64,000 nt of DNA from an uncultured Lachnospiraceae bacterium (GTDB lineage Bacteria; Bacillota; Clostridia; Lachnospirales; Lachnospiraceae). Made by a program: the position numbers and the translations under genes. Below, one piece after another: positions 1 to 64,000 of the stretch. The notes under the pieces were generated by a model. The model was not told the origin of the DNA, did no database searches, and saw only the letters and a program-made list of their open reading frames with translations. The stretch covers positions 7,387 through 71,386 of the forward strand of contig CALWHG010000006.1 in assembly GCA_944380315.1 (NCBI GenBank), given 5' to 3'. Numbering within the stretch: the first letter of the stretch is position 1; every line of letters begins with the position of its first letter.

Positions 1-159
1 TACGAAAAATATAAGTCCGTTTATGACCAGATAGGGAAGGATGTAAAACAGCAGCGCCCTCTTAAGCTTCTGGGGGAAGCGGCTCTGCTTTATCCTGACG
101 CCATGGGCATCATAGAGCAGACGCTGTCCGCCGGAGCGCCTTTTGGCTCCGACGGATGA
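1..159 (+). CDS. 3' end of an unidentified CDS entering from outside the window
   Basis: Frame 1 is open from nt 1 to TGA at 157-159 (...LSAGAPFGSDG*). Too short to assign a family. Confidence 0.3.
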   Translation, partial: YEKYKSVYDQIGKDVKQQRPLKLLGEAALLYPDAMGIIEQTLSAGAPFGSDG

Positions 160-318
160 ATCGCGTCTTGTATGATCTTTTCTGTTCCTGTTTGAGCTAT
201 ATGAATTCATCAAAGCATGCACCTTTCGGATCTTCTGCTCAAATGCAGATATACAAATCTAAAGTTTAGCAGAAAAGTCCTCAAGTATCAAGGTCTCAGG
301 TCCATCAGCCGACAAAAA

Positions 319-1149
319 TCAGCCGGCAAATACCATGATGTTTGCCGCATAGGCATCCGCATCTCCTGCCTTTTCAGTGCCGGAGGTAGAGGTCTCGGAG
401 CCCTGGGAGACTATCATCCTGGTACCCGCATCTATGTCATCCAGTGTAACTATGTTCCTGGTCAGGTAGGGAGTAACTATGGTATCCTGATCAGCCCTCC
501 ATACTACTCCATCCTGATCGGTGATCATGATGCCCTCGTCGGTCCTCTCCACTTCCTTTGCTATGACATACATGGGAGCTGATGCATCCTCGGGCACGTT
601 GGTTATGATGACCTGAGCCGTAGTCTGGGGAGGCAGGCTCATGGTCATGGCCTGGGATACCCATACATATGCGGTTCCCTCGGTGCCAAGGTCCTTGAGC
701 TGTACGGGCATGAGAGTGGTGCCGTCAAGGATGACCGTGCCCTTTCCTACATGAAGTATGATCTCTGATACTGTCTCGGTGAGGTTGCCCGCCTCATCCT
801 CCATATACTCGTTGCTGTTGAAGCTTATCCTGTTGTTGTCCACATCCACGGAGGCTATGGTGCCCCACTTTGATACAGGCTGCATGTCTATATACATGTC
901 CTCTGACTCCTGCTCCTCGCCGGTCTCGTCTCCGCCAAATCTCTCTATATACACTTCGCTCTCCTTTTCTGCTACCTCAGTCTCAGCTGCTGTCTCTGAC
1001 TCGGGAAGCTCAGCATCCCTGATGGTGATCTCGGTGGCAGCATCTGCTCCTCCTATGGCTGCCTTCTGTCCGCAGCCTGCCAGCAGTCCTGATGCCACGG
1101 TCACAGCCGCCAGCGCCATAAGTATCGATCTATTGAATCTCTTTTTCAT
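319..1149 (-). CDS. Putative secreted lipoprotein, function unknown
   Basis: Signal peptide plus lipobox (LLAGC|G), followed by an acidic linker. The ORF track starts at 1158, but AAGGAGA lies only 1 nt from that ATG. The second ATG at 1149 (MKKRFNRS...) has normal spacing. Confidence 0.65.
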   Translation of the reverse strand: MKKRFNRSILMALAAVTVASGLLAGCGQKAAIGGADAATEITIRDAELPESETAAETEVAEKESEVYIERFGGDETGEEQESEDMYIDMQPVSKWGTIASVDVDNNRISFNSNEYMEDEAGNLTETVSEIILHVGKGTVILDGTTLMPVQLKDLGTEGTAYVWVSQAMTMSLPPQTTAQVIITNVPEDASAPMYVIAKEVERTDEGIMITDQDGVVWRADQDTIVTPYLTRNIVTLDDIDAGTRMIVSQGSETSTSGTEKAGDADAYAANIMVFAG

Positions 1150-1295
1150 AGTTTTCATTCTCCTTTTGATGTTTTTGGTTTTTATCTACACATGTGTTTT
1201 TTGCTCTTGCACATAGTATACGTTATGATGGTCCATAACCTTTCAAAAGTCAACGAAAGAGATCGAGATTTAAGATATCGGTAAGGAAATGCGGG

Positions 1296-1330
1296 CAATA
1301 AGATACGGCACCGGATATGTTCCGATGCCG
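1296..1330 (-). terminator. Possible rho-independent terminator after glgB
   Basis: On the minus strand, CGGCATCGG-aacatat-CCGGTGCCG forms a 9-bp stem with one G.U pair, followed by a T-rich TATCTTATT. Confidence 0.4.
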
Positions 1331-1349
1331 CATGCTGCTTTATACTGTA

Positions 1350-3818
1350 TCAGGTTATCCTGGGCTTTCTGCTCACCGCCTTGCTCTTTACCGAATGAGC
1401 TGCGGTTTTACCGCCCGCAGGCGCCTTGGTATTGGCCCTGGGAACCTTGGCAGGTCTCTTCTCTGCCGCAGCCTTCTTCATGGCCCTGGGAGCTGCCTTC
1501 TCCTCTTTGGCCTTTACCTCTTTATCCTTTGCCTTTTTGGTGTCGGCCTCCTGCTCTTTTTTTGGCTTTGCCTCGGGTATATGGTGACAGGCAAATACCA
1601 TGGTGGAAAGTGGAGCTATGTCTATCTTTATGGAATCCTCCCTATCGTCCCATTTGAGCTTCTTTGATCTGACTGCGCGGGGATTTGTCATGCCATCCCC
1701 GCCGTACTTCCTGTCGTCGGAGTTGATGAGCTCCTTGTAGCTTCCGGGGAAGGGCACGCCTATGCGGAAGTCAGGGTGAGGCATGGTATCAAAGTTGGCG
1801 ACCACTATGAGGGTCTCCTCCGGATCCTCCGTCTTCCTCATGAACATGACCATGGAAAACTCAGGGTATGCACAGTTTATCCACTCAAAGCCGTCCGGAT
1901 CGTAGTCCAGCTTCCAGAGAGCGGGATGCTCATGGTAGAGCCTGTTCAGGTCATGCATGTAGGTCTGCATGTTTTTGTGGACAGGATACTGAAGCAGCTC
2001 CCACTCCAGGGACATGCATTCCTGCCACTCGTCATTCTGTCCGAAGTCCTGACCCATGAAGAGCAGCTTCTTGTCAGGATGAGTCATGAAATATCCATAA
2101 GCTGCACGCAGGTGCTTTGCCTTTATGTCAAAATCAGCCGAAGGCATCTTTGAGAGCATGGAGCCCTTGAGATGCACCACCTCGTCGTGGGAGAAGGTCA
2201 GTATGAAGTCCTCGCTGTAGTTATAGAACATGGAGAATGTCAATGCTCCATAGTTGTCCTTCCTGAAATAAGGGTCGGTCTGCATATAGTGGAGGAAATC
2301 ATTCATGAAGCCCATGTTCCACTTGAAGTCAAAGCCCAGGCCTCCGTCCTTGGGATCTCCCGTGATCATAGGCCAGGCCGTGGACTCCTCGGCTATCATC
2401 ATGACTCCCGGATTGCGCTTGTGCATGATGGAGTTGAGATGCTTGAGGAACTCTATGGCATCAAGGTTTTCATTGCCTCCATATATGTTTGCCACCCACT
2501 CTCCGTCGTTGCGGCCGTAGTCCAGATAAAGCATGGATGCCACCGCATCGAGACGGATGCCGTCAGCATGATACTTCTCCGCCCAGAACATGGCGTTGGA
2601 TATCAGGAAGTTGCTGACCTGAGGCTTGGAATAATTGAATATGAGAGTGCCCCAGTGAGGATGTGCCCCCTTCCTGGGATCAGCATGCTCATAGACATGA
2701 GAGCCGTCAAACTCTCCAAGCGCAAAGGAATCTCTGGGAAAATGTGCCGGTACCCAGTCAAGTATGACTCCTATGCCGTTTTTATGCATATAGTCCATGA
2801 AATACATGAAGTCATCGGGATCGCCGTATCTGCTGGTCGGCGCAAAGTAACCGGTGACCTGGTAGCCCCAGGATGCATCCAAAGGATGCTCCATAACGGG
2901 CAGGAGCTCTATATGGCTATAGCCCATCTCCTTGACATAGGCGCAGAGCTCCTCTGCCAGCTCCCTGTAGTTATAGAACTGGGAGCCATTTATCTCATTG
3001 CCTTCAGCGTCCACCGCTATGGGCTTCTGCTTCCAGCTGCCGAGATGCACCTCATATATGTTCATGGGTGCCTTCTTCATGTCTCTTTCACGACGCTTCT
3101 CGAGCCAGGACTCATCGCCCCAGCGATATCTGTCTATGTCCCAGACCACTGAGGCCGTATTGGGACGCAGCTCAGAATAGAAGGCATGAGGGTCCGCCTT
3201 CATGATGGGCTGTCCGGCCTTGGTCTTTATCTCATATTTGTAGAGATCTCCGGGCTTGACTCCGGGTATGAAAAGTTCAAATATGCCGGAGTAGGTATCT
3301 CTCTTCATCTGATGAAGCCTGCCATCCCAGAGATTGAAGTCTCCCACCACGCTGACTCTCTCAGCCTCGGGGGCAAATACGGCAAACACCGTGCCGTCCA
3401 CTCCCTCCAGGTTCATGACATGAGCGCCCAGCTTGTCATAAAGATCATAGGCTATGCCCTCTGACAGCCGCTTATAATCCTGCTCAGTAAATATGCTGTG
3501 GAACTTGGGATTGTAGGGGTCCTCGATCTCGGCCTTGAAGCCGTTGTCATAGGTCACCGACAGCCTGTAGTCAAAATCCTCCTCCGGTACCCACAGGGCA
3601 TAGAAGCCCTCCTCGTCACAGGCCTCCATGGCCACGGGCTTCTTGCCGTCATCCTTCACAAGGCTTATGTCCACTGCATGAGGTATATAGACCTGTATCA
3701 GCGTGCCACCGTCCTCAGCAGGATGAGCTCCCAATATGCGTCCGGGATAGGCCGATTCGGAATACTCTATCTCCTCAACGTCCGCCCAGTTGATCATGTC
3801 ATATAATTTCTGTGTCAT
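1350..3818 (-). CDS. glgB: 1,4-alpha-glucan branching enzyme (GH13) with an extra about 72-aa Lys/Ala-rich C-terminal tail
   Basis: The 822-aa translation shows CBM48 plus GH13 hallmarks (VFAPEAERVSVVGDFNLWDG, DGIRLDAVASMLY, MIAEESTAWP, FSHDEVVH). A GGGGG RBS precedes the ATG. Confidence 0.92.
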   Translation of the reverse strand: MTQKLYDMINWADVEEIEYSESAYPGRILGAHPAEDGGTLIQVYIPHAVDISLVKDDGKKPVAMEACDEEGFYALWVPEEDFDYRLSVTYDNGFKAEIEDPYNPKFHSIFTEQDYKRLSEGIAYDLYDKLGAHVMNLEGVDGTVFAVFAPEAERVSVVGDFNLWDGRLHQMKRDTYSGIFELFIPGVKPGDLYKYEIKTKAGQPIMKADPHAFYSELRPNTASVVWDIDRYRWGDESWLEKRRERDMKKAPMNIYEVHLGSWKQKPIAVDAEGNEINGSQFYNYRELAEELCAYVKEMGYSHIELLPVMEHPLDASWGYQVTGYFAPTSRYGDPDDFMYFMDYMHKNGIGVILDWVPAHFPRDSFALGEFDGSHVYEHADPRKGAHPHWGTLIFNYSKPQVSNFLISNAMFWAEKYHADGIRLDAVASMLYLDYGRNDGEWVANIYGGNENLDAIEFLKHLNSIMHKRNPGVMMIAEESTAWPMITGDPKDGGLGFDFKWNMGFMNDFLHYMQTDPYFRKDNYGALTFSMFYNYSEDFILTFSHDEVVHLKGSMLSKMPSADFDIKAKHLRAAYGYFMTHPDKKLLFMGQDFGQNDEWQECMSLEWELLQYPVHKNMQTYMHDLNRLYHEHPALWKLDYDPDGFEWINCAYPEFSMVMFMRKTEDPEETLIVVANFDTMPHPDFRIGVPFPGSYKELINSDDRKYGGDGMTNPRAVRSKKLKWDDREDSIKIDIAPLSTMVFACHHIPEAKPKKEQEADTKKAKDKEVKAKEEKAAPRAMKKAAAEKRPAKVPRANTKAPAGGKTAAHSVKSKAVSRKPRIT

Positions 3819-3862
3819 ATATAACCCCCATATACATCCTTTGGAGCAAAGCTCCTAAGGAC

Positions 3863-5695
3863 TTATTTTCCAGTAAGTATGATGATACTCCTTGCAGGCA
3901 CCTGTATGCTGTAATCCTCATCCAGCGCATCTCCCAGCGGTTCCTCGCAGAACGGCTCCTCCAGGGACGTGTCCACAAGCAGCTTCCAGCTCTTTCCAGC
4001 GGGAAGCCTCGGCACATAGAACCTGTGGCTCTCCCAGTGCATGTTCATGAGGATGTAAAAGCTGTCGTCCGGATCTCCATCCTCCTTAGCTGCATATGCG
4101 CCATTGAGGCATACACAGAGCTGCCTGCGAAAATGCTCATGGTCCACCTTCCAGGCGCTCATGCCATGGAAGGATATGTCCGGAAGGCCTGTCACAAGAT
4201 AATCAGAGCCCTTGAGGGCTCCCTTCCTCCGGAACACGGGATGCTCCCGCCTGAGGGCTATGAGCCTTTTCGTAAACTCGTAGATGTCTCCGTGCTTCCG
4301 AAGATCCTCCCAGTTAAGCCACTCTATGCTGCTGTCCTGACACCAGGAGTTGTTGTTGCCTTTTTTTGTATGTCCCATCTCATCCCCGGCATTTATGAGG
4401 GGAGTACCGGGACACAGTATGGTAAGCAGCAGTGCGTTTCGGCAGAGCCTCCTTCGGAGCTCGTTTATCCGCTTCTTTCTGGAAGGCCCCTCCTCTCCGC
4501 AGTTCCAGCTGTAGTTATAATCGGTACCGTCCGAGTCATGCTCTCCATTCTGCTCGTTGTGCTTCTGATCATAGGAAAATACATCCATGAGCGAAAAGCC
4601 GGAGACATTTGCAGTGTAATCTATACGGGCATGATCCTTCGGTATGTCCCTGAATATGCAGATCATGCTGTCTACCATGCCCTCATCGCCCTTGATGAAG
4701 CGACGTATGTCATTTTGGAAGTCATCGTTGTAGGCTGCGACCTGACAGCCCGACGGCTCTCTCATCTCCAGGCCCCGGTCCGATATGCCCATACTCCTGC
4801 TCAGGTCCTCTTCACGGACCCTGTCGGAAAATATCTTCATGCCCCTGAGATAAGGATCGTTGAGCAAAAGCTTCATGGGGGCATAGCCGACTATGTGCAC
4901 GCCATCCACTCCGTAGCGGAGCCTCCAGCTCCTTACCACCGTCAGTACATAGTCCTCGGGCTCGGCTCCCGTAAAATAGAGACCCATGATAAGCTCCATC
5001 CCTGCCTTATGGACCTTTTCCACCAGGTCCACGAAGCCTGCCTCCCCTCCAAAGGAGGCCTTGGGAGACATCCTCATGGCGTCGGGAGTGAAGCCCCAGT
5101 AGTTGACCCTGAGCCTGCCCCGGGACGGCATGAGCTCTTCATACTCGTAGGCTGGCATGAGCTCTATGGCAGTGACGCCAAGTTCCTTTATATAGTCGAG
5201 CCTTGATGCCACGCCTGCAAAGGTGCCTCTGTCCTCCTGGGGGATGCCAGAGCTCCTGTCTCTGGTAAAGCCCCTGACATGGAGCCTGTATATGAAGCTG
5301 TCGGAAAGCTCCATCGGAGAAGCCGCTGCCCGCCCTCTCAGGTCTTCGCCGTCAGTGATGACAGTCCTGGCTACCCGCCTCTTATGTCCTGCCTTATAGG
5401 CCTCACGGCCCTGAGATATGGTCCCGTACGGGTCCTCCAGCTCTCTGCCGTCAATCATATATGTATATGAGCACGTCCCGTCCAGAGGGATACCTGCCAC
5501 TCCAAGCCTCCACACATCGCCTATGCGGAGCTTTTTGGAAAAGGCTATGCTCTTAAGATATCTTCCTTCCTGATAGAGCCGAAGGCTCAGCTTTTCCCCG
5601 CGGACGGCCACACAAAAATACACCGTACCCTGCTCTACGGTACAGCCAAAGGGAAATAGCCTGCTGCCTAAGTTGTCTGTTGCTTTGATGTCCAT
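3863..5695 (-). CDS. glgX: Glycogen debranching enzyme / isoamylase-type GH13 (GlgX-like)
   Basis: 610 aa. N-terminal CBM48-like region, then GH13 catalytic motifs (LGVTAIELMP, GVDGVHIVGY, NYSWNCGEEG, GDEMGHTKKGNNNSWCQD). Confidence 0.8.
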   Translation of the reverse strand: MDIKATDNLGSRLFPFGCTVEQGTVYFCVAVRGEKLSLRLYQEGRYLKSIAFSKKLRIGDVWRLGVAGIPLDGTCSYTYMIDGRELEDPYGTISQGREAYKAGHKRRVARTVITDGEDLRGRAAASPMELSDSFIYRLHVRGFTRDRSSGIPQEDRGTFAGVASRLDYIKELGVTAIELMPAYEYEELMPSRGRLRVNYWGFTPDAMRMSPKASFGGEAGFVDLVEKVHKAGMELIMGLYFTGAEPEDYVLTVVRSWRLRYGVDGVHIVGYAPMKLLLNDPYLRGMKIFSDRVREEDLSRSMGISDRGLEMREPSGCQVAAYNDDFQNDIRRFIKGDEGMVDSMICIFRDIPKDHARIDYTANVSGFSLMDVFSYDQKHNEQNGEHDSDGTDYNYSWNCGEEGPSRKKRINELRRRLCRNALLLTILCPGTPLINAGDEMGHTKKGNNNSWCQDSSIEWLNWEDLRKHGDIYEFTKRLIALRREHPVFRRKGALKGSDYLVTGLPDISFHGMSAWKVDHEHFRRQLCVCLNGAYAAKEDGDPDDSFYILMNMHWESHRFYVPRLPAGKSWKLLVDTSLEEPFCEEPLGDALDEDYSIQVPARSIIILTGK

Positions 5696-5737
5696 ATGCC
5701 GTCCCTCTAAAGTTCATATTGCTCTAAGGATATGTCC

Positions 5738-5746
5738 ATGATACCA
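5738..5746 (-). promoter_or_regulatory. Extended -10 element (TGgTATCAT) upstream of the glgX-like gene
   Basis: The minus strand reads TGGTATCAT about 40 nt upstream of the ATG at 5695. A GAGGGA RBS follows. Confidence 0.35.
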
Positions 5747-5787
5747 CAAAACAGCCTGCATGTATATTGACAGCTTGTATAATATGC

Positions 5788-5821
5788 ATAAAAAAGGGCC
5801 GAAGGCACATCCCCTCAGCCC
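5788..5821 (-). terminator. Rho-independent terminator after xth
   Basis: On the minus strand, GGGCTGAGGG-gatgtg-CCTTCGGCCC forms a 10-bp stem with two G.U pairs, followed by TTTTTTAT. It lies 20 nt past the xth stop. Confidence 0.7.
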
Positions 5822-5841
5822 GTAAATACATACAGCGTGGC

Positions 5842-6597
5842 TCACAGATCGATCAGCAGGCCCACAGGTGCATGGTCGGAGCCGGTCACATCCTTATATA
5901 TGACTGCATCCTTTATCCTGTCCCTGAGATCGTCTGATACTATGAAATAGTCTATACGCCAGCCCACGTCCCTGGCCCTGGCATTCATCCTGTAGGACCA
6001 CCAGCTGTAGGCCTCCCGCTCCGGATACAGATATCTGAAGGTATCCGTAAAGCCACTGGCCAGCAGCCTCGACATCTTGGCTCTTTCCTCGTCAGTGAAG
6101 CCTGCGTTGTGATGGTTCGTCCTGTCGTTCTTGAGGTCTATGGGCTCATGGGCCACATTGAGATCCCCGCAGAACACCAGAGGCTTCTCCTTTGCCAGGG
6201 ACATGGCATAGGTCCTGAAATCATCCTCCCACTGCATGCGGTAGGACAGCCTCTGAAGCTCATTCTGCGAATTGGGGGTATAGACCGTCATCAGGAAATG
6301 ATCATCGAACTCAAGGCATACTGACCTTCCCTCTGTGTCATGGTCCTCAAAGGGCAGTCCTATGCGTACGCTCATGGGCTCATGCCTGGTAAATATGGCC
6401 GTGCCCGAATAGCCCTTCTTCTCCGCGTAGTCCCAGTAGCTCTTATATCCATCAAACTCAAGATCCAGCTGTCCCTCCTGCAGCTTCGTCTCCTGAAGGC
6501 AGAAGGCATCCGCCTCCACCTCCCGGAAAAAGTCACAAAAGCCCTTGTTCATGACAGCCCTGAGTCCGTTTACATTCCAGGAAACATATTTTTTCAA
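5842..6597 (-). CDS. xth: Exodeoxyribonuclease III (AP endonuclease, EEP fold)
   Basis: 251 aa: MKKYVSWNVNGLRA..., CLQETK, GDLNVAHE, SDHAPV. The TTG start overlaps the malQ TGA (TTGA). Confidence 0.9.
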   Translation of the reverse strand: MKKYVSWNVNGLRAVMNKGFCDFFREVEADAFCLQETKLQEGQLDLEFDGYKSYWDYAEKKGYSGTAIFTRHEPMSVRIGLPFEDHDTEGRSVCLEFDDHFLMTVYTPNSQNELQRLSYRMQWEDDFRTYAMSLAKEKPLVFCGDLNVAHEPIDLKNDRTNHHNAGFTDEERAKMSRLLASGFTDTFRYLYPEREAYSWWSYRMNARARDVGWRIDYFIVSDDLRDRIKDAVIYKDVTGSDHAPVGLLIDL

Positions 6598-8093
6598 TCC
6601 CAGGTCCTCCCGTATATCTCTGAAAGTCTTCTCATATGCTTTATAAGCTTTTTGTCAAATGCCTCCGGCTCCATGCGCCAGCACCAGTTGCCTCCGAAGG
6701 TGGAGGGCGTATTTATCCTGGCTTCGCTTCCAAGCTCGAGCCAATCCCACATGGGTATGATGACCGTATCGGCGACTCCCATGAGGGCGATCCGGAACAT
6801 GCGGTCGCTCCATTCCTTCCGATCCTTCGGATCCAGATCCAGATAGTCCACCATGAAGGCCGTCTCCTCATCGGAGAGCTCGTCGAACCAGGCCCTCAGG
6901 GTCTGATTGTCGTGGGTGCCCGTATAGCCTATGCAGTTATTTATCCATCTGTGGGGCAGATAGGCCGAGCTGCCGTCAGGATCGAAGGCAAACTCAAGCA
7001 CCTTCATGCCCGGGTATCCGCTGTCAGAAAGGAGCTTCCTGACCCCGTCAGTCAGTATGCCCAGGTCCTCAGCTATGATATCCCTGTCACCCAGAGCAGC
7101 CCTTATGGCATCGAAAAGCTTCATGCCAGGCCCCTTTTCCCAGTGGCCCCTCTCGGCCGTGCTGTCCCCAAAGGGCACACAGTAATACTCGTCAAAGCCC
7201 CTGAAATGATCCAGCCTCAGCACATCCACCTGTCTGAAGCTGTGTCCTATGCGCTTTATCCACCAGTCGTAGCCAGTACGCTCATGATATCTCCAGTCAT
7301 ATACCGGATTGCCCCAGAGCTGTCCAGTGGCTGAAAATGCATCCGGCGGCACTCCTGCGACCCAGGTGGGGCGCCTCTTCTCATCCATACAGAAGAGCTC
7401 GGGCGAGGCCCAGACATCGGAGGAATCATAGGACACATATATGGGAAGGTCTCCTATGAGCCTGATGCCGAGGCAGTTGACATAGGTCTTGAGTCTCCTC
7501 CACTGGTCATAAAATTTGTACTGAAGCCATTTATGGAAGCGTATCCGGTCTCCCAGTCTCTGCCTCTCCTCCCTGAGAGCCTCCTCCTTGTGCTGCCTTA
7601 TGTCTTCGTCCTCCCATTCATACCAGGGAAGGCCCTTGTACTCCTCCTTGAGGCTCATGAACAGGGCATAATCCTCCAGCCAGAAGGCCTGCTCTCTGCA
7701 GAAGGGCTCAAAGTCCGGAAATTCCTTTTCCAGTCCGCAGTAATTTTCCACCTGATAGGCATGGTAGAGCGCCTCCAGCCTGGTCTCATAGAGATGGCCA
7801 TAGTCTACCCTGTCATCGTCTGACTCCGGCTCGCAGAGCTCCCTCTGCTCCTTTGGAAGCACTGACTCATCAAAGACCTCCAGGTCTATATAGTAGGGGC
7901 TGCCCGCAAAGGTGGAAAAGGACTGATAGGGTGAATCCCCATAGCCCGTGGGCCCAAGAGGCAGTATCTGCCAGTATTTCTGTCCTGCCTCGGCAAGCTT
8001 GTCCGCAAACCTGTAGGCATTGTCCCCAAATGTGCCTATGCCATATCTGCCCGGAAGGCTGAATATGGGCATCAAAACTCCTGCACCTCTCAT
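6594..8093 (-). CDS. malQ: 4-alpha-glucanotransferase (amylomaltase, GH77)
   Basis: GH77 motifs (GVLMPIFSLPGRYGIGTFG, DLPIYVSYDSSDVW, LRLDHFRGF, YTGTHDN). The ORF track begins at TTG 8117. I prefer ATG 8093 (MRGAGVLMPIFSLPG), which is preceded by GAGGA. Confidence 0.9.
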   Translation of the reverse strand: MRGAGVLMPIFSLPGRYGIGTFGDNAYRFADKLAEAGQKYWQILPLGPTGYGDSPYQSFSTFAGSPYYIDLEVFDESVLPKEQRELCEPESDDDRVDYGHLYETRLEALYHAYQVENYCGLEKEFPDFEPFCREQAFWLEDYALFMSLKEEYKGLPWYEWEDEDIRQHKEEALREERQRLGDRIRFHKWLQYKFYDQWRRLKTYVNCLGIRLIGDLPIYVSYDSSDVWASPELFCMDEKRRPTWVAGVPPDAFSATGQLWGNPVYDWRYHERTGYDWWIKRIGHSFRQVDVLRLDHFRGFDEYYCVPFGDSTAERGHWEKGPGMKLFDAIRAALGDRDIIAEDLGILTDGVRKLLSDSGYPGMKVLEFAFDPDGSSAYLPHRWINNCIGYTGTHDNQTLRAWFDELSDEETAFMVDYLDLDPKDRKEWSDRMFRIALMGVADTVIIPMWDWLELGSEARINTPSTFGGNWCWRMEPEAFDKKLIKHMRRLSEIYGRTWD

Positions 8094-8176
8094 GGAAATA
8101 TCCTCATCATCTATCAATTTTTAAGCGCCGTGACCGGTACCACCAGCACTCCGTCTTCTCTTATGTAAGCATAGTC

Positions 8177-8268
8177 CATTCAGTCAGATTTTGCAATTTC
8201 ATTCAGTCAGATTTTGAGTTTTCATTCAGTCACTTTTTGCATTTTCATTCAGTCAGATTTATACAGAT
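8177..8268. repeat. Four head-to-tail copies of a 23-bp direct repeat upstream of malQ
   Basis: Plus-strand copies start at 8177, 8200, 8223 and 8246: cattcagtcagattttgcaattt / cattcagtcagattttgagtttt / cattcagtcactttttgcatttt / cattcagtcagatttatacagat. Confidence 0.9.
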
Positions 8269-8296
8269 CCTGTCATATAAATTAGCTCCGGCCATA

Positions 8297-8325
8297 TACA
8301 ATAAAGGCGATGCCGAAGCACCGCC
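8297..8325 (-). terminator. Rho-independent terminator ending the MATE / small-membrane-protein operon
   Basis: On the minus strand, GGCGGTGC-TTCG-GCATCGCC forms an 8-bp stem with one G.U pair, followed by TTTATTGTATAT. Confidence 0.55.
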
Positions 8326-8331
8326 ATTCAT

Positions 8332-8841
8332 TCAATATTTATAATACTTGTCGAGGAATGCTTCCTCATCGATCCAGGCAAATACCGGTTTCTTTTCCCA
8401 GTATTTCTGTATAGCCTTGATCCTTTTCTGAGAAAATCTCATATACCGTTTATCCTTAGGTGGCCAGTGAAGACACATACGAAGTCGCTCTTCATCGCCC
8501 ATCTGCTCATCAGAAAAATAAATATACAGCTCCCCAAGCTTCTTCTTTTCGGCATTTTTCAGCACCTTCAGGTTTGCTATCCCAACCTCCCGCACATTTA
8601 TCCAGGGAAGTTCGTTGAATGTGAGCCACAAAAACCTGTCCCTGAGCCCTCGGTCATCCATCTCGAGAAGTACAGCAGACCTGAATGTAAAATACAGATA
8701 TACTATGCTCAAAACCAGGTATACCAGTCCCAGCACCAGCTTTTCATACTGCAGGGACAATATAGAAAGAAACAGGAAAACAAACGAAGCAAAACCACAC
8801 AATATGGCTTTTTTAGGATCTATGATACATCTCATACTCAC
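8332..8841 (-). CDS. Hypothetical membrane protein (two predicted TM helices plus a cytoplasmic domain)
   Basis: 169-aa ORF. Hydrophobic stretches ILCGFASFVFLFLSILSL and LVLGLVYLVLSIVYLYF. There is a 4-nt overlap with the upstream ORF. Confidence 0.55.
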   Translation of the reverse strand: MSMRCIIDPKKAILCGFASFVFLFLSILSLQYEKLVLGLVYLVLSIVYLYFTFRSAVLLEMDDRGLRDRFLWLTFNELPWINVREVGIANLKVLKNAEKKKLGELYIYFSDEQMGDEERLRMCLHWPPKDKRYMRFSQKRIKAIQKYWEKKPVFAWIDEEAFLDKYYKY

Positions 8842-9308
8842 TTGACCTGCTCTTCCTTAAGCTTTTCAGCTATAAAATCCTCCATCGTATCGCACAGCTC
8901 TGCCGTCACTTCCTCAGACTCATAATTAAAGATCACCACCTGATCTTCCATATTGATCCTTATGGCATTTTCAACAGATGGCCTGACACAAAGAAGATAC
9001 TCTCCATAAAGCTCATTTTGAAAGACTCCATAATACAGGAGCCTGTCACTCTTTCCGGATATCATCGTTCCGACTTCATAGGTATCCAAAAGTTCTATAT
9101 ACTGGACGTCCTCATATGGTATCACTATGCTTCCCATCTCATCCGAAGCACTTATGGTCATGGAAGTGTCACCAAAGTCGAGACTGTATGATGCCTCGGC
9201 TCTAGCCATGAGCATATACAGGGTCACTGCCACAAGCACTATTATGAGCAGCATATATTGCTGATTCTTAGATGATATGGTTTTTAAAAGCTTTTCTTTA
9301 AGGTCCAT
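8838..9308 (-). CDS. Hypothetical N-terminally membrane-anchored protein
   Basis: 156-aa ORF with a single TM helix (YMLLIIVLVAVTLYMLMA). It starts 5 nt after the MATE stop. Confidence 0.55.
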   Translation of the reverse strand: MDLKEKLLKTISSKNQQYMLLIIVLVAVTLYMLMARAEASYSLDFGDTSMTISASDEMGSIVIPYEDVQYIELLDTYEVGTMISGKSDRLLYYGVFQNELYGEYLLCVRPSVENAIRINMEDQVVIFNYESEEVTAELCDTMEDFIAEKLKEEQVK

Positions 9309-9313
9309 GTCTC

Positions 9314-10735
9314 TTATGTATTTACCGTCGAGGGCTCCGCCTCAGCTTCGTCCTGCTCTGCTGCCATCTTTTTGAAATCCTTCAGTATGGCTCTGGTTAT
9401 GAAAAATGCTGTTACAGAGCTAAGTATGTCACTGACAGGCGTGGCAGCCAGAAGTCCCATGAGTCCGAAGGCCTTTGACAGTATGGCAACCATGGGTATG
9501 AGGTAAAGTCCCTGTCGAAGCAGCGAAATGATCGTAGCCCTGAAGCCATAGCCTATGGTCTGTGTAAACATGTTTGCCATGTTTATCTGGGCCATGAGAT
9601 AAAAGGTCAGCACCTGCATCCTGAGCGCCATGGCTCCTATCCTTATGACCTCAGCATCCTCCCTGCGGAACAGAGTGATGATAGGTGATGCAAAGATAAA
9701 GCCAAGGAAGCATAAAGTACCAAGTACTATGAATTCAACCTTGATGGAGAAATAATAGGCATCCATGACACGCCTGTACTTCTTTGCTCCATAATTGTAT
9801 CCGCATACAGGCTGGAATCCCTGTCCAAAGCCTACCACTGCAGAGTTCATGAACATTGTTATCCTGTTTACTATGGATATGGCCGCTATGGCAGCATCGC
9901 CATAGGGATGAGCTGCAAGGTTCATGACTATGCTGGCCACACTGGCTATGCCCTGACGGGTAAGTGAAGGCAGTCCGTTATGTACTATGGCAGAATATAT
10001 CTTCAGGGAAGGCCTGAAGTTGGATATCCTGATGGATATGCAGCTGTCTATATGGTTGCAAAGGTAAGTAAGTATCAGAAAGGATATGAACTGGGATATG
10101 CCCGTAGCTATGGCAGCACCTGAGATCCCCAGTCCCAGCCCGAAATCATATATGAAGATAGGATCCAGTATGAGATTCAGTATGCCTCCAGATGCTATGC
10201 CCAGCATGGAAAACATGGAATTTCCCTGAAACCTCATCATGTTGTTCATGCCAAGGGAACACATCATAAAGGGCGCGGCCAGCAGTATATATCTGGCATA
10301 GTCCATGGCATAAGGTGCTATGGTATCGGTCGCTCCTAGAAGATATACGAGGGATTCAAGGTTTGCAAGGCCTATGACAGCCAGCAGAGTGCCTACTATC
10401 AGCTCCGTAAAATATGCCACGGAGGCAAAGTAGGCAGCTCTTTCATTTTTCTTCTGTCCCAGAAGACGGGCTATATTGTTTCCGGATCCCATCCCTATCA
10501 TAAAGGCAAAGGCCTGGATGATGGCTGACAGTGCATATATGATACCGACCGCCGCAGAAGCCGAGGTATTTATCTGAGATACAAAAAATGTATCTGCCAT
10601 GTTGTAGATGGAGGTAATAAGCGTAGAGATGATGGTCGGTATGGCCAGCCTTATGATCAGTCCGTGGACCGGTTCATTGATCATCTCATCAAACTTTTCC
10701 TCCTGCGACTCATGACTTCTGAAAAAACTGCTCAT
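9314..10735 (-). CDS. MATE family efflux transporter
   Basis: 473 aa, polytopic. It has the typical MATE N-terminus (LAIPTIISTLITSIYNMADTFFVSQ) and a 12-TM layout. Confidence 0.88.
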   Translation of the reverse strand: MSSFFRSHESQEEKFDEMINEPVHGLIIRLAIPTIISTLITSIYNMADTFFVSQINTSASAAVGIIYALSAIIQAFAFMIGMGSGNNIARLLGQKKNERAAYFASVAYFTELIVGTLLAVIGLANLESLVYLLGATDTIAPYAMDYARYILLAAPFMMCSLGMNNMMRFQGNSMFSMLGIASGGILNLILDPIFIYDFGLGLGISGAAIATGISQFISFLILTYLCNHIDSCISIRISNFRPSLKIYSAIVHNGLPSLTRQGIASVASIVMNLAAHPYGDAAIAAISIVNRITMFMNSAVVGFGQGFQPVCGYNYGAKKYRRVMDAYYFSIKVEFIVLGTLCFLGFIFASPIITLFRREDAEVIRIGAMALRMQVLTFYLMAQINMANMFTQTIGYGFRATIISLLRQGLYLIPMVAILSKAFGLMGLLAATPVSDILSSVTAFFITRAILKDFKKMAAEQDEAEAEPSTVNT

Positions 10736-10790
10736 ATCACACCTGCCTGTTACTACGGAAATGGGATCCTGTTATTTCAAACAACTATAG

Positions 10791-10819
10791 ATTATATACC
10801 CTTTATCTGTCCTTATCAA
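10791..10819 (-). promoter_or_regulatory. Sigma-70-type promoter for the MATE operon
   Basis: The minus strand reads TTGATA, a 17-nt spacer, then TATAAT. It overlaps the last codons of the MBL hydrolase gene. Confidence 0.5.
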
Positions 10820-11684
10820 ATACCAGAGCAGGATTTATACGTACATAGTTCCTGTCTTTTACATAGTATACCTCAGGACCTTCTTCAGCATGAGTAAAGT
10901 TGGGAAGTGACACATAAGAGCCCTCTCCTCTCATGACCTCCTCACATATATCTATGGCATTGGGAAGACAATCAGCCTCGAGAGGAACTCCTACAGGCCT
11001 GAAATCATGATGGCCGTTGAAGATATCATCGTATTTATCACTGAGCTCCTGCATCTTTCTGAGGCCTCTGAGCGTAGTTTCCACAGGAGTGACCTGGACT
11101 CCAAGATTATAGTTAAGGCCGTCTCCTACAAACAAGGTCCTCGTCATCTCATCAAGGAGCATTATCTGTCCTGCTGTATGTCCTTCACACTCATATACCT
11201 TTACGATACGTCCTCCACCAAGGTCAAACTCCATACCTTCCACTACGTCTTTGATCTGCTGCTTCTTTACAAGCTCAGGATCAGCCGGCTCTATATCTTT
11301 GTTCAGGTCATAGGCATAAAGATTATGTGTCTGATATATGGTAGGGCGGGCCCCATGCATCCTCTTGGCCATGGAAACAGGATAGGTCATCCTATGCTCC
11401 ATGTCATCATAGTTGATCCTTTCTCTGTCCTTAGGATGGATATATATCTCAGGAAATCTCCAGGCATTGCCAAGATGGTCTCCATGTCCATGAGTTATGA
11501 CCACCGTCACAGGCTTGTCTGTGATCTTTTCAACTGCCGCCTTCAGGTCACCGACTCCTATTCCGGTGTCGATAAGCAGGGCTCTTTCCGTTCCTACAAG
11601 CAGAAAGATGCTCGCACAGTCAAACTCGTCAAGCTCCCATGTATCCTTTTTAAACTGAACCATAGGATAAAGTGTCGTTGCCAT
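10803..11684 (-). CDS. MBL-fold metallo-hydrolase
   Basis: 293 aa with the HxHxDH motif (VITHGHGDHLGN) and downstream His/Asp ligands (CEGHTAGQ, FVGDG, NGHHD). Confidence 0.85.
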   Translation of the reverse strand: MATTLYPMVQFKKDTWELDEFDCASIFLLVGTERALLIDTGIGVGDLKAAVEKITDKPVTVVITHGHGDHLGNAWRFPEIYIHPKDRERINYDDMEHRMTYPVSMAKRMHGARPTIYQTHNLYAYDLNKDIEPADPELVKKQQIKDVVEGMEFDLGGGRIVKVYECEGHTAGQIMLLDEMTRTLFVGDGLNYNLGVQVTPVETTLRGLRKMQELSDKYDDIFNGHHDFRPVGVPLEADCLPNAIDICEEVMRGEGSYVSLPNFTHAEEGPEVYYVKDRNYVRINPALVFDKDR

Positions 11685-11705
11685 ATCTCTTTCCTCCTAA
11701 TTTGA

Positions 11706-13073
11706 TTATTTGTTCATGGCATCCTCAAACATATCAAGCATGCCTTTAACTATCTTATCATCATTGTTTCCGGGACGTACCTTGGCATAGCTCTGAAAGA
11801 CCTTATGATCCGCAGATGCATCATCAAGGATATATCCGGCTTTCCTGCCATCTGTATGGGTGACTACCACCGTATTCTTAAATGGAGATGCCTCCTTACA
11901 TTTATAGCCAATCATACAGTAGGGCTCTGCTGCCTGTCCCACGAAAGCTGTATCGCCCAGTATCGCAAGCTGCATCCTGAGGTCCACGGTCCCTTCGGGG
12001 ATCATCTCTACCAATTTCTTTTCGGGCCTTTTCCCACCTTCAAAAAGTTCTGGTCTGTATCCTCTCAGGAAATTATCTATCAGCAGCCTGTTGTATTGCA
12101 TGTCTGCGCCCTCGGGTGCCTTCTGGCCATCAAGCTTCACTATGGTAGATGCAGTAGTGATCCTCATCCTGCTCTTCATATCCTTTATGGATTCAATGAC
12201 CTTTATAGCATCTACGCCATGCTGAAATCCCCAATGCCTCTGTATCAGATACTGGGTCCCATCAGGAGTGTCCACGCTTTCAGAATATCCATCCGGCTCA
12301 TACATCCTCGGAAATCCTTCGGAAGAAAAAAGCGGATTCTGATCTCCAGCAGCTCCCGAAGACCATACTATAACAGGGTCTCCTCCGTAGCGCTGCTGCA
12401 CATAATTGCATGCATAGCCAGTAAACTCCGGGGATGTCTTGATCTTTCCATCCACATCCTTTCTGGTAAAAGCGCATGTGCCGTGACAGCAATAATTAAG
12501 AAGAGCAGCTATAAGCTTTCCATTCATATCCTCGAACTTAAGTACAGCCAGAGTCTTATCTGAAAAGCCTGCATAGTTCTGTCCCTGCATCCAGAAACCA
12601 TCCTCAAAAAGCTGGTCCCTGTTCGTATTGATATAGCTAAGCCCCGTGCCAAAGCCGTACCTTGCAGGTCTGAGACTTTCCAAGGCTCCTTCTATCGCCT
12701 TCTGTATCCCCGCCACAACGGTCTTGGCGTATTCATGCTCACATCTCGCCTGATCCTCAGGCTTAGGCCCTCTGGGGCCCGGTTTATCTCCCCAAAACGG
12801 GGCCGAGTGATTGTGAGTATTAAAATTCAATATATGCTCGTAGTCAAAGCCATACTTATCAGTTATAGCCTGCTTCTCGTCTCCATCAAGAGAATCTCCT
12901 ACGTCCATACCAAGTATCAGGAATCTGGTCTCCCCATTGTCAAGGACTATGGCCTTTACTTTAAGTTCATCAAGAGATCCCTCCAGAAAGGAATTTTCAT
13001 ACTTTCTGAAGGGAAAGAGAGAGCTTGGAGGATTGATACCAGCTTCAGCTGCGCCCACTTTCAATTCGTACAT
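11706..13073 (-). CDS. Cytoplasmic hydrolase resembling the neutral/alkaline ceramidase N-terminal family. Function unknown.
   Basis: 455 aa with no signal peptide. The N-terminal pattern VGAAEAGINPP...LKVKAIVLDNG...FLILGMDV...NTHNHSAPF parallels the ceramidase-family G.a..diTP / THTHSGP blocks. This is motif recall only. Confidence 0.45.
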   Translation of the reverse strand: MYELKVGAAEAGINPPSSLFPFRKYENSFLEGSLDELKVKAIVLDNGETRFLILGMDVGDSLDGDEKQAITDKYGFDYEHILNFNTHNHSAPFWGDKPGPRGPKPEDQARCEHEYAKTVVAGIQKAIEGALESLRPARYGFGTGLSYINTNRDQLFEDGFWMQGQNYAGFSDKTLAVLKFEDMNGKLIAALLNYCCHGTCAFTRKDVDGKIKTSPEFTGYACNYVQQRYGGDPVIVWSSGAAGDQNPLFSSEGFPRMYEPDGYSESVDTPDGTQYLIQRHWGFQHGVDAIKVIESIKDMKSRMRITTASTIVKLDGQKAPEGADMQYNRLLIDNFLRGYRPELFEGGKRPEKKLVEMIPEGTVDLRMQLAILGDTAFVGQAAEPYCMIGYKCKEASPFKNTVVVTHTDGRKAGYILDDASADHKVFQSYAKVRPGNNDDKIVKGMLDMFEDAMNK

Positions 13074-13096
13074 GATATCTGCTCCTTTTTGTCTCT

Positions 13097-14047
13097 TTAA
13101 TTAAGCTCTTCGATCCTGCAACACTGTACGAAGTGATCCTTTTCTATCTCTCTAAGCTGCTGGGGCTGTCTGCAAGCCTCTGTAGCATACAGGCATCTGG
13201 CTGCAAAACGACATCCAGGCTTGGGATTTATAGGCGATGTAAGCTCACCCTTAAGCTGTACTCTCTGCATCTTATGATCCACATCAGTAGAAGGGATAGC
13301 TGAAAGCAATGCTTTTGTATAAGGGTGAAGAGGCTTTGCAAAAAGCTTCTTTGAAGGGCAGGTCTCCACAAGCTGTCCAAGATACATAACGCATATGTTG
13401 TCGGAAATATGCCTTACAACAGAAAGATCATGGGTAACGAACATATAGGTAAGTCCCTGCTTGTCCTGAAGGTCCATCAGCAGATTGAGGACCTGAGCCT
13501 GTATAGATACATCCAGAGCTGAAACAGGCTCATCGCATACTATGAACTTAGGATTAAGTGCCAATGCACGGCCTATACCCACTCTCTGCCGCCTTCCTCC
13601 ATCCAATTCATGAGGATAGGCTCCTCTCAACCTTTTTTCTATACCTACCAGGTCCATGATCCGGTCGGCCTCGGCCCTTACCTCTTCCTTTGACTTGAAT
13701 CTTTTTGATATCTGAAGAGGCTCCATGATAGTCTTGGCTATATTGTATCTCGGGTTCAGGGAAGAATAGGGATCCTGGAATATGATCTGGACATTTTCCC
13801 TGTAGTCATATAACTGCTTTTTGTCAAGATGGGTGACATCCTGACCATCAAACAGGATCTTTCCGCCTGTACTCTCCTGAAGGTGGATGATGGTAGTACC
13901 AAGAGTTGACTTTCCACAGCCCGACTCTCCTACCACACCCATGGTAGTTCCCTTTTCGATCTTGAAGCTTACATCATCCACTGCATGAAGCGTACCATTA
14001 GGAACATCAAAATATTTTTTCAGGTGTTGAACCTCTATCAATGCCAT
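13097..14047 (-). CDS. Oligopeptide/dipeptide-type ABC transporter ATP-binding protein (OppF/DppF-like)
   Basis: Walker A GESGCGKST, signature LDGGRRQR, Walker B FIVCDEP, and a C-terminal oligopeptide-type extension. Confidence 0.9.
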   Translation of the reverse strand: MALIEVQHLKKYFDVPNGTLHAVDDVSFKIEKGTTMGVVGESGCGKSTLGTTIIHLQESTGGKILFDGQDVTHLDKKQLYDYRENVQIIFQDPYSSLNPRYNIAKTIMEPLQISKRFKSKEEVRAEADRIMDLVGIEKRLRGAYPHELDGGRRQRVGIGRALALNPKFIVCDEPVSALDVSIQAQVLNLLMDLQDKQGLTYMFVTHDLSVVRHISDNICVMYLGQLVETCPSKKLFAKPLHPYTKALLSAIPSTDVDHKMQRVQLKGELTSPINPKPGCRFAARCLYATEACRQPQQLREIEKDHFVQCCRIEELN

Positions 14048-14049
14048 TT

Positions 14050-15060
14050 TTACTGCTCCTTTCTTATCTCATGCACACGGATACATTCACAGAAATGCCC
14101 GGGCTCTACCTCGACTGCCGGGATATCTCCCTGTCTGCATTTATCAGTAGCATAAGGACACCTGGGTGCAAATGCACATCCATCCGGAAGATCAGTGGGA
14201 TCCGGTGGAAGACCCTCTATGGGACTCAGTCTTTCAGAATCCAGATTCATGTTTGGCAAAGCTCCAAACAATCCATTTGTATATGGATGAAGTGGGTTCT
14301 TGAATACATCTCTCTTCTTTCCGGACTCTATGATCTTACCTGCATACACTACTGCCACATCATCACAGGTCTCATTTACAACTCCCAGGTCATGAGTGAT
14401 AAGTATCATGGAGGTATTGAGCCTCTCCTTGAGGTCATTGATAAGCTCAAGGACCTGAGCCTGTATGGTAACGTCCAATGCAGTGGTAGGCTCATCTGCA
14501 AGAAGCAGCTCCGGTGTACAGGCAAGCGCCATGGCTATTACGACCCTCTGCTTCATTCCGCCGGAAAACTGGTGAGGAAACTCGTTATAGCGCTCAGCTG
14601 GTATACCTACCATCTCGAGCATCTTCTTTCCTTCCTCCACCGCTTCCTCCCTTGTAAGATGACGATGTGCTGTAAGGACTTCTGATATCTGACGTCCAAC
14701 TCTCATGATTGGGTTGAGTGCAGTCATGGGATCCTGGAATATCATGGAGATCTTATGTCCCCTGATCTTCTCCATGTCCTTGTCCTTGAGCTTCATCAGG
14801 TCTTCTCCGTCAAACACCACTGAGCCTTTTGCCGTTGCAGATATATCAGGCAATATCCTGAGGATAGCCTTTGCTATGGAGGTCTTTCCAGCTCCTGTCT
14901 CTCCTACAAGTGCAAGTGTCTGGCCCCTTTTAAGGTCAAATGACACTCCATTTACCGCACGGACCACGCTGCCCATGGAAGTATACTGTACAGTCAGGTC
15001 CTTGACGGACAAGAGCATCTCGCCATCATTGACTTTTTTATTATTATTCTCTGAACTCAT
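14050..15060 (-). CDS. Oligopeptide/dipeptide-type ABC transporter ATP-binding protein (OppD/DppD-like)
   Basis: Walker [10 protein letters not shown], signature FSGGMKQR, Walker [13 protein letters not shown], and a C-terminal Cys-rich extension. Confidence 0.9.
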
Positions 15061-15071
15061 ACTGTATTACC

Positions 15072-15947
15072 TCACTTCCTAAGCTTAGGATCCATGGCAT
15101 CTCTGAGGGAGTCTCCAAGCAGAGTGAATCCGACTACGGACAATGCTATGAACAGTCCGGGAAATACCAGCATATAAGGATATGTACGTATATATCCTCT
15201 TGCGCTTGCCAGCATAGCTCCCCATTCAGGCTCCGGCGCCTGGACACCAAGTCCTATGAAGCTGAGCGACGCACAGAACAGGAGTGCTGCAGCAAGTCTT
15301 GATGTGCAGTTTATGATCATGGGCATTACCGAGTTGGGTACTATATGTGAAAATATGATCCTGACACTTGAACAGTTGGATGCCTTTGCCGCCTGCACAT
15401 ATTCCTTATCTCTTATACTTAGTATCTGAGCTCGGAGTATACGCGAAAGTGCTGCAACATTTCCTATAGCCATGGCTATGACAGTATCATGATATGCTGT
15501 ACCAAGGGCTGCAGCCACGATTATGGAAAGCAGCATGCCAGGAATAGCTGAAAGCACATCCATGGCCCTCATCAGAAGGTTATCTACCCATCCGCCAAAA
15601 TACCCTGCTACAGCACCTATGATCAGAGCAACCAGGGCACCAAGACCAACTGACAGAAATCCAAGTGACATTGAATATCTGCCGCCATAAAGTATGCGGG
15701 ACAGTATGTCCCTTCCAAGATCATCCGTACCAAACAGATGTGCTGCGCTGGGCCCCTGCTTTGCCACAGCAAGATCCATCTCAAGATAATCGTATGGTGA
15801 GATCCAGGGCGCAAGTATGGCCAATATGATCAATACCGCTACTATAACGAAGCCAATGATGGCGTTTGGATTATGCATCAGTGTATTGAGCACTTCCTGC
15901 CACTGATTGACACCTGTCCTTTTTTCTTTCTTCTGAGTCTTACTCAT
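15072..15947 (-). CDS. ABC transporter permease (OppC/DppC-like)
   Basis: Polytopic BPD_transp_1-type permease. I trimmed the ORF-track start (15995) to ATG 15947, which abuts the upstream stop. Confidence 0.88.
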   Translation of the reverse strand: MSKTQKKEKRTGVNQWQEVLNTLMHNPNAIIGFVIVAVLIILAILAPWISPYDYLEMDLAVAKQGPSAAHLFGTDDLGRDILSRILYGGRYSMSLGFLSVGLGALVALIIGAVAGYFGGWVDNLLMRAMDVLSAIPGMLLSIIVAAALGTAYHDTVIAMAIGNVAALSRILRAQILSIRDKEYVQAAKASNCSSVRIIFSHIVPNSVMPMIINCTSRLAAALLFCASLSFIGLGVQAPEPEWGAMLASARGYIRTYPYMLVFPGLFIALSVVGFTLLGDSLRDAMDPKLRK

Positions 15948-15948
15948 A

Positions 15949-16917
15949 TCAGCCGGCTGCCTCCTTTCTCTTCTTTTTCTTTGAGCCTCCTGCAAACTGA
16001 GCCCTGATCATAGGATCAACGGCTGCATAGCAGAGATCAGTAGCAAGCACTACCAGCGAGAACAGTACTGAAAGGAATACCACACTTGATTGAGCTACGG
16101 GATAATCTCTGGTGTTCACGGCATTTATCAGATAAAGGCCTATACCAGGGATAGAAAAAACCTGTTCAATAACAAGGGCACCTCCAAGCTGGTTTGCAAG
16201 GTTACTTCCAAGTACGGATATGATCGGCAGCATGGCATTGGGAAGGCCATGGCCATATATTACCTTACGCTCAGAAAGTCCCTTCGATCTTGCTGTCGTT
16301 ACATAATCAGCCCTGACTACCTCAAGCATGGAAGCTCGGGATGTACGTACCATTCCCGAAATACCTCCAAGGCTCTGAGCTATAACAGGAAGTATATAGT
16401 ATTCCGGCCCACCCATGCCCTGAGCAGGAAGCAGTCCAAGCTTAAGTGAAAACAGAAGCACAAAGAGCATCGCCAGCCAGAAGGTGGGCATCGAAACACC
16501 TATTACGCAGAGGAGGACTCCTATGCGGTCCGCAAGTGTTCCTTCATGAACTGCCGTAAATATGCCAAGAGGTATACCTATAACTATAGATGCCAGCATG
16601 GCAAATCCTGCTATGATCAGCGTCCTGGGGAACCTTACCATCAGCTCATCAGTTACCGACGTACTGGTCCAATATGAGGTTCCAAAATCAAAATCTATAA
16701 AAGTCTGCTTCAGAAAGCTTCCCAGTCTCACAAGATACGGCTGATCCAATCCTAATTCATGTTCCTTTATAAGTATCTGTTCCTGGGTAGCATCCGCGCC
16801 AAGTATCAGCGAAGCCGGATTTCCAGGAACCATGGTCATGATGGTAAAGATCAGGATCGCAACAGCCAGTATTACCGGGATCATCATCAGAAGACGTTTA
16901 GCTATATATTTTCCCAT
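15949..16917 (-). CDS. ABC transporter permease (OppB/DppB-like)
   Basis: 322 aa: MGKYIAKRLLMMIPVILAV..., and an EAA-like loop DYVTTARSKGLSERKVIYGHGLPNA. Confidence 0.9.
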   Translation of the reverse strand: MGKYIAKRLLMMIPVILAVAILIFTIMTMVPGNPASLILGADATQEQILIKEHELGLDQPYLVRLGSFLKQTFIDFDFGTSYWTSTSVTDELMVRFPRTLIIAGFAMLASIVIGIPLGIFTAVHEGTLADRIGVLLCVIGVSMPTFWLAMLFVLLFSLKLGLLPAQGMGGPEYYILPVIAQSLGGISGMVRTSRASMLEVVRADYVTTARSKGLSERKVIYGHGLPNAMLPIISVLGSNLANQLGGALVIEQVFSIPGIGLYLINAVNTRDYPVAQSSVVFLSVLFSLVVLATDLCYAAVDPMIRAQFAGGSKKKKRKEAAG

Positions 16918-16946
16918 GTCTGTCCCCCTTTTTTCATGAGATCCAC

Positions 16947-16998
16947 ATAAAAAAGGTTAAAAAAGTGGCACGTGGAGCGCTGCTTCCGCGTGCCACTT
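16947..16998 (-). terminator. Intra-operon hairpin / partial terminator between the binding-protein gene and the permease genes
   Basis: On the minus strand, AAGTGGCACG-16 nt-CGTGCCACTT is a perfect 10-bp stem, followed by TTTTTAACCTTTTTTAT. Confidence 0.6.
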
Positions 16999-17043
16999 CA
17001 TGATAGATGGATAACTTGCCCGCTGTTTCAGGCACTTAATTTA

Positions 17044-18741
17044 TCAATCCGCTACACCTACATAATCACTGCTGTATGTAAATGCCCAAGGCTGAGCATA
17101 TGCAAGTGCCTGTACAACATAATCGGTGATGCCATCCTGAGATGCTATGTAGTTTACAGGTGCCCACAGGCCATAAATGATAGCATTGTCAGTGTAGTAC
17201 TCGAATACATCATTTACTGTTTCCTGGCTATTCGTGTCAGAGTTGTTTGCTATATCGCAAAGATCGCTGAGCTCTCCATCAGGCTGTCCAAGGAAGCTGC
17301 AGGGAACTCCATCATAGCTGGTATGCTCTGCTGACAGGAAGTTTGACCAAAGGGCTGCCAGGCTGTAACGGTTACCATTGTTATCGATCTTCATATCCCA
17401 CTCTGAGAAGTCAAGCTTGTAATTATCAAACAGAGCAGTATCTGCGGTCTTGACCTCTACATTGATACCGATCTCCTTGCAGTAGTTCTGGATCATCTGA
17501 GCTGCTCTTGTCTTAACCTCGTTGGACTCGGTAATAAGTACAAGGGTAGGAGAACCGTTCTTTACATAATCAGACTGAGCGAGATACTCTTTTGCCTTCT
17601 CTACATCATAGCCATTGTCCAGCTCTTCCCACTCGGGGTTGTAGTCATTGTAAAGAGGCGTGGAGAAGCCATATGATACTACAGCTGTCTGTCCCATGAT
17701 AGCCTGAGTCATTCCGACCTTATCTATAGCCCACTCTATAGCAAGCCTGAGGTTCTTATCCTCAGCCACCTTGGAGCCTGCATCCGGGAACATATTGAAG
17801 CTTACGTTTACGCAAAGTATGGAATCGAAGGGAGCGATGTTATATCCCTCAAGAGGGTTACCATCTGCATCCATGAAGAACTGAAGGTTATCAGCAGAAA
17901 CATAGTTTACTGCATCAACATCTCCTGTCTCCAGAGCCAGTGCAAGCTGAGCATCCTCAAGGATGATCTTGAAGATACACTTCTCAACGTTCTGTGACTT
18001 CAGTACGCAGCGAAGGCTCTCGTCTGTCTGCCAGTAGTTAGGATCCTTCTCGATGGTTACGGAAGCTCCGCTTATGAACTCAGTTACCTTGTAAGGTCCG
18101 CAGCCTATAGGCGCTGTGGTAAATGTTGCTGCATCGTAGGTATCCTGATCATAGATAACTGCGCCACAAAGTGTGGAAGGAACAGCTGAGGTCTCCTTGC
18201 AGGTCTCAGGATTCATATGGAACACTACATGAGTCTCGTCTGCCGCTTCAGCATTTACAAGATACTTTGAGAACTGGGTAGCATTTCCCGTCTCAAGGAA
18301 GGTGTTGTAGGACCAAGCTACATCGCTTGCATCGATGGGGTTTCCTGCCTGATCATGAACATAGTCATAGATCTCAACGGTTATAGTCTGACCGTCCTCA
18401 CTTACCTCATAGGACTTTCCTATAACGCTCTCAATAGGAGCTCCAAGCTCTGTGGCACTGAAGAGCTGATCGTGAAGAGCCTCTGTAAGATAGATAGTGC
18501 CAGTGGATGATCCGTTGAAGGGATCAAGGGTAGATATCTGGGTGTTCATACCAAGGGTGATCGTCTTGGCTATACCTGTAGACTCTGTCGCCTCACCCTC
18601 TGCTCCGGTCTCAGCAGCCTCAGCGCCTTCGGCCGCTGCTTCCGTAGCGGCTGCAGTAGTTTCAGCCTCACCGCCACCACCGCATGCGCTGAGTCCTAAA
18701 ACCATGCCAGCCATCATTACAGCTAAAATAGTTTTTTTCAT
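17044..18741 (-). CDS. ABC transporter substrate-binding lipoprotein, family 5 (peptide/nickel/oligosaccharide type)
   Basis: Start trimmed to ATG 18741 (AGGAGGAAAAC-ATG; MKKTILAVMMAGMVLGLSAC lipobox). It has an Ala/Glu-rich linker and then an SBP_bac_5-like body. Confidence 0.88.
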   Translation of the reverse strand: MKKTILAVMMAGMVLGLSACGGGGEAETTAAATEAAAEGAEAAETGAEGEATESTGIAKTITLGMNTQISTLDPFNGSSTGTIYLTEALHDQLFSATELGAPIESVIGKSYEVSEDGQTITVEIYDYVHDQAGNPIDASDVAWSYNTFLETGNATQFSKYLVNAEAADETHVVFHMNPETCKETSAVPSTLCGAVIYDQDTYDAATFTTAPIGCGPYKVTEFISGASVTIEKDPNYWQTDESLRCVLKSQNVEKCIFKIILEDAQLALALETGDVDAVNYVSADNLQFFMDADGNPLEGYNIAPFDSILCVNVSFNMFPDAGSKVAEDKNLRLAIEWAIDKVGMTQAIMGQTAVVSYGFSTPLYNDYNPEWEELDNGYDVEKAKEYLAQSDYVKNGSPTLVLITESNEVKTRAAQMIQNYCKEIGINVEVKTADTALFDNYKLDFSEWDMKIDNNGNRYSLAALWSNFLSAEHTSYDGVPCSFLGQPDGELSDLCDIANNSDTNSQETVNDVFEYYTDNAIIYGLWAPVNYIASQDGITDYVVQALAYAQPWAFTYSSDYVGVAD

Positions 18742-18846
18742 GTTTTCCTCCTGTACGTTCTTTTTTTGGTATCTTAATTGTACGGAAAGAAAAACATCTT
18801 TTAAATGTGATGAATTATGGTTTTTGTGCAAAATCTTTATATCTTA

Positions 18847-19806
18847 TCAGATCTTGCGTGTATTTTTGTTTAAAGGGTATAACATTGCGATCAGGATAAA
18901 GTAAAGAACCAGCACGCTCAATACTATATACTGATAGTATTGAGAAATGCCAATAAGCTGTAGTCCATTTTCTATGACCCCCACTATAAGAATGGCTACA
19001 AAGAAATTGCTAAGCGGTACTCTCCGCTTGATGTCGCTGTTTTTTATAAGCAGGCCCCCTCCACCTGCTATACATACCGCAAACAGTCCGTCCAGCTCCA
19101 TGCCGACTCCCATGTTAGACACGGCAAGCCCCTGCCTGGAAAGAAGTATAAGAGAAGCGAAGAAAAACAATATGCTTCCTATAACATAGATCATACATTT
19201 ATACCTTTTTACCCCTATGCCATTCTGTGCCAGGACTCTTTCGTCATATCCCATGGCCAGTATATTCTTTCCCGCCACCGTACTCGAAAAGATCCCGCCA
19301 AATATCAGCAGGCTTATGATCACCACTATATGACTTGATGTAAGCATACCATTGTTGAGGGATGAAATACCCAGTATGCTGTCCGGAATGTCCGAATACA
19401 TCATGCCTCCGGATATAAGGTAGGAAAGACCCTGAAATAGCTTCTGAGTTATGAGAGTAACGATAAATGAAGGGATGCCCACCACCGCTACAAGAGATCC
19501 ATTCAATAATCCACATAAGATCCCGGTGAGAAGCCCTGAAGCCAGACATATATATGTAGGAACTCCAAGGGAAAACATCTTTCCCATCAGGACACCTACC
19601 AGGGAGATCTGATATCCCAGTGAAAGATCTATCTCTCCTCCCAGTACTATAAATGACAAGCCTATGATCATAACTATCCTGTATTCATTCTGCATCCAGA
19701 AATTATACAGGTTGAATGCCGAGAGAAAATTTGGATTTACAGCAGTAAATGCCAGTATCAGGATCGCCAGCATGCTCCTTGTAGCATTGAACCTTAAGCC
19801 TTTCAT
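18847..19806 (-). CDS. Ribose/xylose-type (CUT2, BPD_transp_2) ABC permease-like membrane protein
   Basis: 319 aa, polytopic. It has the GGEIDLSLG motif (compare RbsC GGIDLSVG). The start overlaps the upstream stop (ATGA). Confidence 0.8.
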   Translation of the reverse strand: MKGLRFNATRSMLAILILAFTAVNPNFLSAFNLYNFWMQNEYRIVMIIGLSFIVLGGEIDLSLGYQISLVGVLMGKMFSLGVPTYICLASGLLTGILCGLLNGSLVAVVGIPSFIVTLITQKLFQGLSYLISGGMMYSDIPDSILGISSLNNGMLTSSHIVVIISLLIFGGIFSSTVAGKNILAMGYDERVLAQNGIGVKRYKCMIYVIGSILFFFASLILLSRQGLAVSNMGVGMELDGLFAVCIAGGGGLLIKNSDIKRRVPLSNFFVAILIVGVIENGLQLIGISQYYQYIVLSVLVLYFILIAMLYPLNKNTRKI

Positions 19807-21017
19807 GCGTACTCCTCCGAAAAGATATCCAGCATGGAAATACCTGGATCATACAACACCACCATGCCTGTTTCTCCAGTCCTTTCATCATAGCCTGAGT
19901 AAAAACTGTAGCCATAAAAGATCTCGCCTCTTTTCGTAAGCAGATTACGTATTATGTTATCCGCTTCCCTTTCTATGACAAAATCTCCTACAAAGCCCCT
20001 GAATACACCATTACCATTTATGGATCTCTCTACCAGCTCTCTGTTTTTCAATGTATTGTATGCGCCAAAAACAGCTATCTCCTCTGCCTTATGGGTCAAT
20101 TCACCCTGCTCGATAAACTCCTCCAAGCGAAATGCTGCTCCTATGGCAGCCTCTCCGCTGGTAGCAATGACTATCTGTATATCTATATTTTCAGGATTGC
20201 TTAGGATCCCGTCTATCGCTCTTTGTCCTTCAAGATTGGTCTGCACATTTGAATAATTATCTCCTGTGATCAGGCTTATCCTTGGCTCATAATAAAGGTT
20301 TACTATAGCTTCCCCGTCTTCATCCAGGATAAGTCCGCCTGTAGGCTCTTCCACCTGTCTTGTAACTCCATAACCGTCCGTATAATATACAGGCCCACTT
20401 TCATATCTCTCAAAGGTCATGCTCTGAAGATCATATCTTCTAAGATATTTCTCAGAGATAAGCTGATACCCGGCCATGGACATGATCTCTCTTTCCGTCG
20501 ACGCATCTCCCAAAAGAAGAGTCTTTACTGAACCCTCCTCTGTGACTTCATTTCTATCCAGGAAATCCTTGATAAGCACAGAGATACACAAGCCCTTACT
20601 GAGATGCGAATTAAGCATCTGGATATCGGCATTGGCCATGGCTCTCGCAGAGCCAAATGTCACAACCTGTATATCCCTTTTCTTTGCTTCCCGGAAAAGT
20701 CTCTCATATGCAGACGCATCACCCATACACTCGACTATCAGTGCCTCAGGCCTCATGGCGATAAAGTTCTCTATCTGATTTATCTGGGCATTGATATCAT
20801 TCCCACAATAAGCTACTCTGATCCCTCCATGATAATCAGAAAGTCGGTTTTTAAATTCATTTACGGTCTCTACGGTAAAACTGTTATCAGGGGATATCAT
20901 CGAAAGGCATGCATAGGGTGCTTCTTTCTCCTCTCTCTGCGTAAACATCAGCAGCACAAAATATACTGCTGTCATGATCACAAGCATTATGAAAATATCC
21001 CTTAGCCTTTTTGCCAT
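19803..21017 (-). CDS. Membrane-anchored periplasmic-binding-protein type I (RbsB-like) domain protein
   Basis: 404 aa. N-terminal uncleaved TM helix (IFIMLVIMTAVYFVLLMF) with no lipobox, then a sugar-binding-like fold (INQIENFIAMRPEALIVECMGD...DIQVVTFGS). Confidence 0.65.
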   Translation of the reverse strand: MAKRLRDIFIMLVIMTAVYFVLLMFTQREEKEAPYACLSMISPDNSFTVETVNEFKNRLSDYHGGIRVAYCGNDINAQINQIENFIAMRPEALIVECMGDASAYERLFREAKKRDIQVVTFGSARAMANADIQMLNSHLSKGLCISVLIKDFLDRNEVTEEGSVKTLLLGDASTEREIMSMAGYQLISEKYLRRYDLQSMTFERYESGPVYYTDGYGVTRQVEEPTGGLILDEDGEAIVNLYYEPRISLITGDNYSNVQTNLEGQRAIDGILSNPENIDIQIVIATSGEAAIGAAFRLEEFIEQGELTHKAEEIAVFGAYNTLKNRELVERSINGNGVFRGFVGDFVIEREADNIIRNLLTKRGEIFYGYSFYSGYDERTGETGMVVLYDPGISMLDIFSEEYA

Positions 21018-21037
21018 GCCTTTTTCCTATAAAATAT

Positions 21038-22429
21038 TCATCTTGAAAAGATCAAAGCTGTTGATATCTGATGGTGATCCATCCTGTCACTGCAGCTCCC
21101 ACCAGATATAAGATAATAACCATCTGCAAAATCTGAAAATCTCTCGAGTGTAGTTATTCCTACCACTATAGACCCCTGTGCTGTAAGCTCTGAAAGAGCA
21201 TCCCTTACCATCTTTCTGCAATTCTGATCCAGTATCTGGAAATGTCTGAATATGAGCACATCCGGTTTTTCTATCCTTAACTTAAACACTGCCATCTCGA
21301 TCCTGTCTTTTATGGTAAGCCCTTGGCAGTCCGTCATGTCCATATATTTTTTGTTTCCAGACCATTCCGTAAATTCCTTCAGGAAATAGCTTTTCAGATG
21401 AGCTTTTAACAATCCATGATCACTTATCCTGTCATCAAGTCCAAAAACCAGATTGTCTGCTGGTGTCATCCATCTTATCAAGGCCCCAAATTCAGTAAAA
21501 TCTATCTGCCTAGTCCTTACCTCTCGTCTTGAGAGTGCTCCGGGTCCCAGGACCTGATAAGCAGCTACATTCTTAAACGGTCTGTTCAAAGTCCTTTCCG
21601 GGTCAATGATCATGATAAACTCTCCCTTCCTGGCACCGATGGAAAAATCCGGAAAGCTTATCCTTAAGGCTTCATGCAAGTTCCCTGTCACAGTCCCTGT
21701 TTTATCCAGTCCTATATCCAGAGGGCTTCCTCCATAGATATTTGTATCAAATGTTCCTTTGCTTGATCGATCATCTACCCATATACATCGTCCGTTTTCT
21801 ATATAATTTATCCTGTCCAGTAAAGAAGAATACCATCCCTGATCGATCCCTGATATAAGGACTGATACACCCATTTCCCTGCATTTTTTCAGCAATGTCT
21901 CCATCAAAGTGAAAGCAGAGGAATCATATTCCAGCTGTGTATCCTCTGCCATGATCAGCTCTGTACCTCTCAATATCTCTTTTATGACCGCTACCACAAA
22001 TTTTTCTACAGGCTTCAGCCTCTCAACCGCTGTATCTGCATCTAACCTGATGCCATAGCCATAGATCAATTCCTGTACTTTATTTTTAACATTTGTCGAT
22101 AATAAGATCCCTTCTCCAGGCTTCCTGAATACAGTCATGTTTTCCCATATGGTCATGTTGTCAATAAGACCATAGTTGTTTTTCAGGTGTCTAGTTCTGA
22201 GTGGCCATTTCTCATCTTTCCATGGCACAGGTCTTCCCTTATAAAACCTATATCCCTTTTCCGGGACCAGGCTTCCCTCTATCGCCCCCATGACAAGAGA
22301 TTTGCCTGAATGAAAATCTCCTATGATCCCGACTGCCTCTCCCTTCAATATGTCAATATCGGCACCATATAATGCGGAATTATTCTTTTTTGTATAAACG
22401 GATCTAAGCCGGACAAGCTCATCCTTCAT
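21038..22429 (-). CDS. Tandem-NBD ABC ATPase homologue (RbsA/XylG-like) with degenerate catalytic motifs
   Basis: 463 aa. NBD1 keeps the P-loop GDFHSGKS, but the signature is LKPVEKF, Walker B is LIMAEDT and the H-loop is LISGID. NBD2 has no P-loop (IIDPERTLN), signature LTIKDRIE, and Walker B VLIFRHFQ. Confidence 0.7.
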   Translation of the reverse strand: MKDELVRLRSVYTKKNNSALYGADIDILKGEAVGIIGDFHSGKSLVMGAIEGSLVPEKGYRFYKGRPVPWKDEKWPLRTRHLKNNYGLIDNMTIWENMTVFRKPGEGILLSTNVKNKVQELIYGYGIRLDADTAVERLKPVEKFVVAVIKEILRGTELIMAEDTQLEYDSSAFTLMETLLKKCREMGVSVLISGIDQGWYSSLLDRINYIENGRCIWVDDRSSKGTFDTNIYGGSPLDIGLDKTGTVTGNLHEALRISFPDFSIGARKGEFIMIIDPERTLNRPFKNVAAYQVLGPGALSRREVRTRQIDFTEFGALIRWMTPADNLVFGLDDRISDHGLLKAHLKSYFLKEFTEWSGNKKYMDMTDCQGLTIKDRIEMAVFKLRIEKPDVLIFRHFQILDQNCRKMVRDALSELTAQGSIVVGITTLERFSDFADGYYLISGGSCSDRMDHHQISTALIFSR

Positions 22430-23189
22430 CAGACCACTCCGTCCTTACCGGTAAAAAGATCTCTATAAATGTCCCTATCCCCACAAAGCTTTTGATAGTC
22501 AGACCATATTCTCTTCCAAATAACAGCTGTATACGTCTGTGTACATTTCTAAGCCCGACCCCATGATCTCCAGTCTGTTCCGATCCCTCGTACTGAATCA
22601 GCGTCTCAAGCCTTCCAAGCTGCTGAGGCGACATGCCAGATCCATTGTCTGCTATTATGACACTGAGGTTGTTATTTACGATCTCGGCTTTTAAAGTTAC
22701 CTTTCCTCCTGTCGTGATATCGTTGAAGGCATGAAGGATAGAGTTTTCAACTATGGGCTGTAGACACAGCTTAGGCATCATACAGGCCAATATACGCTCC
22801 TTGTCATTTTCATCCATGTCTATCTTCAGCGAAAACTTATCTTTGAATCTGTACTTCTGTATCTCTATATAGTTCTTCAGATTCGTAAGCTCTTCCTCGA
22901 AGGTCACTACAGATCCCTTTACGCTTACATTGTATCTAAAAAAAGATCCAAGGGCCTTGACCGTATCAGCCAGGTCATACATCCCTTCATTGAGAGCCTC
23001 TCCTCTTATACACTCCAACGTGTTATAAAGGAAATGTGGATTGATCTGATTTTGAAGATAGGTTATATCTGCCTGTTTCTGAGCCAGATCCTTTTCAAAT
23101 CCAGCGCTTCTTGTCATCAGCTCCTGTTCCACCCGGTTCTTCACTATCTCTTCAAATCTTTTCGTAGTAAGCACCATAAGCTTTTCCAT
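22419..23189 (-). CDS. Soluble histidine kinase core (LytS/YesM-type His_kinase plus HATPase_c) with no TM, HAMP or sensor domain
   Basis: 256 aa. H-box QINPHFLYNTLE, N-box IVENSILHAF, G1 DNGSGM, G2 GVGLRNV. Only a coiled-coil-like 45 aa precedes the H-box. Confidence 0.85.
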   Translation of the reverse strand: MEKLMVLTTKRFEEIVKNRVEQELMTRSAGFEKDLAQKQADITYLQNQINPHFLYNTLECIRGEALNEGMYDLADTVKALGSFFRYNVSVKGSVVTFEEELTNLKNYIEIQKYRFKDKFSLKIDMDENDKERILACMMPKLCLQPIVENSILHAFNDITTGGKVTLKAEIVNNNLSVIIADNGSGMSPQQLGRLETLIQYEGSEQTGDHGVGLRNVHRRIQLLFGREYGLTIKSFVGIGTFIEIFLPVRTEWSDEG

Positions 23190-23195
23190 GATGTA

Positions 23196-24809
23196 TCACC
23201 CGTATATCCTTCGGTACTCCGTAGGCTTTATGCCCATTTTCTTCCTGAAAAGCTTGCTGAAATATCTTGCATCGGTAAATCCAAGGGTATCTGCTATCTC
23301 ATTTATATTCATATTGCTTCCGGAAAGAAGCTCGCATGATTTTTTGATCTTATAAAGAGATACATACTCATTAAAGCTCTGTCCTGTCTTTCTGGTAAAT
23401 AAAGCAGAAAAATAGCTTGGATTGAGATTTACTACCCTTGCCACATCTTCAAGCTTTATAGGCTCTTTATAATGCTCTTCCACATAAGCACAGGCAAGTC
23501 TTATAGGCTTTAAGCTGCGTTTTTCAACCAGCTCAGAGCATTCACTTATCCTGGCTCTGTATATGTTAAGCAATCTAGTTTTGTAATCTTCAAGCGAATC
23601 TGCTTCTCCCATCATCGAAACCAGATCCTCTTCCTCACCGTCCAATTCAATACCAGTCCTTTGTTCAAAGCTGGTTTTGCAATCATTAAGCATGTCTCCC
23701 AGTCCAAACACAAATGAAGCAAAATCCTTTGAGATCTGCATGGATCTGGGCATCAGGAATATTTCGTTTATGATCTTGTCGAAGCTCTTAGCCTCAAGTA
23801 TATCCCAGGTATGCTTTATCTGCTCAGTCCATTCCCTGGGCTTTACTCCGAGTTCATAATTTGAAAGTCTTTCACTCCATATCACCTTATTTGTCCCAAG
23901 TCCAAAGCGAGCAAAGACCGCCAACCAGCAGCTTTTATATACAGAGGGTATCAGATGAGATTCCGTAGTCCTTTCACCTACACACATGGTTATATGCATA
24001 CCGCGAAAAACATCCACAAATATCTTTGCATCATCATATATAGCCTTCAGTTCTTTTTCAAACAGGTCATGCTCTTCCCTTTTATAATTAAGCAGTATGT
24101 TTATGTATTTATCTCCGGAATAGCATATATGTTCAAAGCAAAAGCCTGACATCCTTTTTTCAATGATATCAAGCAATTTCTTAATTATCGAATTGATCTG
24201 CTCATCTTTGCTTTTTTCTATACGCTGGTCATCTATGCAAAGGCAACAAAAGCAAAAGTATCCCGGCTGAAGCTTGAGCATATACTCTCTGTTTATACTC
24301 TCAAGGGTATGAAAAACAAGATTGGCTTGGTCATTGCCCTTTTCCGATGCAGTCCTAAGCACGTTTGACATAAAATAGTTGTGTATGGATTCAATGTAAG
24401 GAGAATCATCCTTAGGCTGCGCCTTATCATTTAATTCCTTGATCACCTTTTTCAGTGTCTCATTGAGCTCCTCTTCATCCACGGGCTTTAGAAGGTAATC
24501 GTTGACCTTATATTTCAATGCATTATATGCGTATTCAAACTGATGGTATCCGCTAAGGACTATAAAGCTGACATTGTAGCTGTTTTCATTGCACCACCTT
24601 ATGACCTCAAGTCCGTCCATAATTGGCATGTGAATATCAGTTATAACTATATCCGGCTTTGTCTTTTCTATAGCATCGCGCAGACTTTCCCCGTCAAAAA
24701 CAAGAGCTGTGAGCTCAAGCCCCAGTTCATCAAATCTTATAAGGCGTTTCAGCATCTCACATATATTCTGCTCATCATCTGCGATTATGATCTTAAACCT
24801 GTCTTTCAT
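23196..24809 (-). CDS. Response regulator with a C-terminal AraC-type HTH (YesN family)
   Basis: REC domain (IIIADDE, VITDIHMP, YLLKP), a long middle domain, and an AraC HTH (INEIADTLGFTDARYFSKLFRKKMGIKPTEYRR). Confidence 0.9.
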   Translation of the reverse strand: MKDRFKIIIADDEQNICEMLKRLIRFDELGLELTALVFDGESLRDAIEKTKPDIVITDIHMPIMDGLEVIRWCNENSYNVSFIVLSGYHQFEYAYNALKYKVNDYLLKPVDEEELNETLKKVIKELNDKAQPKDDSPYIESIHNYFMSNVLRTASEKGNDQANLVFHTLESINREYMLKLQPGYFCFCCLCIDDQRIEKSKDEQINSIIKKLLDIIEKRMSGFCFEHICYSGDKYINILLNYKREEHDLFEKELKAIYDDAKIFVDVFRGMHITMCVGERTTESHLIPSVYKSCWLAVFARFGLGTNKVIWSERLSNYELGVKPREWTEQIKHTWDILEAKSFDKIINEIFLMPRSMQISKDFASFVFGLGDMLNDCKTSFEQRTGIELDGEEEDLVSMMGEADSLEDYKTRLLNIYRARISECSELVEKRSLKPIRLACAYVEEHYKEPIKLEDVARVVNLNPSYFSALFTRKTGQSFNEYVSLYKIKKSCELLSGSNMNINEIADTLGFTDARYFSKLFRKKMGIKPTEYRRIYG

Positions 24810-24951
24810 CTAAAACCCCTGAAAATTCCACAAAACCCAATCTGTTTTTGCTGATAAATCGTTAATATTATACGAAATATATAACTGCTTTTCAATAAAT
24901 GTAATCATATAATCGATTAAAAGTAACGATATATATAATCATGGAGAATAC

Positions 24952-25290
24952 ATGGAACGAGACAGGGCAAAATTTGACATACTGCAAAGAATACTTGAAG
25001 AGCGGAACATACGGGGATGGTCAGAATATACCCTCGCCCAGAGATCAGAGGTCCCGCAATCTACTATCTCTACATGGTACAGAAAAAATCTCCAGCCCTC
25101 TGTAGCTTCCATAGAAAAGATATGCAATGCATTTGATATGACACTTGCTCAATCCTTTTCTAAATATGATTCAGATTCTGTCAAGTTGTCAAAGGATCAG
25201 GCTGAACTTCTCACTCTATGGGATTCTCTTTCAAAAGATCAGAGGGACAGCATCCTGGCTATGATCAGATCTTTCGTGAAGAATCCATAA
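24952..25290 (+). CDS. XRE-family helix-turn-helix transcriptional regulator
   Basis: 112 aa with HTH WSEYTLAQRSEVPQSTISTWYRKNLQPSVASIEKICNAF. A GGAG RBS precedes the ATG. Confidence 0.8.
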   Translation: MERDRAKFDILQRILEERNIRGWSEYTLAQRSEVPQSTISTWYRKNLQPSVASIEKICNAFDMTLAQSFSKYDSDSVKLSKDQAELLTLWDSLSKDQRDSILAMIRSFVKNP

Positions 25291-25414
25291 ATCATTCTTT
25301 ATGTCAAAAACTCAAATATGTGAAAAATCTGCCTCCGTATATGTGCCAATGGATGTCTGCAGCCTCGAAGAGGCAAAGGGCCCTTGGCAAATATGCGGAG
25401 GAGCATTTTTCTAC

Positions 25415-25443
25415 TTGTTAAAATCCCCTTTATGTACTAATAT
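25415..25443 (+). promoter_or_regulatory. Sigma-70-type promoter of brnQ
   Basis: TTGTTA, a 17-nt spacer, then TAATAT, ending 29 nt upstream of the brnQ ATG. Confidence 0.5.
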
Positions 25444-25449
25444 TAGTAC
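25434..25449 (+). promoter_or_regulatory. Perfect 16-bp palindrome (candidate operator) overlapping the brnQ -10 box
   Basis: GTACTAATATTAGTAC is self-complementary across all 16 positions. Confidence 0.5.
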
Positions 25450-25472
25450 AATTACCCTCAAAGGAGGCAGGC

Positions 25473-26663
25473 ATGAAAAAACTGGACAGCGCAAAGCTCA
25501 TACTTGTAGGAGTAACTCTGTTTTCCATGTTCTTCGGAGCTGGAAACCTTATTTTCCCACCTTATCTGGGCTATCTTGCAGGAGAAAAGACGATCTCTGC
25601 ATTTGCAGGCTTCATGATCACGGCGGTCATATTTCCCGTGCTTGGCGTGACGGCCGTGGCAAAGACAGGTGGCCTTGACCACCTCTGTCAGAAGGTACAT
25701 CCGGGATTTGCCCTGCTATTTTCATTTGCAGTCTATCTGTGTATAGGTCCCATGCTGGCCATACCCAGGACAGCCAGCACGAGCTATGCCATGTTTGGCT
25801 TTCTGACCGGCAGGCTTGGAGAGGGCACCTTTCTCGGCATGGATGTCCAGCTTGCGGCAAGTCTCCTGTACTCGCTGCTCTTTTTCCTTGCAGCCGGCAT
25901 AGTAGCCAAGCGTCCTGAAAAGCTGAAGGACAGGCTGGGCAAAAGACTGACTCCCATACTCATACTTCTCATCATAGTGCTATTCATAGCGGGCCTTGCC
26001 CACGGAGAGCTTTCCGTAAACAGCTCCTCCGGAGCATATGCAGCCTCCGCCTTTGGTACCGGATTCGTGGAGGGCTATAACACCATGGACACTCTGGCAG
26101 CCATGGTATTTGGCATAGTCATAGCGATGAACATAAGAGATCTGGGCATAGAAAACAATGGCGCTATAGCCAGGGAGACCATCAGAGGCGGAGTCATAGC
26201 AGGCATATTCCTTGCATCCATGTATGGCATGCTGGCATTTTTGGGGATGCGAAGCGGCGACCTCATCAGCGGTGCCCAAAATGGAACGGAGATACTTACC
26301 GCCCTTGCCGGAGGATTTTTCGGAGATCTGGGGTCAGTCATACTGGCAGTTATCTATTTCATAGCCTGCTTCAATGTATGCGTAGGTCTCATATCCAGCT
26401 GCGCCAAGTTCTTTGCGGAAAAGCTGCATTTTCTGGGCTTTGATGCCTGGCGCTGGATACTGACGGCCTGGAGCTTTGGCATATCCATCATGGGGCTCAA
26501 TACCATACTGTCCATATCGGTGCCCATACTGAGCATCATCTACCCTGTAGCCATGGCAGTCATCATACTCAATCTGCTGCCCATAAAGGCACTGGAAAAG
26601 CCCATCGTGCATAAGCTGGTGGTGGCCGCGGCCCTGCTTTACGGGATATATACGGTGATCTGA
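25473..26663 (+). CDS. brnQ: Branched-chain amino acid transport system II carrier protein
   Basis: 396 aa: LVGVTLFSMFFGAGNLIFPPYLG and a polytopic LIVCS-family layout. Confidence 0.9.
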   Translation: MKKLDSAKLILVGVTLFSMFFGAGNLIFPPYLGYLAGEKTISAFAGFMITAVIFPVLGVTAVAKTGGLDHLCQKVHPGFALLFSFAVYLCIGPMLAIPRTASTSYAMFGFLTGRLGEGTFLGMDVQLAASLLYSLLFFLAAGIVAKRPEKLKDRLGKRLTPILILLIIVLFIAGLAHGELSVNSSSGAYAASAFGTGFVEGYNTMDTLAAMVFGIVIAMNIRDLGIENNGAIARETIRGGVIAGIFLASMYGMLAFLGMRSGDLISGAQNGTEILTALAGGFFGDLGSVILAVIYFIACFNVCVGLISSCAKFFAEKLHFLGFDAWRWILTAWSFGISIMGLNTILSISVPILSIIYPVAMAVIILNLLPIKALEKPIVHKLVVAAALLYGIYTVI

Positions 26664-26717
26664 CCAGACCTTGAGACATAAGCAACGCCTGGGCTTCCAA
26701 CAATGTCCAGAATTTGA

Positions 26718-26746
26718 TTGACAAACAAAGTGCTTTGCCTCATACT
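26718..26746 (+). promoter_or_regulatory. Possible promoter of the degraded type III toxin-antitoxin locus
   Basis: TTGACA, a 17-nt spacer, then CATACT (a weak -10). Confidence 0.3.
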
Positions 26747-26794
26747 ATAGAAAAAGAGGTGTACCCTACCGTTAAGTGGGAGCTAAAAAAGTCC

Positions 26795-26827
26795 GGGCTG
26801 AGCCTTTTGGCTCAGCCCTAAATTTAC
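26795..26827 (+). terminator. Strong hairpin between the short leader RNA and the toxN-like ORF. It may also terminate brnQ.
   Basis: GGGCTGAGCC-TTTT-GGCTCAGCCC is a perfect 10-bp stem, followed by TAAATTT (a weak U-tract). Confidence 0.5.
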
Positions 26828-26843
26828 CCAAGGAGGTGATTTT

Positions 26844-27353
26844 TTGCATTTTTCCTTTTACACCGTGGACCCGGATTATTGCAGTTTTCTACGGCTATCA
26901 GATCCTCTGGTCCCACACAATATGGGTCACAAAGCCAAGCGACCATTTTTAGGCATAGTACTGACCATCAATGATTTTTCCTACTACGCTCCTCTTACTT
27001 CGCCTTAACCAAAGCATATCAAGATGAAGGACCAGATCGATTTTATCAAGATCAATGACGGTCACTGGGGTGCCATAAACCTCAACAACATGATCCCTGT
27101 TCCCCTCTGCTGTTTAAATAAGGTTCAAATCAGGATCAATAAAACTGACAGTCCTGAAGTACAAGCCTACAACAATCTGCTGACAAACCAACTATCCTGG
27201 TGCAATTCTCATCGAAGTCTCATATATGATCAGGCTAAGCTTCTATATGCTCTTATCACTCATCATAATGCTGACCCCAAACTACGATCACGCTGCTGTG
27301 ATTTTACCCTCGATGAGCAAAACTGTCTCTCCTTCTCCAGGCCTCAGTCCTGA
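26844..27353 (+). pseudogene. ToxN/AbiQ-family type III toxin (endoribonuclease) gene interrupted by one in-frame TAA at 27006-27008
   Basis: AGGAGG, 7 nt, then a TTG start. The continuous frame reads MHFSFYTVDPDYCSFL...RPFLGIVLTINDFSYYAPLTSP*PKHIKMKDQIDFIKINDGHWGAINLNNMIPV... It is about 169 codons in total and matches the AbiQ/ToxN pattern. Confidence 0.7.
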
Positions 27354-28711
27354 AGGTTGTATTTCTCCACCCTCCTGAAAATCTTCCTCAGCATGATCAC
27401 TGCGGCTACTGCCAGTATGGACTCAGCCACCAGCTGAGCATAGGCAAGGCCATAAAGCGGAAATACCATGTTGAGTATGATGAGTGCAGGTATCTCAAGT
27501 ATGATCTTACGGAGTATGGCAAATACCAGAGAATAATGTCCCATGCCCGTAGCCTGGAACACCGCCACTGCCAGGAAATCTATGCAGTGGAAGGGCAGCG
27601 CCGTACTGAAGCCTCTGAGAAATGCTGCTCCGTACTCCACCACCTCCGGATCCTTCATAAATGTGGCTATAAATGCGGATGGAAATGCTATGAACAGTAT
27701 GGCCAGCAGGGTAAGCGCTGAGACTGCGAGCTTTCCCGTAAACATGACCGTGCCCTTCATACGCCTTGCATTGCCGCTGGCATAATTGTAGCTGACCAGG
27801 GGCATGACTCCCTGGGAGAGCCCGTTGGATATGTTGTAGGGCACCTGATTGATCTTCTGGGCTATGCCGACCGCCGCCACCACGCTTGCTCCATATCCGG
27901 ATGCAAAATTGTTCAGTATGGTCATGCCGGTGACATTGAGAAGGTTCTGTATGGAGGCAGGTATGCCCACAGCACATACGCCCTTGACTATGCGCCTCTC
28001 AAAGCTCAGCCTCCTTATATCAAGACATACATAGGTGCGTCCCCGCCTGGCACATACCAGTATGAGGAAATACAGACAGGCCACACAGTTTGATATGAAG
28101 GTGGCAAGCCCTGCTCCCGCTGCTCCCATACCAAAGCCCCAGGGCAGTATAAATATGGGATCCAGTATCATGTTGAGTATGCAGCCGCTCATGGTGCCTA
28201 TGCTGGCATGCATGGCCGCACCCTCCGAGCGCACCAGATAGGCCATGACCACATTGAGTATGGACGGCATGGCGCCCACATTGACAGTCCAGAACATATA
28301 GCCCTTTGTGGCCTCGAGAGTGCTCTCATCTGCTCCGAGCATAGCAAGCAGCGGGCCCAGGAATACAGTACACAAAAGTGAAAATGCAAGCCCGCTTATG
28401 ATCGAGCACCAGAAGCCGAAGACCGAGCTCCTGGCCACCATGTCATAGTCCTTCCTGCCAAGGGCCCTGGACATCATGCTGGAGCTTCCCACTCCGAAAA
28501 GATTGTTGACTGCATTGAAGGCCAGCATGACCGGCGCCACCAATGTCACTCCCGCATTCTGCACCGGGTCTCCCAGCATGCCTACAAAAAATGTATCAGC
28601 CATGTTGTAGAGCACCATGACCAGCGAGCTGAGTATGGTAGGCACCGCAAGCTGCGCCACCGCTCCTGGTATGGGCTTCCTCTCAAAAAGCTCTGTGCGA
28701 TCCTCTCCCAC
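27344..28711 (-). CDS. MATE family efflux transporter
   Basis: 455 aa with a GTG start. LAVPTILSSLVMVLYNMADTFFVGMLG and a 12-TM layout. Confidence 0.88.
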   Translation of the reverse strand: MGEDRTELFERKPIPGAVAQLAVPTILSSLVMVLYNMADTFFVGMLGDPVQNAGVTLVAPVMLAFNAVNNLFGVGSSSMMSRALGRKDYDMVARSSVFGFWCSIISGLAFSLLCTVFLGPLLAMLGADESTLEATKGYMFWTVNVGAMPSILNVVMAYLVRSEGAAMHASIGTMSGCILNMILDPIFILPWGFGMGAAGAGLATFISNCVACLYFLILVCARRGRTYVCLDIRRLSFERRIVKGVCAVGIPASIQNLLNVTGMTILNNFASGYGASVVAAVGIAQKINQVPYNISNGLSQGVMPLVSYNYASGNARRMKGTVMFTGKLAVSALTLLAILFIAFPSAFIATFMKDPEVVEYGAAFLRGFSTALPFHCIDFLAVAVFQATGMGHYSLVFAILRKIILEIPALIILNMVFPLYGLAYAQLVAESILAVAAVIMLRKIFRRVEKYNLQD

Positions 28712-28749
28712 TGTATATCATCTCCCCTTAAAAGTAATATCTATGTAAA

Positions 28750-28778
28750 ACTATAATTTGATTCTATGACAATGTCAA
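28750..28778 (-). promoter_or_regulatory. Sigma-70-type promoter of the MATE gene
   Basis: The minus strand reads TTGACA, a 17-nt spacer, then TATAGT. Confidence 0.5.
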
Positions 28779-28792
28779 ATATGATCACATTG

Positions 28793-28801
28793 TGGTAAAA
28801 T
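28793..28801 (+). promoter_or_regulatory. Extended -10 element (TGgTAAAAT) for yggS
   Basis: TGGTAAAAT lies about 40 nt upstream of ATG 28841. Confidence 0.3.
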
Positions 28802-28840
28802 CGATCTATGGATGATATCAGACGCAGAGGTAACGAAAGC

Positions 28841-29548
28841 ATGTATATAAAAGACAACATAGAAGCAGTAAAGCAAAGGATGCAGCAGGCCTTAGAAAAA
28901 GCAGGAAGGAGCCCTCAGGATGTCAGGCTCATAGCCGTATCAAAGACCAAGCCCATAGAGGACATCAGGACTGCCGCAGCCTGCGGCATGACTGACTTCG
29001 GGGAAAACTATGTCCAGGAGATAGAGGGAAAATATCCTCTCATGCCTGAAGGCTGCCGCATACACATGATAGGCCATCTTCAGACAAACAAGGTCAGGAA
29101 GGTCATCGACAAAGTATGCATGATACACAGCGTAGATTCGCTGCACCTTGCGGAGGCCATATCAAAGGAGGCTGTGAAGCGTGACCTATCCATGGACATC
29201 CTCCTGGAGGTCAATATAGGTGACGAGCCCTCCAAGTTCGGCTTTGCTCCCTCGGAGCTCATAAGCAAAGCCCTTGCCATATCAGGGCTTCCCGGTATAA
29301 ATATTAAAGGCCTCATGACCTCCGCACCCATCACTGAGGATCCAGAGACCAACAGGCCCTATTTCAGACATATGAAGGAGCTCCTTATAGAACTTCGAAG
29401 CAGGCTTTCAGAGGCAGGCATCCCTGAAGACAAGCTCCCCACAGAGCTTTCCATGGGCATGACCGGCGACTATATACCCGCCATAGAGGAAGGTGCCACT
29501 ATGATAAGAGTGGGGACCGCCATATTCGGTCCCCGAAACTATAAATAA
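28841..29548 (+). CDS. yggS: YggS/YlmE-family pyridoxal-5'-phosphate homeostasis protein
   Basis: RLIAVSKTKP (PLP lysine) and MGMTGDY. Start moved from 28808 to ATG 28841 (GAGG RBS, family-typical N-terminus). Confidence 0.85.
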   Translation: MYIKDNIEAVKQRMQQALEKAGRSPQDVRLIAVSKTKPIEDIRTAAACGMTDFGENYVQEIEGKYPLMPEGCRIHMIGHLQTNKVRKVIDKVCMIHSVDSLHLAEAISKEAVKRDLSMDILLEVNIGDEPSKFGFAPSELISKALAISGLPGINIKGLMTSAPITEDPETNRPYFRHMKELLIELRSRLSEAGIPEDKLPTELSMGMTGDYIPAIEEGATMIRVGTAIFGPRNYK

Positions 29549-29572
29549 TATATGATGGATATAATCGCCTCT

Positions 29573-31486
29573 TTATTCATCCATGAGATGATCCGCAGCT
29601 ATACCGAATTTTTTTATCCTTCTCCAGAGAGTCGTCTGGCTCATGCCAAGCTCTCTGGCGGCAAGCTGCCTGTTGCCATGATATCTTGAAAGGACTTCAG
29701 CTATCCTCCGGCTTTCAGGATCCCTGTATACCACCAGTCGTTCCTTTCCATCGGGGCCACTGCCTGTGTCGGGATAGAGCTCCTCATATATCCTCTGGAT
29801 CGTCCCCTCATCTGCCGCATGCTTTTTAAGAGTCAGCACCAGATTTTCACAAAAGCCTCTGACCTGTATGATGTTTCCATTCCAATCAAAGCTGCATAGC
29901 TTTTCATATCCCCCATCCGTGATGCGGAAATGTCTGTTGTACTCCATCTGAAAACGCTTCAGATACTTTTCGATATAATTTCTCAGATCCTCCTGCCGTT
30001 TTGAAAGTCCCGGTATCTCAAGATCCAGACCTCTCAGCATATGGCAGAGCTCCACATCCATGGCCCCGGAGCATACAAGCAAGGCTGGTTCCCGGGATGT
30101 GGAGGCTATGATGCGCATGTCGCTTCCATAAGAGATATCAAGTTCCTCCATGGCCGGATGTCTCCGGCTTATCAAAGCCGCCAGCCGTCTTTGAAGCATC
30201 AGGTCCATCCTTTCCACGTTCCTTATATAGATCGTCCCACGCTTGAATCTCACGGCTATCCCAAGGTAGCTCTCTCCTGAGCCATCATCCTTACCATGAG
30301 CTCCAAAGATGATCCGTCCCTGCTCCCAGGCATCAATGGTACCCATATCCACAAAGAAAAACGGTCCTGATCTCCGCCTAGAATTGTTGTGGATCGCTGA
30401 AGCCAGCTCTATGTCCTCCAACCCTGGTCCCGCCTTGATCAGTATGGGGCTGTCCGATACGGCAAAGGTCCTGGCCCTTTCCAGGCAGCTCTTCATCGTC
30501 CTACTCTCTGCAGATATATCCTCAAATCTATAGCTCAGCCTGTTTGCATAGGGCTCCTCCTTCACACCTCTTCTGCTTTGAGAAAGCCTGCTTATGGATA
30601 TGACCGCACCATCCGGTGCTTCTCCATATATTATGGGTGTCATCGAGACCATATACGACCGTTCATCCACCTCTACGGTCGTCATACAGCTCTCAGTGCT
30701 TCCCTCCAGCACGTCCCTCAGCATAGACATGGGGATATATGGAAATGTCTCTGCCACCGGTCTTCCAACAGTATCATCTCCATCCTCCGCATCAGCCAGC
30801 CTTTCTGCATTTTTATTAAGCGCCGTTATCTTTCCATCCTTATCAATCTGGATAATGGCTGAAAACGAAGCATCCATAAGATCCTTGAGCTGGACTGCAT
30901 CCTCCCTCTCCTTCTTTATGGCATACGCCATACGCACTGCAGATCTGACCGCACCCCTTATGGATTCGGAGGTCGAGGAATAATATACGGAAGGTATGCC
31001 AGCCTTCAGTGCATTGCGACATATGGTCTCGCCTGCTATGAGCACATCGCATTTAAGCTCCCCAAATCTTTTTACTACCTCATCGACTTCTCTTATATCA
31101 TTAAGGAACATGACGCTCAGCTTTACGGAAAACAGCTCCTCAAGCTTCGACATGTCTCCCAGCATGTTTTCAAAGGCTGCCAGCAGTATGTGAGGCTTTC
31201 TTTTTCTCGATATGCTCTTTGCCTTCTGAAGCAGCAGGCCCAGCTCCTGAGTGACCAGCTTCATCTCCACCATGGGAGTATCCATATGCTGACGTATGAG
31301 CATGGCCTGATGGCCTCTGGCTATAAGTATGTCTGCTCCTGCATCGACAGCTCTCTCAGCCTGAGACACCGCATCATAGGAATGGGTCCTCCCTACATAC
31401 GCTATCTCAAGCCCCTCCTCAGCCGCTATCCATTTTGCATCTTCTATCATGTCCTCATGAGGAAGAAGGAATCCTGCCTTGACCAT
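29573..31486 (-). CDS. PrpR_N / PAS / degenerate sigma-54-activator-like AAA+ / Fis-type HTH transcriptional regulator
   Basis: The domain order is readable in the translation. The AAA+ core lacks Walker A (AGPGLEDIE instead of GESGTGKE), GAFTGA, and Walker B (IYIRNV instead of LFLDEI). C-terminal HTH: AARELGMSQTTLWRRIKKFGI. Start trimmed to ATG 31486 (GGAGGAG RBS). Confidence 0.75.
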   Translation of the reverse strand: MVKAGFLLPHEDMIEDAKWIAAEEGLEIAYVGRTHSYDAVSQAERAVDAGADILIARGHQAMLIRQHMDTPMVEMKLVTQELGLLLQKAKSISRKRKPHILLAAFENMLGDMSKLEELFSVKLSVMFLNDIREVDEVVKRFGELKCDVLIAGETICRNALKAGIPSVYYSSTSESIRGAVRSAVRMAYAIKKEREDAVQLKDLMDASFSAIIQIDKDGKITALNKNAERLADAEDGDDTVGRPVAETFPYIPMSMLRDVLEGSTESCMTTVEVDERSYMVSMTPIIYGEAPDGAVISISRLSQSRRGVKEEPYANRLSYRFEDISAESRTMKSCLERARTFAVSDSPILIKAGPGLEDIELASAIHNNSRRRSGPFFFVDMGTIDAWEQGRIIFGAHGKDDGSGESYLGIAVRFKRGTIYIRNVERMDLMLQRRLAALISRRHPAMEELDISYGSDMRIIASTSREPALLVCSGAMDVELCHMLRGLDLEIPGLSKRQEDLRNYIEKYLKRFQMEYNRHFRITDGGYEKLCSFDWNGNIIQVRGFCENLVLTLKKHAADEGTIQRIYEELYPDTGSGPDGKERLVVYRDPESRRIAEVLSRYHGNRQLAARELGMSQTTLWRRIKKFGIAADHLMDE

Positions 31487-31572
31487 AAGCTCCTCCAAAA
31501 ACAGATCCTGCCGAAGCCATGAGACTCCGGCAGGACCCAAACGATCTTCTATTTCATGTTTTATCAGAAAAC

Positions 31573-32547
31573 TTACCTTTTGCCAAGCTCCTTCTCAGCC
31601 GCATACATGAGTCCCTTCATGTATCCTGTGGAGTATGCAAAGGATCCGGGCATGCCGCCAAAGCCCTCCATGGGCCTGAACGCATGATCTATGGAGATCA
31701 CTGCAGTGCAGTCACAGGCCACGAACTGCTTCATGATGGCATACATGTCTGCATATCCATCCTCTGCAAGGGTCTCCTCAAATACGGGAAGGGTATTGCT
31801 TACGTTCCTGAAGTGTATGCAAAGGATGCGGTCATCGGCACAGAACTCCTTTATGTCCGCCATGATGTCTCCGAAGGCATCGCCGGCCTCGAGCCAGCAG
31901 CCTGTGCAGAGCTTCATGCCCAGGGCCTTGCTTCCGTGGGCTGCCTTTATGGCCTTCCTGTAGCACTCTGTGTTGTAGATCAGGCTGGGTATGCCCGCCA
32001 TGCATGCAAGCGGGGGATCGTTGGGATGGAGTGCCATCCTTACTCCGGTCTCCTCTGCCACGGGGATGACCTTGTCCATGAAGTACTGGAAGTTCTCCCA
32101 GATCTCCTCATCGGTATAGGCTCTCTCCTCTGCATTGGGACGGGCCATGATCTCCTCCTGGTCGCAGAACATGGCTACTCCACCTCTGGTATGCTCTCCT
32201 ACCTTATTTGCCGTACGAAGTATGCCATGGGGCTGCCATGCTATGGAGGTGAACTCTATGCCGGCCTTGCCCATGACATAGAGCATGTCGTTGAAGCGCT
32301 TGATCTGCTCGTCCCTGTCGGGAAGGGCCAGGTGTATGCTCCTGTTCTTCTGGAGCTCATTGCAGGCTGCATCTGATACGGTGAGTCCAAACTTAGCAAG
32401 CCTGTCCTGCTGCTCCTTTATCTTCTCATATGTAAGCTCCTCAGGCTTCAGCATGAGGCTTACATACTCTATGCCCATCTGCTGGATGAACCTGAGTGCA
32501 TCGTCTGTATCCCTTGTGGTTACGGGGATCTGAGGTCTCATTGACAT
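31573..32547 (-). CDS. Mannonate dehydratase (UxuA)-family protein, short variant
   Basis: FMDKVIPVAEETGVRMALHPNDPP, CTGCW, ILCIHFRNV and GYADMYAIMKQF align with E. coli UxuA blocks. The UxuA N-terminal WRWYGP block is absent. Confidence 0.65.
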   Translation of the reverse strand: MSMRPQIPVTTRDTDDALRFIQQMGIEYVSLMLKPEELTYEKIKEQQDRLAKFGLTVSDAACNELQKNRSIHLALPDRDEQIKRFNDMLYVMGKAGIEFTSIAWQPHGILRTANKVGEHTRGGVAMFCDQEEIMARPNAEERAYTDEEIWENFQYFMDKVIPVAEETGVRMALHPNDPPLACMAGIPSLIYNTECYRKAIKAAHGSKALGMKLCTGCWLEAGDAFGDIMADIKEFCADDRILCIHFRNVSNTLPVFEETLAEDGYADMYAIMKQFVACDCTAVISIDHAFRPMEGFGGMPGSFAYSTGYMKGLMYAAEKELGKR

Positions 32548-32635
32548 GATTTTACTCCTTATATAAAAAATATGACATGGCGGACGGTATCTTTTATGAT
32601 ATCCGTCCGTCGGTGCAAACTTAAGCCTTCAGTCC

Positions 32636-33916
32636 TCAGCCATAGATCGGGAATACGAAGTTGGCTGAAAGCACTATGGCTACTATGGCTATGACCAGGA
32701 ACGGCAGACAGTATCTGAGCGTCTGGGTTATCTTATATCCTCCGGCACCATAGGCGATACCGCAGGCAGGAGAGCCTGAAGGGAAGGCTATGGCTATGTT
32801 GGAGCAGAAGTATACTACAAGCACTACTCCTCTGGGATCCCAGCCTGCTGCTATACAGGTGGAAGCAGCTATGGGGATCAGTACATTCTTGGTAGCAGCA
32901 TTTGACATGAAGGTAGTCATGATGGTGGTGATGATTGCAAATACGAAGAGTACCATCATACCACTGGGATTACCGCCAAGGATATTGAGCACCAGCTGTC
33001 CTACCAGGTCACCGGCACCGGTATCACCAAGGGCATTTGCCATGGTAAGAACTCCGGCTACCATCCATACTGCATCCTGAGTAAGGGCCTTAATGGTCTC
33101 CTCTGTGCTCATGACCTTAGTGATCATCAGCACCATTACACCTATGGCAGGGATGACATACATAAGGTTGCCTATCTGTGTACCAAAGAACAAGGAAAGC
33201 ATGACTATGGCAAATATGGCATAGATGATGGTCTCGTCTCTCTTTGATATGGCTGCCTTCTTCTTTGTCTCGTGGATGTCGGAGCCGCTGAAGTTTGACT
33301 TCTTGGGCATCAGCTTATATCCAAATACTGCATATACTGTACAAAGTATGCAGGGTATCACCGCTACCTTGAAATAATCGAAGATACCAAGGAGCTGGGA
33401 CTGGTCTGTGATCATACCCTCATAGAAGGCATTGTTGGTTATGAAGCTCGTGGAGCCAAGTCCGAGAGGAAGCACTGCGCACCATGCGCTCAGCACACTA
33501 AGTGCAGGAATAGTGATGGTGGTGGGAGTGATGTCTCCACTCTGTCCTATGGTCATGATGAATACCAGAGTTACGGTCATCATGGCCGTGGTAGGAAGGA
33601 AGGCTGCCAGTATGGCTATGAAGAAGAACATAACTGCCAGCAGAGCATATCCGCTCTTGCCCTTCATGGCCATCATCTGATCCTGTATCTTCTGGATCAG
33701 GCTGGTCTTTGAAAATGCCGCACTCATGACGAACATGGGAGCTACCAGCACGATGTTCTGGCTTCCCAGATTTGCAAACGCCTGAGCGGGAGTATAGATA
33801 CCTGTAACTACCAAAAGCGCACAGCACATCATAGCTGTGAGTCCGAAGGGCCATTTGTGAACTATGAAGCTTATGATCATGAACACAAGTATGGCAAGTA
33901 CAATGTAAAGTTCCAT
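32636..33916 (-). CDS. DASS/SLC13 (CitT/ArsB-superfamily) anion transporter
   Basis: Polytopic about 426-aa protein. Start trimmed to ATG 33916 (AGGGGG RBS; MELYIVLAILVF...). Confidence 0.65.
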   Translation of the reverse strand: MELYIVLAILVFMIISFIVHKWPFGLTAMMCCALLVVTGIYTPAQAFANLGSQNIVLVAPMFVMSAAFSKTSLIQKIQDQMMAMKGKSGYALLAVMFFFIAILAAFLPTTAMMTVTLVFIMTIGQSGDITPTTITIPALSVLSAWCAVLPLGLGSTSFITNNAFYEGMITDQSQLLGIFDYFKVAVIPCILCTVYAVFGYKLMPKKSNFSGSDIHETKKKAAISKRDETIIYAIFAIVMLSLFFGTQIGNLMYVIPAIGVMVLMITKVMSTEETIKALTQDAVWMVAGVLTMANALGDTGAGDLVGQLVLNILGGNPSGMMVLFVFAIITTIMTTFMSNAATKNVLIPIAASTCIAAGWDPRGVVLVVYFCSNIAIAFPSGSPACGIAYGAGGYKITQTLRYCLPFLVIAIVAIVLSANFVFPIYG

Positions 33917-34015
33917 ATTTACCCCCTGTAAAACTATTTTTTGCATCTTACGATGCTTTTTCATACGATAATAAGGATAATACTTTACAAAGGCCCGATT
34001 CAATACTCATAATTT

Positions 34016-34050
34016 ACAAAAAAACAGGGCTTTCTGTGTCAAGAAAGCCC
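34016..34050 (-). terminator. Rho-independent terminator after the ABC-F gene
   Basis: On the minus strand, GGGCTTTC-ttgacaca-GAAAGCCC is followed by TGTTTTTTTG. Confidence 0.7.
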
Positions 34051-34109
34051 AAAATTTCAATATATGAAATATTTATTTCATTATTTTTCACATCGTTTAT
34101 ACGATGGGA

Positions 34110-35747
34110 TCAATTATCATTTGCATCATCGCCCGTCAGGGTGAAGGTGAAGCTCTTCCTTGCCTGCTCATCGGCTGCAAGATACTCATCATAGGTGGTC
34201 ATCTTGTCTATGAGGCTGCCGTCACGGATCTCCATGATGCGGTTTGCCGTGGTCTCCACCACCTGATGGTCCCTGGATGAGAAAATGAGCACTCCCGGGA
34301 ATTTGATGAGAGCGTTGTTGAGAGCCGATATGGACTCCATGTCCAGATGGTCCGTAGGCTCATCGAGTATGAGCACATTTGCTCCGCTGATCATCATCTT
34401 TGACAGCATGCAGCGGACTCTCTCTCCTCCGGAAAGCACATTTACATGCTTCATGCCGTCATCTCCTGCAAAGAGCATGCGTCCCAGGAAGCCTCTCACA
34501 TAGGTCACATCCTTTTCAGGGCTGTACTGCATGAGCCACTCATATATGGTATCCTCGGAATCAAACTCATGAGAGTTATCCTTGGGGAAATAGGCCTGGG
34601 ACGTGGTTATGCCCCACTTGTAGTCTCCCTCATCCGGCTCCATCTCTCCCATAAGTATCTTGAAGAGCGTGGTCTTGGCCAGCTCGTTGGGTCCGACCAG
34701 CGCCACCTTGTCCTCTCTGCCAAGTATGAAGCTGATATTGTCCAGCACCTTGACCCCGTCTATGGTCTTGGAAAGGTTGGTGACTGTCAGCACCTCATTT
34801 CCTATCTCGCGGTTCGGCTTGAAATCTATATAAGGATACTTGCGGCTCGAGGGCTTTATCTCCTCAAGCTCTATCTTTTCCAGGGCCCTCTTACGGGAGG
34901 TAGCCTGCCTGGACTTGGAGGCATTTGCAGAGAAGCGGGCTATGAACTCCTTGAGCTCCTTGATCTGCTCCTCCTTCTTTCTGTTGGCCTCCTTCATCTG
35001 ACGAATCATGAGCTGGGATGACTCCACCCAGAAATCATAGTTTCCCGCATAGAGCTGTATCTTGCCATAGTCTATGTCTGCTATGGAGGTGCATACCTTA
35101 TTGAGGAAATATCTGTCATGGGACACGGTTATGACCGTGTTGTCAAAATTGATCAGGAACTCCTCAAGCCAGGCTATGGCGTCCAGGTCCAGATGGTTGG
35201 TAGGCTCGTCCAGGAGCAGAATGTCCGGATTGCCGAACAGAGCCTTCGCAAGCAATACCTTGACCTTCATGGGGCCCCGAAGGCTGCCCATCATGTCATA
35301 GTGATGCTCCACCGGCACGCCGAGACCCTCCAGCAGGGATGCGGCATCCGCATCGGCTTCCCAGCCTCCCAGCTCTGCAAACTCAGCCTCAAGCTCTGCA
35401 GCCTTTATGCCATCCTCATCGGAAAAGTCCTCCTTGGCATAGATGGCATCCTTTTCCTTCATGATATCGTAGAGGCGCTTGTTGCCCATTATGACAGTGT
35501 CGAGCACCGTATATGCATCATATTTGAACTGATCCTGCTCCAGGAAGGACAGCCTCTGGTTCTTTGATATGACCACCTCGCCCGAGGTAGGCTCCAGCTG
35601 ACCCGAAAGTATCTTGAGGAATGTAGATTTTCCTGCACCGTTGGCTCCTATGAGCCCGTAGCAGTTGCCTTCTGTAAATTTGATATTTACGTCTTCAAAT
35701 AATGCCTTCTTGCCTACACGAAATGTAAGGTTCGATGTGGATATCAT
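34110..35747 (-). CDS. ABC-F family ATPase (YbiT/YkpA-like, soluble tandem NBD)
   Basis: 545 aa. Two NBDs (GANGAGKST, LLLDEPTNHLD; second LILDEPTDHLD) and no TM segments. The N-terminus closely parallels E. coli YbiT. Confidence 0.88.
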   Translation of the reverse strand: MISTSNLTFRVGKKALFEDVNIKFTEGNCYGLIGANGAGKSTFLKILSGQLEPTSGEVVISKNQRLSFLEQDQFKYDAYTVLDTVIMGNKRLYDIMKEKDAIYAKEDFSDEDGIKAAELEAEFAELGGWEADADAASLLEGLGVPVEHHYDMMGSLRGPMKVKVLLAKALFGNPDILLLDEPTNHLDLDAIAWLEEFLINFDNTVITVSHDRYFLNKVCTSIADIDYGKIQLYAGNYDFWVESSQLMIRQMKEANRKKEEQIKELKEFIARFSANASKSRQATSRKRALEKIELEEIKPSSRKYPYIDFKPNREIGNEVLTVTNLSKTIDGVKVLDNISFILGREDKVALVGPNELAKTTLFKILMGEMEPDEGDYKWGITTSQAYFPKDNSHEFDSEDTIYEWLMQYSPEKDVTYVRGFLGRMLFAGDDGMKHVNVLSGGERVRCMLSKMMISGANVLILDEPTDHLDMESISALNNALIKFPGVLIFSSRDHQVVETTANRIMEIRDGSLIDKMTTYDEYLAADEQARKSFTFTLTGDDANDN

Positions 35748-35893
35748 TAAGCCTTCCTTTCTGACAGTCCAAATGTCAAATCCTGTGTCTGTCGCCTGTG
35801 GCGCAGCTCCAAAGCTCCCATGAGCTTCGCAACGGCTACAATTATACCTGAGGGCGCAGAAAAATGCTACTATAAAAATAGGGTTTTAAGGCA

Positions 35894-36379
35894 CTAAGCC
35901 CTTATATATCTTGATGCACGCGCCTGGCCTATCCTTCTTATGCTTCCTTCCTTTATCATATTGCCGAGAACTGCCTCTACCGTAGTAGGACTTACATCTG
36001 GTAAAAGCTCGCATATCTCTGCCTTGGAGACAGGCGTCAGGCTGTTCAGTACCACAGCCTCTACACGTGCCTTTTTTGTGATCCTTTTACCGTTGACCAC
36101 CGCAAATCTTTTATCCAGCTCCTTATAGCACATATACAGGGTGGAAAGGAAATTATTGATAAATGGTATATAAGTGTTTTCGTTGGACTCCCACCCCTCT
36201 GAAGAATGTCTCAGGGCCTCATAATAATAAGCCTTGTTTTTATTTATCTGCTCCTCAAAGGAGATATACCTGCCTATGTCATAGCCATTTTTATAAAGCA
36301 AGAGCAGCGAAAGCAGACGTGACATCCTTCCGTTTCCGTCTCTGAATGGATGGATGCACAAAAAGCGGCCCATCTCCAT
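35894..36379 (-). pseudogene. N-terminally truncated Fic-domain gene (Fic motif plus C-terminal winged-helix only)
   Basis: The ORF opens 9 residues before the Fic motif HPFRDGNGRMSRLL. There is no Shine-Dalgarno sequence in the 32-nt gap to the upstream stop. Full-length Fic proteins of this type carry roughly 150-200 more N-terminal residues. Confidence 0.6.
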
Positions 36380-36411
36380 ATAAATGAGAAAGGGCCAAAA
36401 TACAATGTTCC

Positions 36412-37968
36412 TTATAATCCCGCTCCGGGCCCTGCATCGGTCTCCTGAACTACAGGTGCATCCTTGTCAAGCTGTGACAGGGATTCAGCCACGCTCTGAG
36501 ACTCCTGTTCCGGACTGGGGTCAGCACCAGGGCCTTCTGCTCCCGGCCCACCGGAAGGCCCCTGCTCTTCGACAGGTGCCGTAGGCCTGTCCACAGGCCT
36601 GCCCTCCTCCTGAGTAGGCCTCGTCTCATCCGCCTCAGAGGGCTCTGTCGGTCTATCTGCGGGCCTTTCCTCTGTATCTTCCCCGGGATCAGCATCATCT
36701 GATGCAGGCTCTGAGCCCTCCTCCGTGGGATCCGACTCACTTTCGGCTTCAGTTTCCTCCTCAGACTCAACATCTGATTCAGACTCGCTCTCGTCCTCTG
36801 ACTCTGCAGGCTCTGTCGTCTCGGAGGGTGTCTCGGGAAGGGCCTCAGTCTCCGGAGCTTCAGTGGCAGGAGCCTGCTCGCCGGAGGATCCTCCTACCTG
36901 GGGCACGGGAGCTGCGTCTCCAGCCTCTCCAAGGCCGCTGTCCGATGCGATCCGTGCGCTTATATCCTTCACAGACTGAGGAGCCTCATAATCCTCGTCT
37001 CCAAAGAGGAACTGGTGGAGCATGATCACATTGCTCTCAAGGGTAGTGGGGATGACGTAGTTTTGTGAGCCTATATCCTCAGTCTGCCTTGAGAAGGGGA
37101 AGCCCGAGGAAGCATCCTCAGGGATATTGAACTTATAAAGCGTATTTATGACGGGTATGATGTCTCCCAGGTCCACGCTTGTGGATACCTCGCTCATGAG
37201 GGACTGCACCACTGCTATGAGAGTCAGGGGATCAGCCTGCTTTGCCTTGTCCAGGGCCAGGCTCAGCACCTTACGCTGCCTTGCAGTACGCTGAAAGTCA
37301 GTGTCCATGAGCCTAAGCCTTCCGTAGGCCACTGCCTGTACTCCGTCCAGGTGGTTCCAGCCCGCTGACTTGAGATGTACCGAGGGTATGCCCGTCGCCT
37401 CCACTGTCTCTGTTATGAAGGCATTTATATATCGGAACTCAGCATCAGTGATCTCCAGGTCTATGCCATTGACAGCATTTATCATGGTAGCTACCGTACC
37501 CCAGCTGAAAGTGGCATAGTCATCTATCTGTATGTCCAGGTTCTCCTCCAGGGCTGCCACAGCCTGCTCATGGCCGCCGCGCTCATAGGCCTTGTTTATC
37601 TTGCCGTACTCCCCGTCCTCCGATACCTTGAGATAGGTATCGCGGAATACTGAGCAGAGCTTTATGTCTCCGGTCTTGCGGTCCACATTGACCAGCATGA
37701 TGACATCCGATCTGGTGCCGCTCTCAAGCTGTCCGTCTCTGGAGTCCACGCCAAATACGGCTACTGTCCAGTTCCTGCCGGTCCTCAAGTGATTGTAAAG
37801 CAGCACACCTGCGACGGCGAGCAGCAGGATCAGGAGCACAAAGGGCCATCTCCTCCTTTTCTTTTTCCGGTGGTGGTCTCTCTGCCTTCCCCTGTCCCGT
37901 CCGGCATCCAGCTCCACATCCTCAAGGAATATATCATTTTCCGCATGCTTAAGTCTTTTCTGCGCCAT
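36412..37968 (-). CDS. LytR-CpsA-Psr (LCP) family cell-wall glycopolymer ligase with an about 177-aa acidic Pro/Glu/Ser-rich C-terminal tail
   Basis: N-terminal TM, then VFGVDSRD...RSDVIMLVNVD...SVFRDTY (the LCP core). The tail from about 36945 to 36415 is low-complexity and acidic. Confidence 0.85.
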   Translation of the reverse strand: MAQKRLKHAENDIFLEDVELDAGRDRGRQRDHHRKKKRRRWPFVLLILLLAVAGVLLYNHLRTGRNWTVAVFGVDSRDGQLESGTRSDVIMLVNVDRKTGDIKLCSVFRDTYLKVSEDGEYGKINKAYERGGHEQAVAALEENLDIQIDDYATFSWGTVATMINAVNGIDLEITDAEFRYINAFITETVEATGIPSVHLKSAGWNHLDGVQAVAYGRLRLMDTDFQRTARQRKVLSLALDKAKQADPLTLIAVVQSLMSEVSTSVDLGDIIPVINTLYKFNIPEDASSGFPFSRQTEDIGSQNYVIPTTLESNVIMLHQFLFGDEDYEAPQSVKDISARIASDSGLGEAGDAAPVPQVGGSSGEQAPATEAPETEALPETPSETTEPAESEDESESESDVESEEETEAESESDPTEEGSEPASDDADPGEDTEERPADRPTEPSEADETRPTQEEGRPVDRPTAPVEEQGPSGGPGAEGPGADPSPEQESQSVAESLSQLDKDAPVVQETDAGPGAGL

Positions 37969-38063
37969 ATTTTCTCCCTATTAAAAACTCCCGCCCAAAA
38001 GGCCCCAGGGCCAGTCAAACGGGAAATATCCATATCCTGTGATATGCTATTATACATTATCCT

Positions 38064-39344
38064 TCAGGGATTTCTATGAAGCTTCTGAAAAGATTTTCTT
38101 ACAAATCCCATAAGCCTCTCTATGGGCAGTATCAGGAGCCTGTCCACTCCAAAGGCTGCCGCAGCCGATATGATCAGTGTGATCGCAGACAGCAGCAGGC
38201 ACCTGGTCCCGGAAAGCTCAATGATACCAAGACCGAAATGTCTCTTTACGGGCCAGAAGACGACCCACCAGTGTATGAGTATGATACCAAGGCTGTGCCG
38301 ACTGAGAAAGCCGACCACCTTAAGCAGATGCCTCTCTCTCAGAAGGCCTCCAAGGTGCAGTACTGCAGAAAAGAGTCCCGCTGAAAATATGATCATGACC
38401 GGAGCCGTACCGGTGCAGAGCTGCATGTAGTCACAGCCAAGATATACACAGGCAGCCATACATACGGCTGCGCCCGCACCGAGGGCCATGATCATGCCGT
38501 CGAAGCGCCTGGTCTCCTCAAGAGACAGGAAATATCCCAGTATGGCTGCTCCCGCCCAGGAGCCAAGGAAGGTGCTGATGCCAAAGCCTCCAAGCAGCAG
38601 AGGCAGATAAGCGGCCGCTCCCATAAAGCATATGCAGAGCACCGAAAGTGTGCCTGCGGTCCTGTAGGGCATGTCCCTCAGCATGTATCTGAAAAATGGA
38701 AATACCACATAAAGGGACATGATGGTATATATGAGCCAGTAATAAGGGGTCTCAGGGGTACTGCCGCTTATCAGGTTGCCCAGCACCAGACCTGCAGCCT
38801 CCATAAAGCTCATGCCCGTGATGATACGGTTTTCCCAGAGATAGAAGGTATAGTAAAGCAGCAGCGGCAGGAGAAGCTTCGTGATCCTTTTGCGGTAGAA
38901 CTCCCATATGCTTTCCTCCTTCCAGCGAAGGAGCAGGGCTCCACTCAGCATGACATATATGGGATTGCAGCATAAAGTCACAAGGCTCAGGAGCTGCTGA
39001 TCCCTATGGGGCTCCGAAGCCACCGCCATATTTGTCTGAAACACATGTGTCACTATGACGAAGCATGCGGCAAGGGCTCTCAGGAGGTCGTACTCCGCCC
39101 TCCTTCGTGAGCCTGAGACTCCATCCGCAGCCTTCGTGTCACCAGCCCAGGAGGCACTGCCTCTGAGGGCCTTGTCCTGAGCGGCACCATCCCTGGCGTT
39201 GAGCACCACCCCAAAAGCCATGATCAGCGTCACCGCAGCAAAAAAAGCGCTGGGCTGCATGTCATCATAATACAGGAAGACTGCCAGCATCAGCGCTGCA
39301 TAAGCTGTCCAAACTATATATCTTTTAGCCTGCAAAATAAGCAT
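38064..39344 (-). CDS. Acyltransferase family 3 membrane protein (O-acyltransferase)
   Basis: 426 aa, polytopic, with LLRALAACFVIVTHVF (the Acyl_transf_3 His motif). Confidence 0.8.
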   Translation of the reverse strand: MLILQAKRYIVWTAYAALMLAVFLYYDDMQPSAFFAAVTLIMAFGVVLNARDGAAQDKALRGSASWAGDTKAADGVSGSRRRAEYDLLRALAACFVIVTHVFQTNMAVASEPHRDQQLLSLVTLCCNPIYVMLSGALLLRWKEESIWEFYRKRITKLLLPLLLYYTFYLWENRIITGMSFMEAAGLVLGNLISGSTPETPYYWLIYTIMSLYVVFPFFRYMLRDMPYRTAGTLSVLCICFMGAAAYLPLLLGGFGISTFLGSWAGAAILGYFLSLEETRRFDGMIMALGAGAAVCMAACVYLGCDYMQLCTGTAPVMIIFSAGLFSAVLHLGGLLRERHLLKVVGFLSRHSLGIILIHWWVVFWPVKRHFGLGIIELSGTRCLLLSAITLIISAAAAFGVDRLLILPIERLMGFVRKSFQKLHRNP

Positions 39345-40362
39345 TTATACCTGCCAGCAATCCCTCAGCCCTGACAGCCAGGTCCTCATCCGTATGGGAG
39401 GAGCACTGATTGCCGAGCTCTATGTCTATGGACGGTATGGTGCTGTAGGAGGTCTGGGTCAGATCCATGTCCAGGGGATTTGAGCCCCAGATCTTGAGAC
39501 CCTGGCCCTTGAGCCCCTCTATGAGGGCATCGCCCAGTTCCTCATGCTCCTGCCAATGCTGGCTCACGGGATACATGGACTTGAGTCCGTCAGGAACTGA
39601 CATATAGAAGCAGCCCTTGACCGTGGAAAGTCCATCACTGTCCCAGTGGAGTGCTATATGGCAGTCGGCCACATTGTTGGCTATGACCGTGCGTGCCACA
39701 TTGTCCAGCTGGACATCCTCTCCATCCCTGAGCATGAGCACGTCATATCCCGCTGAAAGGAGCCTGTCCTTTAGTATCTGAGCCATGCGCAGTGTGACCG
39801 TCTTCTCCGGAGTCCCGTCCTTAAAGGTCATGCCTGAGGACACTGCCACAGCCTTGGTGGCTCCGGCCGCAGTGGTGCCTCCCGTCACCTTGGGAGTCAT
39901 GTCCGGATGGCAGTAGGTCTTTACGGAGGATCCGCCCTCCGTACCATGCCCTGCATTGACTGCTATGACTATGTCCTTCCTGCTGCCCTGGGCCCTGTAA
40001 TACACTGCCTTGCCGGAGCTGATGGCTGCAAAGGAGGCAAACTCCCAGTCAGGGGACAGACCTATCTCCTCGCCATCCGCATATCCACTGTCAGCTGAGA
40101 CCGCAGCTTCAGTTTCCACTACAGCCTCAGGTTCTGCCGCAGCCTTCGTCTCTGCAGAGCTCTCAGCAGCAGGAGCTTCGGTAAGACTGAGCTCGACCCC
40201 GGGACCGGCATCGGCGGGATCCTTTATGACAGTGACCTCCCGAAGGGGAGCCTCCTGTCCTGCGCCCACTGCGCTGCCCACGTCCATCATATCTACTGAG
40301 ATCGCCAGCACTGCCACGCATATGGCAGTGCCTGCTACGCTCCATATCCATCTCCTGCTCAT
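39325..40362 (-). CDS. N-acetylmuramoyl-L-alanine amidase (Amidase_3) with an N-terminal membrane anchor
   Basis: TM helix, Ala/Glu-rich linker, then VIAVNAGHGTEGG...CHIALHWDS...SIDIELGN. Confidence 0.8.
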   Translation of the reverse strand: MSRRWIWSVAGTAICVAVLAISVDMMDVGSAVGAGQEAPLREVTVIKDPADAGPGVELSLTEAPAAESSAETKAAAEPEAVVETEAAVSADSGYADGEEIGLSPDWEFASFAAISSGKAVYYRAQGSRKDIVIAVNAGHGTEGGSSVKTYCHPDMTPKVTGGTTAAGATKAVAVSSGMTFKDGTPEKTVTLRMAQILKDRLLSAGYDVLMLRDGEDVQLDNVARTVIANNVADCHIALHWDSDGLSTVKGCFYMSVPDGLKSMYPVSQHWQEHEELGDALIEGLKGQGLKIWGSNPLDMDLTQTSYSTIPSIDIELGNQCSSHTDEDLAVRAEGLLAGINAYFAG

Positions 40363-41501
40363 ACTATGATACCTCCTCCGAGTATCCTCTGCTCATCATC
40401 GTAAAATACTGCTGCCTGCCCCGGGGTCACCGCCCTGACAGGCTCACAGAACCTGACCAGCACCTCATCCGGCTGCTCAGGGCTCAGGCTCAGCCTTGCT
40501 CTGGTGCCCTGGTGGCCGTAGCGTACCTTGACATCTGCCTCTATGGACTCCTCTGCTCCAAGTCTCATGAGCGTCTCCGGATCCATCAGCTGCCAGTTCA
40601 GCTCCCTGACCCTTGCACTGTCCGTATAGAGCGCCGCATCATCGGAAAGCACCACCTGATCCTTATCCGGCAGTATCTCCTTTACAAAGGCTCTCCTGCC
40701 CAGGGCTATGTTGAGTCCCTTCCTCTGGCCTATGGTATAGTTTATGATGCCTTCATGGGTGCCAAGGACCCTGCCCTCAGTATCCACAAAGCTGCCCTTC
40801 CTGTCTATCCTCTTCCGAAGCTCCCCTGCGGCTTCAGCCTTTTCTGCCTCAGTCATGGGCTGTCCCTCAAAGAGTATGTCCAGATTATCCTTTGTGAAGG
40901 AGACATAGTCACCGCTTTCTATGAAGCATATCTCCTGAGAGTCCGGTTTGTCCTCCGTGCCCAGGCCTATGCGCCTCGCAAGCTCTCTCACATCCTCCTT
41001 ATAATAGCCGTAGAGAGGCATAAGCGTATGGCTGAGCTCCTCCTGGGTAAGGTTGTAGAGAGCATAGCTCTGGTCCTTCTTAAGGCGCACCGCCTTTTTT
41101 ATGCACCAGCGTCCGGAGCTCTCATCAAGGCTCACTCCCGCATAATGTCCCGTGGCCACATGCTCCGCTCCCGTCTCCCTCATGGCATCCAGGAGCGCAG
41201 GCCATTTGACTGTGCGGTTGCACAGACAGCAGGGATTGGGGGTCCTGCCCTCTATATAGGACCTCATGAGATAGCTCACTACCTCATGGCAGAACTCCTT
41301 TCGTCTGTCTACCACCAGGAAGTCTATGCCGAGCCTTGAGGCCAGTCTCCCGGCAAGCTCGCATTCTCTTTTGGAGCTCTCCGTATCAAAGGATCTCATG
41401 AAGCAGCCGACCACCTCATGGCCCTGCTCCCTTAGAAGGAAGGCCGCCACTGAGCTGTCCACACCTCCGGAAAGTCCTATGATCGTCTTATCTTCATTCA
41501 T
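40359..41501 (-). CDS. mnmA: tRNA 2-thiouridine(34) synthase
   Basis: PP-loop IGLSGGVDSSVAA, NPCCLCNRTVKW and HVATGHYA. Confidence 0.92.
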   Translation of the reverse strand: MNEDKTIIGLSGGVDSSVAAFLLREQGHEVVGCFMRSFDTESSKRECELAGRLASRLGIDFLVVDRRKEFCHEVVSYLMRSYIEGRTPNPCCLCNRTVKWPALLDAMRETGAEHVATGHYAGVSLDESSGRWCIKKAVRLKKDQSYALYNLTQEELSHTLMPLYGYYKEDVRELARRIGLGTEDKPDSQEICFIESGDYVSFTKDNLDILFEGQPMTEAEKAEAAGELRKRIDRKGSFVDTEGRVLGTHEGIINYTIGQRKGLNIALGRRAFVKEILPDKDQVVLSDDAALYTDSARVRELNWQLMDPETLMRLGAEESIEADVKVRYGHQGTRARLSLSPEQPDEVLVRFCEPVRAVTPGQAAVFYDDEQRILGGGIIV

Positions 41502-42322
41502 ACCATCAGTCCGAAATAAACCAAAACTATGATGCCAAGCACTATCCTGTAATAGCCGAAGACAGTGAAATCATGCTTCCTTATATAGCCCATCAGGTAC
41601 TTGACCGTATAAAGGGCCACTATGAAGGATACTACCATACCAAGTATCAGTATGGCTATCTGAGCTCCGGTAAATGCAAAGCCGAATTTCAGCATCTTAA
41701 TAAGGCTGGCTCCCGCCATGGCAGGTATGCCCAGGAAAAATGAAAACTCAGCGGAGGCGCTCCTTGAGCAACCCAGCAGCATGGCTCCGAGTATGGTAGC
41801 TCCTGACCTTGAAGTGCCCGGTATCAGTGACAGGCACTGGAAGCAGCCTATGAGGAAAGCCGTGCGTATGTCTATCTGTGAGGTCTTCCTTATGGCAAAG
41901 CTCCTGCCCCTGTAGGCCCTTTCCAGCACTATGAACAGCACGCCATACACAAGCAGGGTGATGCCTATGACCGTAGGCGTACTCAGATGGCTGTCTATAA
42001 GATCGTCAAAGGGTATGCCTATGAGGGCCGCAGGTATGCTGGCTATGAATATCTTTGCCCAGAGCACCAGGGTGTCCTCCCTCTGTGACCTGGTCTTGCT
42101 CCTGGAGAAGGGCCAGAGCTTCTGCCAGTAAAGCAGGACTATGGCCATGATGGCTCCCAGCTGTATGACCACCTTGAACACATTGAAGAACTCCTCAGGC
42201 TGATCAAGGTGCACCAGATTCTCCACAAGTATCAGATGTCCTGTGGAGGATATGGGCAGCCACTCTGTATATCCCTCGACTATGCCGAAAAGTATGACCT
42301 TAAGTATCTCTAAGATATCCAT
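41498..42322 (-). CDS. uppP: Undecaprenyl-diphosphate phosphatase
   Basis: 274 aa: GIVEGYTEWLPISSTGHL and PGTSRSGATI (BacA motifs). Confidence 0.92.
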   Translation of the reverse strand: MDILEILKVILFGIVEGYTEWLPISSTGHLILVENLVHLDQPEEFFNVFKVVIQLGAIMAIVLLYWQKLWPFSRSKTRSQREDTLVLWAKIFIASIPAALIGIPFDDLIDSHLSTPTVIGITLLVYGVLFIVLERAYRGRSFAIRKTSQIDIRTAFLIGCFQCLSLIPGTSRSGATILGAMLLGCSRSASAEFSFFLGIPAMAGASLIKMLKFGFAFTGAQIAILILGMVVSFIVALYTVKYLMGYIRKHDFTVFGYYRIVLGIIVLVYFGLMV

Positions 42323-42340
42323 ATGTATGTACCATTCCTA

Positions 42341-43012
42341 TCAGATATTTGGTATCTGCCAGTCTATGGGCTCCTCTCCATGCTCCCTGAGGAACTCGTT
42401 GCAGGCCCTGAAATGTCCGCAGCCGAAAAAGCCTCTGGAGGCAGACAGGGGGCTGGGGTGCGGAGCCTTGAGTATGAGATGCTTCGGATTGTGGAGCATG
42501 GCAGCCTTTTCCCCTGCAGGCTTGCCCCAGAGCATAAACACCACAGGGCGATCGAGCCTGTCCACGGCCTCTATGGCCGCATCCGTAAACTGCTCCCAGC
42601 CTATGCCCCTGTGGGAAAAGGCCTGATGAGCCCTGACCGTCAGCACCGTGTTGAGAAGCAGCACTCCCTGCTTGGCCCAGGGCACCAGGTAGCCGTTGTT
42701 TGGTATGTAGCAGCCCAGCTCCTCATGGAGCTCCTTATATATGTTCTGCAGTGAGGGCGGTATGTCCACTCCCGGCTTTACCGAGAAGCAGAGTCCATGG
42801 GCCTGGCCATCGTTATGATAGGGATCCTGCCCCAGTATGACTACCTTTACGGAGCCAAGAGGAGTCAGGGAAAATGCTGAATACAGATCCCTGCTCTCAG
42901 GGAATACCTTGAAGTGCCTGTATTCATAATTTACCTTATTATAGAGCTCTCTGTAATAGCTCTTTTTGAATTCCGGGCTCAGAGCCGGAAGCCAGTCATT
43001 GTCTATAGCCAT
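42341..43012 (-). CDS. ung: Uracil-DNA glycosylase
   Basis: VVILGQDPYH, GVLLLNTVLTV and HPSPLSA. Start trimmed from TTG 43069 to ATG 43012, directly after the nrdB stop. Confidence 0.9.
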   Translation of the reverse strand: MAIDNDWLPALSPEFKKSYYRELYNKVNYEYRHFKVFPESRDLYSAFSLTPLGSVKVVILGQDPYHNDGQAHGLCFSVKPGVDIPPSLQNIYKELHEELGCYIPNNGYLVPWAKQGVLLLNTVLTVRAHQAFSHRGIGWEQFTDAAIEAVDRLDRPVVFMLWGKPAGEKAAMLHNPKHLILKAPHPSPLSASRGFFGCGHFRACNEFLREHGEEPIDWQIPNI

Positions 43013-43013
43013 A

Positions 43014-44075
43014 TCAAAGATCATCCACAAGGGCCGTGCTCTTGGCGTAAGCCGTGCTCTTGGCCTCAAAGAAATCCGTCTTTACCATATTGGCATTTGA
43101 ATAGGAGGATACCCACTTCATGTCCTCGGGCTCTGCGGTCTTGCCCTCATAAATGGGCTCATAGCCAAGGGAGGTGAAGCGAAGGTTGCCAAGATATTCT
43201 ATATAGTCGGTGACCATCTGCTTTGTGAGACCGCTTATATTGTCTCCTATGACATAATGGCCCCAGGCTATCTCCTGACGCACTCCCTCCTTTATCATCT
43301 CTCGGAGCTCATCCACCACCTCAGGTGTAAACAGCTCCGGCTCCTCCTTCTGGAGCTCCCTTATGATGTTGCGGAACAGCCACAGATGAGTATTTTCATC
43401 CCTGTTTATATACCTGATCTCCTGGGCTGAGCCGGGCATCTTGCCGTTCCTTGCCAGGTTGTAGAAGAACATGAAGCCCGAGTAGAAATATATGCCCTCA
43501 AGTATATAGTTGCCCATCATGACCTTGAGAAGCGTATGGGCATCCTTCCTGGTCTGGAACTCATTATAGATGTTGCCTATGAATTCGTTGCGACGGAGCA
43601 GGTGCTCGTCTGTCTTCCACTGATAGAGTATGTCGTTCCTTTCCTCAGGAGAGCATATGGTGTCCAGCATATAGGAATAGGACTGACTGTGTATGCACTC
43701 CTGGAAGGTCTGGATATTGAGGCAGAGGTTTATCTCATTTGCCGTGATGTACTCTCCCACGCAGGGAAGGTTGGCGGTCTGTATGCTGTCAAGGAATACC
43801 AGGAAGGACAGTATCTTGTCATAGGCCGTCCTCTCGTACCTGTCGAGCTTGGGATAATCCTTGACATCCTGACTCAGATTTATCTCCTCGGGTATCCAGA
43901 AGTTGTTCATGGCCTGGCGGTACCAGTCCGATACCCAGGGGTATTTCATGTTGTTGAAATCATTGAGATTCGTTGTATTGCCGCCTATCATCCTGCGGAG
44001 TCGTACCTCCGTATCCCCCTGGGGATTGAACAGCGGCTTATGGGGAAGCTGAGAATGCAGCTCAAGTCCTGACAT
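43014..44075 (-). CDS. nrdB: Ribonucleoside-diphosphate reductase beta subunit (class I)
   Basis: Ferritin-like di-iron motifs (FLDSIQ, ECIHSQSYSY, YILEGIYFYSGF, NRDENTHL). Confidence 0.9.
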   Translation of the reverse strand: MSGLELHSQLPHKPLFNPQGDTEVRLRRMIGGNTTNLNDFNNMKYPWVSDWYRQAMNNFWIPEEINLSQDVKDYPKLDRYERTAYDKILSFLVFLDSIQTANLPCVGEYITANEINLCLNIQTFQECIHSQSYSYMLDTICSPEERNDILYQWKTDEHLLRRNEFIGNIYNEFQTRKDAHTLLKVMMGNYILEGIYFYSGFMFFYNLARNGKMPGSAQEIRYINRDENTHLWLFRNIIRELQKEEPELFTPEVVDELREMIKEGVRQEIAWGHYVIGDNISGLTKQMVTDYIEYLGNLRFTSLGYEPIYEGKTAEPEDMKWVSSYSNANMVKTDFFEAKSTAYAKSTALVDDL

Positions 44076-44180
44076 ATGTCCTCCTTATGTATGTTGATCT
44101 GTCAGCGCAGCCGCTCCCTCCTAGGAAGGAGCTCCTGGCATATGCTATTGGCATGCGCTATGGGCATGTACCTCATGACC

Positions 44181-46715
44181 TCAGGCTGAGCAGCTTTCAC
44201 ACTCCTCCACCTCCAGAGACTTGGAGCGCACATAGTAAAGGGTCTTGACCCCGCACTCCCATGCCCTGATATAAAGGTTCAGCACCTGCCTCAGTGTGTA
44301 GTCATTGGTTATATAGAGATTCATGCTCTGGGCCTGATCTATGTGTCTCTGTCTCACGCCGCAGGCACGGACAGACCACTCCTGATCTATGAGGTGAGCA
44401 TTTTTATAGTACCAGTAGGTATCCGCATCCAGATCCGGTGCTATCCTCGGCAGCATGCTTCCCTTCTTCTCCTCCAGGAAGAACTTCTTCATGATGGGAT
44501 CTATGCCTGCCGTAGTGCCTGCTATGATGGAGGTGGAGCCTGTAGGAGCTATGGCCAGCAGGTATCCATTCCTCATGCCCTGCCTTGCCACCTTTTCTCT
44601 TATCTTCCGCCAGCTCTCATCACTATAGCCTCGTTTGTCAAAGTAGGCTCCGGTCTGCCAGTCGCTGCCCTCGAAGTAGCCATATCTGCCCTTTTCCAGA
44701 GCCAGATCTGAGGATGCCTCCACTGCAGCCTGATTTATGGTCTCAAACACCTGATCCACGAACTCAAGATGCTCCTCCGACTCCCATCTGATGCCGTTTT
44801 TAGCCAGCATATGATGATAGCCGCTGCAGCCCAGTCCTATGGCCCGGTATTTCTGATTCGTCAATCTTGCATAGGGCACCGGATAGAAGTTAAGGTCTAT
44901 GACATTGTCAAGTGCCCTGACCACAGTCCTGACTATGTCCCTCATATAGGCCTTGTCGGTTACCGGCAGGCGTCCCAGGGACAGGCTGGCCAGGTTGCAG
45001 ACCACGAACTCTCCGGGTCTGGTGGTATTGACCACCACCGTGTCGCCATCCTTTGTCTCTATCCTGATGTCCACCGTCTCTATGGGCTTCATGTTCTGAG
45101 CTATCTCAGTGCAGAGATTTGAGCAGTATATGATGCCCTCATGGCCATTTGGATTGGCACGGTTCACCAGGTCCCTGTTGAAGGTGAAGGGTGTACCGGT
45201 CTCTACCGCAGACTTAAGTATCAGCCTCACCAGCTCCTTGAGCCTTATGGTCCTCTTTTCTATACGGGGATCCCTGACACAGTCCAGATATCTCTTTTCC
45301 CATTCCTCCCCGTAGTAGTCCTCCAGGCAATAGCCCTTCACGGTCTCTATGTCATGGGGACACATAAGGTACCAGTCCTGATCCAGGCTCTCCCTGGCCA
45401 TGCGCCAGAACAGATCCGGATAGCATACTGCGGGAAATACGTCGTGGGCCTTCATACGGTCATCGCCGTTGTTGGTACGGAGGTTAAGGAACTCTGGTAT
45501 GTCCCTGTGCCATACATCCAGATATACGGCTACAGCACCCTGTCTCATGCCCAGCTGGTCCACTGCCACCGCAGTATCATTTATGATACGTATCCAGCGT
45601 ATGACTCCGCCTGCTGCGCCCTCAAAGCCTCTGATGGCGCTGCCCTTGGCCCTGACCTTGCCAAAGTAGAGTCCCATTCCTCCGCCGAACTTGCTGACCT
45701 CGGCGAAGTTGTCCACAGACCTGAAGATGCCTCTCAGGGAGTCAGGCACTGTATCTATGAAGCAGCTGGACAGCTGATGATAGGGCTTCCTGGCATTAGA
45801 TGTGGTCGGAGTAGCCATGGTCACCTCAAGCCTTGAGAGCATGTCATAGAAGCGCCCTACCCAGTGCATTCTGTCCTTTTCCTTCATGGCCAGATGCAGG
45901 GCTATGCCCATGAACATCTCCTGCGGCGACTCAAGAGCCACATGACTGTGGGTCTTTATGACATAGCGGCTTATGACCAGATCGAGCCCTGCGTAGTCAA
46001 ATAGCTCGTCCCTACTGTCATCTATCAGCCTTTCGGCCTCGTCTATCTCGCTTCTGCTGTAGTTTTCCAGTATATAGCTTCCATAAAGGCCCTCATCCGT
46101 CAGATAGCGGAGCTTGTCATAAAAGCTGCCTATAGCCCTGCGGCCAAGCTCCGCATCCAGCCTTCTGTGGAAGGAAAATGAAAGTATGCGGGCAGCGATG
46201 TAGCCCCACCTGGAGGCATTTTCATCAGTAAGCTCCACTGCCGCCTTTGTAAGGGCATCCAGCTTTTCATCCGTGCCCATGTCAGGCTTGAGGAAGCTTC
46301 TGAATTTTTCCGAAAGCCGAAGGAGGCTGTACTCCTCTCCGGGAAAATCCTTTTCTATCCTGAGCAGCACATCAGAAAGTCCCTCTGCTCCGGTGCTGTC
46401 AGTTATGAAGCGTCTGGCATCCCGAAGCTCGGTGCGCTTCCTGCGATAAAGGATGTAGGCCCTTGCCTCCGCAAAGTGGCCCCTCTCCATGAGAGCCTCC
46501 TCCACCTTGTCCTGTATGGCCTCCACCGTAATCCCGGGAAGCTCGTCTCCGGCCTCCAGGATACCGGTCTTGGTCTCCGTCAGCCTGAGTATGTCCTTAA
46601 GCTCCTCCTCCGAGACCTGACTTCCGGTGCCCTTAAAGGCCTTCCTTACTGCATTTATGATCTTGTCAGGCTCATAGCCTTCCTTCTGTCCATTCCTTTT
46701 TATGATATATAGCAT
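44181..46715 (-). CDS. nrdA: Ribonucleoside-diphosphate reductase alpha subunit with an N-terminal ATP-cone (class Ia-like)
   Basis: ATP-cone IIKRNGQKEGYEPDKI, catalytic NLCTEI and PTGSTS, and a C-terminal CxxC pair (ECESCSA). Confidence 0.92.
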   Translation of the reverse strand: MLYIIKRNGQKEGYEPDKIINAVRKAFKGTGSQVSEEELKDILRLTETKTGILEAGDELPGITVEAIQDKVEEALMERGHFAEARAYILYRRKRTELRDARRFITDSTGAEGLSDVLLRIEKDFPGEEYSLLRLSEKFRSFLKPDMGTDEKLDALTKAAVELTDENASRWGYIAARILSFSFHRRLDAELGRRAIGSFYDKLRYLTDEGLYGSYILENYSRSEIDEAERLIDDSRDELFDYAGLDLVISRYVIKTHSHVALESPQEMFMGIALHLAMKEKDRMHWVGRFYDMLSRLEVTMATPTTSNARKPYHQLSSCFIDTVPDSLRGIFRSVDNFAEVSKFGGGMGLYFGKVRAKGSAIRGFEGAAGGVIRWIRIINDTAVAVDQLGMRQGAVAVYLDVWHRDIPEFLNLRTNNGDDRMKAHDVFPAVCYPDLFWRMARESLDQDWYLMCPHDIETVKGYCLEDYYGEEWEKRYLDCVRDPRIEKRTIRLKELVRLILKSAVETGTPFTFNRDLVNRANPNGHEGIIYCSNLCTEIAQNMKPIETVDIRIETKDGDTVVVNTTRPGEFVVCNLASLSLGRLPVTDKAYMRDIVRTVVRALDNVIDLNFYPVPYARLTNQKYRAIGLGCSGYHHMLAKNGIRWESEEHLEFVDQVFETINQAAVEASSDLALEKGRYGYFEGSDWQTGAYFDKRGYSDESWRKIREKVARQGMRNGYLLAIAPTGSTSIIAGTTAGIDPIMKKFFLEEKKGSMLPRIAPDLDADTYWYYKNAHLIDQEWSVRACGVRQRHIDQAQSMNLYITNDYTLRQVLNLYIRAWECGVKTLYYVRSKSLEVEECESCSA

Positions 46716-46760
46716 CCATCATCTCCTGTGTCTCTGGTGTCTCTTGTCATGCGGGCGGCC

Positions 46761-48152
46761 TTATACAGGCTTCCCGGCGGCTCTGTACCGCTTCATAAGT
46801 CTCTTCAGTACCACGAGTATGACTATGGTGTAGACCACACCCTTTGCTATGCTGGTGACCGTATAGGTCCACCAGATGCCGTCCACTCCCAGACTTGACC
46901 CACTGAGCAGATAGCCAAGCGGTATACGTATACCCGTAAGGCTCATGCATATCAGGGAGCATAAGCCCGTATGTCCCAGTCCGCTCAGGGCTCCGTTCGT
47001 CATGATCTCTATGCATACAAAGAGCTCGCCGTATGCAATGATCTGCATATAGTTGGCTCCAAGGGGTATGAGCTCCTCCTCATGCAGGAATATACGGTAC
47101 AGAGGCCCGGACCCGAAATACAGTATGCCCGAGGCTATGATGCCCCATACTATCATGAGCTTCACAGCCGCCAGATAGCAGCCCTTGACCCTGTCCATCC
47201 TGCCTGCTCCATAGTTCTGGGCTATGAAGGCATTTACCGCAGCTCCAAAGCCCTGGCCTGTCATCCAGGCTATCTGCTCTATGTTGGCTCCCACCTTCTG
47301 GACTGCCACTATGTCGTCTCCGAAGGAGGATACCATGCGGGTCAGCATCATGCCCACAAAGCTGTAGAAGGTATCCTGCAGCGCCGCAGGAAGCCCCATC
47401 CTGGTGATCCTGATATAGTATTTTCTGTTTACTCGCTCAAATATGCCTATCCTTCTGAGGATCGCATAATCGCTCTGCTTCCTTTTAAGGATAAATATCG
47501 CCGTCACCACGGCCTGGGCTCCCACTGTGGCTATGGCAGCACCCTCCACTCCAAGCTCCGGGAAGGGCCCTACTCCCAGTATGAGCAGTGGATCGAAGAC
47601 CATATTGCCCAGCAGCCCCACGCAGTTTGCCAGGAACGGAGTCCTGGAATCTCCCAGGGCCGTATATATACCTGTAAATGTAAGATTGAGGGCCTGGAAT
47701 ACGTAAAGTCCGCAGGCTATACGGTTGTAGCTCTCCGCCATCCCTATGGTAACTGCATCATTGAGTCCTATGAAGTCTATCATCTGGGGCGTAAATATGA
47801 GCGCAAGCAGCGAAAAGATGAGCATAAGCCCTACAGTCAGCTTGAGTGAGGCCCGAAGGAAGCTTCCTGCCCGCTCCTCATTGCCTGCTCCTATGCTCTG
47901 GGCAAGCTCTATCTGTCCACCCATCTTCGGTATGGTCACGAGACCTGAGGCCAGCCAGGTAAACATGCCAGCAGCGCCTACCGCAGCAGTAGCCCTGGAG
48001 CCTACAAGCCCTATCCAGGCCATGTCAGTAAGGCTATAGGCTGTCTGTACGAAGCCCGTAGCCATGATGGGTATGGCAAGTCTTGAAAGATTGAGGAGTA
48101 TCGGCCCGGAAAGCAGGTCGGTGCTCCTCCTCTTTACATTTTTATTTTCCAC
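46761..48152 (-). CDS. MATE family efflux transporter
   Basis: 463 aa: LAIPIMATGFVQTAYSLTDMAWIG and a 12-TM layout. Confidence 0.88.
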   Translation of the reverse strand: MENKNVKRRSTDLLSGPILLNLSRLAIPIMATGFVQTAYSLTDMAWIGLVGSRATAAVGAAGMFTWLASGLVTIPKMGGQIELAQSIGAGNEERAGSFLRASLKLTVGLMLIFSLLALIFTPQMIDFIGLNDAVTIGMAESYNRIACGLYVFQALNLTFTGIYTALGDSRTPFLANCVGLLGNMVFDPLLILGVGPFPELGVEGAAIATVGAQAVVTAIFILKRKQSDYAILRRIGIFERVNRKYYIRITRMGLPAALQDTFYSFVGMMLTRMVSSFGDDIVAVQKVGANIEQIAWMTGQGFGAAVNAFIAQNYGAGRMDRVKGCYLAAVKLMIVWGIIASGILYFGSGPLYRIFLHEEELIPLGANYMQIIAYGELFVCIEIMTNGALSGLGHTGLCSLICMSLTGIRIPLGYLLSGSSLGVDGIWWTYTVTSIAKGVVYTIVILVVLKRLMKRYRAAGKPV

Positions 48153-48164
48153 TTAAAACCTCTC

Positions 48165-49178
48165 TCAGATGAGCTCTCTCTTTATGAGCTCCTCAAGTAT
48201 CTGCACCGCATTTGTAGCTGCGCCCTTGCGGAGCTGATCGAAGGATATCCACATGTTGAGGGCATGATCATTGACCGTGTCCTTCCTGATACGGCCCACA
48301 TAGGTCTTGTCCGTATCTGTGCTGGTCACGGGCATGGGATATACAAGATGCTCTGGATCGTCCTGAAGCACTATATAGTCCTCTGCAGCAAACAGCTCCC
48401 TGCACTTTTCAACTGACAGAGGCTTCTCCGTCTCAAGATATACTGCCTCACAGTGGCTGCGCATGACGGGTATCCTGACTGCACATACGGGAGTCACGCC
48501 TATGGCATCATCGCCCATGATCTTATGAGTCTCCCATACCAGCTTCATCTCCTCCTTGGTATAGTCTCCGTCTACCCACACATCTATCTGGGGGATGACA
48601 TTGAAGGCTATCTGATAAGGAAAATGCTCCGGATGGATGGGCTCGCCCTTGAGGACCTGCATAGACTGCTCCTTCAGCTCCTCCATGGCCTCCCTGCCTG
48701 CGCCTGAGCAGGCCTGATATGTGGAGACTATGGCTCTCTTTACCTTGGCATACTTATGTATGGGCCAGAGGGCAGTCACCAGCAGTATGGTGGAGCAGTT
48801 GGGATTGGCTATAAGGTTATGATGTCCCTCCAGGGCATCGGCATTTACCTCAGGCACTACCAGGGGTACATCCGGCTCGTAACGGAAGGTACTGGAGTTG
48901 TCTATGACCACGCATCCCATCTCTGCTGCAGCACGTCCGAAGGCCTTGGAGGCAGGTCCGCCAGCAAAGAGGGCCACATCACAGTCCCTGAAGGAATCAA
49001 GCGTGGCTTCCTCTACCGTATATTCCTTTCCATCTACCATGAGCTTGGTCCCGGCGCTCCTCTTTGAGGCCAGGAGCTTGAGCTCCGTGTAGGGTATCTT
49101 CCTCTCCGTAACTATCTTGATGAGCTCAGCGCCCACGGCACCCGTAGCTCCAACTATAGCAAGTCTCAGCTGCTTCAT
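48165..49178 (-). CDS. asd: Aspartate-semialdehyde dehydrogenase
   Basis: IVGATGAVG (NAD-binding), NPNCSTI (active-site Cys) and SGAGREAMEEL. Confidence 0.92.
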   Translation of the reverse strand: MKQLRLAIVGATGAVGAELIKIVTERKIPYTELKLLASKRSAGTKLMVDGKEYTVEEATLDSFRDCDVALFAGGPASKAFGRAAAEMGCVVIDNSSTFRYEPDVPLVVPEVNADALEGHHNLIANPNCSTILLVTALWPIHKYAKVKRAIVSTYQACSGAGREAMEELKEQSMQVLKGEPIHPEHFPYQIAFNVIPQIDVWVDGDYTKEEMKLVWETHKIMGDDAIGVTPVCAVRIPVMRSHCEAVYLETEKPLSVEKCRELFAAEDYIVLQDDPEHLVYPMPVTSTDTDKTYVGRIRKDTVNDHALNMWISFDQLRKGAATNAVQILEELIKRELI

Positions 49179-49208
49179 GACATGTCCTCCTTATGTATGA
49201 TCATTGAA

Positions 49209-49787
49209 TTATACAAGTATGTCCTCAAGGCTCCTCTTGGGCACGTGATGCACCCTCTCTGCATCTCTGTAATATGCAGTGGAGCCATCCTTCATGTCCT
49301 CTATACGGACCTTCTCCACGCCCTTTCCCAGGGCCAGCACCAGCACCGGCTCATAGGCCTCCTTGTCGAGGCCCAGCTCAGTCATGAGGCTGTCCTTTTT
49401 GATGCTTCCGAGCATACAGCCCGCATAGCCCATGATATTGGCTCCGAGCAGCATGACCTCCGCACATATGCCCATGTCTTCCCCTCTGGGAGCACCCATG
49501 GATCTGTCATTAAGGAAAATGATATATGCCGAGGGCGCCTCCTCAGGCACGGGAGTTCCCTCCTTGCCAAGAGATGCTGCAAATACCACGTTGTGAAATA
49601 CCTTGGTACAGTCATCCTCGGTATTTACGGGATGGAATCTCAGCTTCTGCTTATTTGAAGCCGAGGGGCAGTATCTGCTGAGCTCTATGAGCTCCCGGAG
49701 CTCATCCATGCCTATGGCCCTGCCATGGTCATAGCGTCTTACGGAACGGGAAGACTTGACTAACTCCTTAAAATGCTCCATATCCAT
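49209..49787 (-). CDS. Nitroreductase-family flavoprotein
   Basis: RRSVRRY-like SRSVRRYD and CPSASNKQ. Start trimmed to ATG 49787 (AGGAGG, 8 nt, ATG). Confidence 0.8.
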   Translation of the reverse strand: MDMEHFKELVKSSRSVRRYDHGRAIGMDELRELIELSRYCPSASNKQKLRFHPVNTEDDCTKVFHNVVFAASLGKEGTPVPEEAPSAYIIFLNDRSMGAPRGEDMGICAEVMLLGANIMGYAGCMLGSIKKDSLMTELGLDKEAYEPVLVLALGKGVEKVRIEDMKDGSTAYYRDAERVHHVPKRSLEDILV

Positions 49788-49870
49788 ACAAATGACCTCC
49801 TGTATCTGCGACATCATCACATATCCATATCTGTACTTGATATAGTCTACTTCCCTTTTGATATACTGTC

Positions 49871-49907
49871 AAACAAAAAGAGTGCCGAAAATACTGCTTC
49901 GGCACTC
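49871..49907 (-). terminator. Rho-independent terminator after the cell-wall-binding-repeat gene
   Basis: On the minus strand, GAGTGCCGAA-gcagtatt-TTCGGCACTC is a perfect 10-bp stem, followed by TTTTTGTTT. Confidence 0.75.
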
Positions 49908-49928
49908 CATATGACTATGTCATTATAT

Positions 49929-51248
49929 TCAGTTCTTACCGCTCTGTACCCAGACGCCGTTTGCATCCACGTAAAAGACTCCGTCTATGACCGTGTTCCT
50001 GGCCATGAAGCCATAGGCCCCGCCTGTGCTGCCTTCGGGATAGAAATAGTACCAGTTTCCATTTATCTGATACCAGCCCGTGACCATGGCACCGCTCTCA
50101 TTGAAATAATAGGTCTTGTCACCCACGGTCCAGAACAGGTTGCGGACCAGACAGCCCTCAAACTCATCCTTTGTGGTATTCATGAAATACCACTTGCCCT
50201 CGTCATGGACCCAGCCTGTCTTCATATGTCCATTGGTGGGATCGAAGTAGTACCATATGCCGTTTTTATCCTGAGCCCAGCCGGTATACATCCTGCCATT
50301 GGCATCAAACATGTAGCTCTTTCCGTTTATGGTCAGCCATCCGTTGGTCACCAGCTGTCCGTTGGGATAGCGGAAATACCAGTAGCCTGCCACCTGTATC
50401 CAGCCTGCAGCATTTGTATTGCCGGTTCCTGTGGGACTTGAGTTGCCGCTTATGCCCGAATTGAGGCTGCTTCCTCCGTTTTCATCAAGGGTGGTCTGTC
50501 CCAGTCCGTCTGATACCTCACCCTCGCCTATATAGAGGGTATTTGACTCGGACCACTCGGAATTTTTGCCCACGCTTGAGCTCATGTTGGGAGGGGCCAC
50601 CGCCCTTACCCTGAAGCTGTAATCTCCGGCCTTTGTCATATAGGGATAGAAGTTGTACATGGTGCCATGATAGTTCGTCAGTTTCTTCACTGCCGTGGAA
50701 CCACGATAACAGGTCACGTCAAAGTAGCCGGAGGAATTGTCTCCCTCATCCCATATGGCAGTGCCCCTTGAGGAGGACCAGTATGCCTCGATGGGCGGAT
50801 CATATGTGCCTCTGACTGCATTGACCCTGACGGTCAGCTCAAGAGTATAGCCGCTGTCCCTGACGGCCGCGGATATGAGCTCTCCGTTGGTCACATGGAC
50901 ATTGCTGGAGTTATAGGTGCCCCTGAACAGATAAATGGTGTTTACCCGCTCAGTATAGGTCTCCTTGGGGAGCGCATTGAGATATATCTTTATCCTGGGC
51001 TGATCTCCCACCCTTACCATGTTGACCATATCCAGCCAGTCTGCAGACTCCAGATAATAATACTGGTTGTCTGACATGCTCACATAGGAGGATGCGTCAT
51101 CTGCCAGATAGTCTCCGGCAGTCAGATCACCAAGACTTATGCTCACCCTTACTGAGGGTATGGGCCTGATCCTTTCGTAGGCATATGCCGAAAATGCCCC
51201 CGCAAGGAGCATCAAAAATACGGATATGGAAAATAATATCTTCTTCAT
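49929..51248 (-). CDS. Secreted protein with C-terminal cell-wall/choline-binding repeats (CW_binding_1 type)
   Basis: Signal peptide (ISVFLMLLAGAFSAYA). The C-terminus carries at least 6 about 20-aa repeats of the GW..(x)G.WYYF..nG.m.tGW type. Confidence 0.8.
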   Translation of the reverse strand: MKKILFSISVFLMLLAGAFSAYAYERIRPIPSVRVSISLGDLTAGDYLADDASSYVSMSDNQYYYLESADWLDMVNMVRVGDQPRIKIYLNALPKETYTERVNTIYLFRGTYNSSNVHVTNGELISAAVRDSGYTLELTVRVNAVRGTYDPPIEAYWSSSRGTAIWDEGDNSSGYFDVTCYRGSTAVKKLTNYHGTMYNFYPYMTKAGDYSFRVRAVAPPNMSSSVGKNSEWSESNTLYIGEGEVSDGLGQTTLDENGGSSLNSGISGNSSPTGTGNTNAAGWIQVAGYWYFRYPNGQLVTNGWLTINGKSYMFDANGRMYTGWAQDKNGIWYYFDPTNGHMKTGWVHDEGKWYFMNTTKDEFEGCLVRNLFWTVGDKTYYFNESGAMVTGWYQINGNWYYFYPEGSTGGAYGFMARNTVIDGVFYVDANGVWVQSGKN

Positions 51249-51335
51249 GGCCTACCTCCATGGGGAAGCCCGACTATATACGGCCTGCCTTCAATATTAT
51301 GCCCTGCACGGGCGCACCTCCCCTTTGTAATTCAG

Positions 51336-51364
51336 ATTATATAATTTCCGCTTTCATAAGTCAA
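51336..51364 (-). promoter_or_regulatory. Sigma-70-type promoter of the cell-wall-binding-repeat gene
   Basis: The minus strand reads TTGACT, a 17-nt spacer, then TATAAT. Confidence 0.55.
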
Positions 51365-51391
51365 TTTACGAAAAGCTGTACTATTCCTTAC

Positions 51392-51429
51392 ATAAAAACA
51401 AGGATGAAGACTTATATCTTCATCCTTGT
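51392..51429 (-). terminator. Rho-independent terminator ending the alpha operon (after rplQ)
   Basis: On the minus strand, ACAAGGATGAAGA-tataag-TCTTCATCCTTGT is a perfect 13-bp stem, followed by TTTTTAT. Confidence 0.85.
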
Positions 51430-51461
51430 CTGTTATCAGTGTCACTGAACTGATCTTTCGA

Positions 51462-52010
51462 TCATACCAGCTCGAGTACTACCTCCATGGCTGCATCGCC
51501 CTTACGGGGTCCGATCTTGATGATACGGGTATATCCACCGTTGCGGCTTGCATACTTGGGAGCATACTCATCGAAAAGCTTTCCTGCAAGGTCAGCTTCC
51601 TTGGTAGCCTTCTTACGGCCTGATACCTTCTCAGGTACCTCTGTCACATCATAAAGGACTGAGAGCATCTTACGTCTTGCATGAAGTCTTGAAGGCTTGT
51701 CCTTCTTTACGGTCTTCTTTACCTCGTCGTAAACAGTGACCTTCTTCTGCTTGCCGTTGATCTCCTTGACTTCTTTTACCCTCTTGCCGTCCTTGTCCTT
51801 GCGGGGAACCTTAGCAGTCACCTCAACGGTCTCGAAGTTGTCCTTCTCCTTAACGGCGAGTGCTATAAGGGGCTCAACTATCCTTCTTACTTCCTTGGCT
51901 CTTGCCTCGGTAGTAACTATCCTTCCATGATAAAGCAGAGCTGTTACCTGGTTTCTCAGAAGAGCCTTCCTCTGGGAAGATGTCTTTCCTAATTTTCTGT
52001 ATCCTGGCAT
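51462..52010 (-). CDS. rplQ: 50S ribosomal protein bL17, long form with Lys-rich internal insertions
   Basis: N-terminal [17 protein letters not shown]...[17 protein letters not shown] and C-terminal [15 protein letters not shown]. It is 182 aa, against about 115-130 in the forms I recall. Confidence 0.9.
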
Positions 52011-52087
52011 CTTGAAAATCCTCCTATTGTGCCTGTGGTCTTATCAATGGGAACCGCTTCACCGGGTCATGCCCGGAAGTCGGTATC

Positions 52088-53041
52088 TTACTCCTGAGTA
52101 TTGAGGGAGAGTCCCAGCTCCTTGAGCTTTGCAAGCACCTCATCAAGGGACTTGCGGCCCAGGTTGCGGACCTTCATCATCTCATCGGGAGTCTTGGAGC
52201 AAAGCTCCTGAACGGTATTGATGCCTGCCCTCTTGAGGCAGTTGTATGAACGCACGGAAAGCTCAAGCTCATCGATATTGATGGCCATGACCTTGCCCTT
52301 CTCATCGTCCTCCTTCTCGATCATGACCTCTGCCTCCTTGGCATTTTCGGAAAGGTCGATGAAGAGGTTGAGATGCTCGGAAAGGACCTTGGCTGCAAGG
52401 CTTACGGCCTCATCCGGTGCAAGTGTACCGTTCGTATACACGTCAAGGGTCAGCTTGTCAAAGTCTGTCTGCTGTCCCACACGGGTATTTTCAACATTCA
52501 TATTTACCCTCTCTACAGGGGTAAATATGGAATCTATGGCGATAGTGCCTATGGGCATATCGTCAGTCTTGTTCTTGTCGGCTCCGGCATATCCGCGTCC
52601 GTCAGTGATCGTCAGCTCCATGTTGAGCTTTGCGTCAGGTCCGCTGAGTGTAGCTATGACCTGATCAGGATTCATGATCTCTATGTCACTGTCGACCTGT
52701 ATGTCCGACGCCCTTACTACACCCTCGCCCTCAAAATCTATATATGCGGTCTTGGGTGCAGGATCGGTAGCATGGTTCTTTATGGCCAGCTCCTTGACAT
52801 TCATGACTATCTCCGTCACGTCCTCCTTGACGTCGGGGATGGATGAAAACTCATGGAGCACACCGTTTATCTTGATCCTGCTGACAGCCGTGCCCGGAAG
52901 AGATGAAAGCATGATGCGTCTTAAGGAGTTTCCGAGGGTTATCCCGTAACCCCTTTCCAAAGGCTCGCATACAAACTTGCCATACTTCTTGTCATCAGAG
53001 ATCTCAACGATCTCAACGTTTGGTTTTTCAAAATCAAACAT
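52088..53041 (-). CDS. rpoA: DNA-directed RNA polymerase subunit alpha
   Basis: [20 protein letters not shown] (NTD) and [20 protein letters not shown] (CTD). Confidence 0.97.
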
Positions 53042-53091
53042 CTAACGCACTCCTCTCTTCGACGCTGAAAAGATCCTGCCTTTAAAGGGCA

Positions 53092-53685
53092 TTATTTGGA
53101 ATACAGCTCGACTATAAGCATCTCGTTAACGGGTACGTCTATGGCTTCTCTCTTGGGAAGCTCCTTGACTGTGCCTTTCAGGTTCTCCTTGTCTGACTCA
53201 AGCCAGTCAGGTACCAGACGGCTGCCGGTCACTTCCATGACATCCTTATATCTCTGGGAAGCCTTATGCTTTTCCTTGATCTCGATCACATCTCCTGCCT
53301 TTACAAGGTATGAGGGGATGTTTACCTGCTTACCGTTTACAAGTACATGCTTATGATCAACGATCTGCCTTGCCTCTTTTCTGGTACGAGCCCAGCCAAG
53401 ACGGAAGAGCACGTTGTCAAGCCTGCACTCCAGCATGGTCATCAGGTTCTCACCTGTCTGGCCTTCCATACGCTCAGCCTTAGCGTAGTAGTTACGGAAA
53501 GGCTTCTCAAGAACGCCGTAAATGAACTTAGCCTTCTGCTTCTCACGAAGCTGAGTCCCATACTCCGAAAGCTTCCTTCCGGTCCTCTGGGTCTTTCTGT
53601 TAGATTTTTTGTCTATTCCTAAATATACAGGATCCAGATCAAGAGATCTGCATCTTTTAAGAACAGGAACTCTATCTACTGCCAT
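53092..53685 (-). CDS. rpsD: 30S ribosomal protein uS4
   Basis: [18 protein letters not shown] and [20 protein letters not shown] (S4 RNA-binding domain). Confidence 0.95.
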
Positions 53686-53699
53686 TTCTTACCTCCAAA

Positions 53700-54104
53700 T
53701 CAGACTCTTCTACGCTTCGGCGGACGACATCCGTTATGAGGAACGGGAGTAACGTCCTTTATGCTTGTTACCTGCAGGCCTGCTGCCTGAAGGGCACGAA
53801 TCGCAGCCTCACGTCCCGAACCAGGGCCCTTGACCATTACATCCACTGTCTTCAGGCCATGAACCAAAGCCGCTTTGGTAGCAGTTTCGGCAGCCATCTG
53901 TGCTGCATATGGAGTAGATTTCCTTGAACCTCTAAATCCCAGACCGCCGGCACTTGCCCATGAAAGAGCGTTGCCCTGAGCATCAGTCAACGTAACTATA
54001 GTGTTGTTGAAAGATGACTGGATATGTGCCTGTCCGTGTTCAACGTTTTTTCTGACGCGCTTCTTAGTTGTCTTCTTAGCGCCTGCTGACACTTTCTTTG
54101 CCAT
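53700..54104 (-). CDS. rpsK: 30S ribosomal protein uS11
   Basis: [18 protein letters not shown] and [14 protein letters not shown]. Confidence 0.96.
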
Positions 54105-54178
54105 ATAAAACTAACCTACTTTCTTTCCAACCGGTTTCTGTGCTTAAAACATGCTGATCATGCTTGTCAGATACCTGT

Positions 54179-54547
54179 TTACTTCTTCTTGTTTGCTACA
54201 GTCTTCTTGGGACCCTTACGTGTCCTTGCGTTGGTCTTAGTCCTCTGACCGCGAACGGGCAGACTCCTTCTGTGACGTATACCACGATAGCAACCGATCT
54301 CCTGAAGCCTCTTGATATTCATAGCGATCTCTCTTCTGAGATCTCCCTCGACCACCTGAGACTGAGCGATAACGTCAGCTATCCTTTTAACTTCGTCATC
54401 AGTAAGATCCTTGACGCGAGTATCCGGATCGACATCTGCTTCCTTAAGTATGCGCTTTGATGAGGGTACGCCTATACCATAGATATAGGTAAGTCCTATC
54501 TCGATGCGCTTCTCTCTCGGAAGATCCACGCCAGCTATACGAGCCAT
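54179..54547 (-). CDS. rpsM: 30S ribosomal protein uS13
   Basis: [26 protein letters not shown]. Confidence 0.96.
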
Positions 54548-54561
54548 GTTTTACCTCCTGA

Positions 54562-54675
54562 TCATCCTTGTCTCTGCTTATGCTTAGGGTTCTCACAGAT
54601 AACTCTGATAACACCCTTTCTTTTTATAACCTTGCATTTTTCGCATATAGGTTTTACCGAAGATCTAACTTTCAT
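54562..54675 (-). CDS. rpmJ: 50S ribosomal protein bL36 (zinc-ribbon form)
   Basis: Not in the ORF track because it is too short. The hand translation is [43 protein letters not shown] precedes the ATG. Confidence 0.93.
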
Positions 54676-54715
54676 TACAAATCTCCTTTCTAACACCTGA
54701 CAGAGTTGCCGAAAT

Positions 54716-54744
54716 ATTATAGCAAAATACTATATTTTTTGCAA
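54716..54744 (-). promoter_or_regulatory. Internal sigma-70-type promoter upstream of rpmJ (start of the alpha operon)
   Basis: The minus strand reads TTGCAA, a 17-nt spacer, then TATAAT. Confidence 0.55.
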
Positions 54745-54769
54745 GGCCTCTTTTTCTGTCAGATATTTA

Positions 54770-54988
54770 TTATTTATCTCTCCAAATTATGCGGGCTTTG
54801 GAGAGATCGTAGGGGCTCATCTCAAGTGTGACCTTGTCACCCGGCAGTATCCTTATGTAGTTCATACGGAGCTTGCCGCTGATATGCGCCAGTACCTGAT
54901 GCCCGTTTTCCAGCTCCACCTGAAACATGGCGTTGGGAAGCTTTTCTACCACGGTGCCTTCAAGTTCGATCACGTCCGCTTTTGACAT
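54770..54988 (-). CDS. infA: Translation initiation factor IF-1
   Basis: 72 aa: [36 protein letters not shown]. Confidence 0.97.
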
Positions 54989-55006
54989 CCTTACCTCCTG
55001 AAATCT

Positions 55007-55786
55007 TTAAAGTACTCCATAGAGCTTCTTTTCCTCTTCAGTCAGGCTGAGCACCTCCGGCTCTCCCTTCCTTATGAGGATGGTATTTTCATAATGGGCT
55101 GAATAGCTTCCGTCCTCAGTCACAAAGGTCCATCCGTTGTCCGTCTCCCTGACCGCATATGTACCCATATTTATCATGGGCTCCACTGCCAGGGTCATGT
55201 TTTCACGGAGCTTCGGGCCCCTGGTGGTGCATGTGAAGTTCGGTACCTCCGGATCCTCATGCATCTCCTGACCTATGCCGTGTCCCACCAGATCCTCGAC
55301 TATGCCGTAGCCGTAAGGGATTATATAATCCTCTATGGCTCTGCCTATGTCGTGGACGTGGTTTCCTGCCACAGCTGCCTTTATGCCTGCAAAGAAGCTG
55401 TTCCTGGTCACCTCTATGAGCTGAGCTGCCTCGTCGCTTATCTTCCCCACAGCGTGGGTCCTGGCCGCGTCTGACTGCCAGCCCTTATATATGACTCCCG
55501 TATCTACGGAAACGATATCGCCCTCTTCCAGATATCTGTGCTTCGAGGGGATGCCGTGGACCACCTCATCATTGACCGACACGCAGGCTGATGCGGGAAA
55601 GCCATCATAGTCCTTGAAGGATGGTATGCATCCCATGGACCTGATGGTCTTTTCGCATATCCTGTCCACATCCAGTGTGGTCATGCCGGGCCTGATGGCA
55701 TCAGCTATCTCAAGGTGTACCCTGGCCAGTATCTCGCCGGCCTTCCGCATAAGCTCTATCTCATGCTCCGACTTGATCGTGATCAT
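55007..55786 (-). CDS. map: Type I methionine aminopeptidase
   Basis: Metal-ligand blocks VDTGVIYKGWQSDAART, GHGIGQEMHE and TLAVEPM. Confidence 0.95.
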   Translation of the reverse strand: MITIKSEHEIELMRKAGEILARVHLEIADAIRPGMTTLDVDRICEKTIRSMGCIPSFKDYDGFPASACVSVNDEVVHGIPSKHRYLEEGDIVSVDTGVIYKGWQSDAARTHAVGKISDEAAQLIEVTRNSFFAGIKAAVAGNHVHDIGRAIEDYIIPYGYGIVEDLVGHGIGQEMHEDPEVPNFTCTTRGPKLRENMTLAVEPMINMGTYAVRETDNGWTFVTEDGSYSAHYENTILIRKGEPEVLSLTEEEKKLYGVL

Positions 55787-56427
55787 CAGCCGATCGCCTC
55801 CGTAATGGCTACGAATACTTCAGAAGGACTCTTAGTGCCGTCTACCTCCTTGAGTATGCCCTCCGCCTTATAGAAATCTATAAGGGGCTGAGTCTGCTCA
55901 TGGTAGGTGACCAGCCTTGCCTTTACTGTCTCAGGCTTGTCATCTGCTCTCTGCACGAGCTCTGCTCCGCAGTGATCGCAGATCCCCTCCTTCTTGGGGG
56001 GTGTAAATACTATATGATAGGAAGCTCCGCACTTGGGGCAGCTGCGTCTTCCGGACATACGGCCCTCTATGACCTCATCCGGCACGTCAATGTTGACTGC
56101 CACATCGAGCTTTTCTCCCTTTTCGGAAAGTGCCTTCCTGAGGCTCTCTGCCTGAGGTATGGTACGGGGGAAGCCGTCCAGCACATATCCGTTTTTGCAG
56201 TCTGGCTCAGCTATACGGTCCAGGAGCATGCCTATGGTCACCTCATCGGGAACGAGTGCTCCCTGGTCCATATACTCCTTGGCCTTCATGCCAAGCTCGG
56301 TACCGTTCTTTATATTAGCACGGAAGATATCCCCTGTGCTTACATGGGGGATATCATATTCCTTTGCTATATTTACTGCCTGTGTTCCTTTGCCCGCTCC
56401 GGGCGCTCCAAGCATGACTATCTTCAT
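55786..56427 (-). CDS. adk: Adenylate kinase (zinc-lid form)
   Basis: MKIVMLGAPGAGKGTQ and a CPKCG...CDHCG lid. Start trimmed to ATG 56427 (GGAGGCGGAG RBS). Confidence 0.95.
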   Translation of the reverse strand: MKIVMLGAPGAGKGTQAVNIAKEYDIPHVSTGDIFRANIKNGTELGMKAKEYMDQGALVPDEVTIGMLLDRIAEPDCKNGYVLDGFPRTIPQAESLRKALSEKGEKLDVAVNIDVPDEVIEGRMSGRRSCPKCGASYHIVFTPPKKEGICDHCGAELVQRADDKPETVKARLVTYHEQTQPLIDFYKAEGILKEVDGTKSPSEVFVAITEAIG

Positions 56428-56440
56428 CTCCGCCTCCGGA

Positions 56441-57760
56441 TCAATCATTCAAAAAGCCTTTGTAGTTACGCACAAGGAGCTGAGATTCTACTGCCTTGAT
56501 GGTCTCCACGATGACACTGACTATGATGATCAGGCTGGTGCCGGTGAAGGAAAGATGTCCCATGCCGGTCACTCCCGTCAGTATGATCGGTGTCACGCAG
56601 GCTATCAGAAGCGCTACAGCTCCGATGAAGATCACATAGTTAAGTATATGGTTGAGATAGTCGCTGGTAGGCTTTCCGGGCCTTACTCCCGGTATGAAGC
56701 CGCCGTTCTTCTTCATGTTGTTGGCTATCTCAAGTGGATTGAAGGTGATGCTTGTATAGAAATATGCAAACAGCACCACGAGCACTATATAGATGAGCAG
56801 ACCTATGGTCGGGAACAGGTCACTGGGATCACACCAGTTGTTTGAGCTCAGTATGCTCAGTATCCTTCCTGCCGTGCTTGTGGAGTCGACTCCAAGGAAG
56901 GAGCCCACTACTACGGGCATGGACATGATGGAGGATGCAAAGATCACGGGGATGACTCCTGCCGTATTGACCTTGAGGGGTATGCTGGAGCTCTGTCCGC
57001 CCACCATACGTCTTCCCTGCATCTTTCTGGAATACTGTACCGGTATGTTCCTTGTGGCATCATTGAGCACTATCGTATATACGATGAGTGCCACGATAGC
57101 CGCCAGCGTAACTATGATCGCTATGGCTATGACAGGAACTGACTTTCCGTATACGAAGGTATAGTATATGTTGCTCAGATCCTGAGGTATGGATGAAAGG
57201 ATATTGAAGAGCAGGACCATGGATATACCGTTTCCGATACCCTTGTCCGTGATCTGCTCACCTATCCACATAAGTATAGCCGTACCTGCGGTCATGGTGA
57301 TGACGCAGATTATCACACTGCCTGCATTGTAATCATACAGAAATCCGCTTCCGCCGAAGCCTATAGCCATGGCTGCTGACTCTATGAGCGCCAGTCCTAT
57401 GGTAAGATATCTGGTGTACTCAGCTATCTTCTTACGTCCGGTCTCACCGTCCTTCTGCAGCTCCTCCAGGGCAGGTACTGCTATGGTCAGCAGCTGCATG
57501 ATGATGGATGATGTAATGTACGGTGATATGCTGAGTGCAAATACCGATAACTGGCTGAAGGATCCGCCCGTCATCGCATTGAACCATCCGAAGCCGTCAA
57601 GGCCGCCTATATTGGCAAAAAGCATGTCAAAATAGTAGGCGTTGACTCCAGGGATGGGGATGATGGAGCCTATCCTTATGACTATCAGCATGAGGAAGGT
57701 AAAGATCAGCTTTTTCCTGACCTCATCCACCCTCCATGCATTCTTCAGCAGTTTCCACAT
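56441..57760 (-). CDS. secY: Preprotein translocase subunit SecY
   Basis: 439 aa with a 10-TM layout. LGIGPYITASII-like LSISPYITSSIIMQLL. Confidence 0.96.
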   Translation of the reverse strand: MWKLLKNAWRVDEVRKKLIFTFLMLIVIRIGSIIPIPGVNAYYFDMLFANIGGLDGFGWFNAMTGGSFSQLSVFALSISPYITSSIIMQLLTIAVPALEELQKDGETGRKKIAEYTRYLTIGLALIESAAMAIGFGGSGFLYDYNAGSVIICVITMTAGTAILMWIGEQITDKGIGNGISMVLLFNILSSIPQDLSNIYYTFVYGKSVPVIAIAIIVTLAAIVALIVYTIVLNDATRNIPVQYSRKMQGRRMVGGQSSSIPLKVNTAGVIPVIFASSIMSMPVVVGSFLGVDSTSTAGRILSILSSNNWCDPSDLFPTIGLLIYIVLVVLFAYFYTSITFNPLEIANNMKKNGGFIPGVRPGKPTSDYLNHILNYVIFIGAVALLIACVTPIILTGVTGMGHLSFTGTSLIIIVSVIVETIKAVESQLLVRNYKGFLND

Positions 57761-57761
57761 A

Positions 57762-58205
57762 TCAGATTACCTCACAGGTTCCGCCGCATCCTTCGATCTT
57801 TTCTTTTGCAGTTTCGGAGAACGCATTTGCCTTAACGGTAAGCTTCTTTGTAAGCTCTCCGTTTCCGAGTACCTTCACTCCGCCCATCAGATCCTTGATG
57901 ACCTTTCTCTCAAGGAGTGCTGCTGCATCTACAGTAGCTCCGTCCTCGAAGAACTTGTCCAGAGTGCTGAGGTTGATGACTGCGAACTCTACTCTGTTGC
58001 GATTCTTGAAGCCCCTCTTGGGAAGTCTTCTGTACAGAGGCATCTGGCCACCCTCGAATCCGGGTCTGGGTGCTCCTGAACGTGCCTTCTGTCCCTTATG
58101 TCCGTAACCGGCTGTCTTTCCGTTTCCGGATCCATGGCCACGGCCTTTTCTGAAATTATTGCTGTGCTTGGAGCCGGCTGCCGGCCTTAAATTTGATAAT
58201 TCCAT
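57762..58205 (-). CDS. rplO: 50S ribosomal protein uL15
   Basis: [24 protein letters not shown]. Confidence 0.95.
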
Positions 58206-58216
58206 CCTGAACCTCC

Positions 58217-58399
58217 TTACAGCTCTTCGACCTTGATGAGGTGCTGTACCTGTCTGAGCATGCCTCTGACAGCCTGGTTGTCGGGAAGCTCATTTGTCTG
58301 ATTGATCTTTCTGAGTCCCAGGGCAGCGACAGTCTTCTTATTCTTGGGGACTGCACCTATAGGAGATTTTACCAGCGTAACTCTTAACTTCTCTGCCAT
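58217..58399 (-). CDS. rpmD: 50S ribosomal protein uL30
   Basis: 60 aa: [27 protein letters not shown]. Confidence 0.93.
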
Positions 58400-58414
58400 C
58401 GCTCTGTCCTCCTG

Positions 58415-58924
58415 TTATTTCAGTATCTCGTCCACAGTCTTGCCTCTTAAGGCAGCGTACTGCTCGGGAGACTTCATGGCCTTGAGGCCTTCCAGTGTGG
58501 CGAGCACACAGTTCACCTTATTGTTGGAGCCAAGCGACTTGGTACGTATGTTCTTTATGCCTACCATCTCGATGACCGCACGGGCAGGTCCTCCGGCTAT
58601 GACACCGGTACCTTCGGGTGCTCTCTTGAGAAGTATGGTAGAGCTTCCGAATACTCCGAAGAAATCGTGAGGCACTGACTGGTTCTTGTCCAGAGGGATC
58701 TCTACGAGATTCTTCATGGCTGCCTCCTTGCCCTTTCTTATAGCCTCGGGCACCTCGGCTGCCTTTCCAAGGCCTGCACCTACATGTCCGTTTCCGTCTC
58801 CGACTACTACCAGAGCTGAAAATCTCATGGTACGTCCGCCCTTGACAGTCTTGGATACACGCTTGATGGCAACGACTCTGTCGTTCAATTCTAATGTCTT
58901 AGGATCAATAATTGTACGTCTCAT
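58415..58924 (-). CDS. rpsE: 30S ribosomal protein uS5
   Basis: [27 protein letters not shown]. Confidence 0.96.
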
Positions 58925-58935
58925 CTTTCTCCCCC

Positions 58936-59301
58936 TTAGAATTCAAGTCCGGCTTCGCGTGCCGCCTCTGCAAGTGCCTTGACTTTTCCGTGATAGATGA
59001 AGCCGCCTCTGTCGAATACTACCTCCTTGACGCCCTTCTCAAGAGCCTTCTTGGCGATAGAGGTTCCTACAAATGCTGCTGCCTCTACATTGTCGGTATA
59101 CTCCAGATCCTTGGCATCCTTGTCGAGAGTAGATGCTGCGCAGATGGTATGTCCCTTTGTGTCATCTATGATCTGTGCATACATATGCTTGTTTGATCTG
59201 AATACGCAAAGACGCGGTCTCTCAGCTGTGCCGGAGATACGATTACGAAGTCTTGCGTGCTTCTTATGACGAATTTCACTTCTTGACTTTTTGCTTATCA
59301 T
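58936..59301 (-). CDS. rplR: 50S ribosomal protein uL18
   Basis: [20 protein letters not shown] and [27 protein letters not shown]. Confidence 0.96.
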
Positions 59302-59318
59302 GTCATTCTCTCCTTAGC

Positions 59319-59861
59319 TTATTTCTTACCGGTCTTGCCGACTTTACGTCTGATGGTCTCGGTCTCATATTTGATACCCTTGCCCTTATAAGGCTCAGGG
59401 GGTCTCTTCATCCTGATCTCGGCTGCGTACTGTCCGACCTTCTCCTTTGAGATACCCTTTACGATGATCTTGTTCTGGCCGTCAAGTACTGTCTCTATGC
59501 CCTCGGGATCCTCCATCTCTACGGGATGGGAATATCCAAGGTTGAGCACGAGCTTGTTGCCCTGCTTTGCAGCCCTGTAACCTACACCGTTGATCTCAAG
59601 CACCTTCTGATAGCCCTCTGAAACTCCGGTCACCATGTTGTGGATCAGAGTCCTGGTAAGGCCGTGAAGAGCCTTTATCCTCTTGAGATCGTTGGGACGG
59701 GTCACAACGACCTTTCCGTCTTCCTGCTCTATGGTGAGCTCATGGGCAAACTGCCTTACAAGCTCTCCCTTAGGGCCCTTTACTGTCACAATGTTGCCGT
59801 CAGCTATGCTTACGGTAACGCCGGCCGGTACAGCTACCGGCTGCTTTCCTATACGTGACAT
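59319..59861 (-). CDS. rplF: 50S ribosomal protein uL6
   Basis: [17 protein letters not shown] and GVGYRA. Confidence 0.96.
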
Positions 59862-59916
59862 CTAAAAATCCTCCTTCTTAGATTGTCGGCCTCATGGCCG
59901 TTTTCAGATGTGTTTA

Positions 59917-60318
59917 TTACCAAACGAAGCAGAGAACCTCTCCGCCGATGCCCTTCTGTCTTGCTTCCTTATCGGTCATGATGCCCTCGTTGGTTGAAAC
60001 GATGGCGATGCCGAGTCCGCCAAGGACCTTAGGCATGTTCTCCTTGCCTGCGTAGACACGGAGACCGGGCTTACTGATCTTCTTGAGTCCTGTGATTATC
60101 CTCTGGGACTTATCAGCTGTATACTTAAGGGTTATTCTGATATCCTTGAAGTTTCCGTTGTCAACGAGCTCATACTTCTCGATGTATCCCTCATTGAAAA
60201 GTATCTCAGCTATGGCATTCTTCATCTTGGATGAAGGAACGTCAACTGTCTCATGCTTACGCATGTTTGCGTTGCGGATTCTTGTCAGCATATCTGCAAT
60301 AGGATCACTCATAGTCAT
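59917..60318 (-). CDS. rpsH: 30S ribosomal protein uS8
   Basis: [13 protein letters not shown] and GGEVLCFVW. Confidence 0.96.
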
Positions 60319-60378
60319 AATGATACACGATATCCTTTCTTGTCTGTCTTATTTAAGCAGCTTCTGCGGGTGAATGGA

Positions 60379-60564
60379 TCACCAGCTTGCCTTCTTTACT
60401 CCGGGTATCTCGCCCTTGTATGCCAGCTCACGGAAGCAGATACGGCAGATGCCATACTTTCTGAGATAAGCATGGGGTCTTCCGCATATCCTGCACCTGT
60501 TGTAAGCTCTGGTCGAGAACTTAGCGGGACGCTGCTGTTTGATCTTCATGGATGTTTTAGCCAT
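60379..60564 (-). CDS. rpsZ: 30S ribosomal protein uS14, type Z (zinc-binding, 61 aa)
   Basis: [23 protein letters not shown] (CxxC...CxxC). Confidence 0.95.
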
Positions 60565-60583
60565 CTCTTATCTAGCTCCTTCC

Positions 60584-61123
60584 TTATCTCGCGAAGGGCA
60601 TGTTGAAGAGCCTCAAAAGCTCCTTAGCCTCTTCGTCCGTCTTAGCTGTCGTAACGAAAATGATGTCCATGCCTCTTGTCTTGTCAACCTTGTCATACTC
60701 GATCTCGGGGAATATGAGCTGCTCACGAAGTCCCAGCGCATAGTTTCCTCTTCCGTCGAAGGAGTTGGGGTTCACGCCTCTGAAGTCACGTACACGGGGA
60801 AGTGCCAGGTTGATGAGACGATCTGCAAAATCGTACATCTTCTCTCCACGGAGAGTTACCTTGCATCCGATGGGCATGCCTTCACGGATCTTGAAGTTAG
60901 CTACTGACTTCCTTGCCTTGGTCACAACAGCGTGCTGTCCTGAGATGATCTCCATATCTCTTACAGCAGAGTCCAAAACCTTGGCATTTTCCTTAGCCTC
61001 ACCAACACCCATGTTGATGACTATCTTCTCGAGCTTGGGTACTTCCATGATGTTCTTGTATCCGAACTTCTTTATCATGGCGTCCCTGATCTCGGAATTG
61101 TAGATATCCTTTAATCTGGCCAC
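60584..61123 (-). CDS. rplE: 50S ribosomal protein uL5
   Basis: [12 protein letters not shown] and NMGVGEA, at the expected spc-operon position. Confidence 0.96.
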
Positions 61124-61142
61124 AGTTTTTTCCTCCTTTCGC

Positions 61143-61448
61143 TTATGCTATGACCTTGCCGGTCTTCTTTGCATAGCGTACCTTCTTGTCGCCTTCCATC
61201 CTGAAGCCTACCTTGGTGGGCTGGCCGTCAGCAAGGAGCATAACATTTGAAATGTCTACAGGGCTCTCGGTCCTTACGATACCGCCCTGGGGGTTTGCCT
61301 GTGAAGGCTTCTGGTGCTTGGTCACCATGTTGATGCCCTCTACGATCACCCTGCCGTTCTTTACGTCAACGCTGAGTACCTTACCGTCTCTGCCCTTGTC
61401 CTTACCGGCAATGATCCTGACCATATCGTCTTTCTTGATCTTACGCAT
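61143..61448 (-). CDS. rplX: 50S ribosomal protein uL24
   Basis: [21 protein letters not shown] (KOW motif). Confidence 0.95.
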
Positions 61449-61459
61449 GGGGCACCTCC

Positions 61460-61828
61460 TTACAGTACTTCCGGAGCCAGAGATACGATCTTCATGAACT
61501 GATGATCACGAAGCTCTCTGGCTACCGGCCCGAATATACGAGTTCCTCTCGGGGTCTTGTCATCCTTGATGATAACGGCTGCATTCTCGTCGAAACGGAT
61601 GTATGAGCCGTTTGCGCGGCGGGTCTTCTGAACGGTGCGGACCACTACCGCCTTAACTACGTCGCCCTTCTTTACCACGCCGCCGGGTGTGGCATCTTTA
61701 ACTGAAGCGACTATCACGTCACCGATACGTGCATATCTTCTGGTCGAGCCGCCCATGACACGGATGCAAAGGAGTTCCTTAGCACCGGTATTGTCGGCAA
61801 CCTTAAGTCTGGTCTCCTGCTGTACCAT
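61460..61828 (-). CDS. rplN: 50S ribosomal protein uL14
   Basis: [27 protein letters not shown]. Confidence 0.97.
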
Positions 61829-61846
61829 AGTATTACTCCTCTCTCC

Positions 61847-62101
61847 TTATCTGGCCTTCTCAACTATCCTTACGAGTCTCCATCTCTTTGTCTTGGACAA
61901 AGGTCTGGTCTCCATGACCTCTACAAGGTCTCCCTCGCCGCACTCATTGTTCTCATCATGGGCCTTAAGGGTATATGTGCTCTTTACAATCTTACCGATC
62001 AAAGGATGCTTAACATTATCCTCGATAGCAACCGTGATAGTCTTATCCATCTTGTTGCTTATCACCTTACCGGTACGAGTCTTTCTGAGATTTCTTTCCA
62101 C
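61847..62101 (-). CDS. rpsQ: 30S ribosomal protein uS17
   Basis: [22 protein letters not shown]. Confidence 0.95.
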
Positions 62102-62126
62102 GGTTAATGCTCTCCTTTCCTACGGT

Positions 62127-62339
62127 TCAGCTTACTTTCTGCTTCTCAGTGATAACAGTCTGTATCCTGGCTATGTTCTTGCGTACCTCATTTATCCTTG
62201 CAGTGTTATCAAGCTGATTGGTAGCATTCTGGAATCTGAGATTGAAAAGTTCCTTCTTGGCCGTAACGAGATCCTCGTTCAAAGCCTTGACGTCCTTAGC
62301 CTTAAGCTCATCTAAATACTTCTTACTTTTCACTGTCAT
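62127..62339 (-). CDS. rpmC: 50S ribosomal protein uL29
   Basis: [27 protein letters not shown] 62339 is preferred over the GTG at 62342. It overlaps the 3' end of rplP. Confidence 0.92.
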
Positions 62340-62760
62340 CACCGCCTTCTAAATCAGCCTTGGATACGATCTTGCATGTAAGCGGTAACTTATGCATGGC
62401 AAGACGAAGTGCCTCTCTGGCTGTCTCCTCGGGAACACCTGCGATCTCAAAGAGCACGCGACCCGGCTTAACTACTGCTACATAAAACTCTACGGCGCCC
62501 TTTCCGGATCCCATACGTACTCCGATAGGCTTTGATGTTACGGGCTTATCGGGGAACACCTTGATCCAAACCTGTCCGCCACGCTTGATATAACGGGTCA
62601 TGGCAACACGGGCTGCCTCTATCTGATTTGCCTTAAGCCAGCAGGATTCGGTAGCGACAAGGCCGTACTCGCCGTACGCGATCTTGTTTCCGCGCTGAGC
62701 ACTGCCCTTCATGGAACCACGCTGCTGCTTACGATATTTTGTTCTCTTTGGCATTAACAT
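62323..62760 (-). CDS. rplP: 50S ribosomal protein uL16
   Basis: [19 protein letters not shown]. Confidence 0.97.
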
Positions 62761-62762
62761 GA

Positions 62763-63419
62763 TTATTTATCGCTCCCTTCCTTCTTCTTTTCAGGAAGTA
62801 TCTCCCCTTTGTAGATCCAAACCTTGATGCCGAGCTTTCCATAGGTGGTATCTGCCTCAGCAAATCCGTAGTCTATGTCTGCACGCAGAGTCTGAAGAGG
62901 TATGGTTCCCTCAGAATAGAACTCTGATCTTGCTATATCTGCTCCGCCAAGTCTTCCTGATACTGCTGCCTTGATGCCGAGCGCTCCGGCCTTCATGGTC
63001 CTCTGCATAGCCTGCTTGAGGGCACGTCTGAAGGATGCACGGTTCTCCAGCTGCTGAGCTATGTTCTCTGCAACGAGCTGAGCATCACGGTCAGGCCTCT
63101 TGATCTCCTTGATATCCACAAAGAGCTTGTTCTTGGTATACTTCTGAACCTCTGCCTTAAGCTTGTCTATCTCTGCGCCGCCTCTTCCGATGACTACGCC
63201 GGGCTTAGCGGTATAGATGATGACTCTGACTCTGTCAGCTGTCCTCTCGATCTCGATCTTGGAGATGCCGGCAGGCTCAAGCTTTTTCTTAAGGAACTTT
63301 CTTATATTGTAGTCTTCCACGAGGTTGTCGGCAAAATCTCTGCCCTCTGCATACCACCTGGAATCCCAGTCTTTAATTACGCCGACTCTCAGGCCGTGCG
63401 GATTAACTTTCTGTCCCAT
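62763..63419 (-). CDS. rpsC: 30S ribosomal protein uS3
   Basis: [24 protein letters not shown] and a KH domain. Confidence 0.97.
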
Positions 63420-63434
63420 GCTTTCCTCCTCCGA

Positions 63435-63824
63435 TTACTTCTTCTCGTCCAGGATCACCGTGATGTGGCTGGTGCGCTTCTCTATACGATAAGCCCTGCC
63501 CTGTGCTCTGGGGTGTATCCTCTTCATGGTAGGTCCCTTGTTTGCGAAGCACTCTGCCACGTAAAGGGTATCCCTGTCCATATTGTTATTGTTCTCTGCA
63601 TTTGCTGCCGCAGACTCAAGTAACTTCTTGACAAGAGTCGAAGCATATCTGGGGTTGTAGGTCACGATACCGAGTGCGGTATTGAGATCCTTTCCTCTGA
63701 TGGCATCCAGTATGAAGCATGCCTTCTGCACGGAAACTCTCGCATATGAAAGCTTAGCGCTGGGTCTCAAATCCTTAACGGCATTTCTTTCTCTCTTTAT
63801 CTGTGATCTGTGTCCTTTTGCCAT
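63435..63824 (-). CDS. rplV: 50S ribosomal protein uL22
   Basis: ARVSVQKACFILDAIRGK and GPTMKRIHPRAQGRAYRIEKRTSHITVIL. Confidence 0.95.
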   Translation of the reverse strand: MAKGHRSQIKRERNAVKDLRPSAKLSYARVSVQKACFILDAIRGKDLNTALGIVTYNPRYASTLVKKLLESAAANAENNNNMDRDTLYVAECFANKGPTMKRIHPRAQGRAYRIEKRTSHITVILDEKK

Positions 63825-63852
63825 AGTAGATCTTTCCTCCTTTCAGCCAAGC

Positions 63853-64000
63853 TTATCTTGCGCCGGTCTTCTTTTCGTCCTTGCCATGGCCCCTGTAGGT
63901 CCTGGTAGCAACGAACTCACCGAGCTTATGACCGACCATATCCTCTGTTACGAATACGGGCACATGCTTCCTGCCGTCGTGTACTGCTATAGTGTGGCCT
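63853..64000 (-). CDS. rpsS: 30S ribosomal protein uS19, 3' part only (the gene continues beyond the window)
   Basis: The hand translation is ...[48 protein letters not shown]. Confidence 0.93.

Follow-up and report, generated by a model that had tools for sequence, protein, structure and literature searches.

How does a histidine kinase receive a signal if it lacks a sensor domain of its own? The window, by which we mean the whole stretch of 64,000 nucleotides that was analyzed, contains such a kinase in a cluster of five genes, three of which belong to protein families of CUT2 ABC importers. We consider it fairly likely (probability about 0.6) that the five proteins work together in signalling as a module derived from a CUT2 (ribose-type) importer that now acts as a receptor, and that this module controls the adjacent Opp-type operon. 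"Ribose-type" names the transporter family only and says nothing of the ligand.

The five genes lie on the minus strand and are tightly coupled, as described in the first-pass annotation, whose open reading frames and junctions were recovered exactly. The first gene (23196..24809) encodes a YesN-like response regulator (RR) of 537 aa, in which a linker of about 300 aa joins a REC domain (Response_reg, residues 7-119) to an AraC-type HTH (HTH_AraC/HTH_18, residues 457-534), the domain pair of a YesM/YesN-type regulator. A promoter-like site on the same strand, TTGAAA-17-TATAAT (24867..24895; 11/12 matches, a consensus match only), lies 5' of the RR gene. The histidine kinase gene (HK; 22419..23189) follows after a gap of 6 nt and overlaps the NBD protein gene (21038..22429) by 11 nt. 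Another 20 nt separate the latter from the binding protein gene (19803..21017), which shares a 4-nt ATGA overlap with the permease gene (18847..19806).

The kinase, at 256 aa, is a soluble core made up of a PF06580-type DHp domain (His_kinase, 2-81 of 81 profile positions, E 2e-24) and HATPase_c (E 3e-11). The phospho-acceptor His52, the N-box Asn149 and the G1 box D181-N-G-x-G185 are invariant in an alignment of 19 sequences, as are more glycines in the G2 region. The domains and the H, N and G boxes are, thus, those of a YesM/YesN-type kinase. A membrane sensor would have two TM segments flanking an extracytoplasmic domain, followed by HAMP; Pfam and a hydropathy scan agreed with the earlier statement that this kinase contains no TM, HAMP or sensor domain. 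The same scan showed no TM segments in the RR or the NBD protein. The H-box His is found at residue 52, compared to residues 275-730 in 48 canonical relatives. Homologues of 249-265 aa are conserved, with identities as low as 39%, and TM-anchored relatives with two TM helices and no loop also exist. A canonical membrane kinase encoded elsewhere had been considered as the real partner of the RR, but the 64-kb window encodes neither a canonical membrane kinase nor another kinase of the PF06580 type.

The third protein (463 aa) is a tandem ABC NBD protein without catalytic residues, referred to here as a pseudo-ATPase (pNBD). Pfam gives one weak ABC_tran match (E 3e-6), which covers residues 23-139 only. 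Of the motifs of a functional CUT2 ATPase (Walker A/B, Q-loop, signature, H-loop), only the Walker A of NBD1 survives (GDFHSGKS). The signature LSGGQ is replaced by LKPVEK, the Walker B/catalytic D-E by E-D, and both the Q-loop Gln and the H-loop His are absent, while NBD2 has no Walker A and reads FRH at Walker B. Comparison with FtsE and with canonical tandem ATPases, therefore, bore out the claim that the catalytic motifs are largely lost. The protein is not a normal active RbsA/XylG, and its defects are family-wide. Full-length diverged relatives make up a pNBD family, and the Q-loop Gln, the H-loop His and the NBD2 Walker A are missing from every pseudo-NBD, including those of the 48-member family. 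The catalytic Glu is replaced in nearly all of them, with a few (L005, L015) still having D-E at Walker B. GENGAGKS, the Q-loop Gln, DEP, SHK/R and LSGGNQQ are all intact in the true ATPases that are encoded alongside them in these loci. The tandem-NBD importer fold is kept in the AF2 model of the window pNBD (pLDDT 86.7, pTM 0.80), and, among PDB folds, it matches best the fused tandem NBDs of the DppABCD/OppABCD importers from M. tuberculosis (TM-score 0.64-0.67).

The binding protein (404 aa) is a diverged member of the sugar-type (cluster B) group, anchored by one N-terminal TM segment (residues 8-26 by hydropathy; helix 2-27 in the AF2 model). The Peripla_BP_4 match is confined to residues 39-127, profile searches against the PDB gave ChvE/MglB/RbsB-type matches over residues 34-170, and hhalign aligned residues 43-166 to the canonical binding proteins of these loci with 96% probability. 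Only the N-terminal lobe is, thus, confidently PBP-like; the C-terminal half gave weak matches, and the single-sequence AF2 model has a pLDDT of 41, too low for use. The protein is also about 100 residues longer than its canonical CUT2 counterparts. The permease (319 aa) is a CUT2 permease by its BPD_transp_2 match (E 8e-21), has many TM segments in the hydropathy scan, and is AraH/RbsC-like but scores under the NCBIfam cut-offs. When aligned with 17 canonical permeases, the sensor permeases showed a clade-specific change of the cytoplasmic coupling region, from A[IV]G.N.EAA to AMGYDE..L. They also have a charged insert that breaks up the motif GG[VT]S..GG.G, which is invariant or nearly so in the canonical proteins. 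The first-pass observation was, thus, confirmed in full.

Gene neighbourhoods were then compared across 87 non-redundant, annotated and evaluable kinase loci. The loci had been selected for resembling the window kinase, and they are phylogenetically non-independent. Kinases were scored as sensor-less if they had no extracytoplasmic domain, being either soluble or equipped with 2-3 TM segments and no loop. In 32 of 35 loci with a sensor-less kinase, a pNBD gene was found directly 3' of the kinase gene, usually with an overlap; it was found there in none of the 52 loci with canonical long YesM-type kinases (570-690 aa). The three short kinases without a pNBD are L045, L082 and L088, the last of which is probably truncated. 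The RR gene is 5' of the kinase gene in all short-kinase loci, so that the window and these 32 loci have the same order of RR, short PF06580 kinase and abutting or overlapping tandem pNBD. A survey for co-occurrence of short YesM-type kinases with degenerate RbsA-like genes had been suggested, and these counts give strong comparative support to the idea that the pNBD provides the input to a kinase whose own sensor was lost. The finding of a dead ATPase only beside sensor-less kinases suggests that a transporter was rebuilt as a signal receptor.

The membrane partners differ among these loci. All seven loci with TM-anchored kinases and enough flanking sequence (L008, L016, L021, L023, L025, L028, L035) adjoin a complete CUT2 importer consisting of a binding protein, a fully canonical ATPase and a permease. 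The module, therefore, extends beyond soluble kinases to TM-anchored ones. The window-type loci with soluble kinases (the window, L001, L003, L010, L014, L017) have their own binding protein and permease and no ATPase, and some other loci with a soluble kinase and a pNBD have their own permease but no binding protein. The binding protein/permease pair of L005 is divergently transcribed, L018 has an extra diverged permease next to a complete importer, and the gene at the binding-protein position of L015 is not homologous to that of the window. The binding protein and permease are, thus, non-universal companions of the kinase/pNBD pair. Overall, this series of architectures indicates that the pNBD almost always has a CUT2 permease in reach.

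Alternatively, the pNBD could act in the cytoplasm only, giving input to the kinase or regulating it as one of its subunits, with no permease docking at all; a scaffold that responds to nucleotides or metabolites, comparable to PhoU or GraX, would be one example. In that case, the permease and binding protein of the window would be a separate transporter fragment, either functional or vestigial. In L033/L039 and L038, which represent three lineages, RR, HK and pNBD are accompanied by unrelated housekeeping-type genes only, with no transporter genes within 5-9 kb, so that membrane partners need not be encoded next to the kinase/pNBD pair. Sensing of a ligand or nucleotide would fit the P-loop Lys of NBD1, which the window clade and most family representatives have retained. 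However, the NBD1 Walker A is gone from many pNBD members, so a nucleotide role cannot be generalized. A CUT2 permease adjoins in the great majority of loci with enough flank, and a private permease without an ATPase is present precisely at those loci whose neighbouring transporter belongs to the incompatible Opp class instead of CUT2. The closest fold matches are also permease-docked importer NBDs. We, therefore, regard a purely cytoplasmic subunit as unlikely.

It is also conceivable that the permease and its binding protein do import, driven by a canonical tandem ATPase whose gene lies elsewhere, and that the pNBD competes with this ATPase or otherwise reports flux to the kinase. This would be Bce-like flux sensing rather than a dead receptor. 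The seven class I loci listed above would suit such sensing: a canonical ATPase, permease and binding protein are encoded there together with the pNBD, which, if it docks, must share or compete for the permease of an active transporter. In contrast, no CUT2 ATPase is present in the cluster of the window and five related loci, nor within the 64 kb of the window, and the window-clade permease has the disrupted motif and diverged coupling region described above. The sensor proteins also evolve much faster than the neighbouring Opp transporter. Between the window and Clostridium sp. AM30-24, a cultured isolate that carries the module, identity is 69% for HK, 41% for pNBD, 49% for the binding protein and 59% for the permease, as opposed to 87% for OppB. 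Flux sensing at the window locus, thus, seems improbable.

The last explanation, a functionless, decaying remnant with a truncated kinase gene and pseudogenized transporter genes, would fit the weak Pfam scores of the NBD and binding proteins and the lost catalytic motifs but is effectively refuted by the conserved linkage of five intact, full-length ORFs of constant size and order, maintained despite divergence to 26-42% protein identity and in many metagenomes and genomes, and by the invariant kinase catalytic residues, the confident pNBD fold and the conserved start/stop codon overlaps.

The receptor reading also calls for a target. An Opp/Dpp-type ABC importer operon (SBP_bac_5, OppB, OppC, OppD, OppF; 13097..18741, minus strand) lies downstream, followed by genes for a Ceramidase_alk-like hydrolase (455 aa) and a metallo-beta-lactamase-fold (MBL) hydrolase (293 aa; both within 10803..13073, minus strand). 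The SBP_bac_5 ORF most likely starts at ATG 18741 rather than TTG 18831, which leaves an intergenic region of about 105 nt with a conserved promoter-like site and operator-like box. The promoter-like site (18777..18805, minus strand) has a conserved -10 TACAAT. The box, ATTTTGCACAAAAAC (18820..18834, minus strand), is a candidate operator for the AraC-type regulator; it occurs once in the window and is conserved in four diverged loci. Loci L001, L003, L010, L014 and L015 also combine the sensor module with an Opp-type importer, located upstream as well as downstream of it, and this importer is the probable regulated target. A ceramidase-like gene is also found within the L014 cluster and an MBL homologue adjoins the L018 module; both hydrolase genes are probably co-regulated cargo. 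The functional unit probably takes in the downstream Opp-type operon through that operon's own promoter.

In the receptor model, the membrane-anchored binding protein would capture an extracellular ligand and dock on a permease dimer. In place of a working ATPase, the permease would carry the tandem pNBD, with its ABC fold kept and its hydrolysis residues lost, and the three proteins would presumably not transport. The soluble dimeric PF06580-type kinase may dock on the pNBD, read the ligand-dependent change that normally closes the NBDs, and set the phosphorylation state of the REC-AraC regulator. Translational coupling could ensure that kinase and pNBD are made stoichiometrically. The regulator would then act at the conserved box and promoter before the Opp-type importer and hydrolase genes, which is the direction of regulation and the target promoter that we infer.

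The chances seem about even that the window represents a widespread, undescribed receptor class of gut and fermenter Clostridia. In this class, a non-catalytic ABC NBD protein would replace the kinase sensor domain and link a soluble kinase directly to the conformational cycle of a CUT2 importer. This importer would be either that of a working transporter, used jointly, or a private duplicate that no longer transports. The class would amount to a prokaryotic "transceptor" built from ABC parts, with an evolutionary series from a TM-anchored kinase beside a live transporter, through a soluble kinase with a private permease, to a fully private dead transporter. Kinases that lost their sensor are almost always accompanied by a dedicated dead NBD paralogue, and such a kinase can leave the membrane. 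If the proposed contacts hold, the module would show how a signalling enzyme can read NBD closure and would provide a natural system for ABC conformational coupling uncoupled from hydrolysis. It would also explain hundreds of human-gut Lachnospiraceae/Eubacteriales genes that now carry the label "sugar ABC transporter ATP-binding protein" or "sensor histidine kinase". For genome annotation, transport capacity should be tallied without the pseudo-NBDs. As a cultured isolate, Clostridium sp. AM30-24 makes a direct test of the hypothesis feasible.

Transporter-based sensing is known from the Bce/Gra modules, Pst-PhoU-PhoR and DctA-DcuS. In PstSCAB-PhoU-PhoR, a kinase without a meaningful periplasmic sensor is signalled cytoplasmically by an ABC importer via an NBD-contacting protein. 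In contrast to the window module, Pst is a working transporter with an active ATPase, PstB, while the adaptor PhoU is not an NBD relative and PhoR is membrane-anchored. All the known cases found in the literature have an active transporter and a membrane-embedded kinase. The literature searches returned no published description of the window architecture, in agreement with the earlier view that it matches no described system.

The antimicrobial-peptide modules BceRS-BceAB of Bacillus subtilis and the five-component GraXRS-VraFG of Staphylococcus aureus (PMC7828314, PMC3023708) are similar in that several components are involved and a sensor-less kinase relies on a co-encoded ABC transporter as the real sensor. 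The two-TM, loop-less relatives of the window kinase also resemble intramembrane-sensing kinases. However, BceAB is exporter-type, with an FtsX fold, a large extracellular loop and an active ATPase, and its signalling reports activity, whereas the window module is importer-type CUT2 with a binding protein, and its dead NBD is a dedicated extra gene. The Bce kinase is HisKA_3/OmpR-paired and always membrane-embedded; the window kinase is PF06580-type, soluble and paired with an AraC-type regulator. Neither the FtsX-fold permease with active BceA nor the intramembrane kinase with an OmpR regulator is, thus, found in the window module.

In the three-component sugar sensors XylFII-LytS-YesN of Clostridium beijerinckii, CuaD-CuaS-CuaR of Ruminiclostridium cellulolyticum and HptA-HptS-HptR of S. 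aureus (PMC8050422, PMC3656788, PMC10384115), a non-transporting binding-protein paralogue, a kinase and an AraC-type regulator likewise control an adjacent ABC importer. There, the binding protein touches the extracytoplasmic domain of the kinase directly and no permease or NBD paralogue is involved, while the window kinase has no extracytoplasmic part. Canonical CUT2 importers (RbsABC, XylFGH, MglABC, AraFGH) share three protein families with the window set: a cluster-B binding protein, a BPD_transp_2 permease and a single-polypeptide tandem NBD. The window proteins differ from them in scoring far under the NCBIfam equivalog cut-offs, in having lost the catalytic motifs, in the TM anchor of the binding protein and in the disrupted conserved permease motif.

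Five minus-strand open reading frames make up the sensing module, and a six-frame ORF list reproduced exactly the genes and junctions reported in the first-pass annotation. The AraC-type response regulator (RR; 24809..23196, minus strand; Pfam Response_reg and HTH_AraC/HTH_18) is followed after a 6-nt gap by the 256-aa histidine kinase (HK; 23189..22419), which matched full-length PF06580 His_kinase together with HATPase_c. The kinase gene overlaps by 11 nt the gene for a 463-aa tandem nucleotide-binding-domain protein (22429..21038), which was matched once in Pfam, weakly, by ABC_tran (residues 23-139, E 3e-6). A 20-nt gap separates this gene from that of the binding protein (21017..19803; partial Peripla_BP_4 match, residues 39-127), and an ATGA overlap leads into the permease gene (19806..18847; BPD_transp_2). 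None of the five proteins reached an NCBIfam equivalog cut-off. A Kyte-Doolittle scan found no TM segments in the regulator, the kinase, or the nucleotide-binding protein, in line with the earlier description of a kinase lacking a TM helix. By the same scan, the binding protein has one N-terminal TM anchor and the permease has multiple helices.

The nucleotide-binding protein had been described as having lost most of its catalytic motifs. Alignment with FtsE and canonical tandem ATPases bore this out: it is not a normal RbsA/XylG, and it is called the pseudo-NBD (pNBD) here. In NBD1, the Walker A motif is retained (GDFHSGKS), the Q-loop Gln and H-loop His are lost, the signature reads LKPVEK, and the Walker B D-E has become E-D. 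NBD2 has no P-loop, signature, or D-E. At related loci encoding both proteins (numbered with the prefix L), the true ATPases have perfect motifs (GENGAGKS, Q, DEP, SH[KR], LSGGNQQ, and GxxGxG[RK]). The Q-loop Gln, the H-loop His, and the NBD2 Walker A are missing from all pNBDs. Nearly all have another residue, mostly D, N, or a hydrophobic one, in place of the catalytic Glu; Walker B is still D-E in a few, such as those of L005 and L015. The window clade and most of the 48 pNBD representatives retain the NBD1 P-loop Lys. Since it is lost in L005, L023, and L033, among others, nucleotide binding cannot be the common denominator of the pNBD family, although it may matter for pNBDs of the window clade.

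Several dozen full-length, single-stretch pNBD relatives of 439-503 aa were found by an exhaustive HMMER search of 50%-identity cluster representatives. Word-indexed protein searches with the pNBD alone or with a 42-sequence profile returned essentially only the query among generic ABC ATPases. The AF2 model of the pNBD built on the family alignment (pLDDT 86.7, pTM 0.80) most closely matched, among PDB entries, two M. tuberculosis importers, DppABCD and OppABCD, in their fused tandem NBDs (TM 0.64-0.67). As modeled, the pNBD preserves the fold and head-to-tail layout of an importer ATPase docked to its permease. In an NJ tree of NBDs, rough and with very long branches, the true ATPases formed one cluster with the pNBDs outside it, L035 was the pNBD nearest to them, and the pNBDs partnered with soluble kinases mostly grouped together.

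Relatives of the kinase with 249-265 aa are numerous, at identities down to 39%. In a 19-sequence alignment, the phospho-acceptor His52, the N-box Asn149, the G1 box D181-N-G-x-G185, and additional glycines of the G2 region were invariant, confirming that the H, N, and G boxes are intact. The soluble kinases have in common an N-terminal motif, K[LW].[IV][LM][TS]...[FL][ED].[LI]V, that is missing from the TM-type kinases and is a candidate docking element.

The first-pass annotation had proposed a neighborhood survey for short YesM-type kinases occurring with degenerate RbsA-like genes. The locus set comprised the best 80 metagenome-contig loci matching the short-kinase alignment plus loci found earlier, annotated with home-built HMMs for pNBDs (the window protein and 47 family members) and canonical tandem ATPases (10 members). 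Two features, where the H-box His lies and which N-terminal TM helices are present, defined three kinase classes. Soluble-short kinases have no TM helix and have the His in roughly the first 100 residues; TM-short kinases have one to three TM helices, the His at about residues 90-160, and no extracytoplasmic domain; canonical long kinases have the His at 275-730 and a large loop between two TM helices. Among these loci, which were picked by likeness to the window kinase and are not independent samples, a pNBD gene lay directly downstream of the kinase in 15/16 evaluable soluble-short loci, 17/19 evaluable TM-short loci, and 0/52 canonical long loci. The exceptions were L088, a soluble-short kinase that looks truncated, and the TM-short L045 and L082. 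In seven of the 32 positive loci, all with sensor-less kinases, the pNBD was a partial ORF running off a contig end and was found via frame translation. Even with non-independent loci the contrast is stark, and it marks the pNBD, on gene content, as the signature companion of kinases that lost their own sensor; the two proteins are very probably functional partners. The TM-anchored short kinases of L045 (177-2713; kinase, then regulator) and L082 (2283-3410) belong to the same family and have no pNBD; they may be another solution for sensor-less kinases.

The pNBD loci form an architectural series. Class I, a TM-anchored kinase and pNBD next to a complete CUT2 importer (binding protein, canonical ATPase, and permease), fits all seven TM-anchored-kinase loci with enough flank (L008 from Massilistercora timonensis, L016, L021, L023, L025, L028, and L035) and often carries sugar-catabolic genes. 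Class II (L018) has a soluble kinase, a pNBD, and an extra, highly diverged BPD_transp_2 permease, again next to a complete importer. In class III, a soluble kinase and pNBD are joined by a private TM-anchored binding protein and a private permease, with no ATPase, next to an Opp-class importer; its members are the window, L001, L003, L010, L014, and L017, as well as L005, where the binding protein-permease pair is divergently transcribed, and L015, which has a private permease and no recognizable binding protein. The gene in the binding-protein position of L015 (10263-11486) encodes a 407-aa protein that is 17% identical to the window's binding protein, not homologous to it, and free of Pfam matches. 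Class IV is the regulator, soluble kinase, and pNBD alone (L033:14-3710/L039:232-2482 and L038:310-4095). No binding-protein or permease genes were found near these three loci, and the neighbors are of unrelated housekeeping type (AAA ATPase, PP-loop ATPase, SDR, RNase R/II-type RNB-domain ribonuclease, and patatin; H+-PPase and PriA).

Across the annotated loci, a CUT2 permease is almost always within the pNBD's reach, and a private permease arises just where the neighboring transporter is of the BPD_transp_1/OppDF class, with which a CUT2-type NBD would be incompatible. The case for a pNBD acting on a CUT2 permease rests chiefly on this pattern, and a pNBD-permease complex, with or without the binding protein, is the probable arrangement. 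Class IV would favor a pNBD that is a purely cytoplasmic regulator, but the permease co-occurrence pattern opposes this and makes it unlikely.

The importer set had been called ribose-type; membership in the CUT2 family stands, and "ribose" itself should not be read as the ligand. Compared with 17 canonical permeases, the window-clade permease keeps the overall topology and is altered in two conserved regions. The cytoplasmic region G[RK].[IV]YA[IV]G.N.EAA..[SA]G[IV], conserved in 17/17 canonical permeases, is GKNILAMGYDERVLAQNGI in the window clade, and the (nearly) invariant GG[VT]S..GG.G is broken by a charged 7-residue insert (AGGGGLLIKNSDIKRR). Such changes would fit an NBD interface private to the module and a translocation path that is compromised. 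A live importer with its ATPase supplied in trans and its flux sensed is a plausible reading of class I. The altered permease motifs and the lack of any CUT2 ATPase in the 64 kb disfavor it for the window, whose one additional tandem ABC protein (34110-35747, minus strand) belongs to the ABC-F family and is not a transporter ATPase (NCBIfam PRK15064, E 1.5e-204, just below cut-off). Transport is predicted with reasonable confidence to be absent.

Over residues 34-170, a five-orthologue profile of the binding protein matched cluster-B sugar-type binding proteins such as ChvE, MglB, and RbsB (best E 5e-11); its second matches, around residues 264-333, were weak. With hhalign, the canonical binding proteins of the loci were matched at 96% probability over residues 43-166. 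The single-sequence AF2 model (pLDDT 41) was unusable except for a confident N-terminal helix (residues 2-27). Together, the matches and the helix indicate a derived PBP that is anchored by a TM helix and is about 100 residues longer than usual.

On contigs of HK relatives, the genes for RR, HK, pNBD, binding protein, and permease stand in this same order and are again linked to an Opp/Dpp-type importer (SBP_bac_5 and OppBCDF). HK identity to the window is 70% in L001/L002, 61% in L003/L004, 55% in L014, where a ceramidase-like gene is inserted in the cluster, and 42% in L015, where the Opp operon is upstream instead of downstream. A search with a 5-sequence pNBD alignment found three close relatives among GTDB species representatives, and a ten-gene arrangement is shared with the cultured isolate Clostridium sp. 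AM30-24 and two uncultured Clostridia. Identities between the window and AM30-24 are 57% for RR, 69% for HK, 41% for pNBD, 49% for the binding protein, 59% for the permease, 76% for SBP_bac_5, and 87% for OppB. The sensor proteins thus diverge fast yet remain intact, as expected if structure is constrained and catalysis no longer is. The sequence pairs at hand are near-identical or, for dN/dS, saturated. The module was seen in Clostridia from the human gut and from fermenters (Clostridium sp. AM30-24, Massilistercora timonensis, Dorea sp., and Eubacteriales MAGs). A decayed one-off locus, which the first-pass annotation had raised, is effectively excluded by this conservation. In L017, an 8.2-kb human-gut contig of 1.6x coverage that is the closest relative from metagenomes (HK 64% identical), the regulator, pNBD, and binding-protein genes are each two ORFs, likely due to low-coverage sequencing errors rather than real decay.

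On the output side, the box ATTTTGCACAAAAAC (18820-18834, minus strand) upstream of the SBP_bac_5 gene is kept despite extensive protein divergence and occurs once in the 64-kb window. The box and the TACAAT -10 of a promoter-like site (18777-18805, minus strand) are conserved across four diverged loci, including L001, L010, and L003. The mechanical TTG start of SBP_bac_5 (18831) overlaps the box, so the true start is probably ATG 18741, which gives a signal-peptide-like N-terminus (MKKTILAVMM...) and an intergenic region of ~105 nt. The box is a candidate operator of the AraC-type regulator, and the Opp operon has a somewhat better than even prospect of being the module's target. After the Opp genes come a 455-aa ceramidase-like gene (11706-13073, minus strand), with a weak neutral/alkaline-ceramidase N-terminal match (Pfam E 1.6e-5; PDB 2zws E 0.003), and an MBL-fold hydrolase gene (10803-11684, minus strand); these two and the importer are the likely regulon. 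The two hydrolase genes may be clues to the substrate class; PDB and family searches run with SBP_bac_5 and with the ceramidase-like hydrolase pointed to no ligand. An MBL homologue also flanks the L018 module, and the L014 module contains a ceramidase-like gene. A strong promoter-like site (24895-24867, minus strand) lies upstream of the regulator gene. Divergent from it and immediately upstream is a 112-aa Cro/C1-type HTH gene (24952-25290, plus strand), followed by a BrnQ-type branched-chain amino-acid carrier (25473-26663, plus strand). G+C is 0.42-0.47 over the sensor, Opp-type, hydrolase, and MatE cluster (window 8001-26000) and 0.49-0.54 in both flanks; the cluster may have been acquired horizontally as a block.

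We propose that the ligand-loaded binding protein would dock onto the permease dimer, whose conformational change would pass to the pNBD bound at the coupling region. The pNBD would open or close without hydrolysis, toggling the bound kinase dimer between kinase and phosphatase states, and RR~P would activate the Opp-type promoter. We give this whole chain a probability of roughly 0.6.

The first-pass annotation could map this architecture onto no described system, and our full-text literature searches, mostly outside subscription journals, likewise turned up no account of a histidine kinase with a pseudo-ATPase partner; such absence is not proof. The module resembles Pst-PhoU-PhoR, in which a kinase without a meaningful periplasmic sensor is signaled by an ABC importer. 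Bce/Gra transporter-kinase complexes likewise have a sensor-less kinase instructed by an ABC system (PMC7828314). XylFII-LytS-YesN and CuaDSR share with the module the logic of a non-transporting binding-protein paralogue and an AraC regulator controlling the neighboring importer (PMC8050422, PMC3656788, PMC10384115). However, the module breaks defining features of each family: the permease is not FtsX-fold as in Bce/Gra, the ATPase is predicted to be inactive, unlike those of Bce/Gra and Pst, the kinase has no extracytoplasmic domain for a binding protein to touch, unlike those of XylFII-LytS-YesN and CuaDSR, and, unlike the kinases of these systems, it is not even membrane-bound. The module would be a case of transporter-dependent two-component sensing and may well constitute a receptor class of its own.
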